A stretch of 64,000 bases of DNA, from IMG/VR virus record IMGVR_UViG_3300029288_000119, positions 29,503 through 93,502 of that record; one strand, written 5' to 3'. Position 1 is the stretch's first letter, and the number at the start of each line of letters is the position of its first letter. A program made the translations under genes and the position numbers. Source of the stretch: a virus. Lineage: Duplodnaviria > Caudoviricetes. A model generated the notes under the pieces. That model saw nothing but the letters and a program-made list of their open reading frames with translations. It did not search any database and was not told the DNA's origin. Shown piece by piece: positions 1-64,000 of the stretch.

Positions 1-55
1 ATATTATATCATCTTACCATGCTATTGTAATTCTTAGGTTTCATAATTATTAATC

Positions 56-85
56 TTGACTAATACATACTTTTCATGATATAAT
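56..85 (+). promoter_or_regulatory. sigma70-type promoter (TTGACT-N18-TATAAT, extended -10 TG), probably leaderless
   Basis: TTGACT 56-61, TGATATAAT 77-85; ATG at 92 is 6 nt downstream, with no SD. Confidence 0.65.
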
Positions 86-91
86 CGGGGT

Positions 92-1510
92 ATGAAGTCA
101 AAGGAATGGTTTTCTGTTGATAAAGACGGACTCGCTAAGATCCTGTCGCGGAAAGGCATCGAATTCGCTCTGTTTGAATTAATTCAAAATGCTTGGGATC
201 AGGATGTTACCAAAGTTTCCGTTTCCCTTCGTCCCGAAAAAAATGGCAAGGTAATCATTACTGTTGCCGATGATGATCCCGCTGGTTTTTGCGATCTAAC
301 ACATGCTTATACTTTGTTTGCGGAATCGGTTAAAAAGTCCGACCCTCTGAAAAGAGGAAAATTCAACCTCGGAGAAAAGTTGGTTTTTGCTCTTGCAGAA
401 TCAGCTACTGTTATGACCACGACTGGTTCTGTTGAATTCAACAAAAATGGTAGATACAATTCTTCTGTAAAAACCGATACTGGATCAATTATTACCGTCC
501 TACTGAAGATGTCTATCGAGGAAATTGATCGAATTAATTCCAAAATTAATACGCTTATTCCTCCTGTGATTACATACTTCAATGAGACAGAAGTTCCAAA
601 GCGGGTTCCTGTTGCCACATTTGATGCTGTACTTGATACTGAAATCTCCAATAAAGATGGTTACTTGAAAAAGAGTCCAAGGAAAACAACTATCAATGTT
701 TATGAACCCAAAAATGGTGAAACTGGAACTTTATATGAAATGGGAATCCCGGTTGTAGAAACCAGGGATAAGTGGCATTACGATATTCAGCAGAAAATTC
801 CGTTAAATCTTGATAGGGATAATGTACCACCTCAATATCTTCGAACTCTCCGAACTTTGGCATTTAATGCATTGTTTGATAAAACCACCAAGGAAGATGC
901 AAACAATTCATGGGTTCGCGATGCTCTGTCGGATTCTAGGTGTTCTGATGATGCTGTAAAGGCTGCAATCAAAAACCGATTTGGTGAAAAGGTCGTTATT
1001 TATGACAGCAGTGACCCGGAAGCAAATAAGATTGCAGTAAGTAGAGGATATACAATTATTCATGGTGGCCATTTAAGTGCAAATGAATGGGAGAATGTTC
1101 ATCGATCTAATGCTGTTCTACCAGCAGGCAAAGTAACCCCAAGTCCAAAGCCCTATAGTGAGAATGGAGATCCCCTTACCATTATTCCACGCGAAAAGTG
1201 GACCCAACCAATGTGTCAGGTCGAATCTTTTGCCATTGATATGGCACGATATCTATTTGGCCATTCAATTGTAGTGTTATGGGTAAACGAATTCTCGTGG
1301 AATTTTGCCGCAACATATGGTAATGATGAACTGACACTTAATAAGTGCAAAATTCCACAATCATTCTATAAGGATGAAATTACGACAGATATGCTAAGCT
1401 TGTTAATTCACGAATTTGGACATGAACATTCGTCAGACCACTTATCGTCACAATACCACAAAGCACTATGTAATATTGGTGCAAAAATGTTCATGTGGAA
1501 ACGCAATTAA
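92..1510 (+). CDS. GHKL (HATPase/MORC-like) ATPase fused to a C-terminal HExxH metallopeptidase-like domain
   Basis: N-box ELIQNAWD, G1 DDDPAGF, G2 RGKFNLGEK, G3 TGSIITV; C-terminal LIHEFGHEHSSDH. Confidence 0.75.
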   Translation: MKSKEWFSVDKDGLAKILSRKGIEFALFELIQNAWDQDVTKVSVSLRPEKNGKVIITVADDDPAGFCDLTHAYTLFAESVKKSDPLKRGKFNLGEKLVFALAESATVMTTTGSVEFNKNGRYNSSVKTDTGSIITVLLKMSIEEIDRINSKINTLIPPVITYFNETEVPKRVPVATFDAVLDTEISNKDGYLKKSPRKTTINVYEPKNGETGTLYEMGIPVVETRDKWHYDIQQKIPLNLDRDNVPPQYLRTLRTLAFNALFDKTTKEDANNSWVRDALSDSRCSDDAVKAAIKNRFGEKVVIYDSSDPEANKIAVSRGYTIIHGGHLSANEWENVHRSNAVLPAGKVTPSPKPYSENGDPLTIIPREKWTQPMCQVESFAIDMARYLFGHSIVVLWVNEFSWNFAATYGNDELTLNKCKIPQSFYKDEITTDMLSLLIHEFGHEHSSDHLSSQYHKALCNIGAKMFMWKRN

Positions 1511-1836
1511 GTTACAATTCCTGATATTTTCTTTAATTTCTCAACCATTATTGGATCAATGTTTGTAGTAATTGGAGATTTTTCGCGCATATTCATATCA
1601 TAAATTTGTTTTTCTTCATCAGTTGGTGGTCTAATTGGGATCATGCTCATATTCTCAATTTTTATATTCGGAACTTCATTCATAATTGGTACAAACATCA
1701 TACCACCATCTTGTCCTCTAGCTGGAAGGGGAATGACTTCAAATGCATCTTTAATACAATTATTGTGTTCTGTACTTTCTCTTACTCCAATAATTTTCTG
1801 ACCAAATAAATAAAATATCTCAATTTTTTCTGACAT
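1507..1836 (-). CDS. hypothetical protein
   Basis: 109 aa ORF with AAGGA SD, convergent with the GHKL gene. Confidence 0.6.
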   Translation of the reverse strand: MSEKIEIFYLFGQKIIGVRESTEHNNCIKDAFEVIPLPARGQDGGMMFVPIMNEVPNIKIENMSMIPIRPPTDEEKQIYDMNMREKSPITTNIDPIMVEKLKKISGIVT

Positions 1837-1852
1837 TTTTTAGTCCTTTCTT

Positions 1853-2026
1853 TTATTCATATGCATTAATACCAATTTTTATTTGTGGATATCCATCCAC
1901 CGCTACGTTTCCTTCTGTCGAAGCCACAATTTTTGTTTTACCAGATTTAGATTTGCCAAATCTTTTAGTCAAATCAATTTCAATTACTAGAATATGATCT
2001 TTACGTTTCATTGTTATGTTTTTCAT
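1853..2026 (-). CDS. small conserved-looking hypothetical protein (beta-rich, SKSGKT motif)
   Basis: Start refined to ATG 2026, which overlaps the upstream TAA (TAATG); LVIEIDL..GKSKSGKTKIVAST.GN. Confidence 0.6.
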   Translation of the reverse strand: MKNITMKRKDHILVIEIDLTKRFGKSKSGKTKIVASTEGNVAVDGYPQIKIGINAYE

Positions 2027-3285
2027 TAGATTATGTGTGTTCTCCAGGGTTTCCAATGATCATATGGTGGCTTCCCATAGCTTTGAATAACTTCTTGAAT
2101 TTTCTCATCCCAGGTCGAAATCATTTTATCAAAATTAAAATGTTGTACTGTCCATTCGCGGGCAATTTGACCACGCCGTCTACATTCTTCACGACCCAAT
2201 TTATAAAAATATTCAAGAGATTCAACAACCTGTTCATGTGATACTCTATCTTCAGCAATTGTGTGAATTTGTTGTGATCCTACATATGTTATTACTGCTG
2301 GTTCTAATGAAATTCCCCAACGATCCTCTTCTTTCATTTCCGGATCAATTTGATCTTGAAGACCACCAGTTTTATTATTGATAGTGCAACATCCGGCATT
2401 TCTTGCTTCTAATGCGCTTAGTCCAAAGCCCTCTGCATAGGCGATGTTTAGTGTTACATCAGCTATATTATATAAAATATTCAACTTTTCTGGCGGTATT
2501 TTATCAGTAGAAAACATAACACAATCCTGAGCATTAAATTCATTCATAACTTCTACGAGATTTGGTCCCTCCTGATCACCAGGATTACAATGCATAATGA
2601 GTTTTATTTTTCCAGGATATTTATCGGCCAGCATTTTTGTTGCATAAATAACATCTGATGGATTTTTTCTTCTTGCATTTCTATTGTTCCAAAATATAAC
2701 AAATCTGTCAACATTATCTTTCCCGAGAAGCATCTCTTTGTGTTTTATAATTTCCGCTTCCGACAATGGTTTAAACAGATCGTGTGGAACGGCATGTGGA
2801 ATATATGCGGATCTAGTTTCATGTCCAAGTTTGGTAACACAATTGTGGGTCAATTTCGAAATGCAACCAAGGAACGTTGTCGATCTATAAAAATCATTAT
2901 TAAATTTTGGTGGCGGATAATTGTCCCATATGTGATTATAAATTATCGGACATTGATTGAGAATTTCATCGGACATTTCATATAGCCAAACCCAAAAGCG
3001 AGGATCTGTAAAAATAAAAAGTGCATCTGGTTTTTCGCTATCAATTAACATTCTAAGAAACATCTTGTCGCCGAAACCATCTTTGGGAAATATTACACAA
3101 TCATCACCCCATGGGTCTACTTTTATGGGGGTATAGTTAGGATGCTTTACTGCCCCTCCGACCATGCGAAGGGTATATCGTCCGGTGCGTAGTAGCCCTT
3201 CAGCGATATAGCGCATTTGTGTACCGACTCCTGACGGCACAAGCATAATATCACTTAAACACACCAACTTAGTTTTTTGTGTCAT
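2026..3285 (-). CDS. GT-B glycosyltransferase (GT4-like)
   Basis: PSGVGTQ N-terminal motif, NRNARRKN, AEGFGLSALEARNAG (EX7E), GGLQDQ. Confidence 0.85.
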   Translation of the reverse strand: MTQKTKLVCLSDIMLVPSGVGTQMRYIAEGLLRTGRYTLRMVGGAVKHPNYTPIKVDPWGDDCVIFPKDGFGDKMFLRMLIDSEKPDALFIFTDPRFWVWLYEMSDEILNQCPIIYNHIWDNYPPPKFNNDFYRSTTFLGCISKLTHNCVTKLGHETRSAYIPHAVPHDLFKPLSEAEIIKHKEMLLGKDNVDRFVIFWNNRNARRKNPSDVIYATKMLADKYPGKIKLIMHCNPGDQEGPNLVEVMNEFNAQDCVMFSTDKIPPEKLNILYNIADVTLNIAYAEGFGLSALEARNAGCCTINNKTGGLQDQIDPEMKEEDRWGISLEPAVITYVGSQQIHTIAEDRVSHEQVVESLEYFYKLGREECRRRGQIAREWTVQHFNFDKMISTWDEKIQEVIQSYGKPPYDHWKPWRTHII

Positions 3286-3354
3286 TCTGACTCCTTATCA
3301 TTTTATAACACGAAGCGAAGTAGTTTTCGTCTAGTTGATACTTTCTGGCCAAAA

Positions 3355-4125
3355 TTATTCTTTCGTTTCCATTTCATCCGTTTCATTTAGTACGTTGTCG
3401 ATCTCTTTTGTAACATCATCTATGGCTGGTTGTGCTATTTCTGTTTCCGTAACAATGGGTAGTGTTAATTGTTTCTCCGACCTTTTAATGTGGTATTTAA
3501 TCGTTGGAATAGATACACCAAATTTCTTGGCAATAGATTTATACGATTCTCCCCCCTCCCTGGATTTTATAATTTCGGTTATCTGCTCTTTTGTTAATTT
3601 TCCATTTTGAGTTGCCATTTTTTCTATTATCTCCTTTTCATCACACATTGTAATATCCTCATTCAAAATTGTTATTTCATTATTTATATAACTTTTTATT
3701 ATTTTTGCTACCAACATTTTTAAATCTTTGGAATCTAGCTGTTCACCTACAGTTTTCTGTAAATCAATAAGTGATTGTTGAAATTCCGAATCGACATACA
3801 ATTCATCAATAGATAATTGTTCTTTCTGTTTAAAAGATGGTGGGGGAGGTTTATAATCATGTATATACTTACCTATTGTTTGTGGACATGAATTATATTC
3901 TTTGGACAATTCCCTAATACCGGCTCCATTCCTAAATTTTTCACTAATTTCTCGTATCTGCTGTTCATCAAACCTAGGGGGAAGATCAGTATTTTCTCCA
4001 GCCGCAAACAATTTTGCCACAATCGCAGATTTATTTACATTATATAAATCAACCAATTCAGGAATACCCGTTCCTTTCCTGAACCTTTCAATTAGTTCAT
4101 CCCACTGTTGTTCTGTCAGCGCCAC
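3355..4125 (-). CDS. multi-HTH DNA-binding protein
   Basis: Three repeats: FRKGTGIPELVDLYNV, FRNGAGIRELSKEYNS, REGGESYKSIAKKFGVSIPTI. Confidence 0.65.
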   Translation of the reverse strand: MALTEQQWDELIERFRKGTGIPELVDLYNVNKSAIVAKLFAAGENTDLPPRFDEQQIREISEKFRNGAGIRELSKEYNSCPQTIGKYIHDYKPPPPSFKQKEQLSIDELYVDSEFQQSLIDLQKTVGEQLDSKDLKMLVAKIIKSYINNEITILNEDITMCDEKEIIEKMATQNGKLTKEQITEIIKSREGGESYKSIAKKFGVSIPTIKYHIKRSEKQLTLPIVTETEIAQPAIDDVTKEIDNVLNETDEMETKE

Positions 4126-4161
4126 CTAAGAATTATATATGAACATTCAAAAATTGTAATT

Positions 4162-4434
4162 TTACCACAACATAGAAACGATTTTTTCGCCAAGTTTTTT
4201 ATCAAGATATTCAACAATCGTATTTATGTCTTCTTCCGACATATCATGCATCTTAACAGACAAATCCGTCATTATTTGTTCAATTTTACCAATTATTTGT
4301 TCAGCAATTTCTTCCGGTTCGAGCATAGACACAGTTTCCTCATATTCATTTAATTGTTTTTTCTCAGTCATTGACTTTTTATTTTCTAACAATTTTTTAA
4401 CTTCACTAAGTTTCGTTCTATAAATTTTCGTCAT
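4162..4434 (-). CDS. small acidic protein with KIYRxxLxE leader (putative head-internal protein)
   Basis: MTKIYRTKLSEVKKLLE leader shared with 46366 and 63430; ATAATTA upstream. Confidence 0.6.
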   Translation of the reverse strand: MTKIYRTKLSEVKKLLENKKSMTEKKQLNEYEETVSMLEPEEIAEQIIGKIEQIMTDLSVKMHDMSEEDINTIVEYLDKKLGEKIVSMLW

Positions 4435-4496
4435 TATCTTACCTTTCTATACATTTTATTACATCCCTGTTATAATTATAATCTATATGGTAAATT

Positions 4497-4907
4497 ATGC
4501 CTAAATTTTTATTTGGAAAACCTACTTCTATTGAGCGTAAAGTTACCAAGTTAGTTAGAAAATTGTCCAAGGAATATAATTTTGCATATAGATTAAATCA
4601 TAGTATTAAAGGTGGTTATAACGTAGATATATTTATACCATCATTTAATTTTGTCATAGAATTACAGGGTGGATACTATCACGCCGATCCAAGAATCTAT
4701 GAGGGCAAGAAACTAAATGAAATGCAATTACATAATGTATCTCGTGATAAAAGAAAAAGAATATTTTTAGACCAATTATACAATTATATTATTTGGTGGG
4801 AAACCGAAATAAATCAAAAAAATTTCGGCAAAGAATTTAACAAAATAATGAGAGAAGCACTGAAAGAAATTTCATTGGGGAATAAATATCAGAAGGAATT
4901 TATTTAG
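4497..4907 (+). CDS. Vsr/DUF559-like endonuclease
   Basis: TSIE..VDIFIP..VIELQGGYYHADP..RDKRK..IIWWETEI. Confidence 0.7.
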   Translation: MPKFLFGKPTSIERKVTKLVRKLSKEYNFAYRLNHSIKGGYNVDIFIPSFNFVIELQGGYYHADPRIYEGKKLNEMQLHNVSRDKRKRIFLDQLYNYIIWWETEINQKNFGKEFNKIMREALKEISLGNKYQKEFI

Positions 4908-6034
4908 GGTGCCCAATTCCATGCTGCCTCATCACCCTTTACATATTTCTCATAAAACTCTTTGCGTTTGCGTTCATATTCCTTCGTACCACGACGAGTT
5001 TTTCCACCAAACCATTTTACATAATTGTCAATAACGATTTCTGCTGCTTTACCGCGTGGAATTTGTCCTTTTGCCAATTGATCGGTTAGTTGTTGTAAAA
5101 ATCCAGCAAATCCACCACGTTCATCATCATAAAAATTTTGTGATTGCTCCCACTCTTTTGTGGATTGTACCCTTTCTCTCATAAATTCAATGAGTGGTGC
5201 AAAACGAGCAATTCGTGCTTCTTCACTAGATTTTTCTTTATTCATTTCATCGGACAAGTTGTTTTTAATGAATTCACGTGCCGCTCGTTGCAACATTTCT
5301 CCCTGTTTGTCTTCCCGATTTGTCCATCCGCCGCCGGGTTTATACCCCCTGTCACTATTATCAAGATTTGCAAGCCACTTAATATATCCAATATTTGCTT
5401 TGGCAATGTTCGAAAGCTTCTGTCCTTTATATTTGCCGAATGGGACAACCGCATCACCAATTAATGATTCTTCTTGTGCCTTAATTTCGGAAGCCATTAA
5501 TGTTTTAAGATATTCAACAAATTTCTTTACTTCATAACTTCCAGAAGTAATATGTGTTGCAAGATAGACTAAATAGGAAGGGTCGTTTTCTTTTACCCAT
5601 CCAATTGTTTTCCCTGCATGTTTTTTACCAACGAGCATTGGAGTATTTTCATCGAAAACAATATGTCTACCACCAGTATTGGGATCCAGATCAACATTAT
5701 AATCTGGAATATAAATTTTTGTTATCTCTAATTTTTGCAACATACCTGGAAGTTTTCTTAACACTTCTTCCCATGATTTGGCAATGTTTGCAATCCATGC
5801 CGATCTTCTATTATACCCCACAGACCTTTGTCCCAATGCGTTTGGTTCTCCCTCTTGGTATGCTTCCATCCAATCTGATCTCAGCGTATATAATTTTTTT
5901 CCAGCACCATAGGAAATCCAAGTTCCACCTTTTTCATCGAATTCTTTTTCCGGAATAAGAGAAATACCAGCATCAGCAAGTCGTTTTCCCAATTCTTCAC
6001 TTGCCTCATTTAAGATATTAGAGAATTTAATCAT
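4904..6034 (-). CDS. leader-bearing protein with two DUF3820-like (FGKYKG..Y..WL) repeats
   Basis: MIKFSNILNE leader; VGKKHAGKTIGWVKENDPSYLVYL and PFGKYKGQKLSNIAKANIGYIKWL. Confidence 0.6.
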   Translation of the reverse strand: MIKFSNILNEASEELGKRLADAGISLIPEKEFDEKGGTWISYGAGKKLYTLRSDWMEAYQEGEPNALGQRSVGYNRRSAWIANIAKSWEEVLRKLPGMLQKLEITKIYIPDYNVDLDPNTGGRHIVFDENTPMLVGKKHAGKTIGWVKENDPSYLVYLATHITSGSYEVKKFVEYLKTLMASEIKAQEESLIGDAVVPFGKYKGQKLSNIAKANIGYIKWLANLDNSDRGYKPGGGWTNREDKQGEMLQRAAREFIKNNLSDEMNKEKSSEEARIARFAPLIEFMRERVQSTKEWEQSQNFYDDERGGFAGFLQQLTDQLAKGQIPRGKAAEIVIDNYVKWFGGKTRRGTKEYERKRKEFYEKYVKGDEAAWNWAP

Positions 6035-6423
6035 ATTTTCCTCTTTGTTATAAATTCATCAACTTCCTGTTTCCAATCTCTTAGGGAATTGAAATTACTT
6101 AACCGAAATCCCAATCGGCCCAATGATTCACCGCCCAACCAGCCCACAAATCTCGATTGAAACCTGCCGGAATCAAAACCAACTGTGAAACCTTTATAAT
6201 AATATGTTGGTGAGTCATAATGTCTATTTGTGCCACCAATTCTGAGAATATCATTCATATAGCTATATTTTTCACCATCTAATGAAATTTCATCAATAAC
6301 TTGCTGTCTGTGCTCTTTACTTACATGTTTATTTATCGCATCAAGAATTTTCTGTGGAATTGGAATTCTTTCATCTTCATCAGCAGCTTCTACGTTTTCA
6401 ATTATTTCTTTTAGTTTAATCAT
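6031..6423 (-). CDS. leader-bearing hypothetical protein (putative head-internal)
   Basis: MIKLKEIIE leader; ATGA coupling with neighbours. Confidence 0.6.
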   Translation of the reverse strand: MIKLKEIIENVEAADEDERIPIPQKILDAINKHVSKEHRQQVIDEISLDGEKYSYMNDILRIGGTNRHYDSPTYYYKGFTVGFDSGRFQSRFVGWLGGESLGRLGFRLSNFNSLRDWKQEVDEFITKRKI

Positions 6424-7595
6424 TCATTTTCTTTCGCCCATACTTCATTCATCGTTTTTTCTGATACGAATTTCATGAATTTTTCATTTTTAAAGGTTAC
6501 ATTATGAAAAGTAATTGGAAATTGATTAAAAGCCAAACCACGAGGAGACACATTGATTGTGATGTCGTTTCTTGTTGTAAAACCAGTATTGTCAGAAAAT
6601 TTAAATTTCATAATACCACTAAAACTAACTCCAAATGATCCATTAACAGTTTTATCTGTTACTGTAATTCCATTTTTTGTCTTTTCGCCAATAACGGCAG
6701 TTAATTTTTTCATGTTGTTAATTACAAATGCATTGGCTGCATCATCTGCTTGTTGTGTTGCAAATTTTTCAATTTTTTCATTCGCATCGCTACGATATTT
6801 GATTTTAACAAGCCGTCCATTTTTATGCCACTTATAATCCCATGGATCACGTTCTTCATTAAATTCAAGTAATGAATCAATAAGACTTGACAACGGAGAG
6901 TGTTTAAAAAATGTTCCTGGTGATGCTGTTTCAATTGTTCGTTCATTCATAAATCGATTGGTCATCTTCGTGACCATATTAATATAACTTGTTTTTAATT
7001 CTTCTTTATGTTTCTGAATCAAATTGTCGAGTAACAACCTAATTTCGCCGAGAACATTCATAGATTGGCGTGGAGGTTGATAAATTGGTTTTGGTGGTTT
7101 TGTAGGATCTAGTCTTCTTCCCTTAGTAATAAATGGTTTTACATCGTCAAAGAGATCTTTAATAACCTTCCACGATTTATAAAGTTCAAGATACTTTTCA
7201 ATTATCTTGTTGCCCTTACCATCGCCTTTATTGATACCAAGGTATAATTCCGCTATATGGATTAATTTATTGATCGATTGAAAAGTCTGAAACGTGCCAC
7301 CAAATAACTCACGTTGAGCACGATGTATTGAATCTTCTGGAACTCCCACATATTTGGCAGTGGATTTAGTAAAATCATCGCCGGGTAATCGTTCGCCACG
7401 ATGATAAGATACAGAACCGATTTCATCAAAATTTCTGCTAAGGGCAAATTTGGCTTCTTTGAAATCTACATTCCAAATAAATTTCTTTTCTTTAGCATTC
7501 CATAAAAGATCGACCCATTTTTTGTTTCTCTCTTCAAGAAAAAGGGGGTATTTATTTTCGATTTGTTCTTTAAGAATATTAGAAAATTTGAGCAT
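6420..7595 (-). CDS. leader-bearing hypothetical protein (putative head-internal)
   Basis: MLKFSNILKE leader; ATAATTA-N4-ATG upstream. Confidence 0.6.
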   Translation of the reverse strand: MLKFSNILKEQIENKYPLFLEERNKKWVDLLWNAKEKKFIWNVDFKEAKFALSRNFDEIGSVSYHRGERLPGDDFTKSTAKYVGVPEDSIHRAQRELFGGTFQTFQSINKLIHIAELYLGINKGDGKGNKIIEKYLELYKSWKVIKDLFDDVKPFITKGRRLDPTKPPKPIYQPPRQSMNVLGEIRLLLDNLIQKHKEELKTSYINMVTKMTNRFMNERTIETASPGTFFKHSPLSSLIDSLLEFNEERDPWDYKWHKNGRLVKIKYRSDANEKIEKFATQQADDAANAFVINNMKKLTAVIGEKTKNGITVTDKTVNGSFGVSFSGIMKFKFSDNTGFTTRNDITINVSPRGLAFNQFPITFHNVTFKNEKFMKFVSEKTMNEVWAKENE

Positions 7596-7634
7596 ACTTT
7601 AATTATATCATCCGGTGATTCATTCGTCAATATG

Positions 7635-7664
7635 TTGACAAGAGTATCACAATTGTGGTATTGT
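7635..7664 (+). promoter_or_regulatory. sigma70-type early promoter TTGACA-N18-TATTGT
   Basis: Perfect -35 at 7635-7640 and TG-extended -10 at 7659-7664, upstream of a plus-strand gene pair. Confidence 0.55.
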
Positions 7665-7686
7665 TTATTTGAAAGGATAGGGGATA

Positions 7687-8058
7687 ATGTCACGACATCA
7701 AGGTCAAACCAGCGTTGAAATCTCAACAACTGTTAATCTTACCGATGATAAGGGTAATGAAACCGAAACCGATGTGGAAGTAACCGTCAAGGCGTATGTG
7801 TCGCCACCAGTAAGACCGACAATTCGAATGGATCCGGACGATTGTGACTCTGGAGATTCGGGAGACTTCGATGTAATTTCGGTGATTCGGGATGATACCG
7901 GGGAGGACATTACCGATAGGGTTGACCACGAACAATTCTGGGACATGGCAGTCGAGGATGTTAAAGCACAGGACGAAACGGCCTACGAAGATGCCATGGA
8001 GGCACGGGCGGAAGCCCGACGTGAACGAGAAGAATACTTTGATGATGGGGAGGATTGA
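7687..8058 (+). CDS. very acidic hypothetical protein
   Basis: 123 aa, D/E-rich, GC higher than flanks, AAGGA/GGGG SD. Confidence 0.6.
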   Translation: MSRHQGQTSVEISTTVNLTDDKGNETETDVEVTVKAYVSPPVRPTIRMDPDDCDSGDSGDFDVISVIRDDTGEDITDRVDHEQFWDMAVEDVKAQDETAYEDAMEARAEARREREEYFDDGED

Positions 8059-8068
8059 TTAAATACCA

Positions 8069-8308
8069 ATGCCGTCACCAATTTGTGTAAAATGTGGCAA
8101 AGAAATGCGTTGTAAGAAGAACTCATTTATCGTAACCAACAAAATCTATGTTTGGTCGGGTGATAAATACCAATGTCCAAAATGCGGTATCGAAGTAGTA
8201 GTTGGATTTGGCACACCGGCAGATCTAAACAATCCGACATCATGGGCCAAAACTGCTCTTAGTAATGCGAAAGCCAATAATTCCTTCGTAGAAGTTGACA
8301 ATCTGTAG
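8069..8308 (+). CDS. zinc-ribbon protein
   Basis: CVKC...CPKC. Confidence 0.6.
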   Translation: MPSPICVKCGKEMRCKKNSFIVTNKIYVWSGDKYQCPKCGIEVVVGFGTPADLNNPTSWAKTALSNAKANNSFVEVDNL

Positions 8309-8321
8309 CTCACACGAACGA

Positions 8322-8767
8322 CTATTCAGTTTCCTCTGGTTTTTTACCACCTAAATAATAAGCTTTCGGTAAGTCTTCGGGACCCCAATCCATAGTTAAA
8401 TATTTACAATAAAAATTACCTATTATCTCACCATCAATCATACGAATGGAATTTGAATTTAACGAGTCATCGACAAATGTGGTATATTCATATTCAGAAT
8501 CTTTTGAATAATCCTCACCACCTAGTTTTGGTGGTGCCTCCTCTTTAGTCATCCCATAATGCTTATAATATTTTTTAAGTTTGAGATCTTCCAAATTTTT
8601 GGCATCTATTTTTACAACGATATATTTTCCCTCTATTCGTGATACTTTAATACGCAAACCAAATTTAACTAAACCTTTGAGTATCTCTTTTTTACAATTT
8701 TTAATACCATTTATGACTTGATCTTCTGATTTCTTAATTCATTTAGTGTGATTCTATAAATCTTCAT
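8322..8767 (-). pseudogene. leader-bearing gene with a -1 frameshift after the leader
   Basis: ATG 8767 gives MKIYRITLNELRNQKIKS* (stop 8711); the -1 frame is open from about 8738 through ORF 8322..8657. Confidence 0.55.
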
Positions 8768-8792
8768 TTTATTATTCTAATTAATTATACAT

Positions 8793-9596
8793 TTAATTTT
8801 TTTGTAGTACATCACACGGACAATGTTCCGTCATATAAAATTCACACCATTTGCATATTTTAGAATTGTGACTTTTGTAAAATTTATTTTTTTCTATCAA
8901 ATTTATATAATGATGTAAATTAAATACCGCTTTTTTAATTGATTCCTGTCCACTAGGAATTCTTTTAACATTTATTGGTAATTTAGTGTCTTTTTTATTC
9001 AAAAATAAATAATCTGTGGTAATTTTTTGTAGATCAACATTGTGTTTTTTCGCCCAAAAATACTTATATAAAAGTGGTTGTGAAATTACTGAAATGTCAC
9101 GCAATTTTTCAAAATCCCAAGTGGCTTTTGATGTCTTAATGTCCCAGATCCGATATTTCCCATTATAATAAAAAACAAGGTCCAAACGGCCACTGAATAG
9201 CCAATTTTCATTAATTTGTTCTTTAATTTCTTCCTCGCATACAACTTGTTCAAGCTTACCAAAATCTATCGCTTCGTAAAAACCACTGTTCTCTATATTA
9301 TCAAAAATATTATGCCCATCTTGTCGTAATTCATCAACCCTAGAAAAATCCTGGGCTGTCAATTTGTCTTTATTATCATTTATGTATTTATCAAATCGAT
9401 TTTCGAATATACTCTTTGCATTAGACAATGATTTGTTTAAAAATGATTGCTGAATGGCATCATGTGCGGCATTACCAAATATTGTATGAATTGATTGTTT
9501 AAATTCGGATAATTTAGCTATATAAACGAGATACCACTTAAAGAAGCATTCGCCAAATGTTGTAATTGCCGATGGGCCTATTTTTCTTGTATCCAT
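8793..9596 (-). CDS. Cas4/RecB-like PD-(D/E)XK exonuclease
   Basis: SAITTFGEC, FGNAAH, GRLDLV..IWDIKTS, Q..LY, C-terminal CKWC..C. Confidence 0.8.
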   Translation of the reverse strand: MDTRKIGPSAITTFGECFFKWYLVYIAKLSEFKQSIHTIFGNAAHDAIQQSFLNKSLSNAKSIFENRFDKYINDNKDKLTAQDFSRVDELRQDGHNIFDNIENSGFYEAIDFGKLEQVVCEEEIKEQINENWLFSGRLDLVFYYNGKYRIWDIKTSKATWDFEKLRDISVISQPLLYKYFWAKKHNVDLQKITTDYLFLNKKDTKLPINVKRIPSGQESIKKAVFNLHHYINLIEKNKFYKSHNSKICKWCEFYMTEHCPCDVLQKN

Positions 9597-9613
9597 CGGG
9601 ATATTATATCATA

Positions 9614-10708
9614 TTATGGATATAATTGTTGAACCAATTGTGAATTTTTCTCTATTTTGTCTATGGTTACCATGGAATTTTCAATAGAAGAACCAAAAAA
9701 TTGAAATTTAATTTTGCTAGATAAGCTTCTGTAAATATTCCATACCTGATCGGCTGTTGTTATATATAATTTTATTGATTCAATTGCTTCAGATGAATAA
9801 TCTTTACGAACATCTGCATATTTTTGCCAGTCAATAAGAGTAATGGCACGTAAAATCTGTTTTCCAAGAAGTGCTATTGATTTCTGGCCATTCTTTTTTG
9901 TTTTGATTATTATATTCTCCGTTTTATTCCGTAATCTTTGTTCGGGAGCTAATGTTGGATCATCATTAACTATCGTAATGTGTGTTCCATTTCTATTGTT
10001 TATCTCATTCGCTTTATTTACAAATTCCGACACGCTATGACTAGCATAACCAAATCTTTGAACTTGCCATGCATGAATCATTTCATGAATCATGACATCA
10101 CGAAATTGTTCATCTGACATATCAAAAAATGAAGACATTATTATTCTGACATTGCCGGATGGTGGATTCGATTGGGTTAAGTCCCTTTTATCATATTTAG
10201 CCAAACCAAGTTTCCGGCGCATTTGTGAATTCCAAGACAACGAAACTGGAATTATAATCTCATTGTGAAAAACATCCCTATTATATTCATTAAATTTTTG
10301 TTGAAGATCAAATTTATAGTCCCGACGTTCTTTTAACACATATCCCTCATAAATCATTTCTGGAGGCTCTTCAATGAGCTTCATTTTTTGAGGTGCTTCA
10401 ACTGTTATCTTTTTAAAATTGTTCTTCTTCGCAAAAAGAAATATTGTATCCTTTGTTGTATTATCAAGACGGTTGCAAAGAAAGTTACTTTCTCTATGAA
10501 CAATCCATCCTTTGCCAAGAAGGAAATCAGAATAATCAGAAAGAGATAAACCAGGATCCATATCAATGAATTCGTCGTTATAATATTTTTCAACGACATC
10601 TGGAGCGACTTCTGCATGTTCTTCACTCTTGATGGGAACTTCGATTTTCCCATCTCTTGAAATCCAATGACCTGCACCGAAGTATTTTTCGATGTCGTAA
10701 TCCATCAA
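9614..10708 (-). CDS. SprT-like zinc metalloprotease with an N-terminal extra domain
   Basis: FNEYNRDVF..LG.A..VMIHEMIHAWQ..SHSVSEF. Confidence 0.75.
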   Translation of the reverse strand: MMDYDIEKYFGAGHWISRDGKIEVPIKSEEHAEVAPDVVEKYYNDEFIDMDPGLSLSDYSDFLLGKGWIVHRESNFLCNRLDNTTKDTIFLFAKKNNFKKITVEAPQKMKLIEEPPEMIYEGYVLKERRDYKFDLQQKFNEYNRDVFHNEIIIPVSLSWNSQMRRKLGLAKYDKRDLTQSNPPSGNVRIIMSSFFDMSDEQFRDVMIHEMIHAWQVQRFGYASHSVSEFVNKANEINNRNGTHITIVNDDPTLAPEQRLRNKTENIIIKTKKNGQKSIALLGKQILRAITLIDWQKYADVRKDYSSEAIESIKLYITTADQVWNIYRSLSSKIKFQFFGSSIENSMVTIDKIEKNSQLVQQLYP

Positions 10709-11037
10709 TCAATTTCCTGAATGAATTTTTTTATTGCCGCGTCGATCTTTTTGTGTGCATCGAGAGAAGTTATTTCATTCTCATCACAATATTCTGAAAC
10801 GATGTTTGCGATCTGTTGAAGTTGATCTTTCATCTTTGCCATCTTTTGTTGAAGAGACTCTTTTTCCTTCTCAACTTCTCTTGCTTTATCAATGAGAATT
10901 CGAAAAGATTCTCGCTCTTTAAGAAAATATTCAATCGTTTCAACAAGTTTAGGCACTTCGATAGCTATCGTTGAATCCCACTTCGAGGCTCTTTCAACGA
11001 GCATTTTCAATTCTTGTAGATCTGTTAGAAGTTCCAT
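10705..11037 (-). CDS. coiled-coil hypothetical protein
   Basis: 110 aa, heptad-rich; ATAATTA-N4-ATG upstream. Confidence 0.55.
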   Translation of the reverse strand: MELLTDLQELKMLVERASKWDSTIAIEVPKLVETIEYFLKERESFRILIDKAREVEKEKESLQQKMAKMKDQLQQIANIVSEYCDENEITSLDAHKKIDAAIKKFIQEID

Positions 11038-11080
11038 ATCTTAATTATTTTGGAACTTGGAATTTGTAAATTATATTTCT

Positions 11081-11256
11081 CTAGGTAAACGTATCAATTA
11101 ATGCTTTTTGCACGTCGTCAAGTTCTTCTTCGCCAGATTCGGCATAGTAGCTTATACTTTCGAGATATGTAGCAATAGCATCATCTATATCTTTCTTACT
11201 AAGATTGTTTTCACTACTTTCTTCAATTCACTAAGTGTTGTTCTATAGACCTTCAT
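11081..11256 (-). pseudogene. leader-bearing small gene with a -1 frameshift
   Basis: GGAGGAGG SD; MKVYRTTLSELKKVVKTILVRKI* (stop 11185); -1 frame reads IEESSENNLSKKDIDDAIATYLES...DTFT* to 11081. Confidence 0.5.
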
Positions 11257-11278
11257 ATTATTCCTCCTCCTCTAACTA

Positions 11279-13204
11279 TTAACCAGAACCCGGTAACACC
11301 CAACAGTTCTCAGGTGTACCAGCTGCTAGGTCTGATGTGGCGTTCGCTGGCATTGCCTGAGCCGCTGAACCACCTAGTACCAGTGCAGCAGCACCCCAGG
11401 TTGGCGCTGCACCAGCATGTGCTAGTTGTGAACCACGTTTCACCCTGACCGCCGTGCCAGTGGCTGCTGCGTTACCACCAGCCATGGTGCCTAAAGACAC
11501 ATGGCAATCAGTTTCTATGTCGATAGCACCGTTGGCTCCGTAGTCCGTCGCGTTATTGCCTGAACCAGCAGGTAGAGTGAAAGCGGAACCAGCTGCTTGA
11601 GTGATCCTTGCTCCACGGCGAGCTCGTAACACGGGAGCAGCTGTACCACCCTCGCTGGGGTTGGTGGCTGACTTGGTAACGGCACCACCGAAGTGCACCT
11701 TGGCATTCGGCCCAACGTAGATGTCCGGGCCATCGCCTTTCCGAGCTGCAATGGTCAAGGCTGCCGAGAACTCGGCCTCACCGTCTTCGATGTACCAGTC
11801 GCCGTCGTCCCCCTTAAGGCTGGTGGGACATGCGTCCATCTGTAGTCTTCCGCCCTTTTCCACCTTGCAGCCGTACAGATTAGTGCCCGTACCGGTGTTG
11901 TTGCCATCAATAGTAGCAGAGGCCAACTGCAGCATCCCTAAGGTATCCACCCAAATTAGGCCAGAAGCAATTCCAGCAGCAGAAACATCCAGAAACGAAA
12001 GTTTCGATACACTACCTACAGCACCACGGTAAAAACGAACAGCGGTTGTGCCAGAACACTTTACGATCAAATTGCTTAGGTGTGAAGTACCAAGATATTC
12101 ACAGATGACCCCAATTGTGCAGCAATACTGTATGTAAATAGATAGTGGGTTCATTACGCAATGTACAATATTAGCAAAGAACCCACCAAAAAAGACATAG
12201 TTAGACGCTTCTGCACGTAGCGAGCCATTGGCTGTCACATCGGTTGTCCAAGACCCACAACGACAAGTTTCACTCGTTCCGGGAGAACCAAGTAGACCAA
12301 ACTCGGCCGCGAGTACTCTGGACACATAGAAGTTGTCTGACTCGATACAGGATCGTACTTCCCAACAATGGGACACTCGAATAGGCAGTGTTCCGGTCGC
12401 TTTTACTGAAAATCGCAGCCCATTTGTTTGCACTGCGGAGAAGCGCTCGCAAGTAATACCAAGAACCACATTTGCGGGCCATGCGAAAGCTGTGTTCCAG
12501 GACTGCCCTCTTTGGTAGCCATATCGAAGGTTTTGAATCCCAGATACGGACGGCTCGCGTATGCTGACGGAGACCGTGCCACCACCAACCAGCCATGCCG
12601 GAACCGATGCTGTGCTAATCGTTACGGTACCACCGGACACCCGCAGCGCTTGATACACGATACGATTTGTTCCCAGGGTAAACACCAACCAGCGTCCCTC
12701 ATCTGCGGCGGCTGGAACCCAGCCATTGAAGGTAAGTTCCCGCATTCCATGTGCTAGCGCTGTTGCAGCCACGGTGTTGACTGTTCCGGTCGCCACAATG
12801 GTCCAGTCATCCACGTGGTGGATCACGTTGACCGTCGTTGAACCAGCAAGGGCACCAGCTAGAATCAGGTCCTCATTGGCAAATGTCCCACGGACGTAGA
12901 TGTCAATTCTTAGATTACCTGGATTCGATGCGAGGATACCCTCCACCTGAGCCTGTACATGCGCCAGCGTCTTCCAGGCAGCAGCCCATGAAGAGCCGTC
13001 GTTGGCGTCATCTCCGAGAGTCCCGTCGACGTAATATCTTCTTATATTCGTATCTGTGATAATAATTGTCTGTTCTGTTGTTGTTCGAACATCGCTTGTT
13101 ATTGTCCAACCATTGCTATATTGATCGATTATTGACTGTCTATTTGCGTCATAATCATTGCTCGTTCCATCGAATGTAAATGAAAACGTTTGTGTTGTTG
13201 TCAT
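11279..13204 (-). CDS. putative tail spike/fibre, beta-helix receptor-binding protein (GC-rich)
   Basis: YYVDGTLGDDANDGSSWAAAWKTL motif typical of pectate-lyase-like beta-helix N-termini; G/A/T-rich; GC far above flanks. Confidence 0.6.
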   Translation of the reverse strand: MTTTQTFSFTFDGTSNDYDANRQSIIDQYSNGWTITSDVRTTTEQTIIITDTNIRRYYVDGTLGDDANDGSSWAAAWKTLAHVQAQVEGILASNPGNLRIDIYVRGTFANEDLILAGALAGSTTVNVIHHVDDWTIVATGTVNTVAATALAHGMRELTFNGWVPAAADEGRWLVFTLGTNRIVYQALRVSGGTVTISTASVPAWLVGGGTVSVSIREPSVSGIQNLRYGYQRGQSWNTAFAWPANVVLGITCERFSAVQTNGLRFSVKATGTLPIRVSHCWEVRSCIESDNFYVSRVLAAEFGLLGSPGTSETCRCGSWTTDVTANGSLRAEASNYVFFGGFFANIVHCVMNPLSIYIQYCCTIGVICEYLGTSHLSNLIVKCSGTTAVRFYRGAVGSVSKLSFLDVSAAGIASGLIWVDTLGMLQLASATIDGNNTGTGTNLYGCKVEKGGRLQMDACPTSLKGDDGDWYIEDGEAEFSAALTIAARKGDGPDIYVGPNAKVHFGGAVTKSATNPSEGGTAAPVLRARRGARITQAAGSAFTLPAGSGNNATDYGANGAIDIETDCHVSLGTMAGGNAAATGTAVRVKRGSQLAHAGAAPTWGAAALVLGGSAAQAMPANATSDLAAGTPENCWVLPGSG

Positions 13205-13250
13205 TTATCTTCCATTATAATTATCGTCCTATCCCAAAAATCATTTCAAT

Positions 13251-13871
13251 TCATAACTTTTTCGATTCCATCTTGACAACATTCATTGGATCATATTCAT
13301 AATCCGTATCATCTTTCGAAAAAATCATCCCCCAATGATCGAGTTTCTTCTCTTCTCCTTCTGGAGTCACATTAGAATCATGCCATCTCTTATCGAATTC
13401 TTCAAAGGGAATATATGCTCTTACGACAGATGATGGATCTTCGAAAATAATTTCTTTGTCAGTATAGCCAACAGCGATAACATAATGTCCTTCATTCCAT
13501 TCTTCAATCCAATCATCTTCATCTTTCTTTTCTTTATCTGGCCAAGCTTGAATGAGCATGAGGACTGGTTTATCTTTATCGAGAAGTTTCTTAAGAGAGT
13601 CAATTGTGAGACCTGTTAACTGCTTCGTTTTGATGCCATATTCTTTCTTAAGAACTTTTTCAATATTTTCTGCTGACGTTCCATCATCTTCACTTACATC
13701 GAGGCTATCAAGGAGATTTTCTTCTCTTTCATCGATACCAAAGAATGCAAGAATACATAGGACTGCGGAAGCACCACAATCATACGCATAAACTTGTCGA
13801 AACTCAGGAAATTCAATGAGCTTTTGTACATCAAGTTTTCGTTCGAGTATTAAGTCTATTAGTTTTTTCAT
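13251..13871 (-). CDS. C39-family cysteine peptidase with leader
   Basis: RQVYAYDCGASA (Q/C), GHYVIAVG (H), FEDP (D); MKKLIDLILE leader, ATGA-coupled start at 13871. Confidence 0.8.
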   Translation of the reverse strand: MKKLIDLILERKLDVQKLIEFPEFRQVYAYDCGASAVLCILAFFGIDEREENLLDSLDVSEDDGTSAENIEKVLKKEYGIKTKQLTGLTIDSLKKLLDKDKPVLMLIQAWPDKEKKDEDDWIEEWNEGHYVIAVGYTDKEIIFEDPSSVVRAYIPFEEFDKRWHDSNVTPEGEEKKLDHWGMIFSKDDTDYEYDPMNVVKMESKKL

Positions 13872-15757
13872 ATTTCTCTCCAAGCATCGCCATTTCTAAT
13901 TCTAATTGATTTTATCGCTTGTGGCGGAATATGATGATATGTCCAAATTGATCCAAACATAACATTTGCATCTTTATAGAAATTAACTTTCTTTCTTATC
14001 TTTGTTGTATCAATTTCAATAATAGCGACATCATCAATGCTTTTTATGTTGTGCTCCATTTCTTGCGCCATGTCTACAATTTCATCACCGGGCCAAGTCG
14101 TAAAAAAGTAAACTCTATCTGGATAAGGAAAAACTTTTGATGAACCCTTGGGTATTATACCACGCTTCTTTATATTGTTAACATTGTTTATTGAAGTGAA
14201 GTGATAGATATCTTGTGGTAAATTAAGAATTCCGCTCTTCGGATTTTCTGATGTTATTTTTTCAGTATAAAATGGCTGAATGACTATTTCATACTCATAA
14301 CTCTTATCTTCATCAAAGTTTGGTAAATGCCCTTGTTTCTTTGAAATAAACCAACCGATTTTCTTTAATTTGCTGTTAATATTTTCAATGTCAGTTTCTT
14401 TACAATAAAATACAAAACTATTCCAGTTCTTATCTAGTAATAAATCGAGGTTTGAAAATCCTTTTTCACCAGCTTCATCTTCATTGTTCTCTTTGTTATC
14501 GAGTTCTCTTACATTACGAACGATATATGACCATAGCTCTTTTGGACTTATTGGTTTCACTTTAGCTTCTTTTAATACTTGACCATGTATAATTTTCGAT
14601 TCACTTAGTTTATATTTACATTCATATTCTTTCCACCACATTAGAAGTTCATCGAATTTCGAGACAAATGATTTCCCATGTGCATCAAAACGGAGCTTTG
14701 TCGCGTAAATAAGAGCCTCTTCTTGATCAGCTCCACTCAGTTCACTTATATCATCGACGCCATAAGCTTGCTTCAAATATTTTCTATTGACAACTCTCTT
14801 AAATTCGTCATCTGTTGCCTTACCAAGATTGAGATAATGGGCAAGTTCATGAAGTGTTGCATGTACTGTTGTTGGCTGTCGAAGAAATATTTTTCCAAAA
14901 ACTTGATATTCTTGTCTTCCCATAGCTTGTTTTATAGTTGGCGGATTCACAACTCCAAAATGTTCACATGCTTTTTTGATTAGCTGCCGAGCTTCATCGA
15001 AGTTTATTCGAATAGTTATCGCAAGTTTCATAATATCGAGTGCACTTGTGAGCTTACAAACTTTGTTGTACTCACCGGGAAGTTTCTGTTCGATGATTTG
15101 TTTAGTTAAATATTGATACATATAAGTTAAAAACAATTTCATGACCGGATCATTAAAATCAAAGTGTTCAGTATATTGCCAAAACACTTCGCTTTCTTCT
15201 ATGCCTGGATTAATTTCTCTGTTCTGTGGTTCCCTTAATTTTTGCAATATTTGTTTTTTTGAATAACCAACATTTAAAAATTCATTAACTGCACTCTTAG
15301 CATTAGCCATAATTTCTCGTTTATCACTTAAATATGTGAAATTCGATGCCATGTTAACCGATTTGATTTCACTAGATCTAGTTAGTTGTTCTCTATGAAC
15401 AAGCTCATGAGATATTATTGAATCAAGTACGTTTAAGAAAGATTTAAACCATTGTGAGTCATCCAATTCTTCCCAAATGTCATTGTTTAATATTATGTGT
15501 ATATTCAATTTATCGTCAATATATCCTTCAACAACTCCAACTTTGGCATAATCATCACGATTACTTTCTCTTGCATCAATATCAAAATAGATAGAATGTT
15601 GAAAAAAAATGTCATTAAGTATGTTAACAACATCCATGGAAGATAAGTCGGATGTAAATTTGTTGATGTTTTTGTTTAATTCGTCTTTCACGAATGTGGC
15701 ATCAACATCAATGGCCGATTCCATTATTTGCCACAATAATGAATTGTTGCATATCAT
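13868..15757 (-). CDS. multidomain protein: two HExxH zincin-like modules plus a C-terminal Tpt1/KptA-like ADP-ribosyltransferase-fold domain
   Basis: ISHELVHREQ; LHELAHYL..HGKSF; IYHFTS..NIKKRGIIP..RVYF..IEIDT..FYKD..HIPPQAI. Confidence 0.6.
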   Translation of the reverse strand: MICNNSLLWQIMESAIDVDATFVKDELNKNINKFTSDLSSMDVVNILNDIFFQHSIYFDIDARESNRDDYAKVGVVEGYIDDKLNIHIILNNDIWEELDDSQWFKSFLNVLDSIISHELVHREQLTRSSEIKSVNMASNFTYLSDKREIMANAKSAVNEFLNVGYSKKQILQKLREPQNREINPGIEESEVFWQYTEHFDFNDPVMKLFLTYMYQYLTKQIIEQKLPGEYNKVCKLTSALDIMKLAITIRINFDEARQLIKKACEHFGVVNPPTIKQAMGRQEYQVFGKIFLRQPTTVHATLHELAHYLNLGKATDDEFKRVVNRKYLKQAYGVDDISELSGADQEEALIYATKLRFDAHGKSFVSKFDELLMWWKEYECKYKLSESKIIHGQVLKEAKVKPISPKELWSYIVRNVRELDNKENNEDEAGEKGFSNLDLLLDKNWNSFVFYCKETDIENINSKLKKIGWFISKKQGHLPNFDEDKSYEYEIVIQPFYTEKITSENPKSGILNLPQDIYHFTSINNVNNIKKRGIIPKGSSKVFPYPDRVYFFTTWPGDEIVDMAQEMEHNIKSIDDVAIIEIDTTKIRKKVNFYKDANVMFGSIWTYHHIPPQAIKSIRIRNGDAWREI

Positions 15758-15815
15758 CTTTTTATTCCGGATAGAGCTTTGTCAAAAAATGATTTGTATT
15801 TTCCGTTGTACATTG

Positions 15816-17162
15816 TTAAACAACCTTAAACTTCCAATTATTATCATGATATGTTTCATACGTTCGATTTCTTCTTATCTTCAATACGATCTCATAATAA
15901 TTGTTTATGTTGAATGACGACATTGGAAGTTGGAAATAATGTCCCTCTCCATCATAACTCAATTTCGTATAATCCGATGCCGATATAACTGTCCAATCAT
16001 TAATATAATCATGTATTTCATAAAAGGCATTATCAAATACTCTTATCGGGACTACATTCCATGGCGATTCAAATGAATTTAGCTCCCATTCATAATCTCG
16101 TATATTCACATTAAATCTAACAAATTCGTCGTATTTGTATTCATCATCCACATCAATAGAAACTAACAATTTTTGTTGCTGCGCTGATTGTGATCCCGTG
16201 TGCTGATAAACAGAAATTGAACCTGTCATATAATCAATACCACCAGAAGACCACACATCCCACAATTGCGATCCGGTAAACGATGGTATATAAATTGTTG
16301 AAGCATAAATACCGGTACTAATCCATGATGAAGTAAATGATGCTGAAAATGATGAAGATCCAGAGTTCACATTATCATATAAAGTAACATCCATCGATCC
16401 AGAACCAACCAATGGAAGATCCTCAAAATTTCCATCATAAAGATTATAAAAATAGATAGAACCACTACGACCAATAATTGTATATCCCCTACGATCTTTC
16501 ATAACATCGGGAACTTTTATTTCAATCCATGGCCATTTATTTTTATCAGTTGAATGTCGCGAATAAAATCTCTTTATATAATAATCAACATCGTTTTGTT
16601 CTTCGGTGTCCGTTAACTTTACAATTAATCCATTTGATCCAGAATTGATCCAATAATTCCAAATTGATGTAATATCTCCGTTAAGATCTTCTATACCAGA
16701 ATCAAAACTAAATGAGCAACCAACTGAGCCAATATAATCAGAACCAGTATTTGTCCAAATTGCAGTTGATGATGCGCTAAGCCATGAACAATAACCATAG
16801 TCCCACATATCAATTCCAACACCTTCACTAAATGAGCGAGACATTGGGTGGGCTACCAAATAATATGATGTCGGAACAGTATCACCATGAACAATGTTAT
16901 ATAGGTGTAATGAACACGAAATTGAACTTGAAGATAACGAATAATAATTCATAACGGAATCATATGATGATGTATCAAATTGTAACAAAATACGACCATA
17001 AGAATCACCACCTCTAAGTGAACTAGAGGTAGTATCTAATGATTTATATACACTAAGAACAGGCGACGCTCCAAAATTTGTGTCCCATGATTGACTACGA
17101 AAGTTATTCGCAAAGTCATTAATTATATAGGTATCTTTTGATGCCGGTATTCGTATGATCAT
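15816..17162 (-). CDS. virion structural protein (DNRLRE-like beta domain)
   Basis: IPASKDTYI..TNFG..RILLQFD; S-rich; lies in the baseplate cluster with the late motif upstream. Confidence 0.55.
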   Translation of the reverse strand: MIIRIPASKDTYIINDFANNFRSQSWDTNFGASPVLSVYKSLDTTSSSLRGGDSYGRILLQFDTSSYDSVMNYYSLSSSSISCSLHLYNIVHGDTVPTSYYLVAHPMSRSFSEGVGIDMWDYGYCSWLSASSTAIWTNTGSDYIGSVGCSFSFDSGIEDLNGDITSIWNYWINSGSNGLIVKLTDTEEQNDVDYYIKRFYSRHSTDKNKWPWIEIKVPDVMKDRRGYTIIGRSGSIYFYNLYDGNFEDLPLVGSGSMDVTLYDNVNSGSSSFSASFTSSWISTGIYASTIYIPSFTGSQLWDVWSSGGIDYMTGSISVYQHTGSQSAQQQKLLVSIDVDDEYKYDEFVRFNVNIRDYEWELNSFESPWNVVPIRVFDNAFYEIHDYINDWTVISASDYTKLSYDGEGHYFQLPMSSFNINNYYEIVLKIRRNRTYETYHDNNWKFKVV

Positions 17163-17190
17163 ATTTTAATTATTATTCTTATAAATACAA

Positions 17191-18954
17191 TTATAATATA
17201 ACACCGGAAATTGAAGATACATCGTTAGTCAATTGAAATATTGAAAAATCGGGACAATAGTAAATTCCATTATCTTCAACAATTGATGAATTGGTAAATC
17301 TATATGTCACATCAGCAACAGAATATACCCCATCTATGTTTTGTAATCCTTGGATTATTTCTGATTTTATAATTGGTTCTCCAATGTTTCTAATACTTTT
17401 GTCGAAATATCCCCTTAAGAAATTCAAACAAAGAGCCAGAATTGTTTGTCTATTAGTATTTGGTTCAGCTATTACCTTAAACGATACTGTAAAATTAATA
17501 ATGTCTGCAGCCGACATATATATAGTATCGGTTAGCATTGCATATCTTTTCAAATATGTACGAAGATTTTTCTTTAATGTTTCTGTTGGTTCTGAATAAT
17601 TTCCATTCTCATCATATGTTAACATGCTAATATCAACGACATTGGAAGATCTACAATTTTTCTGAATTTGGGCTTTACAAATACTACCTGCAATACTTGG
17701 CATCGAAAATAGTCGCATTATATAATCATCAGCAGTTACACATCTATCTTGTGCAGCAAAATTGGCTTTTGCAAATTGTTTAATTTCGAATAAAGTGAGT
17801 TCATCCCTACCACCCTGTGATGGTTGTGCATTATTTGTAGATATCGAATTGATTGCTGCTGATTTTGTTGCGTCATTGAGTCCGGTATATCTAAACTCAA
17901 CAATGGCATTATCAACTTTTCTAATTGTGTTCGATGGAACAACACTTGATGCCCCACCACCAGATCTATAATATACATCCAACACGGTATTATATGGAGC
18001 TATTCCCATAGTTTTGGAATTAACCAATTTCTGTGGGTCTATTGAATATCCAGAAAAATAGGATTTCCCATATAGTGGTATTGATATTTCAGCAGTATTA
18101 GGTATTATTGTATCGTCATCGGTTTCTTCTTTACCCGAACCAAAATTTAGCGATAAATATCCGGTATTATAATCAAATTCCGTCACGAATCTTCTTGGCA
18201 CTCTTCTTAATTTCAATACGTATGGTACTAATGTACTGTCATAATCTGTATTTACTGATGCCTCGAATACAGTATCCTGTGATAAATAATCAACTTGATA
18301 CCATTTATTACCACTTATATCAATTACATCATTTATATCAATTGTATCAGCATCATCAATTATTAATTTTCTATATCGTATAAAATCATTAATATTAAAT
18401 GTTTTCTTTTTGGTTTGGGCAGAAACTGCAAGTGTAGATCTTTGTAATGCAAAGTATTCAATTACACCAGTTGATGAATTTATAGCTTGGTATGAATCGG
18501 ATCCGGTAGCTTTTGAAAAATCCACATCATATAATGTTTCAAATTTCGTTCCGTTATTCGCTAAAACTGTGGATCCACGTTTAACAATTGGTGCATATTG
18601 ATAATTTGGAAGTGGTATTCCAGTAGAATATTCTGCAGGAACAGATATATAAAATGTTTGATCGACCAACGATGCAGCCTTAAGAGGAGGTTTATAACCA
18701 AGCATTTTAGCTATTTTATAAACTGATTCTTTTTGTACAGCAAGATCTATGTCTAACTCATTAATTACCCTATTTAGATAAAAGGAAAGCATATCAGATG
18801 AAGCTGCAAGAACATCCAACAATGCTTGGGACGTACTACCCTCAGAAAAATCCCTCCACGTAGAGGGGTAGTACGCCTTTAGTATATTAACAAACGATTC
18901 ATTGAATGAAGCGAAGTCTTGTCCCAAATAAGACAATTGTATATTATTCACCAT
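17191..18954 (-). CDS. baseplate wedge subunit (T4 gp6/P2 gpJ-like)
   Basis: DFSE.S..ALLDVLA..DMLSFYL, AKMLGYKP, YRSGGG, GGRDE, AQDRCVTADDY. Confidence 0.85.
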   Translation of the reverse strand: MVNNIQLSYLGQDFASFNESFVNILKAYYPSTWRDFSEGSTSQALLDVLAASSDMLSFYLNRVINELDIDLAVQKESVYKIAKMLGYKPPLKAASLVDQTFYISVPAEYSTGIPLPNYQYAPIVKRGSTVLANNGTKFETLYDVDFSKATGSDSYQAINSSTGVIEYFALQRSTLAVSAQTKKKTFNINDFIRYRKLIIDDADTIDINDVIDISGNKWYQVDYLSQDTVFEASVNTDYDSTLVPYVLKLRRVPRRFVTEFDYNTGYLSLNFGSGKEETDDDTIIPNTAEISIPLYGKSYFSGYSIDPQKLVNSKTMGIAPYNTVLDVYYRSGGGASSVVPSNTIRKVDNAIVEFRYTGLNDATKSAAINSISTNNAQPSQGGRDELTLFEIKQFAKANFAAQDRCVTADDYIMRLFSMPSIAGSICKAQIQKNCRSSNVVDISMLTYDENGNYSEPTETLKKNLRTYLKRYAMLTDTIYMSAADIINFTVSFKVIAEPNTNRQTILALCLNFLRGYFDKSIRNIGEPIIKSEIIQGLQNIDGVYSVADVTYRFTNSSIVEDNGIYYCPDFSIFQLTNDVSSISGVIL

Positions 18955-20081
18955 TTTATTTTCCTCAATGAGACATTATTTTGTCTTAATATTTGATATA
19001 TAGAAGCATAACTAATTCCATTAGATAATTTACGTATTTCATCTATTTTTAAATTAGAATTGTATAAATTAACAACTTTTTGCGCATCTATTATGTGTTT
19101 TTTATGATTCTCTCGTAATGTAATATTATTCTTAGCAAGCAATTTATATAAATAATTTATACTTATGTCATAATTATTTGATATTTGTTTGATATCAAAT
19201 CCATTTTTATAGTCTAAAACAATTTTTCTCACATCTAAATCGGACAATTTATTGTTTTGTTTTTTACCGACATCTTTTTCCGCTAATACAAATGATTTAA
19301 AATAAGTCTCCTTACGTGATAGGGATATTGTAGAATTATGATACATTAAATAATAAATTTTAGAAACTTGATTAATGCCACCATAATGAACTGACCATGC
19401 ACCTTTATGTGATATTATTTTTGTTTTATCTAAGCTGCATACATTCATCAACCATAATTGCATTTTTTTACAAAATTCACAATTGGATAAAACAGATACA
19501 TATTTAGTTTTTCCATTATGTACACAACCATCGCCATCAAAATAACCACGAAAGAAATGGATTAATAAGTGCGTTGGAACAATATTTTCAGCAGGCCATC
19601 GAATTATATTGGTTTTTTTTTGTGGACATCCTTTATTAATTAGATCACGTACCATGGATCGAGAACTTATTATTATTCTAGCTCTTGTTCTGAATTTCTT
19701 ATATTTTTTATCGTAAAAAACTTGTTTAGTAATACCATGATTTGAATGAAGACAATTTAAAAATTTTTGTAAATGATTACGATCTTTCCATTGTAAATTA
19801 ATCGCAACACCATCGCGTACCACTGCTCCATCCGCATAAAGAAAACCCAACCAATAAGCTTTCTCTTGAGAATTTATTATTTTAAAAAAATCCCAATTAC
19901 ATTGGTATTTATGTGTACCCCATGATTTAGTTAATCCCTGCTTTTTTAACGTTCGATATATTGTTCTATGGCAAATTTTGTATTTATTTTCCAAATTACT
20001 ATATGATAAGCCATTTTTGTAATCTTCACAAATTTCATTTTTTGTGTTTTCTGACATATTATTTATGGTTATTCTATTCAT
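18948..20081 (-). mobile_element. free-standing LAGLIDADG homing endonuclease with HTH repeats
   Basis: EKAYWLGFLYADG and HFFRGYFDGDG. Confidence 0.85.
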
Positions 20082-20111
20082 GTTGTTTTATTATATATCA
20101 ATTTCTTTCAA

Positions 20112-20597
20112 TTATTGTGCCTCATAAGTCTGAACTGTTAATGTCAACACGTCACTTATATTATCAGCCGATATATTAAATGAATAACTTATCGTTACTA
20201 TAATTTCCGTTTCACTTGGCTCGCGAACACCTACTGGCAGTTGATCTCCACAATAATATACCCCTATTCCATTTATTTTAACAAATTTCATCCATAAGTT
20301 GGTGGATTTTATGATTTCCTCTACAATTGCTTGTTTTAATATATCAGTTTTAGGCTGAAACAATAAATTTAATAAATCACACCCATATGATCTTCTATAT
20401 ATTCTTTCCCCACGTTTTGTTAATAACAAATTTTTTAAATTTTGCCTGACAACTGACGCTACATCAGGATCACTTTCAAATGCATCACCATCATTTGATA
20501 TTGCTAATGGTCTGGCAATATTAATTGTCTGTTTAACAATATCCGTAGTATTACTAGGTGTATATTCATCGGAATACCCATATGTTGATGTTGTCAT
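20112..20597 (-). CDS. baseplate gp25/GPW-like protein
   Basis: VRQNLKNLLLTKRGERIYRRSYGCDLLNLLFQP. Confidence 0.85.
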   Translation of the reverse strand: MTTSTYGYSDEYTPSNTTDIVKQTINIARPLAISNDGDAFESDPDVASVVRQNLKNLLLTKRGERIYRRSYGCDLLNLLFQPKTDILKQAIVEEIIKSTNLWMKFVKINGIGVYYCGDQLPVGVREPSETEIIVTISYSFNISADNISDVLTLTVQTYEAQ

Positions 20598-20623
20598 ATA
20601 ATAATTATGTGTTATAGAACAAC

Positions 20624-21775
20624 CTAAACTGCATTAGATTTGGTTGCAACTTGCATTGCCGCCGCAACTTCATGTAATTTAGCACTTGCATTTGACAATG
20701 CAGCTTTTGAAACAGGAGGGGCTCCGGGTAAAGGAGTAAAATCAGCAAACGTAACGGCATCTAAAAATATTGCAATTTGCTCCAAAAGGGAAGGAATATC
20801 CGGCCCTATTGTTGTAAGAATTTTATTGGTTCCCGAAGGCCCCCCGATAACTGTGGTTCCATCAATAACAACATTATTAGCACGAATTGTTACTTTTTGG
20901 TTGCCTTCAATTTCAATGTTACCCTCTTTATTAAATTTTATTTTCACCCCACCGTCTTTCGACTCGACAAGAATGTTTTTTCTTGCAATCAAAGCATTGT
21001 TGTCGCTCTTTATGTACCAAAGAGCTTCTTCCTCCTGATTACCAAGACCATTTATCATGTTGCTTTTAGAAGAAATATATATTCTTGACTTATCATTCTC
21101 AAAATCAGGATCACCATTTTCTTTTTGAACACCAACGACTATATCTATCGCTTCCCCATCCTCATATCCGCTATCTGTTGTATCTCTTCTATCATTTCCT
21201 AAAACTATACGTCCTGTATTTTTACTGGATATTAAATGATCTTGAATTCTTTTTTCAAAATTTATTCTTTTTTGTAATTTTGGCTTAAATTCATCAATAA
21301 TAGATTGCAAATCTTCCTGAGATGCCACAATGTCATTGATCGACAAAGTATTAGATTGGGATTCAACACCAAAAGCTTCCGCTGCAGAATTATCTGAGGT
21401 ATTTTGCGTTAAATCTTGACCAGCATCAACGTAGCTTTTATCTATATTTGGCCATCGACTGTACCAAAATCCATAATCGAGTGAATCTTTTTCATATATG
21501 ACAGAAACACTTTCCATTGGAGCTACTGGTGGTGTATCATAGTCATTAATTGGCCACACAATGGTAAATCCGGAATCATTCATATTAATTTGTGGTTTAT
21601 AAATTTTTACTTTTAGTGCACCAATCGGACTCATACCATTATTGAATAATCCACCTTTTGTATCTACCTCGTATACCAACGCTCTATATAATATATAATT
21701 GCTTACGTCGTTCAAATTACTTTTCATAGTCCTTTGAAATATCGTAAACGGATTACGAGCAGTTGTAGTAACCAT
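20624..21775 (-). CDS. baseplate central spike (gp5/Vgr-like)
   Basis: N-terminal OB-like segment (WP..PPVAPMESVSVI), C-terminal beta-strand repeats; next to gp25. Confidence 0.55.
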   Translation of the reverse strand: MVTTTARNPFTIFQRTMKSNLNDVSNYILYRALVYEVDTKGGLFNNGMSPIGALKVKIYKPQINMNDSGFTIVWPINDYDTPPVAPMESVSVIYEKDSLDYGFWYSRWPNIDKSYVDAGQDLTQNTSDNSAAEAFGVESQSNTLSINDIVASQEDLQSIIDEFKPKLQKRINFEKRIQDHLISSKNTGRIVLGNDRRDTTDSGYEDGEAIDIVVGVQKENGDPDFENDKSRIYISSKSNMINGLGNQEEEALWYIKSDNNALIARKNILVESKDGGVKIKFNKEGNIEIEGNQKVTIRANNVVIDGTTVIGGPSGTNKILTTIGPDIPSLLEQIAIFLDAVTFADFTPLPGAPPVSKAALSNASAKLHEVAAAMQVATKSNAV

Positions 21776-21777
21776 GA

Positions 21778-22062
21778 TTAGCTCACTTTTTCGTTAAATT
21801 GAACAGGAATTGCGTTGGCTATATCTGTATAGTCTTCATTCTGTGGTTCTGATTTTTTAATAGCAAGACGTGCACGTTCGATCTCTAGTAACATCGAATT
21901 CATTCTACATAACACTTCGCTGATCTTGCTAACCGTTCCGCCAACAACAGAAAATTCAGCACTATCATTAACTTGAACTTTTTGTAACATGTTTAACAAA
22001 TATTGCCGATCATTGAGGATTTTTTCTTCTACCTGTTCAAAATTTTTTTCTTTTTTAGTCAT
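21778..22062 (-). CDS. hypothetical protein
   Basis: 94 aa helical ORF in operon. Confidence 0.55.
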   Translation of the reverse strand: MTKKEKNFEQVEEKILNDRQYLLNMLQKVQVNDSAEFSVVGGTVSKISEVLCRMNSMLLEIERARLAIKKSEPQNEDYTDIANAIPVQFNEKVS

Positions 22063-22068
22063 CTCAAT

Positions 22069-22854
22069 TTAATTATTCATTATCCATTTGTTTTTGACAT
22101 CATAATATATTTTTTTCAATCTTCCAAGAGACAATGATATTTGTTTTGGTGTCATCCCTAGCATATCTCTCAAATATATAATCGCCGCTTTCCTATTATG
22201 TATATCTATTTCATCTATATGATTCAACAAATGAATAACACCATTCAATACTTTGGCATCACGATCTACACAATAATTTTTAATTTCACCAAAATTATCT
22301 ATTAAAAATACAATAAAATCCTTATCAAAAAATTGATATTCACACTCATCGTATGTTGATTTCGATTTCTCTCTGACATAATTTTTTACTTGTGTTTCAT
22401 CTGTCGAAACAAATTTTTTCTCCGATCTTTTAACAATATTGTGTTGCTGGAACAACCAATTTTTGGCTATAATATTAAAATATGAAAAAGCTGTTTCTGG
22501 TCTATTAGTGTCGAATGTTTCTATTTTCATAAACAAAAATCTTACACAATCATCTCTCAAATTTGACACATTATCTAAACCATTTACCTTATATACGAAT
22601 ATCAAATTGCTAGCCAGGGCTATAAATGGTTTTTTTAATTCATTTTCAAATATAAGACTTTTTTGTTTTGGATCCTTACATTTAATAAATTTTGCAATTG
22701 AATGACCAGTTTCTTTTGTAAAATAATTTTTGCGTTTTCCACTTTTTGTCGTACAGAATTTTTTTCTTTTCAGATATTCCTGTTCTCTAATCTTTTTTCT
22801 TTGTTCCTTTGTTAATTTTTTATTTTCCTCACCCTTTTTTTTCTTCCCGAACAT
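22069..22854 (-). CDS. phage sigma factor, gp55-like (late transcription)
   Basis: KNYFT..LASNLI..LRDDCVRFL..FD..TAFSYFNIIAKNWL, resembling sigma region 2 of T4-like gp55. Confidence 0.7.
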   Translation of the reverse strand: MFGKKKKGEENKKLTKEQRKKIREQEYLKRKKFCTTKSGKRKNYFTKETGHSIAKFIKCKDPKQKSLIFENELKKPFIALASNLIFVYKVNGLDNVSNLRDDCVRFLFMKIETFDTNRPETAFSYFNIIAKNWLFQQHNIVKRSEKKFVSTDETQVKNYVREKSKSTYDECEYQFFDKDFIVFLIDNFGEIKNYCVDRDAKVLNGVIHLLNHIDEIDIHNRKAAIIYLRDMLGMTPKQISLSLGRLKKIYYDVKNKWIMNN

Positions 22855-23028
22855 TTACACTTACCAATTCTTTGATCCTATACACATTTTTCTATGTAGT
22901 TATAGGTATCACATATACCTACATTATACCACAAAACAATTATCTTGTAAGTTCAGGCTACTAATATAGCTTGAAGTTCCCGGAAGACCAAGGAAAAGCC
23001 AGGGAGATATATTTTATATTATACGTCT

Positions 23029-23295
23029 TTAAACTTGAGAATGAGGAAACAGATCTTTAAGTTGACCATATCTATCTTTAGTGGCTCTAACTCGTCTGTT
23101 GAAAGCAACAACCCAACTGTCGTTCATTAGCAGATGTTTTTCGGTCATTCTTTCAAAAAATCGATAGTCATCTTGTATTTTATCATATTCTTCATCAAGA
23201 AATCCTACCAATTTTGTGTGGGCAATATAAAACCTTACATTTAATATTAAACTTGCAACCAATAATATAGATATAATGATTATTGTTATTATCAT
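23029..23295 (-). CDS. small membrane-anchored protein
   Basis: N-terminal hydrophobic helix MIITIIIISILLVASLILNV. Confidence 0.55.
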   Translation of the reverse strand: MIITIIIISILLVASLILNVRFYIAHTKLVGFLDEEYDKIQDDYRFFERMTEKHLLMNDSWVVAFNRRVRATKDRYGQLKDLFPHSQV

Positions 23296-23939
23296 TTTAT
23301 TTTTGGGTGTGTTGATGATACTTTTACGTGTCTTTTTATTTTGGCATAATCTTCTAAGATATCAACAATTTCTCGCCAATTTTTTACCCTTATGATTTTA
23401 TCTTTTATGTCGTTTGGTAAATCACGATTATAAATATGATCGAACACTATTACTTTCTTCCCAGATTTTATAATATTTTCAATCGTGCTTGGTTTATCCT
23501 CGATATAAATATCACAATCTACTTTTTCTTTTTCCGATGTACAATACATTTGATCATATTTAATTTTATGGATTTTGAGCCATTTTACCGTATCCTTTAA
23601 CAGATCATCAGTTGCTTGGTCTGTAACAATATTAATATCATATCCAATGGCTCTTAGTCTCGAAATTGCTTCTTGAACATAATCATAGGTAGGAGCTTTC
23701 ACCATAACTTCTGAATGATGATCATAAATCCAAAATTGGTTAATTTCTTCTGGAGACAAATTTTTGAATGATTTTGTGATATTATAAAAGCGAAAATCTT
23801 GAGTATTTGTCCTTTCATTACCTAATACATCAATTTTGACAGCAGGAATGTGCTTTTTAAATGTTGTAATTATTGAAGATATAAAATTTCTGAGACATCC
23901 GTCTACATCTACGCTAAGCCTTGGCAATTTATTTTCCAT
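23292..23939 (-). CDS. HAD-family 5'(3')-deoxyribonucleotidase (NT5C-like)
   Basis: SVDVDGCLRNF, IVT, K, IYIEDKP, FDHIYNR, RVKNWREI. Confidence 0.85.
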   Translation of the reverse strand: MENKLPRLSVDVDGCLRNFISSIITTFKKHIPAVKIDVLGNERTNTQDFRFYNITKSFKNLSPEEINQFWIYDHHSEVMVKAPTYDYVQEAISRLRAIGYDINIVTDQATDDLLKDTVKWLKIHKIKYDQMYCTSEKEKVDCDIYIEDKPSTIENIIKSGKKVIVFDHIYNRDLPNDIKDKIIRVKNWREIVDILEDYAKIKRHVKVSSTHPKIK

Positions 23940-24010
23940 AGTATGCCCTTTCTTATATAATCATCCTTCAATTTCAATTATACTAACTTAAAACAAATTT
24001 GTTATGTATG

Positions 24011-26983
24011 CTAACTCCTTCTAATTCCCGTTCCTAATGTACTATATATTGCAACATTTTTTGGTAACATATGCGGTTTTTTATTTCGCTCCAGTAAATG
24101 ACTTTCTATTACCTTTTCTTCTCCAATAAAACAAGTTCTGGCTGGTATTAATTTTTCAACAATCGACATGTAAAATTTGTCAACACCGGAAATATTGTTG
24201 AAATAATTTATAAATGATATGTTCCCGGATAATCTGGTAAAATATGGCTCTACAAATTGTTTTAAGCTATATTCGTTTCTATATTCAAGTCCAGGAACAC
24301 CAATAATATAGCTCACTTTATTTGTTTTATCAAACAACCTAATCATATCCCTATTCAATGCATCTATCGCATTATATTCCATGGACATCATATCAACTCT
24401 ATCATAGTCAACATTAATATTGTCATGTTCTCCATAAATTATGTCATTCGTATTCCACTTTAAAGAAATATCTGGACACAAATGTTTATATTCAAACAAA
24501 CTGGAATAAAAATTACCAGTTGTTGATGGGGCAAAATTTAAACCAGTAACATCAACCATTGATTTATAATAACCATAATTTGTAATGTTTTGTATTGTTC
24601 CGCTTGTATTGGATTGTATACCATCGTCTAATATCCAATGCCCAATTAACTTTACATAATCATATTCCGGATTGACAGAACCAACTGATGTTAAATCATA
24701 ACAATGTGAATTCAATTCAGTATCTATTAATAATTTATCCCATAATCTGAACTCTGATTGTACAGTTTCGGTCTGTTTTCCTAAACTTCCAGAAAATGCT
24801 CCAACATATAAATAACCATTAAAAGATTCAGTAATAAACGCCCCGACACTAGAACAAATTGATTGGATTTCTTCTGAAGTTGGATCATATTTTTTAATAT
24901 CAAGATAGTGTATTGGTATAATTTTGTCGATATTTCTTCTATATGATATGTTATAATATTCACCATCAAAAATTTCTATTAATGATGATGTTAATCTTTG
25001 AATTACACCCTCACTTGATCCGCTAGTTTCAATATAAACATTACCATACGATGAAGTAAGATCCCGCTCAAATGCCAAACATATCTCGCCACCAAGTGTG
25101 TGTTTAATACCCCATATTGATCCAGTTGTAATATATGGTTGACTTGTAACTATCGTTTCAAAGAATGTCCCGGATTCATATGACAAATATGGTTTAAACG
25201 AAACCAAAGTTTCAATAGACAATGAATTAGTTAATTGATACGGCAATTGTGACGCAGACATAATAATACATGATGCAGTTGAATGTGCATTTGTACCTTC
25301 AATATCTTCTAAATCTGGTTTACCACCAAAATTTAATATTTTTACATACCTTGAATCACCAATATATGAACTAGTTATTGGATAAGAATATGTTGAATCA
25401 TAGTCCTTAACTGAAATTATTTCATTATTTAACCCAACACAGTGCATAAATGCATCAATCGATTCTTTTGTTCCCTTTGTTTTATATACATATGTAATGT
25501 TAGAAAGTATATTCCTCCAAAATATTTCATTTATGTCTTTAATTGAATATAATATGTTATTACTTGCTGAATGTTGTATAAAATATTCAGCTATCGTGGC
25601 AGTTGGGAAATTATCAAACGATTCTAAACCGTATAATTTAATGGCTGTTTGTAATAATTTGTATGGAACATTTTCCGCATTGTGGAAATTCTTAATCTCT
25701 TGAACATGTATTTTAATTTCGTCCAACTGTCTGGCGAATAAATATAATAAATTCGTAAGGTTATATGATTTTAAAGATTCCTCTTCATCTAAGTATGATT
25801 GTGGAATCAAATTAGTAATCATATATCTATTTGTTGAATCATATTCTTTAGCAGATTCCCAAATAGTATTAATATGTGTTACTACATCGGAATAATCATC
25901 TAAAACAATTGGATCATAATAATCATATTCATCAGACATTATACTATCGCCAGATGATCCAACTAATGAACCAGACACCTTATTTGCGGCGCTATAGTTC
26001 TGAATTCGAAGATCTATTGGATTTTTAGCATAATCATAAACAACATTATATAATGATCCATCACTCGTTATATAGTGTGGTTCATTAAATTTAACATAAA
26101 GAACAAGTTCTGGCTCCCAGTGAATGTGTCTGTTATAATATTCAGCAATTTGCTCAGATGTTCTATATGAATTCCATATTCTTAATTCATCAAGCGATCC
26201 TTCAAGATATTCCCCAATTGGAGGACCTGGAGGGGGTTCCGGAGATCGAGATCCAATATAAACACCAAGTGATCCTGTTTCCAAAATAAGATGACCAATT
26301 GGACTTGACGAAGTTACAAGAGCAAGTTCCCCATCAACATAAGCTCTTGTCTCGGCACTAGCGGAAGAATAACAAAAAGCAAAATGGTGTCCAACATTAT
26401 AATACGAATTAGAAAATGGACAAGAAGCGGAAAAAATTGTAGATCCTGATTGAACTCTAAAAATCATTTCATTCGATGCTGATAAAAAGACTTCATAATA
26501 TAATTGATCAAAATCCCGACCCCGTTTAACTATGTATTGATTAGGATAACCGGGTGCATAAGATGCTGTTAATTGACAACAAAATTCTATGGATAAAGAA
26601 TTATCCGATGAAGTAAGAGACATTTTATTTTCATAATCAGCCCCAAATATATAAGAGTTTGATCCACTATTAAAAAAGTGACCTGAATATGATGGAAATT
26701 TTTTAAATGAATATTTTTCAAATCCATTTAACGTATCCCACCAAGACATCCATTCATTCCACGACCATGTGCGATTATATTCGTTAAACAATCTCCATAA
26801 AAAAATATTATATTTTGAATATGCGCTTTGGTATGTAGTGTGATTTGACCATTCGGAATAATCTATCTTTTCACCCGGCAAATTATATGATTTAAGGTAT
26901 GATTCGAGAATAGCTGAATTTTCGGCTGATGAACTTAGAAAAGAAAGATCTAGGGGATAATCGGATCCGCGAAAAGATGTCAT
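24011..26983 (-). CDS. large baseplate/virion protein with LamG-like domains
   Basis: HHFAFCY..YVDGEL..GSLDELRIWN (LamG); YKTKGTKESIDAF (wedge-like); late motif upstream. Confidence 0.65.
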   Translation of the reverse strand: MTSFRGSDYPLDLSFLSSSAENSAILESYLKSYNLPGEKIDYSEWSNHTTYQSAYSKYNIFLWRLFNEYNRTWSWNEWMSWWDTLNGFEKYSFKKFPSYSGHFFNSGSNSYIFGADYENKMSLTSSDNSLSIEFCCQLTASYAPGYPNQYIVKRGRDFDQLYYEVFLSASNEMIFRVQSGSTIFSASCPFSNSYYNVGHHFAFCYSSASAETRAYVDGELALVTSSSPIGHLILETGSLGVYIGSRSPEPPPGPPIGEYLEGSLDELRIWNSYRTSEQIAEYYNRHIHWEPELVLYVKFNEPHYITSDGSLYNVVYDYAKNPIDLRIQNYSAANKVSGSLVGSSGDSIMSDEYDYYDPIVLDDYSDVVTHINTIWESAKEYDSTNRYMITNLIPQSYLDEEESLKSYNLTNLLYLFARQLDEIKIHVQEIKNFHNAENVPYKLLQTAIKLYGLESFDNFPTATIAEYFIQHSASNNILYSIKDINEIFWRNILSNITYVYKTKGTKESIDAFMHCVGLNNEIISVKDYDSTYSYPITSSYIGDSRYVKILNFGGKPDLEDIEGTNAHSTASCIIMSASQLPYQLTNSLSIETLVSFKPYLSYESGTFFETIVTSQPYITTGSIWGIKHTLGGEICLAFERDLTSSYGNVYIETSGSSEGVIQRLTSSLIEIFDGEYYNISYRRNIDKIIPIHYLDIKKYDPTSEEIQSICSSVGAFITESFNGYLYVGAFSGSLGKQTETVQSEFRLWDKLLIDTELNSHCYDLTSVGSVNPEYDYVKLIGHWILDDGIQSNTSGTIQNITNYGYYKSMVDVTGLNFAPSTTGNFYSSLFEYKHLCPDISLKWNTNDIIYGEHDNINVDYDRVDMMSMEYNAIDALNRDMIRLFDKTNKVSYIIGVPGLEYRNEYSLKQFVEPYFTRLSGNISFINYFNNISGVDKFYMSIVEKLIPARTCFIGEEKVIESHLLERNKKPHMLPKNVAIYSTLGTGIRRS

Positions 26984-26990
26984 ATACTAA

Positions 26991-28277
26991 TTATCTATGA
27001 TTCAAAAGCCCCAACTTTTCCAAATTATCAACTGATAAAAATACACTATCATCAATATTTTTCCACGTCCCAAGAAATAGTCCGGAGAATTTAATTTTGT
27101 AAGTTTCGCACATTTTTCTGAATTCTGTCGTAAAAATATTTTTAATTAACCACGAAATAACCTTCGGTGTTATTACTTCCTTAGGTGTTCTTTTCCCTTT
27201 TACAGCGGAGTCAACAAAATTCATAAAATTGATACTTAAATATATGTCGTCCCCAGTATTATTATAAATCATTGATTCAAAAAGATTTTCTTTTGAGAAT
27301 GTATAAACTCTTCTAGGAAGTTTAGATAGTGACGTTAAAATTGCTGGATCTTTGGTAATGTCTTCCCCACATTGTTTAGAAATTTCTTCCCATGTAATTT
27401 CTTCTTGATCGTTATAACATCCACCAGAGTCGCCTTTGATAATTTCCCTATCCATTTCTGGTGTTTGTTGCCACTTATCCCACGTTAAAATTTCGCCAGT
27501 CTTCTTGTTAGTGTATTTGTTCGAATTAACACGTATTGGAAATGAACGATAATTAAGAATAATTGGACCGACAGTCCATGGTGGTAACATGGAATCATCA
27601 AGAAACGCGGCAACAGAACAATTCCTAGATGTTGTTTTTGGCCAAAATTTACTATATAAACTAAGTTGCCAACCCTGAGCAATTTCACCAAGTATCGATT
27701 CACCATTAATCAGACGGTTTATTATTTTTTCTTGTGTATTTATTAAATAACTCTCAAGACCGGATATATCTTTTGCTATTATCGCATCTTCTCTACGTAA
27801 TAATCGGCGTGCTCTACTACTACCCACTCCATGAAGTGTAGACCCTATTTTTAAATTGATACAATCTCTGTTCTGTTTTTTGTTCCCGTCAAAATCAACC
27901 AGACCCTTTTCGTAATCAACGTCTGTATCAGAAACAATCGCGCAATTTGGGTGGATTTTTATTTTGTCTGGATTGAAATGATATTTATCTATTTCATTTA
28001 AAAAAGTGCGCGTAGCAAATACACAACCCGGTGACAAATATTGTTCTTCATAATCATTTAAAGAAGTAATACTACTTAAACATTGATGTACAAATTCGCG
28101 ACCATCATCATGAATTATTGTGTGTGCTGCGTTCTCCATAAATGTATTAACGGCTGATTTTGTGTGGTCTTGTTTAAAATGTTTCCAAACATAAGCACCG
28201 CGAGATCCTTTTGCAGAACTACCAGCACCACCATCAAGAACAACGGTAATTTTCCCCGGTTTAAAGACTGGCTGCAT
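26991..28277 (-). CDS. purZ: PurZ-like adenylosuccinate synthetase homologue (2-amino-deoxyadenylosuccinate synthase type)
   Basis: DGGAGSSAKG (Ser at PurA Asp13), NAAHT, IGSTLHGVG, EIAQG..FWPKTTSR, RSFPIRV, DQEEITW, TSLSKLPRRVYTFS (Leu at PurA Arg303), INFMNF in place of PurA TKLD. Confidence 0.75.
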   Translation of the reverse strand: MQPVFKPGKITVVLDGGAGSSAKGSRGAYVWKHFKQDHTKSAVNTFMENAAHTIIHDDGREFVHQCLSSITSLNDYEEQYLSPGCVFATRTFLNEIDKYHFNPDKIKIHPNCAIVSDTDVDYEKGLVDFDGNKKQNRDCINLKIGSTLHGVGSSRARRLLRREDAIIAKDISGLESYLINTQEKIINRLINGESILGEIAQGWQLSLYSKFWPKTTSRNCSVAAFLDDSMLPPWTVGPIILNYRSFPIRVNSNKYTNKKTGEILTWDKWQQTPEMDREIIKGDSGGCYNDQEEITWEEISKQCGEDITKDPAILTSLSKLPRRVYTFSKENLFESMIYNNTGDDIYLSINFMNFVDSAVKGKRTPKEVITPKVISWLIKNIFTTEFRKMCETYKIKFSGLFLGTWKNIDDSVFLSVDNLEKLGLLNHR

Positions 28278-28298
28278 TATCGTCTCTTTCTACCCCAC

Positions 28299-28670
28299 TT
28301 ATTCAACCTCAACACGAATTGCTGGTATCGATCTCACATCGTTTTTCCCATTGCCATATGACAATTTTTTCGATTCTATGTTTATTAATTCCTGTTTATG
28401 TCTATTTAGTTCTTCCATAAGAAATTGCTTCATGGCTATGGCTGTTTCAATATCAATTGTGCATCTAGATTTATCATTAATAATTTGTTCCAATTTTCCA
28501 ACATCAATACTCATGGCCTCTATATCTTCAAGATGCCTGCTTGCTTCATTATGCCAAAACCAGGAATACACATCATCATAAATTTTTTCTTTTTTTACCT
28601 CATGTCCATAATTTATTAATTGATAAATTCTTGATGCCATATCGGACAATTTAATTCGTTCTTTTGACAT
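28299..28670 (-). CDS. hypothetical protein
   Basis: AAGGAG SD, TGTTAAAAT promoter-like element upstream. Confidence 0.55.
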   Translation of the reverse strand: MSKERIKLSDMASRIYQLINYGHEVKKEKIYDDVYSWFWHNEASRHLEDIEAMSIDVGKLEQIINDKSRCTIDIETAIAMKQFLMEELNRHKQELINIESKKLSYGNGKNDVRSIPAIRVEVE

Positions 28671-28700
28671 GTTCTCTCCTTATTTTAACACATTACAATT

Positions 28701-28886
28701 CTAATCGTGAAGTATTTGTCGTCCGGTAACAACAACTTCACTTGATTCGCGTGGATTTATTTTTTCAAAATTTTTACACCCACAATTTGGGCATGCTATC
28801 AAACACATACAATTTTCACAACATTTCTCACCGTCTACTTTTCTTTGATATATGGCCCCGCATTCAAGGCATTTTGCTAACATCAT
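28701..28886 (-). CDS. Cys-rich zinc-finger protein
   Basis: CLEC, CCENC, CPNCGC. Confidence 0.55.
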   Translation of the reverse strand: MMLAKCLECGAIYQRKVDGEKCCENCMCLIACPNCGCKNFEKINPRESSEVVVTGRQILHD

Positions 28887-28899
28887 GTCAGCTCCCTAT

Positions 28900-29166
28900 T
28901 TATTTAGATTGACGACCAGTTCCTTGACCAGTCCCAGCATTTGGTATCATAGATCTTAACTGTTCAATTGCTTGAATCAACGTGGTAAGTCTATCCTCAT
29001 GATTTCTAATAAGTGTTTGCACATTTAGATTGTCTTGCTCTAAATCTTTAATTTTTGCCTTTAATGATTTAATTTGCGCTTCGGTCGTTTGTACTACTGC
29101 CATGTTTTCACTCTCCTCTTTCTTCCCTATTTTTATGGTGGGTTTCTTTTTAAATGGCCACCACAT
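28900..29166 (-). CDS. coiled-coil hypothetical protein
   Basis: MWWPFKKK start, heptad repeats. Confidence 0.5.
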   Translation of the reverse strand: MWWPFKKKPTIKIGKKEESENMAVVQTTEAQIKSLKAKIKDLEQDNLNVQTLIRNHEDRLTTLIQAIEQLRSMIPNAGTGQGTGRQSK

Positions 29167-29215
29167 TTCACTTTATTGTGCTTTCTTTTCTTAATTTCAT
29201 TAAAAACATTTTACA

Positions 29216-29491
29216 CTATTTGAGCAAAATTGATTTAAGAGATAAACAATCTCTTATTATATATTCACAAATTTTGGCCTGAATGCTACCACATACTATA
29301 TGATATTCGTTTTTAGTTTTTGCTTTCGAATCAATTAAAACATTTAATTTTACAAAATGATTATATGTAATATTTAAATTATTTTCAAGCAATGGTGATG
29401 TAGCATCGAATATTAATTCTGCTGATATTAACCGAGCCGGGTCTTTTTCAATCAACAATTTTATTCGTTTGTCTAAATTTTCTATGTTCAT
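29216..29491 (-). CDS. hypothetical protein
   Basis: 91 aa ORF with GAGGT SD. Confidence 0.5.
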   Translation of the reverse strand: MNIENLDKRIKLLIEKDPARLISAELIFDATSPLLENNLNITYNHFVKLNVLIDSKAKTKNEYHIVCGSIQAKICEYIIRDCLSLKSILLK

Positions 29492-29498
29492 TTCTACC

Positions 29499-30140
29499 TC
29501 ACAATTTCCAAACTAACATATTCATAGTCGTGCCATTATTTTCATATCCCAATAATTCGTTATCATACACAATACATTTTGATTGGTCAGAAACGGTGCT
29601 ATTTGCTATGTTTTCTAAAATTTTTGAATTCAAATCCATGTTTATCGATGGCGTCTTAATATCCTTCAATTTTAGATTAAAAACATCGGTAAATTCTTTC
29701 TTTATTATATTGGCACACAAAATAAATCCGCCTTTTTTAGTAATTCTATACATTTCTTCGAAAGTAGCTACACATTCATCGATATTCAAATAATTAAAAA
29801 GCGTATTACAAAACGATCTATCAACAGATTCAGTTTTTAATTCAACATTAAAAACATCGTTTAATAACAACATAGAATTTTTTGACAAATTGTTATTAAC
29901 ATGTTCACTACAAAAATCGATTCCAACAGTTCTACCACTTTCGGAGTTACCTTCAATAAACGATAATAAAGCGCCATTACCACAGCCAAATTCTGCAATT
30001 ATGTCGGTTTTCCGACTGTTGATTTGGTAAAGTATAGATCGCCCTACATATTCTGGCAAATATTCAAATACAGAATTTAATTTATTCCGATCATCTAAAT
30101 TTTTATCAGAAATCCAAAATTCCATCCACTGTTTGGTCAT
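29499..30140 (-). CDS. class I SAM-dependent methyltransferase
   Basis: IAEFGCGNG, VGIDF, LFNYL, EMYRITKKGG. Confidence 0.8.
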   Translation of the reverse strand: MTKQWMEFWISDKNLDDRNKLNSVFEYLPEYVGRSILYQINSRKTDIIAEFGCGNGALLSFIEGNSESGRTVGIDFCSEHVNNNLSKNSMLLLNDVFNVELKTESVDRSFCNTLFNYLNIDECVATFEEMYRITKKGGFILCANIIKKEFTDVFNLKLKDIKTPSINMDLNSKILENIANSTVSDQSKCIVYDNELLGYENNGTTMNMLVWKL

Positions 30141-30144
30141 ATTA

Positions 30145-30483
30145 TTATGCTTTCACTTTAGATTGATATTGGCATGGAGGACGACCAGATTGTACATTTA
30201 ATCTTCTACTAGCTTCTACCAGACCCGATACAACAAATTCAGCTAAAGTTAGACGTGTTTGTCGTTCTTTATATGTTCCTTGTGGATATCTAAATTTTAT
30301 TAATATTTCTTTAATTGTCATCGGGTTCTTGTATATCATAGATATTAATCTTTTGCATTCGCTTCTGTTTAACATTTTATAATGTGGTCGTCTATATGAT
30401 TCAACAACATCATACCATGTTCGATATAATGACTTTATAATTATCAGAATATTTTTTTCTGGAATTTCTATAACTTTTTTCAT
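30145..30483 (-). CDS. winged-HTH protein
   Basis: PMTIKEI..LAEFVVSGLVE..GRPPCQY. Confidence 0.55.
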   Translation of the reverse strand: MKKVIEIPEKNILIIIKSLYRTWYDVVESYRRPHYKMLNRSECKRLISMIYKNPMTIKEILIKFRYPQGTYKERQTRLTLAEFVVSGLVEASRRLNVQSGRPPCQYQSKVKA

Positions 30484-30755
30484 TTTATAATTGGTTCAAT
30501 TGATTCCATAACATCGGCAAGCTCATTACCATCAATTTGTTTTTTCACAGCACTTATTGCAACTGCAATTAATTTTCCATCTAATGAAAATTTCTTTATA
30601 AATTCCTTCTTCATATCATTTTTTTCTTGTCTTAACGTATCTAACTGGTCATCAATTTCGCATATGCGCGTGACGAGAGCCTTAATTGCGTCTTTCTTGT
30701 CCTTGATTTCCTCATCATCATTGTTTAATTTTTCGGCAACTGAATCTTTCGACAT
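30480..30755 (-). CDS. DUF2312/GapR- or T4 DsbA-like dsDNA-binding protein
   Basis: IKALVTRICEIDDQLDTLRQEKNDMKKE..LDGKLI; start refined by GAAAGGA SD. Confidence 0.5.
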   Translation of the reverse strand: MSKDSVAEKLNNDDEEIKDKKDAIKALVTRICEIDDQLDTLRQEKNDMKKEFIKKFSLDGKLIAVAISAVKKQIDGNELADVMESIEPIIK

Positions 30756-30800
30756 TTTTGTTTCCTTTCTAAAATAGTGTAACACAACAATATAAAAATG

Positions 30801-31124
30801 TTATTGTGGTGGTTCACCGATAATAATTTCTACAATGCCAGCTTCTTTTGCGGCCTTAGTACAGTCATTGCAAGCATATGTATGTCCAACAACATATAAT
30901 TTTCCACCATTTGCTTTATTACCTGCGGACGCAATTGCATTTATTTCAGCATGTGCTGATTGTTTGCAAATTGACTTGCACAACTCATAGCCCTCACCAG
31001 TTTTCATACCAATGCGTGGGCAAATTTTTTGCGGATCGTGACAATAATTTGTAGAAACAAATTTACATCCATCCACTGCTATTATCGTTGCAATGACAGT
31101 TTGTTTTGCACATGGACCAATCAT
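30801..31124 (-). CDS. dCMP/cytidine deaminase-like protein
   Basis: C..CPR..C..HAEINAI..ACNDC. Confidence 0.8.
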   Translation of the reverse strand: MIGPCAKQTVIATIIAVDGCKFVSTNYCHDPQKICPRIGMKTGEGYELCKSICKQSAHAEINAIASAGNKANGGKLYVVGHTYACNDCTKAAKEAGIVEIIIGEPPQ

Positions 31125-31453
31125 CTATTGTCTCCGCTTCCACTAAGAACACCACGCTCCTTACGTGAATTTAATTTCAGCACATTTTCTTCCATTGCCA
31201 ATTGCAGTGATATACCAGTTTCTTCACAAATTCTACTAAGATAAAATAAACAATCACCTACTTCGCCGATAAGTTCTTCTCTCTTTTTATCAGTTATTTT
31301 ACAATCATCATCCCTTATGGTTTTTTTGATTTTCCCACAAAGCTCCCCACATTCGGAAGCCAAACCAAGAGCCACATATTCTATTGCCCGATTTTTTGGA
31401 TAAATACACACACTTTGCGTCCATTCCTGATATTCTTTTAAATTATAACCCAT
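31121..31453 (-). CDS. MazG-like nucleotide pyrophosphohydrolase
   Basis: LGLASECGEL..KIKK..EVGDCLFYL..NVLKLNSR..GSGDNR. Confidence 0.85.
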   Translation of the reverse strand: MGYNLKEYQEWTQSVCIYPKNRAIEYVALGLASECGELCGKIKKTIRDDDCKITDKKREELIGEVGDCLFYLSRICEETGISLQLAMEENVLKLNSRKERGVLSGSGDNR

Positions 31454-31476
31454 TTAACACTCCCCTATTCTCTGTT

Positions 31477-31815
31477 TCACATCAGCGGTAAAATGTAATG
31501 CTCGAATACTTTATCTTCATTTCCTTCTTCAAAAAATTTTATATAAAACGATTTGCCTTCTGTTTGCCGATCATTTATTGTAATCCTTATTTTAGAATCT
31601 CCATTAAATTTATCACAAATAAACATGGCTCGCCTAATTAACCATTCTGGTTTAATATTATAATATGCTTCTATGTCCTCTAAAAATTCTAAAGTAAATG
31701 AAACTCGTCCTTTACAACAATCTGGAGATATTATTTGCAAAACATTCTTTTCTTTATCAAATTCAATCATATTACCAAATTGCTTCTGAATTTTTTTAAT
31801 TCGCTCTTTTGTCAT
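31477..31815 (-). CDS. hypothetical protein
   Basis: 112 aa ORF in operon. Confidence 0.5.
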   Translation of the reverse strand: MTKERIKKIQKQFGNMIEFDKEKNVLQIISPDCCKGRVSFTLEFLEDIEAYYNIKPEWLIRRAMFICDKFNGDSKIRITINDRQTEGKSFYIKFFEEGNEDKVFEHYILPLM

Positions 31816-32204
31816 TTAATTCTCCATTCTTCCTGTCGCCAAGGATTGACTCCTGCAATGATTGCCGCCCATTCTTCAAAAGTCGGATTTCTAAATATAC
31901 CACTTGGTTCAGCCTCATATTCGTGTCCATCTACCATAGAATGATCATAATTAATGAATTTTCCTTCCCAAATAGACAAACCAAACGGAGCATCGTCTAA
32001 TCCCAAGTCCGCTAAATTAAAACCGACGGATTCCGTTTCGTTTACAATGTGCCCACCAACATGCCATAAAATGCAGCCATTTCCTTGACCATTGCTAGCG
32101 ATAACAGCAAGAGAATCTTTATCTAAATCCCAATCTCCTGGATGTAATTTTTTCTCTTCATCATCCAAATTTAACTTCGTTGGAATTTTTAATAGACCAC
32201 CCAT
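31812..32204 (-). CDS. hypothetical protein
   Basis: 130 aa ORF in operon. Confidence 0.55.
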   Translation of the reverse strand: MGGLLKIPTKLNLDDEEKKLHPGDWDLDKDSLAVIASNGQGNGCILWHVGGHIVNETESVGFNLADLGLDDAPFGLSIWEGKFINYDHSMVDGHEYEAEPSGIFRNPTFEEWAAIIAGVNPWRQEEWRIK

Positions 32205-32208
32205 TTCG

Positions 32209-32412
32209 TTATTTACTCCGTTTGTTAATCATTTGGTCAAATAATTTTTTGTCATCCTTCGGAATATGTTTTTCAATCCACTCTCTCAAAGCTTCATCAG
32301 CGATATCTTTAACCATTCTTTTATATTGAACCGCCGCCAATCGAACTACCGAATAGAGATTTTCGGACACCCTAATCATTTCATCTTCTTTTCTGGTTGG
32401 CTTGTCTATCAC
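32209..32412 (-). CDS. ribbon-helix-helix DNA-binding protein
   Basis: MIRVSENLYSVVRLAAVQYKRMVKDIADEALREWI; GTG start at 32412 after GAAAGGAG. Confidence 0.55.
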   Translation of the reverse strand: MIDKPTRKEDEMIRVSENLYSVVRLAAVQYKRMVKDIADEALREWIEKHIPKDDKKLFDQMINKRSK

Positions 32413-32462
32413 AATACTACTCCTTTCCAATACCAAGAAACCATTTCAATAATAATTATTTT

Positions 32463-33416
32463 ATGGAACAAAAATTACCACCACAAGAAAATGAAACCAT
32501 AGAAGAAAAGAAATGTAAAGTAAGTGGGATATATTTGATTAGAAATTTGGTGAACAATAAAATTTATATTGGATCTGCTGTAAATATTAAAAATAGATGG
32601 TATCGTCACAAAAATCAACTAACAACAAATAAACACAAAAATCCTTATCTCCAAAGTGCTTGGAACAAATATGGAATTGGGAATTTCTCTTTCGAAATTG
32701 TCAGTAAACTTCATTTTATTGACAAAAACAAAGAACTGTCAAAACAACACATTCTTGCTAATGAACAAATCTATTTAGATCTTTATGAAAGTTATAAAAG
32801 GGAAAAGGGATACAATATTAACAGAATAGCCGGGAATAGTCTAGGACTTAAACATTCCGAAGAATCTAAAATAAAAATGAGGGAATTTCAGAACAGACCG
32901 GAAGTAATCGCAGCCAAAAGAAACAGAATACCATGGAATAAGGACAAACATTTGTCAAAAGAATGTATAGAAAAAATGAGGAACAGAACTCCGTGGAATA
33001 AAGGCAAGCACATGTCCGAAAAAACTAAAGAAAAATTAAGTGAAATAAATCGTGGCAGCAAAAATCCTAGATATGGTAAATATAATGGACATCCGATATC
33101 AGAATCAACAAGAAACAAATTATCTATTCTTCTTAAAGGTAAGAAACCATGGAACAAAGAACTTCGTGGTATAATACATCAGTCGGCTAAAGCCAGAGAA
33201 ACAAATAGGTTGGCACATTTAGGATCAAAAAACCACATGTATGGCAAGTCGCCTTCTACAGAAACAAGAAAAAAATTAAGCATAAAAAATAAGGGTCAAA
33301 TACCATGGAATAAGGAACAAAAATTATCAGAAGAGCACAGAAAAAAGATTGGCGAAAAAACAAGAGAAAATCATCGCAAATTGGGGCATAAAACAAGAAT
33401 TCCAAAAGAAAAATAA
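32463..33416 (+). mobile_element. free-standing GIY-YIG homing endonuclease with NUMOD3 repeats
   Basis: SGIYLIRNLVNNKIYIGSA..RWYRH..LQSAWNKYG; repeated PWNK / S.ETR.KLS. Confidence 0.9.
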
Positions 33417-33527
33417 GTGAATCATTGAAAGCCAGTAATAATACCTCTGGTCGTTTTCAAAAGGGTTTTACTCCATGGAACAAAAAGCCAGAAGAAAAAC
33501 AAAAAAGAATGTCAAGAATCAAAAAGA

Positions 33528-36500
33528 TCAGGCGACAATCCTGAAAGTTCCAAACTTCATGTTTGAGTAACCCCATTGATCTTCATATGAAATATCCAAA
33601 ATTATAACAGAACCCTCCTCAATTATTGAAGCATCAAAACTACTATCCATATTCCATGGCCACAATTTTATGGGATGAGAATTTGTTCCATCATTTATTG
33701 TGACGATATGGTATTTTTTGCCAGACTTTGTAAGTTTATCTACAATTTTTTCAACATAACCACCAACACAACCGGATCGATCAATATCATTAAATTGCTT
33801 AATTCCATTACGTGCAAATACAGTTTTTATTACTTCAAATTCATCAGATAAAATTTGATGCAAATCGTAACCAAGATAAGTTTTATACAATTTACTTTTT
33901 TCTTTTTTATTTAATTCTCTATTCTGATTACTATCCAAAATTTGATAAATTTGTTCTTCTGGAACTTTTGACTTTTTGCCCCGTTTTTTATTCTCTAGCA
34001 ATTCCTCAACGAAAGCACAACAACTTTTCCTTGTCCAGCCAAATTCATCAAAAGCTCCAATTCCAGCAAGAATATTAATACCTTTTTTGTTTAACTTAGA
34101 CCAAGACATAGAAAAGAACGACCTGAAATCATTAATATTTTTTTTATGAATTTCTAATTCTTCATAGGCTTTAGGTCCGAATCCTTTAGCTAAAACTAAA
34201 CCCAATCTTATGTTTCCATCCTCCGGTTCACATTTGTATCGTGATTTTGTTACACTAAATGGAAGAATTTTAATGTTATGTTTTTTCGCGCTCATCATAT
34301 ATCTGCGCAACTTGTCATCGTCTTCGGTCCTGCTTATTAGACACGTGTAAAATTCTACCGGATAATAATACTTCAACCAAAGACACATTACTGTTATATA
34401 ACCGTATGATAAACCATGTGCTCTATTGAATGAATAACCTGTAAAGTTAAGCAAATAAAGTAGCGTTTCCTGTTTTTCTTGTTCCGCTAATTCTGGATGC
34501 GTAATTTTTATCTTTTCGTCGTATGCTTTTAAAAATTCATCAAGTTTCGGTCGATCTTTTCTCTCTTGATCAAGATTTTGTAGATCGAGTCCATTAACCC
34601 ATTCTTTACGGAATCCATACTCAAATGGTTTTCTCCATTTATCTGCTTCACCTAGGGAAATTCCCAAGACTTCCGCTACACATTGCATCGTCTGTTCTTG
34701 GTAAAGAATTACACCATAAGTCTTTGCCACATATTTTTGGAAAATTTTTGGAACATCAACTTTTTTAGTTAGATCATTTTTTGATTCCGCATATTGATAG
34801 GCCAGACCACCTTGAAGGGCTGCTGGTCTATAAAGGCACGAAATTGCCACCACATCCTCAAAAGATTGTGGATTTACGTCACGTGCAAGTTTATTAATTC
34901 CAAAACCATCCATTTGGAATATTCCGGCATTTTCATAATCTCTTACTGTTCGATAAATATTTTCGTCTTCTAAATCAAGATGATAAATTTTGTCCATTAA
35001 ATCAATGTTTTTCTTTTCCCTGATCATGTTTACCGTATCTTTAATAATTGACACAGTATCAAGTCCAAGAATATCAAGTTTCAATATTTTAAGATCACTA
35101 AGATATTTTTTTGTGGTGCCTTCACTAAATGAAGCAATTACTTCACCACCAGTCCTTTGAACTGGTATATAGTCATAAATTGGCCCATCAAAAATAACCA
35201 CACCAGCAGCGTGTTTCCCAAGATGTCTAATTTTTCGATAAAGAGAGTTCGCAAGAGGAAGAATGTCTTTATTTTTGTCTACAAATTGTTTTATATCTTC
35301 ATTATTTTCGCACAAGCTTTTAAGATACTCTTCAATATTGTCATTAAATTGAACTGGAACATCTTCTTCAATTTCTTTTGTAACTTTATTTAATAAACCG
35401 TCGTCTTCTGACCTATTAAATACTCGACATAGATCCCGTAAAATCCCCTTACAATGGAATTCAGAGTAAGTTGGTACGTGGATAACCGAATCTTCACCAT
35501 ATTTAACACGAAGGTAATCCTCAATTTCCTGTTTTCTGTCACTGTCAATATCGACATCAATATCAGGACTACTTATCCTTTCAACTTGAACAACATCTTT
35601 ATATTTTTTAACTTTTCGTTGTGGTTTAATTCCACCAATTATTTGATCGCCATTCTCGCCGTCACCTGAATCGTCATAATCTTCTTCGACACGCAAAATT
35701 GATGATGCCAAAAATCTTTCAAACATAAGATCGTGTTTTATCGGATCAATTTTCGTAATTTCCAACACAAATGAAACAAGGCATCCCCCTGCAGAACCTC
35801 TTGCTGGACCAGACCAAATTTCACTGTCTTTTATAAATTGAAAAATATCCCAATAAATTATAAAATAATCTGCATAATCGGCAGCACAGATTACTTTCAT
35901 TTCGTATTTAAGTCGATCAGCATACTCTTTTGTCTTTTCTCTTGGAATTTCCCCAGACTCTATTTTGGCGGCGAGTCCTTTTACACACAATTGCTTAAAA
36001 TAATCATTAACATTTTTATATTTTTCGGGAACTTTCACTTTCGGAAATTTCTTTGTTGTAGTGTCAAACGAAAAATTGCATTTATCGGCAACTTCATTTG
36101 TAAGATCAAGCCACGAATCTATTTGCGATGCATCATAATTAAAACCAAATTCCTTGTTAAAATCATGGAAATCTTGACGAGAACAAATAAATGATTTTCT
36201 AACTGACGCAAATGGACTTTTTTCGGGGTGCTCTTCAATTTCTTTTATCGTATTCTTCCGGATAATAAGTTTAAGTGCATCCTGCGTTTTAATATTTTCT
36301 TTATTTGGATAATGTGTGTCATTAGTAAGAATAAATTTCTCGTGTCCAATGTCTTTTCCAAGTTTAAGAAGTTTCTCGTTACAAACTTTTTGTTCATTAA
36401 GCTCATTAAAAATCAATTCAAAATAAAGATCATCTTTAAAAAACTCTTTTAGACGAATGGCCATTTTATAGGCTTCTTCATCCTGATCTTCTAAAAAGAA

Positions 36501-36935
36501 TTTGTTAATAATCCCACCAATACAAGCGGTAGATATCGTCAAATGTCCAGGCTCGATAGCAAACAAATCATCAAACAAAATTATCGGTTTATAATAATAG
36601 GTTTCTTTGTTCGCTTTATACAGCAATTTACAAATTTGCCGGTATCCAATATCATTCTTAGCAAGTAAACAAGCATGATAGGTTTCACGCTTTACTTTGC
36701 CATCTTCCCCCTCCTTTTTTAATTGTGACGCACAATATGCTTCAACCCCGCACAAAACCTTGACATCTATCGCCCTGCCCTCTTTCCATGCTTCATATAT
36801 ACCACTGCTCGCCCCATGATCGGTTATGGCGATTGCTTTGTGGCCCAATTCTTTTGCCTTCGTCACTAGTTCCTTTGCTGAACTCAGTCCATCCCCGAGA
36901 GAGTAATGCGTATGATTATGGCAATGGACAAACAT
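33528..36935 (-). CDS. dnaE: DNA polymerase III alpha subunit (family C, with PHP domain)
   Basis: HCHNHTHYSLGDG, AITDHG, NDTHY, GPARGSAGG, PDIDVD, GKHAAG, KLDILGL, YSFNRAH; start refined to ATG 36935. Confidence 0.95.
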   Translation of the reverse strand: MFVHCHNHTHYSLGDGLSSAKELVTKAKELGHKAIAITDHGASSGIYEAWKEGRAIDVKVLCGVEAYCASQLKKEGEDGKVKRETYHACLLAKNDIGYRQICKLLYKANKETYYYKPIILFDDLFAIEPGHLTISTACIGGIINKFFLEDQDEEAYKMAIRLKEFFKDDLYFELIFNELNEQKVCNEKLLKLGKDIGHEKFILTNDTHYPNKENIKTQDALKLIIRKNTIKEIEEHPEKSPFASVRKSFICSRQDFHDFNKEFGFNYDASQIDSWLDLTNEVADKCNFSFDTTTKKFPKVKVPEKYKNVNDYFKQLCVKGLAAKIESGEIPREKTKEYADRLKYEMKVICAADYADYFIIYWDIFQFIKDSEIWSGPARGSAGGCLVSFVLEITKIDPIKHDLMFERFLASSILRVEEDYDDSGDGENGDQIIGGIKPQRKVKKYKDVVQVERISSPDIDVDIDSDRKQEIEDYLRVKYGEDSVIHVPTYSEFHCKGILRDLCRVFNRSEDDGLLNKVTKEIEEDVPVQFNDNIEEYLKSLCENNEDIKQFVDKNKDILPLANSLYRKIRHLGKHAAGVVIFDGPIYDYIPVQRTGGEVIASFSEGTTKKYLSDLKILKLDILGLDTVSIIKDTVNMIREKKNIDLMDKIYHLDLEDENIYRTVRDYENAGIFQMDGFGINKLARDVNPQSFEDVVAISCLYRPAALQGGLAYQYAESKNDLTKKVDVPKIFQKYVAKTYGVILYQEQTMQCVAEVLGISLGEADKWRKPFEYGFRKEWVNGLDLQNLDQERKDRPKLDEFLKAYDEKIKITHPELAEQEKQETLLYLLNFTGYSFNRAHGLSYGYITVMCLWLKYYYPVEFYTCLISRTEDDDKLRRYMMSAKKHNIKILPFSVTKSRYKCEPEDGNIRLGLVLAKGFGPKAYEELEIHKKNINDFRSFFSMSWSKLNKKGINILAGIGAFDEFGWTRKSCCAFVEELLENKKRGKKSKVPEEQIYQILDSNQNRELNKKEKSKLYKTYLGYDLHQILSDEFEVIKTVFARNGIKQFNDIDRSGCVGGYVEKIVDKLTKSGKKYHIVTINDGTNSHPIKLWPWNMDSSFDASIIEEGSVIILDISYEDQWGYSNMKFGTFRIVA

Positions 36936-36939
36936 GTAA

Positions 36940-37878
36940 TCACCCGATCCCATTAAAAATGGCTTGTTTTCTTGCCAGCGATATGGTGTTGTTGTTATAT
37001 AACACATTAGTTATTCGTCGGAATTGATGTCTACCACCATATTTGAAATGATATATCACACCCCTTTGCGTTATTTTAGTCTTCCTCAAATTACACATTT
37101 TCATTAACCATTTCTGCGCACCAATGCAAAACCGCCTACTCGCTAATAACGAAAATGCTGGCCACTTGGAATGATTCATTATTGTGCCATCACCATCGAC
37201 GGTGCCGCGAAGGAAATGCCTTATTAGGTGTTTTGGAACAATGTTGGTGGATGGCCAGTTATAGTCAATATATGTTTTATTTGGCAAACACCCCTTGTTA
37301 ATTATGTCTTTAACCATCTTTTTTGAAAAAATCCTTAAGCGGCAACAACATGACGGGCCACCAAACCCGCTTTTATTGATAACATCTTTGATTTCATAAT
37401 TGGTTTTTAGTGCCTTTGCTATATTCTCTAATTGCCCGCGATCTCCCCTTTTTAGACCGATGGCTATACAATAACATCTTTTCTCTTCGTCATAAATAAC
37501 GCATCCATCTGCATAAATAAAACCTAAAATATAAGCTTTCTCTTCTGTATCAATAACTTCAAAAAATGACTCATCAATATAAAACCGTCTATGCCGCATC
37601 GGGATCTCATTTTTATATAAAACATCTGACACTCTTCCTAGAGCAATTTGATTAATTCTTGCTACTCGCCTTGCGCTAATTCCAGATTGATATTGACCAA
37701 CAATAGTATTAATAAGGTCATCATTCATTAATTTGGGGCGTCTAATTTCAACGTCATTCTTGTGTAAATAGGTTCTAATTGTTGTATCGGAACAATTAAG
37801 CCATTTGGCCAATTCCTGTATGCTAATGCCATCTCCATATCTTTTAATTAAATCTGTTATCACATTATTCGAAAACAT
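36940..37878 (-). mobile_element. free-standing LAGLIDADG homing endonuclease
   Basis: EKAYILGFIYADG and HFLRGTVDGDG; N-terminal HTH. Confidence 0.85.
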
Positions 37879-38084
37879 GGACCTTGACCCACCGTGCCAT
37901 GATCTATTTCGTGTAACATGGCCACAATTTCAAAATTTGTTATGAAATCTTTGTTGGGATCTATATGTGAAAAATATAATCTCGGTTCCCACGTATATCT
38001 ACCTTTATTGCTTGCTGCCGGGGTCATACCATATCGTTTAATTTTATTTACCAAAGAACCCAATGTCACATGATATAAATTCAT
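37860..38084 (-). pseudogene. truncated Tpt1/ART-fold gene (N-terminal half only)
   Basis: LYHVT..NKIKRYGMTP..PRLYFS matches the C-terminal domain of 13868..15757 but ends at the homing endonuclease. Confidence 0.45.
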
Positions 38085-38659
38085 TTATTGTTGAATTTTC
38101 CGTCTTTCCTGACTGCCAACCCCCAAGCATCCCAATTCTCGACGCGCTCTCTTGCAAATAATTCTATTTTTGGAATATCACCATAAAGTTGAGTTATTCG
38201 ATCCCTCACTTCATCTGGTTTGCGGGAATGTTCACGCTTTGGAGATTCAACTATTTGATGAACACTTTTTGAAATTCTTTTCAACCTTCCCCTTATACCA
38301 AGCAAACAAATTTCACAGTTATTTCTGGTGTATGACCCCATCCCCCAAAATAATTTGCCTGATTTTTGTCCTTTTTTTACCCACGTAAATGCAATAGTCT
38401 TGTATTGGTATCCCCACGACTCCATCACTTTAAGTCCATCAAGTAATAACGAGGTCGGAACCCACAAAAAAAGACATGAATCTGGTAAAGAAATATCACG
38501 AATTGGTAGACTACTTATTTCTTCTGTTTTCATACATGGATATTTAAATTCACTACCTCTCTTACCGGCAACACATTTATCGCGGAACGACCACGGACAA
38601 TCGGCGTAAATTATGTTATATTTTTTGTTCGGGAACGGAATTATTTTGCTCTTTGTCAT
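38081..38659 (-). CDS. MT-A70 family N6-adenine methyltransferase
   Basis: IIYADCPW (DPPW variant), LFLW, WG..YKT..WVK, GMGSYTR.N.E, REHSRKP, IELFAR..WDAWG. Confidence 0.9.
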   Translation of the reverse strand: MTKSKIIPFPNKKYNIIYADCPWSFRDKCVAGKRGSEFKYPCMKTEEISSLPIRDISLPDSCLFLWVPTSLLLDGLKVMESWGYQYKTIAFTWVKKGQKSGKLFWGMGSYTRNNCEICLLGIRGRLKRISKSVHQIVESPKREHSRKPDEVRDRITQLYGDIPKIELFARERVENWDAWGLAVRKDGKFNNK

Positions 38660-38891
38660 CGATTTCCCTTTTGATTTCTTCAGAAGTTATTTCCCACAAA
38701 GATACACCATCAACCATTTGCGATAATCTTACTTGATAGGTCCAATCATACTTTTTCGATTTTATAACTTCAAAATGCCATGGCGGGAAGAACGCGTTTG
38801 CATCACTACAAGCACAATTCATCAAACAATTATTTCCATCATCAATTCGACTTATTAAAAATGTTAATTTCTTGGCTTCTTCAATTGTCAT
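38616..38891 (-). CDS. hypothetical protein
   Basis: 91 aa; TGTTAAACT 7 nt upstream of ATG. Confidence 0.5.
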   Translation of the reverse strand: MTIEEAKKLTFLISRIDDGNNCLMNCACSDANAFFPPWHFEVIKSKKYDWTYQVRLSQMVDGVSLWEITSEEIKREIDDKEQNNSVPEQKI

Positions 38892-38927
38892 AAAGGAAAG
38901 TTTAACAAAAGGAAAAGAAATTGATTA

Positions 38928-39512
38928 TTATAACAGGTCACCCCCGATGTAATTAACATATATTACAGCGGAAACTTTTGTCGAATTTATAATATAAGTC
39001 ACATCAAATTGTCTATTTGATTTTTCAGCTACAAATTTCTTTAGTTTGTTTTCATCTTTAAAAGTAACTTCCATCATTGGTCCAGACAAAATAACTGCTC
39101 TGCCCAAATTTAAAGATTCGTATTCCTTCTTAAGTTCTTTAGTGTATTCTTCTGATGGGGTTTCTTTTGATGTTACATTTCGGAAATAATCATCACCCTC
39201 AACATATCCGCCGTATTCTGGCCCAGGCCATTCCATGTGTGATTCATTGTTCCTAAATTCTTCTGGTGTCATATCCGATAAATACTTTTCAGCTTTAGGT
39301 GATAATGGTCCCCTGACTAATACATCAACATCATATCCATCTTGATCTGCACCAACATCGCTTGAAATGACTTTTCCGTCAAGCCCAAGTTGATGAATTT
39401 TCTTTATCCATTGATCTTCTGATATTTCACCATTTCTTGATTGAAGATAAAAACCAATAACAAACTCATCCTGTTTATCCATTTGCTCTAAAATTAATTC
39501 CCGAAGCTTCAT
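38928..39512 (-). CDS. leader-bearing hypothetical protein
   Basis: MKLRELILEQ leader at ATG 39512. Confidence 0.55.
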   Translation of the reverse strand: MKLRELILEQMDKQDEFVIGFYLQSRNGEISEDQWIKKIHQLGLDGKVISSDVGADQDGYDVDVLVRGPLSPKAEKYLSDMTPEEFRNNESHMEWPGPEYGGYVEGDDYFRNVTSKETPSEEYTKELKKEYESLNLGRAVILSGPMMEVTFKDENKLKKFVAEKSNRQFDVTYIINSTKVSAVIYVNYIGGDLL

Positions 39513-39577
39513 CTTTAACAATTTTACCAATTATTTTTGTCTCCTACCTTTTCACACCAAAACCACCACCAAAATAA

Positions 39578-40315
39578 TTATATTTCTTCCTTTATAATTT
39601 TATTGATTTTTCTAAGTGTTGGAATATCACAGAAGCAGGCATTTGCTATTATATTATTTATAAGAAGCGGTTCACCTTTTAATGCCTTATCTTCCGAATT
39701 ATCTTTGCCAAGAACAAACGAATCAATAACTATAAGTGCCCTTTTATTTACGTGCCACAATGATCTTGGGATATCATAAGAAACAATTGTCTTATTATTC
39801 TTATTGCGCAATGTTATACTTGTTTTTGTCCTACTAATTCTATTAAAATCTCCAAGATTAATTTTTCTCAGATCAAAAACAAAATTGCCGCCACGCTTAT
39901 TAATATGCAATATGTATAAACTAGATGACAATTCAATTTTGATTGCCGATAACAATGTGTATTTATCAATGTTTTGTTGATGCAACAATTTTTTCGTCTT
40001 TAATGAAATTCCGCTTTTAATTTTTATCCTATCCTTCAAACCAGTTTTTATTGAAAATGGAATGTACATCCTGTTGTATCGGATTATAATATCCGTTTTT
40101 GAATCATATTTGTTTTTAGTACGATTGCCAATGTGTTTCGCGGATAATCCATCAAGATTGATTCTATTTATGTTTTCGGCAATGATATATTCCGCTAGTT
40201 CACCAATACCGGCAAATCCAGCTTGCTTTAAATACATAATATTTATAAGCGAATCTTTAAAGGATCCAGTAGCGTGCTGTTTAATTAAACTAAAAATTTC
40301 TTCGGGTTTAGACAT
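39578..40315 (-). CDS. possible PD-(D/E)XK restriction-endonuclease-like protein
   Basis: GELAE...KTDII...FSIKT spacing; very basic. Confidence 0.35.
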   Translation of the reverse strand: MSKPEEIFSLIKQHATGSFKDSLINIMYLKQAGFAGIGELAEYIIAENINRINLDGLSAKHIGNRTKNKYDSKTDIIIRYNRMYIPFSIKTGLKDRIKIKSGISLKTKKLLHQQNIDKYTLLSAIKIELSSSLYILHINKRGGNFVFDLRKINLGDFNRISRTKTSITLRNKNNKTIVSYDIPRSLWHVNKRALIVIDSFVLGKDNSEDKALKGEPLLINNIIANACFCDIPTLRKINKIIKEEI

Positions 40316-40993
40316 CTATTGTCTACAATTACCTAAATAATTTTTAACGATATCATATTTTCGGTCCAAACAAATTGTTTTGCCATCATATAATTTATGA
40401 TATATTCTATCTAATTGTCTATCACCATGATAATGTAAATGAAATATGTTGCCATTCTTCCTTATTTTAGATTTGCTTACTTTACAGTATCGTATTAACC
40501 ATTTTTGTAATGCAACACAAAAATTCTTATTGGCCGACACTAATGAAAATCGCAAATCACGCTTCAGTTTTCTTTTGGGAGCTTTGGATAAATACCAGCT
40601 ACCGTCTCCATCAAAATATCCCCTAATATAATGTCGTATCAAATTGTTGCGAATATACGGTGGTGGGAATACATTTCTAACAGTTTTCGGCGAACAATAT
40701 CCTTTATTCACCAAATCAAACACCATAATTTTCGAACTAATAACTAATAGCGCCGATTTTTTGCTTTCGTAGCGCAATATTCTATTGCCACAAATGGAAT
40801 TAACAAATTTAGACAAATGTTTGTCATCTCTGCTTTGTAATTCTATCCGCACACTATATTTGTGACATTTTCTATTACATATGATGGTTCCATCAGCGCA
40901 TATAAATCCAATCCAATAGGCTTTTTCCTCTGTATTTATATTTTTAAAAAACGATTCATTATATGTATATTTTTTACTGCCTATATTTCGCAT
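40316..40993 (-). mobile_element. free-standing LAGLIDADG homing endonuclease
   Basis: EKAYWIGFICADG and HYIRGYFDGDG. Confidence 0.85.
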
Positions 40994-42783
40994 AATCCGT
41001 CCTTACAAGAATCAATACTTTGATTGGCCTCCGTATTTTCCTTACTTCTTTCTTTCCATAGCTTTTTAGCTTCCTGTAGTGACAACGGTGTTATTGGTTG
41101 ATTATCTCTGCTTCCAAGTGGATACATGGTCAAACCTTTTAATTCCGGAAAATATTGTTTTATTAATTTCTCCACTTCATTTTTTGAATGTTTATCTTTA
41201 TCTATTAATATTGTTTTTGAAATTGACTGATCAACATTTTCTTGACATATCTTTTGGATTTCAAAATGTGTTTTTAATGGAATCTCATTAAAAGACTCAA
41301 AATGCGATACGTCTTTTCCTTCTGCCATCAATTTCAAAAATATTGGGTGAAAAATAATTTCCTCCTTCATTTTGTCTTTATTTTTCTTGTCATAAAATCT
41401 TCTCTTATATGCTGGGCCGAAAATTGGTTCGATACCAGATGAACAATTACCACAAACCATGCTTATGGTTCCAGTAGGGGCTATACTCAACAAATTTGCA
41501 TTCCTGGCTCCGTGCTCTCTAAGTCTCATTTTCACACTATTTTTTAGTGTTTTAATAAAGCCACTTTTCATAAATTGTTCTTTATCATATACTTGGAACG
41601 TTCCTTTTTCTACAGCAAGATACGTACTCGTCTCTACTGCTTTGTTTTTTATAAAATCAAAAACATGTCCTATTATTTTTAATGATTCTTCAGAAGCATA
41701 TTTTTGATTCATAAGCAGTAACATATCATGTAATCCAGTAATTCCGAGTCCAATTTTTCTGGTTTTTATTGATTCTTCTTCAATCTCTTTTAGTGGGTAT
41801 TGTGTTATAGATATGATGTTATCTAAAAATCGCACCGCCACTCTTACTGCATAATCAAGCTTATCCCAATTTATTTTTCCATTATTAACAAATCGTGACA
41901 AAACAACACTGCCTAACACGCAACTTCCGAATGGATGGCTTGATAATTCTCCGCAGGCATTTGTTCCAACAATCTGCTTGTAATAATATAATGTATTCAT
42001 GTCATTCGCATATTTTAAATTAAATAATCCTGGTTCCCCATTTTCATATGCATTTGACAGGATTTTGTTCCATAATTCTCTAGCTTTAATTTTCTTTAAT
42101 TCAGATCCACGCCAAATTAACGAAAAATCCTTATCTTTATTCACAAGATCCATAAATTCCTCAAAATCGGCATTAAAAACTATTGATATGTTCGCATTAG
42201 TTAACTGTTTTTTATCAAATTTGGCATTAAGAAATTCCTCAATGTCTCCATGATCTATATTTAACATCATCATGTGTGCACTACGTCTATTGCCACCACC
42301 ACGAATTTCCTCTGCAATTGCATTAATAATACGCATATAGGCAACAGCACCTTGGGCTTCGCCTCCCGTTCCAGCAACAGGGGTCCCCTTGGGTCTTATT
42401 TTTGAATAATTAATCCCTATCCCACCTCCGACACCAGAAACAATTATTGAGTCAGAGCAGGTTTTACCCCATCCTTCCCGGCTATCTTCGACATCAAGAA
42501 CAAAACAATTAATTAAATTGCTTTTTGGTCTGCCAGCGCCAAACCAGATCCTTCCACCTGGACAAAATCTATTTGACACAATTTCTTTATAAAATTTCTG
42601 TTGCCATTCATCTCTTTTTTCTGGTTTCTCGGCGGCGGCTACGGTTCGTGCAAGCCGCATACACGCTTCATCCCATGTTTCGTTCTCGGTAAACGCATAT
42701 CTCTGTTTAAAAATATCCAGAGATATTCCCTGTGGTTCATATTTATCAATTAATTCTGTTTGATCAATAACTTGATTTGTCAT
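40981..42783 (-). CDS. nrdJ: ribonucleotide reductase, class II (B12-dependent) type
   Basis: PGGRI..NCFVL, GGGIG, TNACGE, CVLGS, IAPTGTIS, DQSISKT, C-terminal CKDGLCEI; no beta subunit nearby; AAGGAGG SD. Confidence 0.85.
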   Translation of the reverse strand: MTNQVIDQTELIDKYEPQGISLDIFKQRYAFTENETWDEACMRLARTVAAAEKPEKRDEWQQKFYKEIVSNRFCPGGRIWFGAGRPKSNLINCFVLDVEDSREGWGKTCSDSIIVSGVGGGIGINYSKIRPKGTPVAGTGGEAQGAVAYMRIINAIAEEIRGGGNRRSAHMMMLNIDHGDIEEFLNAKFDKKQLTNANISIVFNADFEEFMDLVNKDKDFSLIWRGSELKKIKARELWNKILSNAYENGEPGLFNLKYANDMNTLYYYKQIVGTNACGELSSHPFGSCVLGSVVLSRFVNNGKINWDKLDYAVRVAVRFLDNIISITQYPLKEIEEESIKTRKIGLGITGLHDMLLLMNQKYASEESLKIIGHVFDFIKNKAVETSTYLAVEKGTFQVYDKEQFMKSGFIKTLKNSVKMRLREHGARNANLLSIAPTGTISMVCGNCSSGIEPIFGPAYKRRFYDKKNKDKMKEEIIFHPIFLKLMAEGKDVSHFESFNEIPLKTHFEIQKICQENVDQSISKTILIDKDKHSKNEVEKLIKQYFPELKGLTMYPLGSRDNQPITPLSLQEAKKLWKERSKENTEANQSIDSCKDGLCEI

Positions 42784-42794
42784 ACATTCCTCCT

Positions 42795-44138
42795 TCATTT
42801 TTGTTTTTTCACTGATTCCCATAATAATTGAGCATTTTTCTGTTTGGTTGGCAGCATCACGGGTTCGTCACCAATTATTTCAATCTTAGAACGTGATGTG
42901 TCAACCTCAACATTGTATATCATTCCTGACATGCCCGAACGATTTTTTGGTATGTAAAAGCGTCCCATACCATGAGCGATGTCGGATATCGTTCTAGACA
43001 ATGATATAATCGTATCAGAAACTGCAGCTTTTAAATAAGCCTCAGCAATACTTTCCATTGTAATAATATCAGCATCGGCAGCTTCTCTCGTAGCTTGTGA
43101 TGCGGTTAATACCGGAACATCAAAATCAACAGCAATGCCACGTAAATCTTCATAAATAGATTCTAATTCAAATCTTTTATCCTTCTTAGACAATGCCGGT
43201 TTCATTAAATCAGCATAATCAACAATAATCATGTCTGGAATAAAACCCTGCAATTTCATCTTGGCAAGGTGATTACGTATTGTTCCGCATGATGCCTGCT
43301 TTGTTGGATATTCCTTAATGATTAAACGATTTTGTGCATATTTATTAATACGCTCCCATACTTGATCCGGATATTTTTTGAGATCATCAAATGCTATGTC
43401 AGAAAAATTTGAATCATACCTAAGAGCAGTTTTTTGTTCACTCAATTCGAGTGTATAATGTGCAACTTTATATCCACCCTTAATTGCAGATATTCCACTC
43501 TGTACTAATAAGTGTGACTTGCCACGTGTTACACATGCTAGAAATACATGTAATTCTTTTGCTGCGAATCCACCACCATTGTTCATTATTCTATTTATTG
43601 GTTCCCACGGTGTTGGAATAGACTTAATTGCCGATATCTTCATGCGATCATTAAAACTATCATGATTGAAATATTCAAGCCCTATATTCTTATCAAACCC
43701 CAACAGCACGCTTTTTTTGATTACTTCAATTATTTCATCATATTTAGAATAATTTATCATCTCAGCAGCTTTTAATAGAGCTACCTTTAAATTTTGTTTT
43801 CTGCAAAAATCAAGAGATTTATCTTTAACAAATTCAATATCTTCAAATTTCTCTTTTAATATGTTGTTCTTAAATGAGTCAACAAATAATTTTAATTGTT
43901 TTTTTGATATTTCATCCGGGACATCAACAATAAGGGTTTGCAACACATCAATACTTGGAATGTGATTATATTTGACATAATAATCTTTGATTATCTGCAA
44001 TATATCACGATGATGTTTTATATCAACCGAATTAAAGTCAATTATTTCTATAATTTGCTCAGCAAATTGTCTATCTATTAATATTGCGTGAATTAGTTTC
44101 TGTTGAAAATGCTCCCCAAATTCATTGATATTATTCAC
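42795..44138 (-). CDS. replicative DnaB/gp41-like helicase
   Basis: Walker A ACVTRGKS, YTLELSE, IKEYPT, IIVDYADLM, TASQATR, KNRSG. Confidence 0.9.
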   Translation of the reverse strand: MNNINEFGEHFQQKLIHAILIDRQFAEQIIEIIDFNSVDIKHHRDILQIIKDYYVKYNHIPSIDVLQTLIVDVPDEISKKQLKLFVDSFKNNILKEKFEDIEFVKDKSLDFCRKQNLKVALLKAAEMINYSKYDEIIEVIKKSVLLGFDKNIGLEYFNHDSFNDRMKISAIKSIPTPWEPINRIMNNGGGFAAKELHVFLACVTRGKSHLLVQSGISAIKGGYKVAHYTLELSEQKTALRYDSNFSDIAFDDLKKYPDQVWERINKYAQNRLIIKEYPTKQASCGTIRNHLAKMKLQGFIPDMIIVDYADLMKPALSKKDKRFELESIYEDLRGIAVDFDVPVLTASQATREAADADIITMESIAEAYLKAAVSDTIISLSRTISDIAHGMGRFYIPKNRSGMSGMIYNVEVDTSRSKIEIIGDEPVMLPTKQKNAQLLWESVKKQK

Positions 44139-45120
44139 TCACCACACCTCCATTATTAGTTGATTTAGATAAATAATTTAGGCTATTCATAACTTGAATT
44201 AATTTTTCTATGTCGATACCTTGTAAATCGTCACTGGCCAGAATTCGAAGAGCAATTGGTTCAAACATTGGTATTTTACACATATCGGTTTTAATTGTTT
44301 GTATCTGACTATTTGTAATTATTGATTCGACCAACTGAGTCACATTATAACATTTCATTAACGAATCTTGTTGATCTATAAATTTTTGATACGATTTAGA
44401 AAGTTTTGATTTTGCTTCAATTTGTTGGCTAGCATAAGTAATCACATCAGCAACTGTATATCTTTCCTGATTCGCCAAAAATGGTAACAATTTAATAATG
44501 TTGGAAGGACCAACACCTAATACTCCTTTAATATTGTCTGATTTATCGCCAACAATTGCCCTAAACAATGGAAAATTTGGAATGCCAATACCGTATTTTT
44601 TCTGGACCGCTATCAAATTTACATATGCTCTTTTTAATGGATCAAAACAAATGGTTTTTCCGTCCAATAGCTGATAAAAATCTTTATCACTCGACACAAT
44701 TATTTTCTGTTTGTCTTTATTTAATGCACATAATACAGATATAACATCATCTGCTTCAACATATTCATATTCCATTTGTATAACCGGAATTGTTTCTAAT
44801 ATTCTTTTTACCATTTGCAATTGAAAATTTTTATTTTGTTCTATCTCATTGTCAGTATATTCCATGCTGCGATTAGTTCTAATAAATCTTTTCCTGTGCT
44901 GTTTATATTCACTTAGAATTTTTCTTCTTTTGTATCCGCCATTCGGCCCATCCCAACACATAAAAATTTTGGTTGGCATCATCTGCATTGACCAGTATAA
45001 CAAATTATTAATTAATCCATGAACGCCACCGGTTGGTTCACCATTGACATTAGTCGTTCCTTGAACAACAAAATTCCGCAAAAAATTATTTGTAGCATCA
45101 ACAAGCATGATTCTATCCAT
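44131..45120 (-). CDS. 5'-3' exonuclease / T4 RNase H-like
   Basis: LVDATN, CWDG, YKQHR, EADDVI, SSDKDFYQL, GDKSDNIKGVLGVG. Confidence 0.9.
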   Translation of the reverse strand: MDRIMLVDATNNFLRNFVVQGTTNVNGEPTGGVHGLINNLLYWSMQMMPTKIFMCWDGPNGGYKRRKILSEYKQHRKRFIRTNRSMEYTDNEIEQNKNFQLQMVKRILETIPVIQMEYEYVEADDVISVLCALNKDKQKIIVSSDKDFYQLLDGKTICFDPLKRAYVNLIAVQKKYGIGIPNFPLFRAIVGDKSDNIKGVLGVGPSNIIKLLPFLANQERYTVADVITYASQQIEAKSKLSKSYQKFIDQQDSLMKCYNVTQLVESIITNSQIQTIKTDMCKIPMFEPIALRILASDDLQGIDIEKLIQVMNSLNYLSKSTNNGGVVSE

Positions 45121-45169
45121 GCATCACCTCTTGATACAAATAGTTTACATCAAAATTTAAAAATTGAAT

Positions 45170-46300
45170 TTATTTCTTTTTCTCAATCGCACCAATATTT
45201 GCCATCGCTTTTGCAATTAAATCTTTTTTATCGTCATCATCAAAATTATCAACATCATATTTTTCCATCAAATCGGAAACAATCTGTTCAATTTGTGTTT
45301 TAAGGGGCTTCCATTCTTTTTCATAATTTAATAATGTATTAACAATTTCGTCGTGGATTTCTTCTTCTTTTGTTAATCCAGCAGGGAGAGTATTTACATC
45401 TATAGCATTTAATGCTTGTTTTAATACATTTTCGATTTCATCAATTGGAATACCCAAAATTTTATTTAATAACTTCGCATTATAACTTATTGGATCTTTA
45501 CCTTTTGTTTTATCTTTGTCTATGTGTTTAATATTTTTTACCAATAATTGTAATAATGCCTTGGCTGCCTGACTCACATCAATATTTTGAATTGATGTTA
45601 TAAATTTTTCTTTTTCAACTTTGGGTAATTTACTAAATAATTGATCGTACTCCGTCATCATTTGGGCAATCATTTCGGTATTACCAACTCGTTTGCCAAA
45701 ATCAATACGATGCAAATTTCCCTCGATTCCTATAGCATTAGCCGCTTTCTTAGCAACTTGCGATGCGTCCTCGTCAACTTCTCCCAATAATGAATCAAGA
45801 TTTTGTTCTACCAATTTGCCAAAGTATTCACGCAATTTTTGTTCACTACCCTTAGCAACACCCAATGCTCTTTTCATAATCTGATTATATTGATCGGCAC
45901 CCAGTTCAGCAAAAAATTGAAATTCATCACCAAGATTTTTTAATATCTCTTTTGAAAGATTAATTTGTCCCACACCACCAAGATATTTTTGAGCTAATAA
46001 CTTTGTTACATTCTGCAGGGTTAACCCGTAAACATTTTTATTCACCCATTGTTCAAATTCCGCTGGATCTGGTTTTATTTGGAATTCTGTAAAAAATGCA
46101 TTAATCTTATTTTTTATTTGATCCCACTCTTGGACTCGCTCTTCATCGGTTTTTTTAGCGCCACCTTTAGCGGTGCGAAACCATGCATTTTTTGCTTTGT
46201 CAAATATTTTAAGTGTTTTATTGCCGGCCCATTTTTTGGCAGCTTGAGCCGCTTTTTTTAACAATTGTTCATTAACAATAATTGGTGCTATTTTAATCAT
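45170..46300 (-). CDS. helical leader-bearing protein (putative virion protein)
   Basis: MIKIAPIIVNEQ; ATAATTA upstream. Confidence 0.55.
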   Translation of the reverse strand: MIKIAPIIVNEQLLKKAAQAAKKWAGNKTLKIFDKAKNAWFRTAKGGAKKTDEERVQEWDQIKNKINAFFTEFQIKPDPAEFEQWVNKNVYGLTLQNVTKLLAQKYLGGVGQINLSKEILKNLGDEFQFFAELGADQYNQIMKRALGVAKGSEQKLREYFGKLVEQNLDSLLGEVDEDASQVAKKAANAIGIEGNLHRIDFGKRVGNTEMIAQMMTEYDQLFSKLPKVEKEKFITSIQNIDVSQAAKALLQLLVKNIKHIDKDKTKGKDPISYNAKLLNKILGIPIDEIENVLKQALNAIDVNTLPAGLTKEEEIHDEIVNTLLNYEKEWKPLKTQIEQIVSDLMEKYDVDNFDDDDKKDLIAKAMANIGAIEKKK

Positions 46301-46365
46301 CTACCATAATTATTCCGTGAATTATTTCATGGACAATATAATTAAAAAAGGAGACAGAAATAGAA

Positions 46366-46734
46366 ATGGCCAAAATTTATAAAATTACCCTCAATGAACT
46401 AAGAAAACTAATGGAAGGACCAAAAATTAAATCAAAAATCGACGATAATGTCTATCAACCACTAAAGGAATTTCTTTCCGATTGGTATAATAATGATCAG
46501 AAAATGAAAACATGGGATGACAATTTCTTAAATATTCGTGGTGGTCTACAATGGTTTGCTAATGTTACCGGATATAATGCCAGAGATTTCGCGGAAGATA
46601 GTGGATGGTTATGGGATGTTACCAAAGATTTTCTAAATGATGATATTTATTTTTTACCAATTAAACAACAAAAGATGATTTATAATGTTTTTACTGGTAA
46701 AGAACAATTATCAAAAATTAAACATTTATTTTAG
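46366..46734 (+). CDS. KIYKITLNE leader-bearing hypothetical protein
   Basis: MAKIYKITLNELRKLME; ATAATTA plus AAGGAG upstream. Confidence 0.6.
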   Translation: MAKIYKITLNELRKLMEGPKIKSKIDDNVYQPLKEFLSDWYNNDQKMKTWDDNFLNIRGGLQWFANVTGYNARDFAEDSGWLWDVTKDFLNDDIYFLPIKQQKMIYNVFTGKEQLSKIKHLF

Positions 46735-47066
46735 AGTCTTTTGCGTAAAACAACGACACCCTTCATATTCTTGGGCGTATAAGTTCGATAGTTTTCCCTA
46801 AGTCTGGGATTGTTAACAATTAAATTTTGATAAACATCAAGTGGCGTTATATTTTTGAATGTGTATTGTGGTTTATCTGCCGTTCTTTTTTCATAAACAT
46901 AGTCTCTTATCTGGCCGATTTCCTGTTCGTTTAAATTGTGAATAGCAATTCCATGACACTTTCCCTGCCAATTAGGATGAACTACAAAAACACGCGGGTG
47001 TTTTGTATGTGCTCTAGGACCCCAATAAGTGAAGGCTATTACATTTCCAGCCGAATAAAGCGCCAT
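46731..47066 (-). CDS. possible T4 gp2-like DNA end-protector
   Basis: F.Y..PRVFVV..HGIAIHNL..YRTY pattern; weak. Confidence 0.35.
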   Translation of the reverse strand: MALYSAGNVIAFTYWGPRAHTKHPRVFVVHPNWQGKCHGIAIHNLNEQEIGQIRDYVYEKRTADKPQYTFKNITPLDVYQNLIVNNPRLRENYRTYTPKNMKGVVVLRKRL

Positions 47067-47081
47067 AATAATATCCTCCTT

Positions 47082-48275
47082 TTATCCGTCTAATTTTTCC
47101 GCAATTTCTTCATTTTCCTCAATCTCAGCCGCCAATGCTTTCATTTCTAAATCTGATTCCGGATTTATGTCCATATGTTTCATTTTCTCTTCATCTGAGG
47201 CTGTATATTTTATAATAATTGATTCTTCAAGTTCATTTAAACACTGTACCTTAAATGATTCATCTAGCCACAATTGATCCCAGCCTTTTCTACCGGCAAA
47301 CTTTTTGTCACCCATATGATACCAAGATCCTTTTGTCTCTATTTTTTTGATATCTTTAAAATATTCCATTATGGAACCGGAATCATCTATTCCCTCATTA
47401 AATAATATATTGAAATTACAAGTTCTAAATGGTGGTGACACCCTACTTTTAATTATTTTGGCCTCACAACCAATACCAATGACATCTTCTAATTTCTTTA
47501 CTAATCCCCTTTTCGACAATTTAATTCTTAATGATGAATGGAATGGAATTGCTTTACCACCATATGTTGCCGACATGGGATCACCAAATTTTACCCCGAT
47601 ACTAGTTTTCAATTGATTAGTAAATACCGCTATTATTCTGCTTTCTCCTATCTCTTTTGTAAGTTTACGCATTGCTTTTGAAATTATTTTAGCAGCTTCT
47701 GCAATAGATTCTTTCGGATCAAACGTGCCCTCTATCTCCGCTTTTGTTGGCGTCCCGGCAACGGAATCCCAAATCAATGCCACCGGAATGTCATCATTTG
47801 ACTCCCGTACACGTTTTACGATTTCTTCCATGGTTTCCAATACATTTTCCATGGTTCCGGGTTGCGCATAAATCATTTTGTCGATATCAACGCCAACTCT
47901 CTCACAAAATTTTGCATCAAGAGCACTTTCTGTATCAATGTACGCAACCAATCCACCCTTTTTTTGGACATTCGCGGCAATATGCTGGCACAATAAACTT
48001 TTCCCGGTGCTTTCTTGTCCGAAAATTTCTATTATTTTCCCAACTGGTATGCCACCATTACGAATATTTGAACATATATAATCAAGTAACGTACTACCGG
48101 TTGATATCCACTCGCGAACATCGGTTGGTGATTCCTTACCCAACTCATATACTATTGCTTCTTTAAATTTGGAATTTATTACTTTTGTTAAAATACTTTT
48201 TAACTGCAATACTGATGCAGTCTTAGCCGCTTCGTCATCCTTTTTTAAGGATTTAGATGGTACTTTGATAGCCAT
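47082..48275 (-). CDS. recA: RecA/UvsX recombinase
   Basis: ISTGS..LD, IEIFGQESTGKS, YIDTE.ALD, IWDSVA, FTNQL, GGKAIPFHSSLRI. Confidence 0.92.
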   Translation of the reverse strand: MAIKVPSKSLKKDDEAAKTASVLQLKSILTKVINSKFKEAIVYELGKESPTDVREWISTGSTLLDYICSNIRNGGIPVGKIIEIFGQESTGKSLLCQHIAANVQKKGGLVAYIDTESALDAKFCERVGVDIDKMIYAQPGTMENVLETMEEIVKRVRESNDDIPVALIWDSVAGTPTKAEIEGTFDPKESIAEAAKIISKAMRKLTKEIGESRIIAVFTNQLKTSIGVKFGDPMSATYGGKAIPFHSSLRIKLSKRGLVKKLEDVIGIGCEAKIIKSRVSPPFRTCNFNILFNEGIDDSGSIMEYFKDIKKIETKGSWYHMGDKKFAGRKGWDQLWLDESFKVQCLNELEESIIIKYTASDEEKMKHMDINPESDLEMKALAAEIEENEEIAEKLDG

Positions 48276-48342
48276 GAAATCTCCCTTATATCAATTGGTT
48301 GAAACTGTGTAAGGCGGCGAAAAAGGAAGGAAAATAAAACAT

Positions 48343-49122
48343 TTATTCATTAACAATCTTAGATATCTCTTCAAATGCACTATCTGGCGATTCCGTAGTA
48401 GCAACAGCGGCGACAACCGGTTCTGTCGATTCAGGCTCTGTATCAGATTCCGGCGCAAATTCTACTGATTTAATCCATTCTTCGACAACTTTTGACATTT
48501 CTTCCGGTTCAAGAATTCTAAAATCGGCAGAAATATCTGGAACAGATTCTATTATTTTCTTTGTCTCATCGGCTGTAGCAAGCGGTATCGATTTTCTTCG
48601 TGGAGTAACAATAGTGGAATCAAATTCACCCTTTGTTTTTGCTTTTTTATATACTATGTCAAGATCTGTTCCATTTTCCGGATCAGAAATATCACCATAA
48701 TCGGGATTCTTACAGATATTAATTATGTTCTCATACACTTTTTTAGAGAATGACCACCATTTTGGTTCTGCATTCCCCTGAGCACCAAATCTATTGCTAT
48801 CATCAAACGATACTTCAACAATTGGTGTGGCTATACGCAATTGTGCCTTAAGTTTGCCAGCCGTGGCTTTGTCGCCATTTTGAAACAATTTTATTCTTAA
48901 TTGACAAATTGGGCATTTTTTATTAATTGTTGATAGGCACACAACTGGTCCATTTGGATCTACCCCATAGTGTATCATATGCTCCAGAAATTGCGGTTCA
49001 TGGGGAACTATTCTGATACGATGTTCAGTTTTTGGACGCCAGTAATTGCTCTTTTTGGTAAACATCTTACCAGTCGTTATTTGTTGTAATTTCTCTTCAA
49101 TTTTTTTGATGTCTATTGGCAT
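48343..49122 (-). CDS. single-stranded DNA-binding protein (gp32-like)
   Basis: YWRP..RIRIVP, C..CPIC, DYGDISDPENGTDL, acidic C-terminal tail; next to recA. Confidence 0.75.
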   Translation of the reverse strand: MPIDIKKIEEKLQQITTGKMFTKKSNYWRPKTEHRIRIVPHEPQFLEHMIHYGVDPNGPVVCLSTINKKCPICQLRIKLFQNGDKATAGKLKAQLRIATPIVEVSFDDSNRFGAQGNAEPKWWSFSKKVYENIINICKNPDYGDISDPENGTDLDIVYKKAKTKGEFDSTIVTPRRKSIPLATADETKKIIESVPDISADFRILEPEEMSKVVEEWIKSVEFAPESDTEPESTEPVVAAVATTESPDSAFEEISKIVNE

Positions 49123-49126
49123 TCTA

Positions 49127-49612
49127 TTACTCCTTTTCGGTTGTGTTGGTATTTACAACCCTTGGGCTAACAACGTCAACCAAATCTAATTCAACCACGG
49201 CCAGAACCTTATTGTTACTATCTTTGTTTTCTTTTTGCATCACAATTAGTGAATCTTTATAATTTGCCCAATTGATTTTAAACTGTTTTGGGTCAACTCC
49301 ATCGGTAGTAGCGCCATCGGAAATCAGTTTGTTAAGGGCATTTAGTGAATATAGTGTATTCGTTGATTTATATCTATGTATTTGCAGCGTATTCTTTGGA
49401 AAATCATAATCCTTCGATGAATCAACATTGTATGTTATGATAACTTTATTCGGATCATTCTTTGCTTTAAATATAAATATCTCACTCTTTATATCAAAAG
49501 CATTTACGATGCTAGATAATGTCTTAGCTAATACAAATTTTTTGGCATTAGCGAAGGTACATAGCAACATCACATTTTTACGAACTCTGTTTTCTTGATT
49601 CACTGCATCCAT
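49127..49612 (-). CDS. conserved-type phage replication-cluster protein
   Basis: LLCTF..ITYNV..IHR.K.TNTLYSLNALN. Confidence 0.5.
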   Translation of the reverse strand: MDAVNQENRVRKNVMLLCTFANAKKFVLAKTLSSIVNAFDIKSEIFIFKAKNDPNKVIITYNVDSSKDYDFPKNTLQIHRYKSTNTLYSLNALNKLISDGATTDGVDPKQFKINWANYKDSLIVMQKENKDSNNKVLAVVELDLVDVVSPRVVNTNTTEKE

Positions 49613-49627
49613 TGTTAACCTCTCCTT

Positions 49628-50797
49628 CTATTTTGACTCGTTGTATATATTGGTGTGTTTAGAATCTCTAATAAATTTTCTAAGTGATTCAATTCTACTA
49701 AGTGGTCGTTGCAGTCCAGTAATTATGTTATACACTATTATTGAATTCCCGGACTCTTGATAAATACCACGATATACCGTAGCATTTCCAGTTATGTTAG
49801 CTAACGTATCAAATCCATAATTGATAGATTCCGGCAAACCCTGTACAGTATTAAACAAAACATCGCCGCCAATAACAATTGATCCAGCGGCTTTAGCAGT
49901 ATTTAAATCAAATCCCTCTGCAAACAAAGTTTTTTCTAAATTGGCTTTAATTGATGAACCTATTGCGTATTTATCATTGTAATCTTTAACTTTGGTTGCT
50001 CCCATGATGCAGCAACCACCAACACCCATAATTTTGTTATAGTCAGCAGCATCAAAGGTCGTGTATTCCGTGTGTCTCTTTGCCATCGTATTGAACACAT
50101 TAAATAAACCAGCGATGGCTTTGTTAATCGTAGACCAATATTGTGTCATAGTGAGATTCGGATATAATTTAGCCGTTTTGTTATTGTCAACAAATATTAG
50201 TGGCGAAATATTTCCCATTTCTGCATGGTTACAAAGTGGTTCAATAACATTAAGTGCATTTTCCGCGACAACGGATGAAGCACATTCACCATCTTTAGGT
50301 ATCGCGCATATAACACCTATTCTAGAATTCACATTTTCAACACCAATATATCGTAGGTATTTCTCTACTATGCTCAAAAGAACAAAAACAGAACCACCAC
50401 CAGTCCCACCACCAGATCCAATACATACTATAACTCTGTCGCATTTTCCAAAAATTTTCTTCATTTTGTTGATAATATCTTGCTCATATTGTTTTGCAGC
50501 GGCGGCACCTTTAACCATGTCCTTACCGGCACCGTCTTCTCGATCTATTTTCATTAATATTTTCTGATCGTTCGGTACATTAATTTTTGATAGATCCGAT
50601 TCGGCAGTATTTACAACTAGACATTTCTTATATCCAAATGTGTAAAAACTTTCGGCCATGCGACTTCCGGCTTGGCCAGATCCTATAAATGCATATTGAA
50701 TTGCTCCATCATTTTCATTCTTAATACCGGCCTCTTCCTCAGCGGCTTCCGCCATTGCTTTTTCATCAATTTCCGGAATGTCAAACGAATTATTCAT
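49628..50797 (-). CDS. tubulin/FtsZ-family GTPase
   Basis: FIGSGQAGSRM, VNTAESDL, GAGKD, signature GGGTGGG, VDN, T7-like FDAADY. Confidence 0.9.
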   Translation of the reverse strand: MNNSFDIPEIDEKAMAEAAEEEAGIKNENDGAIQYAFIGSGQAGSRMAESFYTFGYKKCLVVNTAESDLSKINVPNDQKILMKIDREDGAGKDMVKGAAAAKQYEQDIINKMKKIFGKCDRVIVCIGSGGGTGGGSVFVLLSIVEKYLRYIGVENVNSRIGVICAIPKDGECASSVVAENALNVIEPLCNHAEMGNISPLIFVDNNKTAKLYPNLTMTQYWSTINKAIAGLFNVFNTMAKRHTEYTTFDAADYNKIMGVGGCCIMGATKVKDYNDKYAIGSSIKANLEKTLFAEGFDLNTAKAAGSIVIGGDVLFNTVQGLPESINYGFDTLANITGNATVYRGIYQESGNSIIVYNIITGLQRPLSRIESLRKFIRDSKHTNIYNESK

Positions 50798-51570
50798 TGT
50801 GTTTTTCCTCCTCCGATGCCTAATCCCTTTATTGCATCATCAAAATCTATCATGCCATCCGGCATGGTAGTAACTGCAGACGGCACACCATTTTTAGATT
50901 CGGGTGTTGAATCTGATTCTTCAATAATTTGTGGTAATTCGATTTCATTTTCTTTGTCGTTAACTTCTTCAGTAAGATTAACCGTTTCTTTATTCTCCTG
51001 TATTACGGACCAAATGTTAGCACAATTCAAAAGATATGTTACATCATTCCCATCGTATGAATTTCTTTTATCATTAATATTGTGTATTGCGAGATACTCA
51101 TTATATGTTAATTCGACCCCATATTTTTGTAATAAAAACAATGACAGTGTTTGTGGCGGTATGTTGTTAAATTTGTCATTTATTTTATAATTGTATCCTC
51201 TCGATTTCCAATATTCGTCATTCCCTATGTAATAACTATCCACTCCATCACCAATTTTTCCAAGATCGTGAAACAGCGATAATATGATTATCGAATCTTT
51301 GTCGCAATCCCGAATTTTTAACCCGTTTGTCAACCCAACCATGCCCTTCATAACTTGTAATGAGTGTCTAGATAATCCACCGGGAAAACATGAATTATAC
51401 TCAGATTTATACGATGCTGGTGCAGAAAAATATAAAGATGCCAAATCACTCATCATAACCGATATATTTTTCCTGCGTTTTTTGTCTAACATGTTAATCA
51501 TTTTAATAACCTTTATATAATTGCTTCTTAGATATTTTAAACGAAACGACAATTTTTGCCAGTCAGACAT
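50794..51570 (-). CDS. HD-domain phosphohydrolase
   Basis: APAS..GGLSRHSL, LFHDLGKIG, EYLAIHN. Confidence 0.75.
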   Translation of the reverse strand: MSDWQKLSFRLKYLRSNYIKVIKMINMLDKKRRKNISVMMSDLASLYFSAPASYKSEYNSCFPGGLSRHSLQVMKGMVGLTNGLKIRDCDKDSIIILSLFHDLGKIGDGVDSYYIGNDEYWKSRGYNYKINDKFNNIPPQTLSLFLLQKYGVELTYNEYLAIHNINDKRNSYDGNDVTYLLNCANIWSVIQENKETVNLTEEVNDKENEIELPQIIEESDSTPESKNGVPSAVTTMPDGMIDFDDAIKGLGIGGGKTQ

Positions 51571-51573
51571 AAA

Positions 51574-52710
51574 TTATGCTCCATTCCTGGAATCTTTTAT
51601 TTCCTTCATTTCGCCATAATTGTGCCCAACACTAATTTTTGAATACATGTTGCACAATTTAGATTGTTCAAAAATCTTTCTTATATTTTTAATATGTAAC
51701 AATTCTTTTTCCGAAATCATTAATATGCCAGCATCATAAAAAGAAAATAATATTCTGGCATTTACATTATTAGATTTGATATAATCATTAACAGCACACA
51801 ATGAATTAAGTAAAGCATTTCTTTCAGTACATTGTAGTATATTATTGGTAATAACCGAATCTGATTGCGATGTTATCAATATTGGTCTTTGATATGTGTC
51901 ATATGTATAAGATCCAATAACATTGTTATCCCCATATAATTTTTTACAAAAAACGTCGCTTAAATAACATTGGCAATTTTGGTTCAATTTTTTTATGTCT
52001 TTGTTTTTGTACTTACTAAATAACATTTTAAATGAATACAATTTTGCGTCATGTCTATCGATATTAAGATCTTTGGCTATTTTAATATATGGATCATAAC
52101 ATTCAGCCAATTTATTGTCGGACAACGCAAGATATAATCTCATCTGACACGCAACATAATCAAACTGAACAATTACATATCCTGATTTTGATATAATTGT
52201 TTTTCTGTCATCATTCGACATGTTGTATATATTAAGATCACTGACTTCAGAAGACGCCAATCTCCCGGTTCTGGTATCTTTAAATTTTAAAAATGATTCA
52301 CCATGAGTGGTATATATCGGTTTTGTTTCCAACTCACGTAACATCATATATTGTTTTTGTCCATAATTGCTATAATATTCTATTGTATTCTTAAATAAAT
52401 TGCTGTTTTTGTTTTTATTATAAAATCCCCACATAGATTCTAAACGATATTCAACCAATTTACGATATATGTGTGATTCAATCAATTGATATTCTTTAAA
52501 TTTTGATTTGTCAATACCAACAGTGTGATACGTTTTCATAATATTAAAATATGATTTATCGTCAACGACACATTCCTTATTCATGATGTTTGCAATATTT
52601 AAAATATCAAATTTATTTATAGAATTGTCTGAAATTTGCTGTGATTCAACAAACTCGTGGCCATCAAACGACAAAAAATTATTATCACTTATTTGCTCGT
52701 AGAAAATCAC
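51574..52710 (-). CDS. truncated family-A DNA polymerase core
   Basis: RTGRLAS, motif A FDYVACQMR, motif B RHDAKLYSFKMLF, NNILQ, motif C FYDA; no recognisable exonuclease domain. Confidence 0.7.
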   Translation of the reverse strand: MIFYEQISDNNFLSFDGHEFVESQQISDNSINKFDILNIANIMNKECVVDDKSYFNIMKTYHTVGIDKSKFKEYQLIESHIYRKLVEYRLESMWGFYNKNKNSNLFKNTIEYYSNYGQKQYMMLRELETKPIYTTHGESFLKFKDTRTGRLASSEVSDLNIYNMSNDDRKTIISKSGYVIVQFDYVACQMRLYLALSDNKLAECYDPYIKIAKDLNIDRHDAKLYSFKMLFSKYKNKDIKKLNQNCQCYLSDVFCKKLYGDNNVIGSYTYDTYQRPILITSQSDSVITNNILQCTERNALLNSLCAVNDYIKSNNVNARILFSFYDAGILMISEKELLHIKNIRKIFEQSKLCNMYSKISVGHNYGEMKEIKDSRNGA

Positions 52711-52742
52711 AATATCAATTTATCATTTACGACAGAAATTGA

Positions 52743-54752
52743 TTATATTGCATTCATTACCGTTTCATAACTTGAAACCCATTCTCCTGGTGCAAAAGTA
52801 TGTTCGATTCCAATAACATTATATAAACGCGAAAATACTCCAATATCATTATAAGCTCTGAAAAACATCTGTTGGTATGGAACAAATGCATTGTTTCCTA
52901 TCGTTTTAAACGATATTTTCGTCGTCAAAAATTTAAATTGATCATTGAAAGATACGCCTTCCATTATTTCGTCGCCCCGCAAATCTTTATCCGCCATTCT
53001 TTTTATTAATGATGCCTGCAATTCCTCATCAGTTTCTGATGTCAATGAAAGATCTTTAAGAATAGTATTTTCACCAAATACGTTAAATATGGGAATATCA
53101 AAAACGGTATTATTATCATTGGGTTGTGCATTATTAGAAGATCCCGGAACCGTGACATCATTAAATTCTTCATTATCTTGTGATATTCCGGCATTAGATT
53201 CAACAACTCTACTAAACGCACTCTTTTCAGAATCTTGATGTATTTTTGGAACACCATATGATGAGTCTATAAGAAAACAATATGATTCGGCACCATTAAA
53301 TTCATTAATATGTTCATAATTAAAAAATTTCATTGATGGGATCATAATTTTATCCAATTTCTCATCAATTTCTTTTAATTTATTTGATGCGTCTATAACC
53401 TTTTGTGTTTCTTGATTCTTCTTTCTTAATATTTCTTCTTGTATTTGTTTGTCATCATAAATTTCTTTAATAATTTGGCTTATTTCTTTATAGTCGGTGT
53501 AATCACCCAAGAATTCATCAACAATTTGATTAAGATAATCCATTGGATTTGGTATATTTTTAGATTTAACAATTTTTATATTGAAATTCTTAAAATTATC
53601 TTGTGAAATTGTAAAATCACTTATGTTTGGCGGTGATGGTTGTATTGTATCATTAAATTTACCACACACAAACTTAAAATTCGGATTTTGTCCACTTTTT
53701 TCCAATGAATAATTTATACAGCTAGATATTTCATTTAAAATATCGGATAATTTTATCAAATTATTATTCTTAGGAATTCTATCAATACTTGCATTAAAAG
53801 CATCAACAACCATACCATTTATTTGATTTTGTATATTTTGCCTTAAACGATCTCCGCTTCTTGTTCGGGGCTGCTCATCACTATCAATCGTTGAAAGAGT
53901 ATCTTCATATCCTTCCAATATACTTGCAGAATTGGATTCAGAAGTAAGCATGTGTTCGCCCATTCTTACGGTAATAAACGACTTATTTGATGATGGAATA
54001 GCCTCAGCATTCAGTTCAATGTTGTGATCATTCGAATTCTGACCAACATCCCATCTAGTAAATTGTATTGTATCCCTGTTTTCAACACCAAGTATGTCTA
54101 ATATCTTTTTGGCACATGGTAATAAGTCACTATTTGACACATTCAAATTATATCCCCATCTTATTATAAATCTATTTTCAGCGGAAAATATTGATTGCAC
54201 AAAAGATTCCGCAAATGCATCCGGTCTATGTATTACAAATTGGAATTTAAATTTTTTAAATGCATATAACCCGGTTTGTTCTTGTAAATTTATGGTTAGA
54301 CCTTTAATCGATATTTTATTTTTTCCAAATGACAAAAAACCAATCTCATCATTTGGTATTGGATTATATAATGAACTCAATATATCATCATTTGTAAATA
54401 ATTTTGATTCAAATGGTGAAACAGTATATTGGGACAGCGGATCAAAATCGTCAAATTGCTCATTACTATAAAATCCAGAATCAGATCCGGATGGCACTGC
54501 ATTAATGAGTACATATGGCGACAACATTGAATATACAATGTTGGTTATGTTTTGTCCGACCTCAGAACCATTCAATTCTTTTAAATCTCTATTACGTAAG
54601 CCCCAATTTGGCCACCCATTTCTCATTATTTGAATGTTTTTGCCAACCAAATCATCAACTTGAATAGTTATATTGCTACTATTATATGGTGAATTTACAT
54701 CCAAATTTATTTGGTCATTGACTCGATTTGGTTGTGTCAATAATCCAGACAT
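52743..54752 (-). CDS. baseplate hub-like structural protein
   Basis: IRWGY; C-terminal FKTIGN..YNVIGIEHTF..W.S (gp27/Mu gp44-like pattern); position in tail module. Confidence 0.55.
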   Translation of the reverse strand: MSGLLTQPNRVNDQINLDVNSPYNSSNITIQVDDLVGKNIQIMRNGWPNWGLRNRDLKELNGSEVGQNITNIVYSMLSPYVLINAVPSGSDSGFYSNEQFDDFDPLSQYTVSPFESKLFTNDDILSSLYNPIPNDEIGFLSFGKNKISIKGLTINLQEQTGLYAFKKFKFQFVIHRPDAFAESFVQSIFSAENRFIIRWGYNLNVSNSDLLPCAKKILDILGVENRDTIQFTRWDVGQNSNDHNIELNAEAIPSSNKSFITVRMGEHMLTSESNSASILEGYEDTLSTIDSDEQPRTRSGDRLRQNIQNQINGMVVDAFNASIDRIPKNNNLIKLSDILNEISSCINYSLEKSGQNPNFKFVCGKFNDTIQPSPPNISDFTISQDNFKNFNIKIVKSKNIPNPMDYLNQIVDEFLGDYTDYKEISQIIKEIYDDKQIQEEILRKKNQETQKVIDASNKLKEIDEKLDKIMIPSMKFFNYEHINEFNGAESYCFLIDSSYGVPKIHQDSEKSAFSRVVESNAGISQDNEEFNDVTVPGSSNNAQPNDNNTVFDIPIFNVFGENTILKDLSLTSETDEELQASLIKRMADKDLRGDEIMEGVSFNDQFKFLTTKISFKTIGNNAFVPYQQMFFRAYNDIGVFSRLYNVIGIEHTFAPGEWVSSYETVMNAI

Positions 54753-55030
54753 TATAATTTGTCTACAAATTCACGCGCATTTAGTGGAATTAACAATTCT
54801 TTCTTATCTTCAAAATCGCGAAATGGATCCACAATATTATTAAATATGGCTATAACCCACCAAAGACTTTCATCACCGTAATATTTAAAAGCCAATTTGT
54901 CTAAATACGTATTAATTGTTACCGTTTCCTTAGCAAACTTAACATTATATGAACGAATTATATTGGTTAAATTTTTGTTATTATAAAATGACCAATAACT
55001 GCCATTTATTATTTTTCTGTTGCTTTTCAT
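54752..55030 (-). CDS. LysM-like baseplate wedge protein (gp53/X-like)
   Basis: LDKLAFKYYGDESLWWVIAIFNNI...LLIP. Confidence 0.8.
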   Translation of the reverse strand: MKSNRKIINGSYWSFYNNKNLTNIIRSYNVKFAKETVTINTYLDKLAFKYYGDESLWWVIAIFNNIVDPFRDFEDKKELLIPLNAREFVDKL

Positions 55031-55031
55031 A

Positions 55032-56483
55032 TTACATTATGTCCACAAATTTGGTGAATTCAAATTTGTTTTCCGTTGAATTATATCTGATCCCCGGATT
55101 ATCTTGATTTATCACTCCAACTTCCATCGAAACTTTAAAACCCTGCGGAATTTGTCTACCATCTGTTATTTCCCAATTAAATCTATATGGATCTGCATCA
55201 AATGATGTTATCATACCAATAACACCACTCACTGGCCCAACACTTGCTGGATTATATATATAATTCCCAAATCTAACTTCCACTATTGGACCAGAACTTA
55301 TGGCATTCATACTAACAGATGTATTACCTAAATTATAGGTAAAATCGCGATATGCCGGATGGATTAAATTTTTCATAAAATTCAATTTGTGGTTCATGTA
55401 ATACAAATCTTGTTCTGATTCCGGGATAATGAAAAAATTAAACATCAATTTCCTACTAGTATTTTTATAACGATATATCGATCCAATACGTCCAATGTAT
55501 GTATCTTCATCTACCGAAATACTAAAATTTTCTTTGACAATATCCGATTCTGAATATGGTCTGAGCAATATCCCATACTTAGTCCTCATATCAACAATCA
55601 CAAATGGGAAGAATAAATTGTCTTGAGTTCTAATTGTGCTTAACGGTATTCCACCATTGGTGGTATCAAAATTTATAATACCCTTAATTGGGGATCCATC
55701 TGTATATTTAGTGAATTCATTGTCTTCAGCAACACTCATCTTTGCACTTCTTTTAGAAAAAAATGAGTGAGACTTCTGAAATTTATCTGCAAGATCATTA
55801 GATTTGGCAATTGGTTGCTGAAATGTCACATTACTGACATTACTAAACAATCGTGCATAATCTATTTTTCCATCTTCCGTAGTGTGCTGTTCACTATATC
55901 CACGAATAATACCATTCGAATCTCTTTTATTTGTTTCAGAATATAAATTTGTTGTGGATTTATTTCTGTATTCACCAATAGATGTTGGTAAAATAGCATC
56001 TCTATATGGTGCCGAATTATTTATACTATATGTACCTTCTATTTTCTTATAAAACGGTGGAGACAATGTTGGTCTAATATATACTGAACCATTAAATAAA
56101 TCCAGTAATCTATCTTCTCCTCTTAATATTTTTGATTGACTAGTTGTTGCACCAAGCAGAGGATGTATTGGAGCAAACATATTCGGGATACTTCTAGCAA
56201 TAGATCCACCAAGAAATGGTACTAGAGCCGCATTATGAACAAGCGGATTGCTCATATCCGGAAATGATTCTGGATTTGAAATCGCAGTCGCGGCGGATGC
56301 AATTTCTTTATATAATCCCGGATTCGCATAAAACTGTGGAGAATTGTATTCTAATAAAAGATTTGTCAAAGCTAGTGTTATATTACCATCAAAATATTTA
56401 TTGCTTTCATTATAACGATGTCTATTCTGCACCGCAGCGCTATCATCAAGCATTTTCTTTTGTAATTCTGCTATAGTTACCAT
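55032..56483 (-). CDS. tail tube initiator / baseplate-tube junction protein (gp48/gp54-like)
   Basis: YIGR..IYRYKNTSRKLMFNF..PIVEVRFGN..WEI..P; directly after the tape measure gene. Confidence 0.55.
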   Translation of the reverse strand: MVTIAELQKKMLDDSAAVQNRHRYNESNKYFDGNITLALTNLLLEYNSPQFYANPGLYKEIASAATAISNPESFPDMSNPLVHNAALVPFLGGSIARSIPNMFAPIHPLLGATTSQSKILRGEDRLLDLFNGSVYIRPTLSPPFYKKIEGTYSINNSAPYRDAILPTSIGEYRNKSTTNLYSETNKRDSNGIIRGYSEQHTTEDGKIDYARLFSNVSNVTFQQPIAKSNDLADKFQKSHSFFSKRSAKMSVAEDNEFTKYTDGSPIKGIINFDTTNGGIPLSTIRTQDNLFFPFVIVDMRTKYGILLRPYSESDIVKENFSISVDEDTYIGRIGSIYRYKNTSRKLMFNFFIIPESEQDLYYMNHKLNFMKNLIHPAYRDFTYNLGNTSVSMNAISSGPIVEVRFGNYIYNPASVGPVSGVIGMITSFDADPYRFNWEITDGRQIPQGFKVSMEVGVINQDNPGIRYNSTENKFEFTKFVDIM

Positions 56484-56485
56484 TA

Positions 56486-59400
56486 TTATGATGCGCTCCT
56501 AATTGCTGTTTTTACCAGCGCTTCCCCAACTTTTCTTCCATCCAGATTAATTACAACCGGTAATGCAACAATAGTATCTTTTTTGCTGTCCCGGTTACCA
56601 GTCATTCTTCCAAGATAATCATTAATCATTGATTCGGCACCGGGACTTCTCGATACGGGACCCCTTCTAAGCGGCATTACCAATTCTGGTCCAGCTTCAC
56701 CAATGAGTGCTCTAGTAGCTCTCGTTACCAAACCACCAAATGCCTTTGTCTCTTGTATTTTGGGCGATGATGGAAGTGTAACTCTTGACGCTATGAAAGC
56801 ATCTAATTCTTCTGGCTTTAGTGGTGGATTACGCGATAATGCTTCCATATATGCCTGCGTGGCTGCATATTCAAGACCGGCAGCTTTCGCTTTATATCGT
56901 TGTATTTCTAATGTATTGTTATTAATTGTGGCCTCATTATCACCAATTCTTTGTTGAAGTTCTTGAGCTTCTTTAAACTGACCAGCATTCACTGCAGCTT
57001 CAAGATTGGTTTGCAATTCGGTGTACATACCAGAGAATATCTTTTGTATTTCTTCGGCTTTTAATTCTTTACCTTCCATACCCCTAAATTGTTCTCTGAT
57101 GTATTCAGCAGCACTATTGGCAACATCCGCCGATATTTTCCCGGTATCTTTTAATGTGGTAATTTCGGCCAATGCTTGTTCAAATGCTTGATTTATTGCT
57201 TTTGGATCCATCTGCGCATCTTTAGCTATTTGTTCCGGCGAGAACAATTCAGTTAATGATGCCATTCTTGTTTGGACAGCTTCTAAATTTTCAGCAGTAG
57301 CTTCTAGAATTCTTCTTTGATCTCTTTCTATTTGCTGCGATGCCTGAGTAGTAGACAATGTTAAATCAGCCTCTTTTTGGGCTGCTTCTGCATTAGCTAG
57401 ATTTGCCGCGCTCATAATTGCTTGATATGCTATTGATTCCTCTAGAGCTTTGTTCATTTGTGCTCTATAATCAATCTCTTTCATTATACCTTCAAGTTGT
57501 GCCCGTTTCACTGGATCATCAGTTTGTCTTAATTCTGATTCAAGCCTTGATTTTTCGGCTTCTAGCCGTCTATCTTCAACATTCATTGCAGCTTTTAGTT
57601 TATCCGCTTGCGCAGTAAATATTTGATTAATTTTGCCCAATGAATCAATTTGTATTTTATTTAATTCATTAACACGATTTATAATTTGGCCCTGTGCAAT
57701 TAATCTATTAGTATTTTCTCGATATTTGTTCGTACTTTTATCCAATTCCTCAAACATCTTCTTCATAACTTTTTGTCTTTGTGCTTCGAGAACACTATTA
57801 ACAAAATCTCCCATGGCGCTACGGCCACTTTTAATTAAATCAATGGTTATTCCAATTAAACCACCGGCAAGTGTTCCCACCGGGCCAAACATCGAACCTA
57901 CTCCAATTCCCGCACCGGCTAATCCCAATCCTTTTGCTCCGGTTGCTTGTTCGGCAGCCATTCCAAGACCATAGCCGAGTGCTCCGCGACCCGCACCACG
58001 CAAAACACCGGCCCCAGCTTCTTTGGCCATAGCACCAGTGGATGGCAAACCAGAAGATGCCAATCCAGTTGGAGGTTCTTTAGGACCCTTTAAAAATCCG
58101 CCAACCCCGCTTAGCATTTGCATTATTCCAACACCACCAAGCATTGAACCAATTTTTGCCATGGCAACAACTTTTAATAACATCGGATTGGCAGCAAGAA
58201 ATTCAACAAGTTTCCCTACATATTTACCAACTTGCATTGACAATTGAAAATATGGTTTTGCAGTTTGAATTATTGACTTGAACGTATTCTTTATTTCATC
58301 CCCATGTTTTTTCCACCAATTGAATATATCGATAACAATATTCCTAATGCCTTTATATGACATTTCAAGAACTTTAGCACCAGCAACAGCCGGATCAAGT
58401 CCATCCAACATATTTTTTGAAAATCCCGACGTATATTGTAAAATTTTTGCCGCATCAGACGCAACCAAATGAAATAAACCTTTCATTATTTCGGCAGCAG
58501 CGCCCCAGTTGCTTTTATCAAAAAAATTAAATACCTTTTTTACAATTACCCAGGTTTCCCTAGCAACTCTCCCTATGTCACGAATTATATCAGCACCATG
58601 TTCGCCAACCCACTTAAATACCGACTGTAATCTTGTTGCTATGCTATGAATTACGCTATTTATCCCGCCAGCAGCATCTTTGGCTGATTTATTGAAATCC
58701 GGAAATAGATCCACAAGAATTTGTTTTATGGCATTAATCGCCGAGTCAATTGTTCCATAAAAGTCCTTGCCAAATTGTTCCATGTCGATATTGGCCCACA
58801 TTTCTCCCCAATATCGGCCAAATGTTTTCATAGTATCTTGCCAATTTCTTACCCATGTTTTGGTCATGTTTGACCAAGCTTTTCCACCAGGAGAATTCGG
58901 TGCAAATGATCTTCTTATTCCCTTAGCCCATTCCTCGGCAAACATAAGCATACCACGACGACCACCCCATAAAAATCCCTTAAACATTCTACCAAACGCA
59001 ACCCACACACGATAAAAAATAGGCATAATTGATCCCATAATTCCGCGTGATGCTCTAAGCTGTTGTAGAATTGCATTCATAACCTCGGCTTGTCTTTTTT
59101 GACTATCAGCCTGTTTCTTATCCTCATCCTCCATGGCACGAGCAATTTCGGCCCTACTCTTACCGGCGTTTTTACTTGACAGCACAAATTGGGCCTGCTG
59201 TGCATTTATACCAAGCATTGCTGTAACAGATTTTCTTTGGAAATAATCCATGCTTTCCCACGATTTACCAGCACCAAGCAGTGCTTTTTGAATTCTTTCA
59301 AGTCTTGCTGCAGGATCCGCATCAACCAACATGTCCATAGCATTGATTGATACGCCAAACATTTGATTGAGTTTGGAAACATTTTCTGCCGCTGAAGACA

Positions 59401-60544
59401 ACGTATCGAATTTATCCATTAATCCAAGAAGTTCTTTAACCCCAACATTGTATTGACGAACCCATATAGCACCAGCAACGAACGATTTTTGTCCTTGTTG
59501 CCCCATTAAAGCCAACTCATCGCCAGCTTCGGCAATATCCCGAGAAATTTCTGGAATAAAGAAGCCCATGTCTTGAAGTGGACCACCAGGACCAAGAGTA
59601 CCAACCAAATTCATTGTAAATTTTTTCATGGAAACATCCATTAGTGACAATGAACGTCCAAGTTTTCCAGCAGTCTCCGCTTCAAGACCAAGAGCACGAG
59701 AAAACATGATATGTTCTTTATATAATTTTTTCATTGCCGGTGAGAAACCAAGAAAATGACCATAAGCCTTATTTAATTCAATAACATATTTAGCAGCCTC
59801 ACCAACAGACAGACCCATTTGATACCATTCACGTCTTCCCGATTGCAAAAATCCCATTGCTTGATACATCTCACCATTAAAAAATCCTAAGGATTGCGCC
59901 ATTTCAGCAACGGCTTGTCTTATTTCGCCACCGCCCATTGTAATTGTATCCCAAACTTTTCTGAAAAACGAAATAATAAGACCAGCAGACTTTTTAACAA
60001 CATTTGTAGCTAAATGAAATGCACTTGTAACGTGACGATATATTGCCTGCCCAACTTGTTTCGCAATTGCTATAATACTCACAAGTGCCCCAGTAGCAAT
60101 GGCAACACCTTTTTTAAATACATTCCATAATCCTGATAATGAAAATAATTTTTTGATCTTTTCAGTTGCTTTCTGCGCAGCAGTTATTAATGATACACCG
60201 AAATGTGTAATCATCTTTTTAGCAATACTATCGGTATTTTTTTCTACTTCTTGCCATTTCTTTTTATATTGCTCTAGAAATGATAATCTTTTTTTACCGG
60301 CAACATCCATTATCCTATCTATGCTTTTACGTTTTGATTCCTCTTCACCAAGTTGCTCTAATATTCTTCCTTGGGCTTCTTCCAATTGTTTAGTATGATC
60401 TGCCGATTCATCATGTATATCAGATATTTCCTTAAGAGCTTTCGATAAAGAACCTGCCCAAGATGCAGTTACAGATCCCAATTGTCTCATTACGGCGTTC
60501 AATTGAGAAGCATTACGTAGCTGAACGGCAAAATCAGTCGCCAT
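56486..60544 (-). CDS. tail tape measure protein
   Basis: 1352 aa helical, A/G-rich hydrophobic segment, C-terminal AFGGLVT..LIGEAGPELVMPL and INLDGRKV. Confidence 0.85.
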   Translation of the reverse strand: MATDFAVQLRNASQLNAVMRQLGSVTASWAGSLSKALKEISDIHDESADHTKQLEEAQGRILEQLGEEESKRKSIDRIMDVAGKKRLSFLEQYKKKWQEVEKNTDSIAKKMITHFGVSLITAAQKATEKIKKLFSLSGLWNVFKKGVAIATGALVSIIAIAKQVGQAIYRHVTSAFHLATNVVKKSAGLIISFFRKVWDTITMGGGEIRQAVAEMAQSLGFFNGEMYQAMGFLQSGRREWYQMGLSVGEAAKYVIELNKAYGHFLGFSPAMKKLYKEHIMFSRALGLEAETAGKLGRSLSLMDVSMKKFTMNLVGTLGPGGPLQDMGFFIPEISRDIAEAGDELALMGQQGQKSFVAGAIWVRQYNVGVKELLGLMDKFDTLSSAAENVSKLNQMFGVSINAMDMLVDADPAARLERIQKALLGAGKSWESMDYFQRKSVTAMLGINAQQAQFVLSSKNAGKSRAEIARAMEDEDKKQADSQKRQAEVMNAILQQLRASRGIMGSIMPIFYRVWVAFGRMFKGFLWGGRRGMLMFAEEWAKGIRRSFAPNSPGGKAWSNMTKTWVRNWQDTMKTFGRYWGEMWANIDMEQFGKDFYGTIDSAINAIKQILVDLFPDFNKSAKDAAGGINSVIHSIATRLQSVFKWVGEHGADIIRDIGRVARETWVIVKKVFNFFDKSNWGAAAEIMKGLFHLVASDAAKILQYTSGFSKNMLDGLDPAVAGAKVLEMSYKGIRNIVIDIFNWWKKHGDEIKNTFKSIIQTAKPYFQLSMQVGKYVGKLVEFLAANPMLLKVVAMAKIGSMLGGVGIMQMLSGVGGFLKGPKEPPTGLASSGLPSTGAMAKEAGAGVLRGAGRGALGYGLGMAAEQATGAKGLGLAGAGIGVGSMFGPVGTLAGGLIGITIDLIKSGRSAMGDFVNSVLEAQRQKVMKKMFEELDKSTNKYRENTNRLIAQGQIINRVNELNKIQIDSLGKINQIFTAQADKLKAAMNVEDRRLEAEKSRLESELRQTDDPVKRAQLEGIMKEIDYRAQMNKALEESIAYQAIMSAANLANAEAAQKEADLTLSTTQASQQIERDQRRILEATAENLEAVQTRMASLTELFSPEQIAKDAQMDPKAINQAFEQALAEITTLKDTGKISADVANSAAEYIREQFRGMEGKELKAEEIQKIFSGMYTELQTNLEAAVNAGQFKEAQELQQRIGDNEATINNNTLEIQRYKAKAAGLEYAATQAYMEALSRNPPLKPEELDAFIASRVTLPSSPKIQETKAFGGLVTRATRALIGEAGPELVMPLRRGPVSRSPGAESMINDYLGRMTGNRDSKKDTIVALPVVINLDGRKVGEALVKTAIRSAS

Positions 60545-60548
60545 ATTT

Positions 60549-60555
60549 TAATTAT
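60549..60555 (-). promoter_or_regulatory. putative late promoter ATAATTA (representative copy, tape measure gene)
   Basis: Same motif exactly 4 nt before ATG at 7600, 11042, 17167, 20602, 26988, 32452, 60549 and 60965. Confidence 0.6.
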
Positions 60556-60633
60556 GATGTAAAAAGGGACTTAGATGACCAATTTCATCCCGCAAAACTC
60601 TTTGTGAGAAATACTTAATTTTTAAATTTTTCT

Positions 60634-60960
60634 TTATGGTAACCTGATACCGGTAGAACTATAAAAATCCGACTTTAATTTTTCAACAGATGATGTTGAT
60701 GCTGAAAGCGTTTGTAGTTTACTAATAAGTCTATCCTTTTCCGATGCACTACTCTTCATTTTCTCTAAATATTTAGTAAGCGTCTCGATTTGATCTTTTT
60801 GTCCCTTTATAACCAGATTGTTGCTTCTTTTACCTAAAAGAAACCCTACGACTCCAGCAAGGAAAGATCTAAACAATCCTTCTTGTAAAACTTTTTTTTC
60901 TTCGGTAAGTGCAGCGGTTGAAAATTCTTTTAGATCGATGATTCTTTTTTGGCTTCCCAT
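60634..60960 (-). CDS. hypothetical late protein
   Basis: ATAATTA-N4-ATG upstream; LTE/LQE sites. Confidence 0.5.
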   Translation of the reverse strand: MGSQKRIIDLKEFSTAALTEEKKVLQEGLFRSFLAGVVGFLLGKRSNNLVIKGQKDQIETLTKYLEKMKSSASEKDRLISKLQTLSASTSSVEKLKSDFYSSTGIRLP

Positions 60961-60967
60961 ATTTTAA

Positions 60968-61354
60968 TTATTTTTCGAACCTATTCTTGTGCATATTCGC
61001 CAAATTTTGATCGCCCGGCGACATTGGGAATCTATCATCAATTGATTTCGGCTGCTGTGCACCATGTTGCGGTGTTGGTTCTTTTTTACCAAACATCTCT
61101 TGTATTTTATCGAGATATAATTTTCTTTGTTGAATTGTTAAGGATTCAACATCAGATTTTGTAAAATTTAATTTCGCACAGATGACAGCAATTTCTGAGG
61201 CAAGCTCATCTTCCCAAAATCTAACCGCTTCATTAAATTTGTTAATGGATTCGATTCCAGGTTCGTCTTTACGCAAGTCCCTTCGGCCAAAAAAACGATA
61301 CTCCCAGTGGGACCATCTGTTCTTTTGATTCTCCGCAATGTGGACAAACAACAT
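60968..61354 (-). CDS. gp51-like tail/hub chaperone C-terminal module, probably reached by frameshift
   Basis: EIAVICAKLNFTKSDVESLTIQQRKLYLDKI; overlaps the 3' end of the gp26-like gene in the +1 frame; only a TTG start. Confidence 0.55.
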   Translation of the reverse strand: MLFVHIAENQKNRWSHWEYRFFGRRDLRKDEPGIESINKFNEAVRFWEDELASEIAVICAKLNFTKSDVESLTIQQRKLYLDKIQEMFGKKEPTPQHGAQQPKSIDDRFPMSPGDQNLANMHKNRFEK

Positions 61355-62090
61355 CTTGTTTCATAACTGGCTGTGGTGTAATTTCATCAATATACCCACG
61401 AATAGCCACAGAATCGTATGCTGGCATTTTCTTTATAAATTCTACCTTATCTTTTTCAGTGGCACATCCTTCTATTTCATCAATTTGTTTTATTAAACGC
61501 ATCGTAATTGGCTCTGCCTGCAATTGCAATCCACCCTTAATTTTCTTCTTGTTCTCTTCCATCTGGTCTATTTCAGCATCGTCTTTAGATGTCAAAAGAT
61601 GGAATTTAATATTCTTTTTTGATCTTGGAAGAGTATATATAAATTGATTTTTACCCTCCTCAACCGGATCTGCACCCAACTCTTTAACTTGAATTTTGTC
61701 TAATACCACATTGGCGGTAAATGACTTTCCACAAGAATCACATTTAAAATCCGGAACTTCATAAGATGATCCGTAACCAATTATTCTGGCCCACAATAGC
61801 AAAGTATTTTTATCACCAACAATTAATTCAGAAAGATCTATTGATTTGTCAACAACAAGTGCAGCGATTAGTTTATCTAAAGCCGTCCCTTGTTTCAAGA
61901 GCGAACGATTGTTAAGAATGTTTTCATCCTGGGCCGTCATGCACCGAATTGCGATAGTCTTTTTCATGTGGAGTGGTGATGACGGCGGGTAGATTTTCCC
62001 GCCTGATGGTAGTGGCGATAATTCCGACTGGTTTGAATCAGTAGATTCTTGCTTGAAACGGTTTTCAATTTCTTTATTCACATCTGACAT
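61269..62090 (-). CDS. gp26-like baseplate hub / tail assembly chaperone
   Basis: LPSGGKIYP, MTAQDENIL, L.VGDK..LL..RI.GYG, CDSC and CPHC, C-terminal SFFWP. Confidence 0.8.
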   Translation of the reverse strand: MSDVNKEIENRFKQESTDSNQSELSPLPSGGKIYPPSSPLHMKKTIAIRCMTAQDENILNNRSLLKQGTALDKLIAALVVDKSIDLSELIVGDKNTLLLWARIIGYGSSYEVPDFKCDSCGKSFTANVVLDKIQVKELGADPVEEGKNQFIYTLPRSKKNIKFHLLTSKDDAEIDQMEENKKKIKGGLQLQAEPITMRLIKQIDEIEGCATEKDKVEFIKKMPAYDSVAIRGYIDEITPQPVMKQDVVCPHCGESKEQMVPLGVSFFWPKGLA

Positions 62091-62144
62091 ATTATACCTC
62101 TCACTTATATAATTAGTTTACTACAAAAAATTTGAATTGTATAT

Positions 62145-62801
62145 TTACCTTCTATTATAATGAGTATTATATATTTCGTCCGTCAAGCCATAATCAACAA
62201 GAACAGCCATTGGTTTGCCATTTCTGTTAACTTCGCCCCAAGAATTAATTCTACGATAATCCCCAGGTTGCTGTGCAAAATCAATAACCATAGATATTAC
62301 TTTATTGGCAAATTCATTTTTCTCCATCATCTTTGCATCTTCATCTGTATAATAATAAGCAAGAGCCGGAGATTCACCACGGTCATGCAGTAGATATTGA
62401 TCCCATAACCACGCAGTAAATTTATCAAAATCAAGCCCAGTTATTGCTTTGAATCTTGATTTAGAAATTTTAGTTGCTTGCTCCACAACAATCCAAATGC
62501 CATTCTCATCACAATCTACAATTTGGGTTACTAGGTCACCATACATATCCTGAAGACCACCATCACATTCCGATTCATTTTGGGCTATACCTTTAGGATT
62601 TTTAGCAAGTTTCAAAATTTTCCCATTTGGTAATTCAAATATTTCTCTTCCAGAACCAGAGGTTATGCGATGACCCAAGGATCCACCAACCAACTTACCT
62701 TTAATATAATCAGAACGACCCTTAAATGTTTTTATGGAGGACAATTGTTTTAAATCGAGCTGTCCAATAGTTTGTTCATATATCAACTTAATGAGCTTCA
62801 T
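62145..62801 (-). CDS. protein-kinase-like enzyme with leader
   Basis: SGSGREIF (Gly loop), ILKLA (Lys), QNESE (helix C Glu), GDYRRIN (catalytic loop), LVDYG (DFG-like); MKLIKLIYE leader. Confidence 0.65.
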   Translation of the reverse strand: MKLIKLIYEQTIGQLDLKQLSSIKTFKGRSDYIKGKLVGGSLGHRITSGSGREIFELPNGKILKLAKNPKGIAQNESECDGGLQDMYGDLVTQIVDCDENGIWIVVEQATKISKSRFKAITGLDFDKFTAWLWDQYLLHDRGESPALAYYYTDEDAKMMEKNEFANKVISMVIDFAQQPGDYRRINSWGEVNRNGKPMAVLVDYGLTDEIYNTHYNRR

Positions 62802-63373
62802 GCTAATTCCAACTTTATCTTTTTGTTTCTGGATTTGTTTATGTATTTTATATATTTGCTGATTAATTTCTTATCACCACAACCATAAAAATATTGAAGT
62901 TCTTGGTCATCCCCGTCAATAAATGCGTGATAATTTTGTACCACAAAACGAACTAGATTTTTATTATTTTCTTCACACCATGTATTAAACAAGAAATCTC
63001 TTTTTATTACCTCGTATATTAATTGATCCACATCATCTTTACTTTGCGATATTTCATTTATATCCCTAGTTAATCCATGCCAGAAAATATCATCATACAT
63101 TACATAAATTTCATTACCATCAAAATTTTCAACAAAATCTATATTATAATTTAGTGTAGACACATCGCAATGAGTATCGAATACTATATTGCTATCCGGA
63201 GTTTCATCCACACATTCATATTGTTTTTCAATGTCTAAATCGTTATATATATTAGATTGTTGTCTAATATCGGAAATAGATGTAACTTGCAACATATCAT
63301 GTCTGAGCTTATATTTCCAAGACAACGGATAGGTGGGAATACTAGAACTAGATAAATCAGTCCCAATCATCAT
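62798..63373 (-). CDS. hypothetical protein
   Basis: Start refined to ATG 63373, just after ATAATTA. Confidence 0.5.
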   Translation of the reverse strand: MMIGTDLSSSSIPTYPLSWKYKLRHDMLQVTSISDIRQQSNIYNDLDIEKQYECVDETPDSNIVFDTHCDVSTLNYNIDFVENFDGNEIYVMYDDIFWHGLTRDINEISQSKDDVDQLIYEVIKRDFLFNTWCEENNKNLVRFVVQNYHAFIDGDDQELQYFYGCGDKKLISKYIKYINKSRNKKIKLELA

Positions 63374-63429
63374 ATTAATTATTGTAATAGCACAAACCCT
63401 GGGTGTATAATTAATAAAAGGAAATAAAA

Positions 63430-63891
63430 ATGACAAAAATATGCCGTATAAAACTTAGTAATTTACAAAAAATTATGTCTGAACAAACATCCAACAATGA
63501 ATTGGGTAGCAAGCTTTGGGATATCATTAAAAAGAATAGAGAAAATGCACCACCAATAACATCAATTGTTGATCCGAATACATTTAATGAAAATTCCGCG
63601 TTAAAAATTCAAGACTCAATTAATGCACCATTTTCACGAGTAAACATATCAACATTAGGTGGAAAAGAACGTGCCTCATTGTTAATCACCATTTCACTAG
63701 ATCCAAGAGAAGAATGGGCCAATGGAATAATTGAAAATTCACGACTTACCAGATTCCATTTATCACATGATGGAATTTTAGATCAATTTCATCGTTTTAG
63801 CCGTCCGGTTAAACCATTTAGAAAAACTAGAGTAAAAAGTATTGACGATGCTATTGTAAAGATAAATACCTATTTGAAAGCAATTACCTGA
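63430..63891 (+). CDS. KICRIKLSN leader-bearing hypothetical protein
   Basis: MTKICRIKLSNLQKIMSE; ATAATTA plus AAGGA upstream. Confidence 0.6.
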   Translation: MTKICRIKLSNLQKIMSEQTSNNELGSKLWDIIKKNRENAPPITSIVDPNTFNENSALKIQDSINAPFSRVNISTLGGKERASLLITISLDPREEWANGIIENSRLTRFHLSHDGILDQFHRFSRPVKPFRKTRVKSIDDAIVKINTYLKAIT

Positions 63892-64000
63892 GTGGTTTTC
63901 GATACATTGGTTCACTAATACGGAAATCTTTGTTCCTTCCTTTGTTTTTAATAAAACCATGAGATTTGTAAAAATCTGTAAGTTTCTTTTTGTATCGCGG

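Follow-up and report, generated by a model that had tools for sequence, protein, structure and literature searches.

A long-form PurZ-family protein in a large DnaE-encoding phage: a candidate enzyme for the synthesis of 2-aminoadenine nucleotides

An intact open reading frame in a phage that encodes a DnaE-type replicase yields a protein of the PurZ family, in which the catalytic and specificity residues of that family are conserved; PurZ is the enzyme by which small phages exchange the adenine of their DNA for 2-aminoadenine. This protein is probably a functional dSMP (N6-succino-2-amino-2'-deoxyadenylate) synthase from a separate long-form subclade that occurs on large and jumbo phage contigs, a reading to which we give a rough probability of 0.7 from its sequence and predicted fold. 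The presence of 2-aminoadenine (Z) in the phage DNA is plausible, if chemically unproven. In the literature searched, PurZ is described only in small siphoviruses and podoviruses, or in seven groups of NCBI phages, and no paper links PurZ to jumbo phages, myoviruses or DnaE. The Z pathways studied in that literature depend on DatZ, MazZ/DUF550 or DutZ/DmtZ, often together with a family A DpoZ. A conserved PurZ lineage that is combined with a family C replicase and with none of the known helpers would bring a new part of the virosphere into the range of Z-DNA, or at least of dZTP synthesis. If such phages do make Z-DNA, it would be far commoner among big phages than the studied siphoviruses and podoviruses suggest, and the question is raised of how adenine is excluded, if at all.

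The window, by which we mean the whole stretch of 64,000 nucleotides analysed here, is the last 64 kb of an IMG/VR record of 93.5 kb, which has no terminal repeats and is ~39% complete according to CheckV. An identical purZ-like protein is also encoded on a 143-kb contig. The term "jumbo" of the initial annotation is accordingly an estimate, and the term "myophage" has a single baseplate-wedge match as its basis. The GC content of the window is 30-39%, and when 20 kb of it were compared by megablast with 50,697 phage records, no match was returned. The following features of the window are needed for the argument:

26991..28277, minus strand: purZ-like gene (428 aa) of the long-form PurZ subclade of large phages
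23292..23939, minus strand: NT5C-type (HAD superfamily) 5'-deoxynucleotidase (PF06941, 53.8 bits)
30801..31124, minus strand: small dCMP/cytidine-deaminase-like gene, 107 aa (PF00383, 29.5 bits)
31121..31453, minus strand: MazG-like nucleotide pyrophosphohydrolase, 110 aa (phrog_229)
33528..37007, minus strand: DnaE-type (family C) DNA polymerase, the presumed replicase (phrog_405, E 7e-242)
38081..38659, minus strand: MT-A70-family (N6-adenine type) methyltransferase (PF05063, 95.9 bits)
50794..51570, minus strand: HD-domain protein, called as a gene of 235 aa (PF01966, 20.2 bits against a cut-off of 22)

The DnaE replicase and the MazG-like gene had both been named in the initial annotation, and both assignments held up in the profile searches. 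The gene at 23292, previously described only as HAD, does belong to the HAD superfamily and is more exactly an NT5C-type 5'-deoxynucleotidase; it lies two genes downstream of purZ, and its product could shape the dNMP pool. The HD assignment at 50794 is weak, its score falling under the cut-off, and the "mini-PolA" at 51574 has only a sub-threshold match to PF00476 (23.6 bits), being a member of a viral family of ~378 aa whose resemblance to family A polymerases stays under the threshold. The window also encodes a DnaB-like helicase, a UvsX-like recombinase, SSB, the large subunit of RNR, an exonuclease, several homing-endonuclease-like proteins, an FtsZ/tubulin-like protein and a baseplate-wedge protein. 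The 29.5 kb of the record upstream of the window contain genes for an NAD-dependent ligase, an RNA ligase, a polynucleotide kinase and glycosyltransferases, as well as a second MazG-like gene and a second deaminase-like gene. Promoter and terminator scans performed no better than on shuffled sequences.

The purZ-like gene is one uninterrupted frame coding for a PurA fold, separated by 21 nt from the preceding gene and by 7 nt from the next, within a lengthy series of genes on the minus strand, among them genes for replication and nucleotide metabolism. The window protein matches PHROG 1211, the PurZ phrog, with an E-value of 3.9e-30 and Pfam PF00709 (Adenylsucc_synt) with 46 bits. The PurZ model NF038379 is its top NCBIfam model at 126.9 bits, a score that does not reach the curated cut-off of 300 bits; the archaeal-type PurA model NF003295 gave 102 bits against a cut-off of 368, and bacterial PurA models gave at most 44 bits (TIGR00184, 44 bits against a cut-off of 395). 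In a search of PDB sequences, the best match was phiVC8 PurZ (E 2e-24) and the second was Pyrococcus PurA (E 3e-16), followed by S-2L PurZ (E 1e-12) and the PurZ0 structure 7VF6 (E 9e-8), with E. coli-type PurA appearing only at E about 0.1-0.4.

An AlphaFold2 model of the window protein, built on 26 clade sequences (pLDDT 91.6, pTM 0.91), has the short PurA-type fold of PurZ. Foldseek ranked phiVC8 PurZ/DgsS first (TM 0.85 by target) and then S-2L PurZ, P. horikoshii PurA and PurZ0, and the solved structures of phiVC8 PurZ/DgsS (PDB 6FM1/6FKO/6TNH) and S-2L PurZ (7ODX) share this fold with TM values of 0.79-0.85 by target. The family match, as seen in PHROG 1211, in phiVC8 PurZ among PDB sequences and in the fold, is far beyond chance. 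All of the motifs quoted in the initial annotation are present in the translation: GSSAKG at 19-24, NAAHT at 49-53, RSFPIRV at 244-250, TSLS-KLPRR at 315-323 and NFMN at 350-353. The layout thus has Ser20 in the P-loop, the catalytic His52, an insert at 251-280 after Val250, the aspartate loop at 315-323 and an ATP pocket formed by N350, F351 and N353, and the protein ends in a C-terminal extension relative to phiVC8 PurZ. Compared with phiVC8 and S-2L PurZ, the window protein has an identity of only 20-25%, is ~70-85 residues longer, and differs in the insert after Val250, the C-terminal extension and Ala in place of F12/Y21.

The active site was compared in an alignment of the window protein with E. 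coli PurA, Wayne PurZ0, S-2L PurZ, phiVC8 PurZ, MaF61 ORF141 and 35 clade members, and residue conservation was counted over 37 long-form clade sequences; the substrate roles of the residues are those given in PMC8342488 and bioRxiv 10.1101/2025.10.22.683976. The window protein retains S20, H52, Q201, T147, R161, T216, R249 and V250, with Arg161 being the Arg that is supplied by the dimer partner, and these eight positions are invariant or show only conservative changes across the 37 clade sequences (R249 is Lys in four and V250 is Ile in 19). Ser20 occupies the position of PurA Asp13, where all 37 clade sequences have Ser. Where the aspartate loop begins, Thr315 replaces a Gly of PurA, and the first Thr is found in 36 of the 37 clade members. 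The loop tip reads TSLS-KLPRR as against TTVT in PurZ, the clade consensus is TSLT, and Arg322 is invariant; the Thr-rich aspartate loop of PurZ (TTVT followed by R-R) is retained here with conservative substitutions.

The remaining specificity positions follow the same pattern. At the position of PurA Arg303 the window protein has Leu320, which corresponds to L278 in S-2L and K267 in phiVC8, and Val250 is the residue that crowds C2', followed by the insert 251-280; S-2L carries a PurZ-specific insert of its own at the same point. The features that mark deoxy-specificity, namely loss of the Arg303 contact with the 2'-OH and a C2'-crowding Val, are both found. The NTP pocket N350-F351-M-N353 is of the adenine-specific type (N-F-x-N/Q) seen in phiVC8 (N294-F295-x-N297), as against the guanine motif T/N-K-x-D, here T-K-x-D, in PurA and T-M-x-D in Wayne PurZ0, and within the clade its Phe is invariant and its Asn is present in 34 of 37 sequences. 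Ser for Asp13, the Thr at the loop start, the lack of Arg303, N-F-x-N/Q and the C2'-facing Val are all shared with phiVC8 and S-2L PurZ. Judged from the sequence, all positions that separate PurZ from PurA are of the PurZ type in the window protein, and the earlier claim of a PurZ-type enzyme, not PurA, is borne out by the active-site residues, the fold and the phylogeny.

The family to which the window protein belongs is large. A word-indexed search at E <= 1e-5 found at least 149 clusters at 90% identity, mostly with proteins of 400-450 aa and on contigs of up to 385 kb, and an exhaustive search of 1.84 billion proteins gave 1210 representatives at E <= 0.001. Among the 150 best representatives, the G-x-x-x-K-G P-loop was found in 114, every one of which has Ser at the Asp13 position (114/114) and none Asp, while 35, mostly fragmentary, have no scorable P-loop; P0241, a cellular short PurA-like protein among these 150, has Gly at that position. 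Some clade members carry inteins at catalytic motifs.

In a careful maximum-likelihood tree (IQ-TREE, LG+G4) of 81 rows, which did not include canonical GDEGKG archaeal PurA, the window protein, MaF61 ORF141 and 25 metagenomic sequences form a monophyletic long-form clade (100/100) of ~415-aa proteins from large phage contigs, with a 394-aa protein as its sister (100/94). The long-form clade and its sister are nested in a clade of 72 rows (100/97) that also holds S-2L and phiVC8 PurZ and leaves out Wayne PurZ0 and bacterial PurA, the latter being split off by a 100/100 branch. Two quick trees disagree on the sister, and the order of sub-clades inside PurZ is unsettled. Adding eight cellular short PurA-like sequences to a quick tree, again with canonical GDEGKG archaeal PurA absent, left the placement of the long-form clade unchanged. 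Set against PurA, PurZ and PurZ0, as the initial annotation had proposed, the window protein falls in the viral PurZ radiation and not inside bacterial PurA; in these trees without canonical GDEGKG archaeal PurA, it appears to branch within PurZ, in the same major clade as the phiVC8 and S-2L enzymes, and not with PurA or PurZ0.

The mechanism that we propose for the window protein follows the solved PurZ structures. ATP would phosphorylate O6 of dGMP; His52 would act as the acid, and Ser20, in place of the PurA base Asp13, would accommodate the 2-amino group. The phosphate would then be displaced by aspartate bound in the T-S-L-S-K-L-P-R-R loop, giving dSMP. Conversion of dSMP to dZMP would fall to host PurB, or in some relatives to a PurB of their own, and that of dZMP to dZTP to host kinases. 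The DnaE-type replicase would insert Z opposite T; no preference for Z is known for DnaE. The size and conservation of the clade, the inteins in catalytic motifs, the PurB genes of relatives and the NDT-like neighbour described below argue for a working pathway. The lack of a recognised dATP-removing enzyme and the encoded MT-A70 methyltransferase argue for caution, since a methyltransferase of the N6-adenine type hints that the DNA may still contain adenine.

The setting of the gene differs from that in phiVC8 and S-2L, as this is a large DnaE-encoding phage in which neither datZ nor mazZ nor dpoZ adjoins the gene and synteny with a Z-cluster is lacking, and the replicase is DnaE where the studied Z-phages have a family A DpoZ or PrimPol. 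Candidate helpers were searched for in this record and in four relatives, of which three are 100% complete according to CheckV (341, 320, and 150 kb, with terminal repeats in the 341- and 320-kb records) and one is 91% complete (247 kb). HD_3/DatZ (PF13023) was found in none of these five records and DUF550 (PF04447) in none above the cut-off, while NDT (PF05014) was found in one of the five. The absence of datZ and DUF550 remarked on in the initial annotation holds for the 93.5 kb at hand of a genome that is ~39% represented, and in the same incomplete record there is no Z-cluster of datZ with mazZ/DUF550 and, as is often the case, dpoZ.

The suggestion that a Z-genome is built here with non-orthologous helpers is not supported, as neither the MazG-like gene nor the HD gene accompanies purZ in relatives. 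Of five related records, one holds a clear homologue of the MazG-like protein and two more hold weak matches; the protein could not be aligned with S-2L MazZ, and no MazZ is among its PDB matches. The stop of its gene overlaps by 4 bases the start of the dCMP-deaminase-like gene directly downstream, an arrangement that fits dCTP to dCMP to dUMP metabolism at least as well as conversion of dGTP to dGMP. The MazG-like protein is a candidate supplier of dNMPs, a helper role that we only infer. The HD protein was considered as a DatZ analogue and rejected, as it has no homologue in any of the five related records, does not align with S-2L DatZ and has no DatZ among its PDB matches. Its predicted fold (pLDDT 85) is nearest, though weakly (E 3e-4, TM ~0.55), to the HD domain of the YhaM nuclease, DatZ is absent from its fold-search list, and the ESM Atlas gave only viral HD clusters without function. 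From sequence comparison, none of the MazG-like, HD, NT5C and mini-PolA proteins could be assigned to a Z pathway.

As neither DatZ nor DUF550 was found, there is no recognised way of excluding dATP, and with no dATP-removing enzyme recognised, Z replacement could be partial. This bears on another reading of the gene, in which a true PurZ acts mainly in pool conversion and turns excess dGMP, such as that from the breakdown of host DNA, into a substitute for dA in an AT-rich phage, Z then being partial or variable because dATP is not removed. The lack of DatZ, DUF550 or a recognisable dATPase, the low GC content of the window, a DnaE without known Z selectivity and the presence of the MT-A70 methyltransferase are all in keeping with such a role. 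Also in keeping with it is the case of S-2L, where the phage's own polymerase treats A and Z alike and the exclusion of A depends on DatZ (PMC8065100). On the other hand, with 39% of the genome seen, a gene for removing dATP or dAMP may lie elsewhere, and the NDT-like gene that stands beside purZ in about half of the related loci could remove dAMP. We regard pool conversion as an unlikely main role for the enzyme and prefer dSMP synthesis that feeds a Z pathway, in which the extent of A replacement may vary.

The NDT-like gene was identified when ORFs within 10 kb of purZ were clustered across 27 related loci. A module upstream of purZ consists of a 333-aa MptE-like protein (13/27 loci), an NDT-superfamily protein of ~200 aa encoded ~2 kb upstream of purZ (13/27), a 237-aa protein with no Pfam match (14/27) and a small zinc-ribbon protein (7/27), and it accompanies purZ in about half of the clade loci. 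The NDT-like family matches PF15891 with 32.8 bits, above the cut-off, and PF05014 with 25 bits; a profile search of PDB sequences with the 237-aa family found nothing. HMMs of 11 neighbour families gave no match at E <= 1 in the six frames of the 93.5-kb record, and the upstream module either lies in the unsequenced ~60% of this phage or is absent from it. Apart from purZ itself, no gene of this record was seen again in the purZ neighbourhood of more than two of these 27 loci. An NDT family is enriched on dZ-modified contigs (bioRxiv 10.1101/2025.10.22.683976), and DmtZ of the PurZ0 phages is an NDT-family dAMP hydrolase and transferase (PMC12884076), so that an NDT-superfamily gene is found both in these phages and beside purZ in relatives of the window phage. 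The NDT-like family is only weakly similar to the NDT domain of Wayne gp53 (hhalign probability 20%).

PurZ0, represented by the enzyme of the Arthrobacter phage Wayne and by PDB 7VF6, likewise has Ser for Asp13 and occurs in phages without DatZ, where the helpers are DutZ-DmtZ-DUF5664 (PMC12884076). However, Wayne PurZ0 keeps the PurA-like T-M-x-D and branches near the root, outside the clade of the window protein. An identity of the window protein as PurZ0 of the Wayne/Ghobes type was considered and rejected, as its NTP motif is of the PurZ type, Wayne lies outside the 72-row clade and the NDT-like model has no match in the record. We put at about even odds the broader proposal that DnaE-replicating large or jumbo phages make Z-DNA without DatZ, MazZ and DpoZ, by means of long-form PurZ and some other removal of adenine nucleotides.

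The only cultured member of the clade found is Flavobacterium phage MaF61, a 168-kb myovirus (PMC13269007), whose ORF141, annotated as a "putative adenosuccinate synthetase" (PQ858689), belongs to the same long-form clade. MaF61 is likewise a large phage, with a contractile tail. Its ORF141 has ~30% identity to the window protein, and the insert that follows its I/V-R-I motif is far longer. A PurB (adenylosuccinate-lyase) homologue is encoded by MaF61 as well, whereas none was found in this 93.5-kb record; PurB-like genes are present in MaF61 and in two of five related records (G001 and G005). The MaF61 paper is silent on ORF141 and on DNA modification (PMC13269007). As a cultured clade member, MaF61 makes the Z content of such phages testable.

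The initial annotation had stressed deviations in GSSAKG, NAAHT and TSLS, from which it derived the alternative of another modified purine. GSSAKG has Ala at the position of S-2L G25, NAAHT has Ala at that of S-2L G51, and TSLS stands against TTVT. These positions vary within the clade (G/A/S, A/S/G, and T/S with V/L), and since S-2L G25 and G51 are glycines, any contact there is made by the backbone; in S-2L PurZ, ligand contact at the deviating positions involves the backbone or a conservative side chain (PMC8342488). The deviations lend no support to this alternative, and the specificity residues themselves are PurZ-like. A shift of substrate to GMP, dIMP, XMP or another purine nucleotide, leading to a different modified purine or a metabolite outside DNA, could also be sought in the long branch of the clade, in its own insert beside the ribose-facing Val (251-280, and much longer in MaF61), in the C-terminal extension, in the score under the NF038379 cut-off, and in the replacement of F12/Y21 of known PurZ by Ala, which is seen in 28 of the 37 clade members, the window protein included. 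Against it, PurZ-type residues are conserved in the aspartate loop and in the pockets for the guanine 2-amino group and for adenine, the PurA Arg that reaches the ribose 2'-OH is absent while the blocking Val is kept, and the clade is nested in PurZ. A shifted substrate is in our view quite improbable, and a PurZ-type use of dGMP is preferred.

An ordinary PurA, carried as an auxiliary gene that boosts AMP from IMP and GTP, is strongly disfavoured and very improbable, for although the Pfam match is to PF00709 and some sources name homologues "adenylosuccinate synthase", Asp13, Arg303 and T-K-x-D are all replaced, the PurA equivalog models stay at 44 bits or less against cut-offs near 400, and the clade stands apart from bacterial PurA by a 100/100 branch; membership in PurA was rejected on these residues and model scores. 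The short PurA of P. horikoshii (PDB 5K7X/2D7U) does share the compact fold (TM 0.87 by target), and it was crystallised with IMP and GTP according to the title of PDB entry 5K7X, whereas the window protein has the PurZ-type substitutions and scores higher with the PurZ model than with the archaeal PurA model (127 vs 102 bits). A search with P0241 retrieved a group of cellular short PurA-like proteins with a P-loop of GGEGKG or GSEGKG, some members of which are named adenylosuccinate synthetase of Archaeoglobaceae, Halobacteriota and Clostridia MAGs.

A module directly upstream of purZ is conserved in 13–14 of the 27 related loci that were compared. It occupies positions 6374–9236 of one such locus (L002), with equivalents in L004, L006–L015, L017, and L024, and includes an MptE-like protein of 333 aa, an NDT-superfamily protein of ~200 aa, a 237-aa protein without a Pfam or PDB sequence match, and, in seven loci, a zinc-ribbon protein. 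The module was not found in the 93.5-kb record that contains the window. PurB catalyzes the step following PurZ, and some purZ-clade phages carry homologues of this adenylosuccinate lyase (PF00206), namely Flavobacterium phage MaF61 (ORF149, L001:26544–27899) and two related records, G001 (locus L083) and G005 (locus L082).

Genes encoded in the window itself include the following (strand given where assigned).

2026–3285 (-), glycosyltransferase-like gene
32397–33416 (+), 36940–37878 (-), and 40316–40993 (-), homing-endonuclease-like genes
38081–38659 (-), MT-A70-family methyltransferase (PF05063, 95.9 bits)
40981–42822, ribonucleotide reductase (RNR) large-subunit ORF
49628–50797 (-), FtsZ/tubulin-like protein (TIGR00065, E = 4.5e-15)
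51574–52710, PolA-like gene, 378 aa

The PolA-like gene is followed directly by the HD gene after a 3-nt gap, and the stop of the HD gene is in turn overlapped by the FtsZ/tubulin-like gene. A tubulin-like gene is likewise present in jumbo phages of the PhuZ/TubZ type. The target of the MT-A70-family methyltransferase may be A, Z, or host DNA. The RNR large-subunit ORF, possibly split or truncated, aligns with positions 188–779 only of a PHROG profile 975 positions long. Next to dnaE and the RNR gene, or in the interval separating them, are several homing-endonuclease-like genes (GIY-YIG type and phrog_4645), and another is found upstream of the window at L120:3116–4330.

Further genes are located upstream of the window in the same record. 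A second MazG-like gene (phrog_229; L120:4314–4862, genome 19313–19861) and a second dCMP-deaminase-like gene (L120:9470–9877, genome 24469–24876) give the record two copies of each. Upstream stretch L119 carries an NAD-dependent DNA ligase (3113–5077) and a tRNA-repair-type pair of RNA ligase and polynucleotide kinase (12620–13678 and 16703–17797), and L120 harbors two more glycosyltransferase-like genes (11002–12576 and 13224–14480), for a total of three, which may act on DNA or on the cell surface.

Jumbo-clade PurZ forms of ~750–890 aa (P0121, P0124, P0125, P0130, and P0201) contain inteins with LAGLIDADG homing endonucleases, inserted at no fewer than three distinct sites close to the NAAH, GST, and TTSRN motifs. 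A jumbo-clade purZ-like gene was also present in a Pirellulales MAG, on a contig of 441 kb (CAVTYW010000027.1; locus L084), where the match covers query residues 4–314 only; this planctomycete-binned contig may be either a very large phage or mis-binned. Short PurA-like proteins of 340–370 aa form a large cellular family (P0241; P0321–P0439), and some members are annotated as the adenylosuccinate synthetase of MAGs assigned to Archaeoglobaceae, Halobacteriota, or Clostridia. The P-loop of these proteins reads GGEGKG or GSEGKG, not GDEGKG, and the trees place the family at the base of viral PurZ, near the PurZ0 of Arthrobacter phage Wayne.
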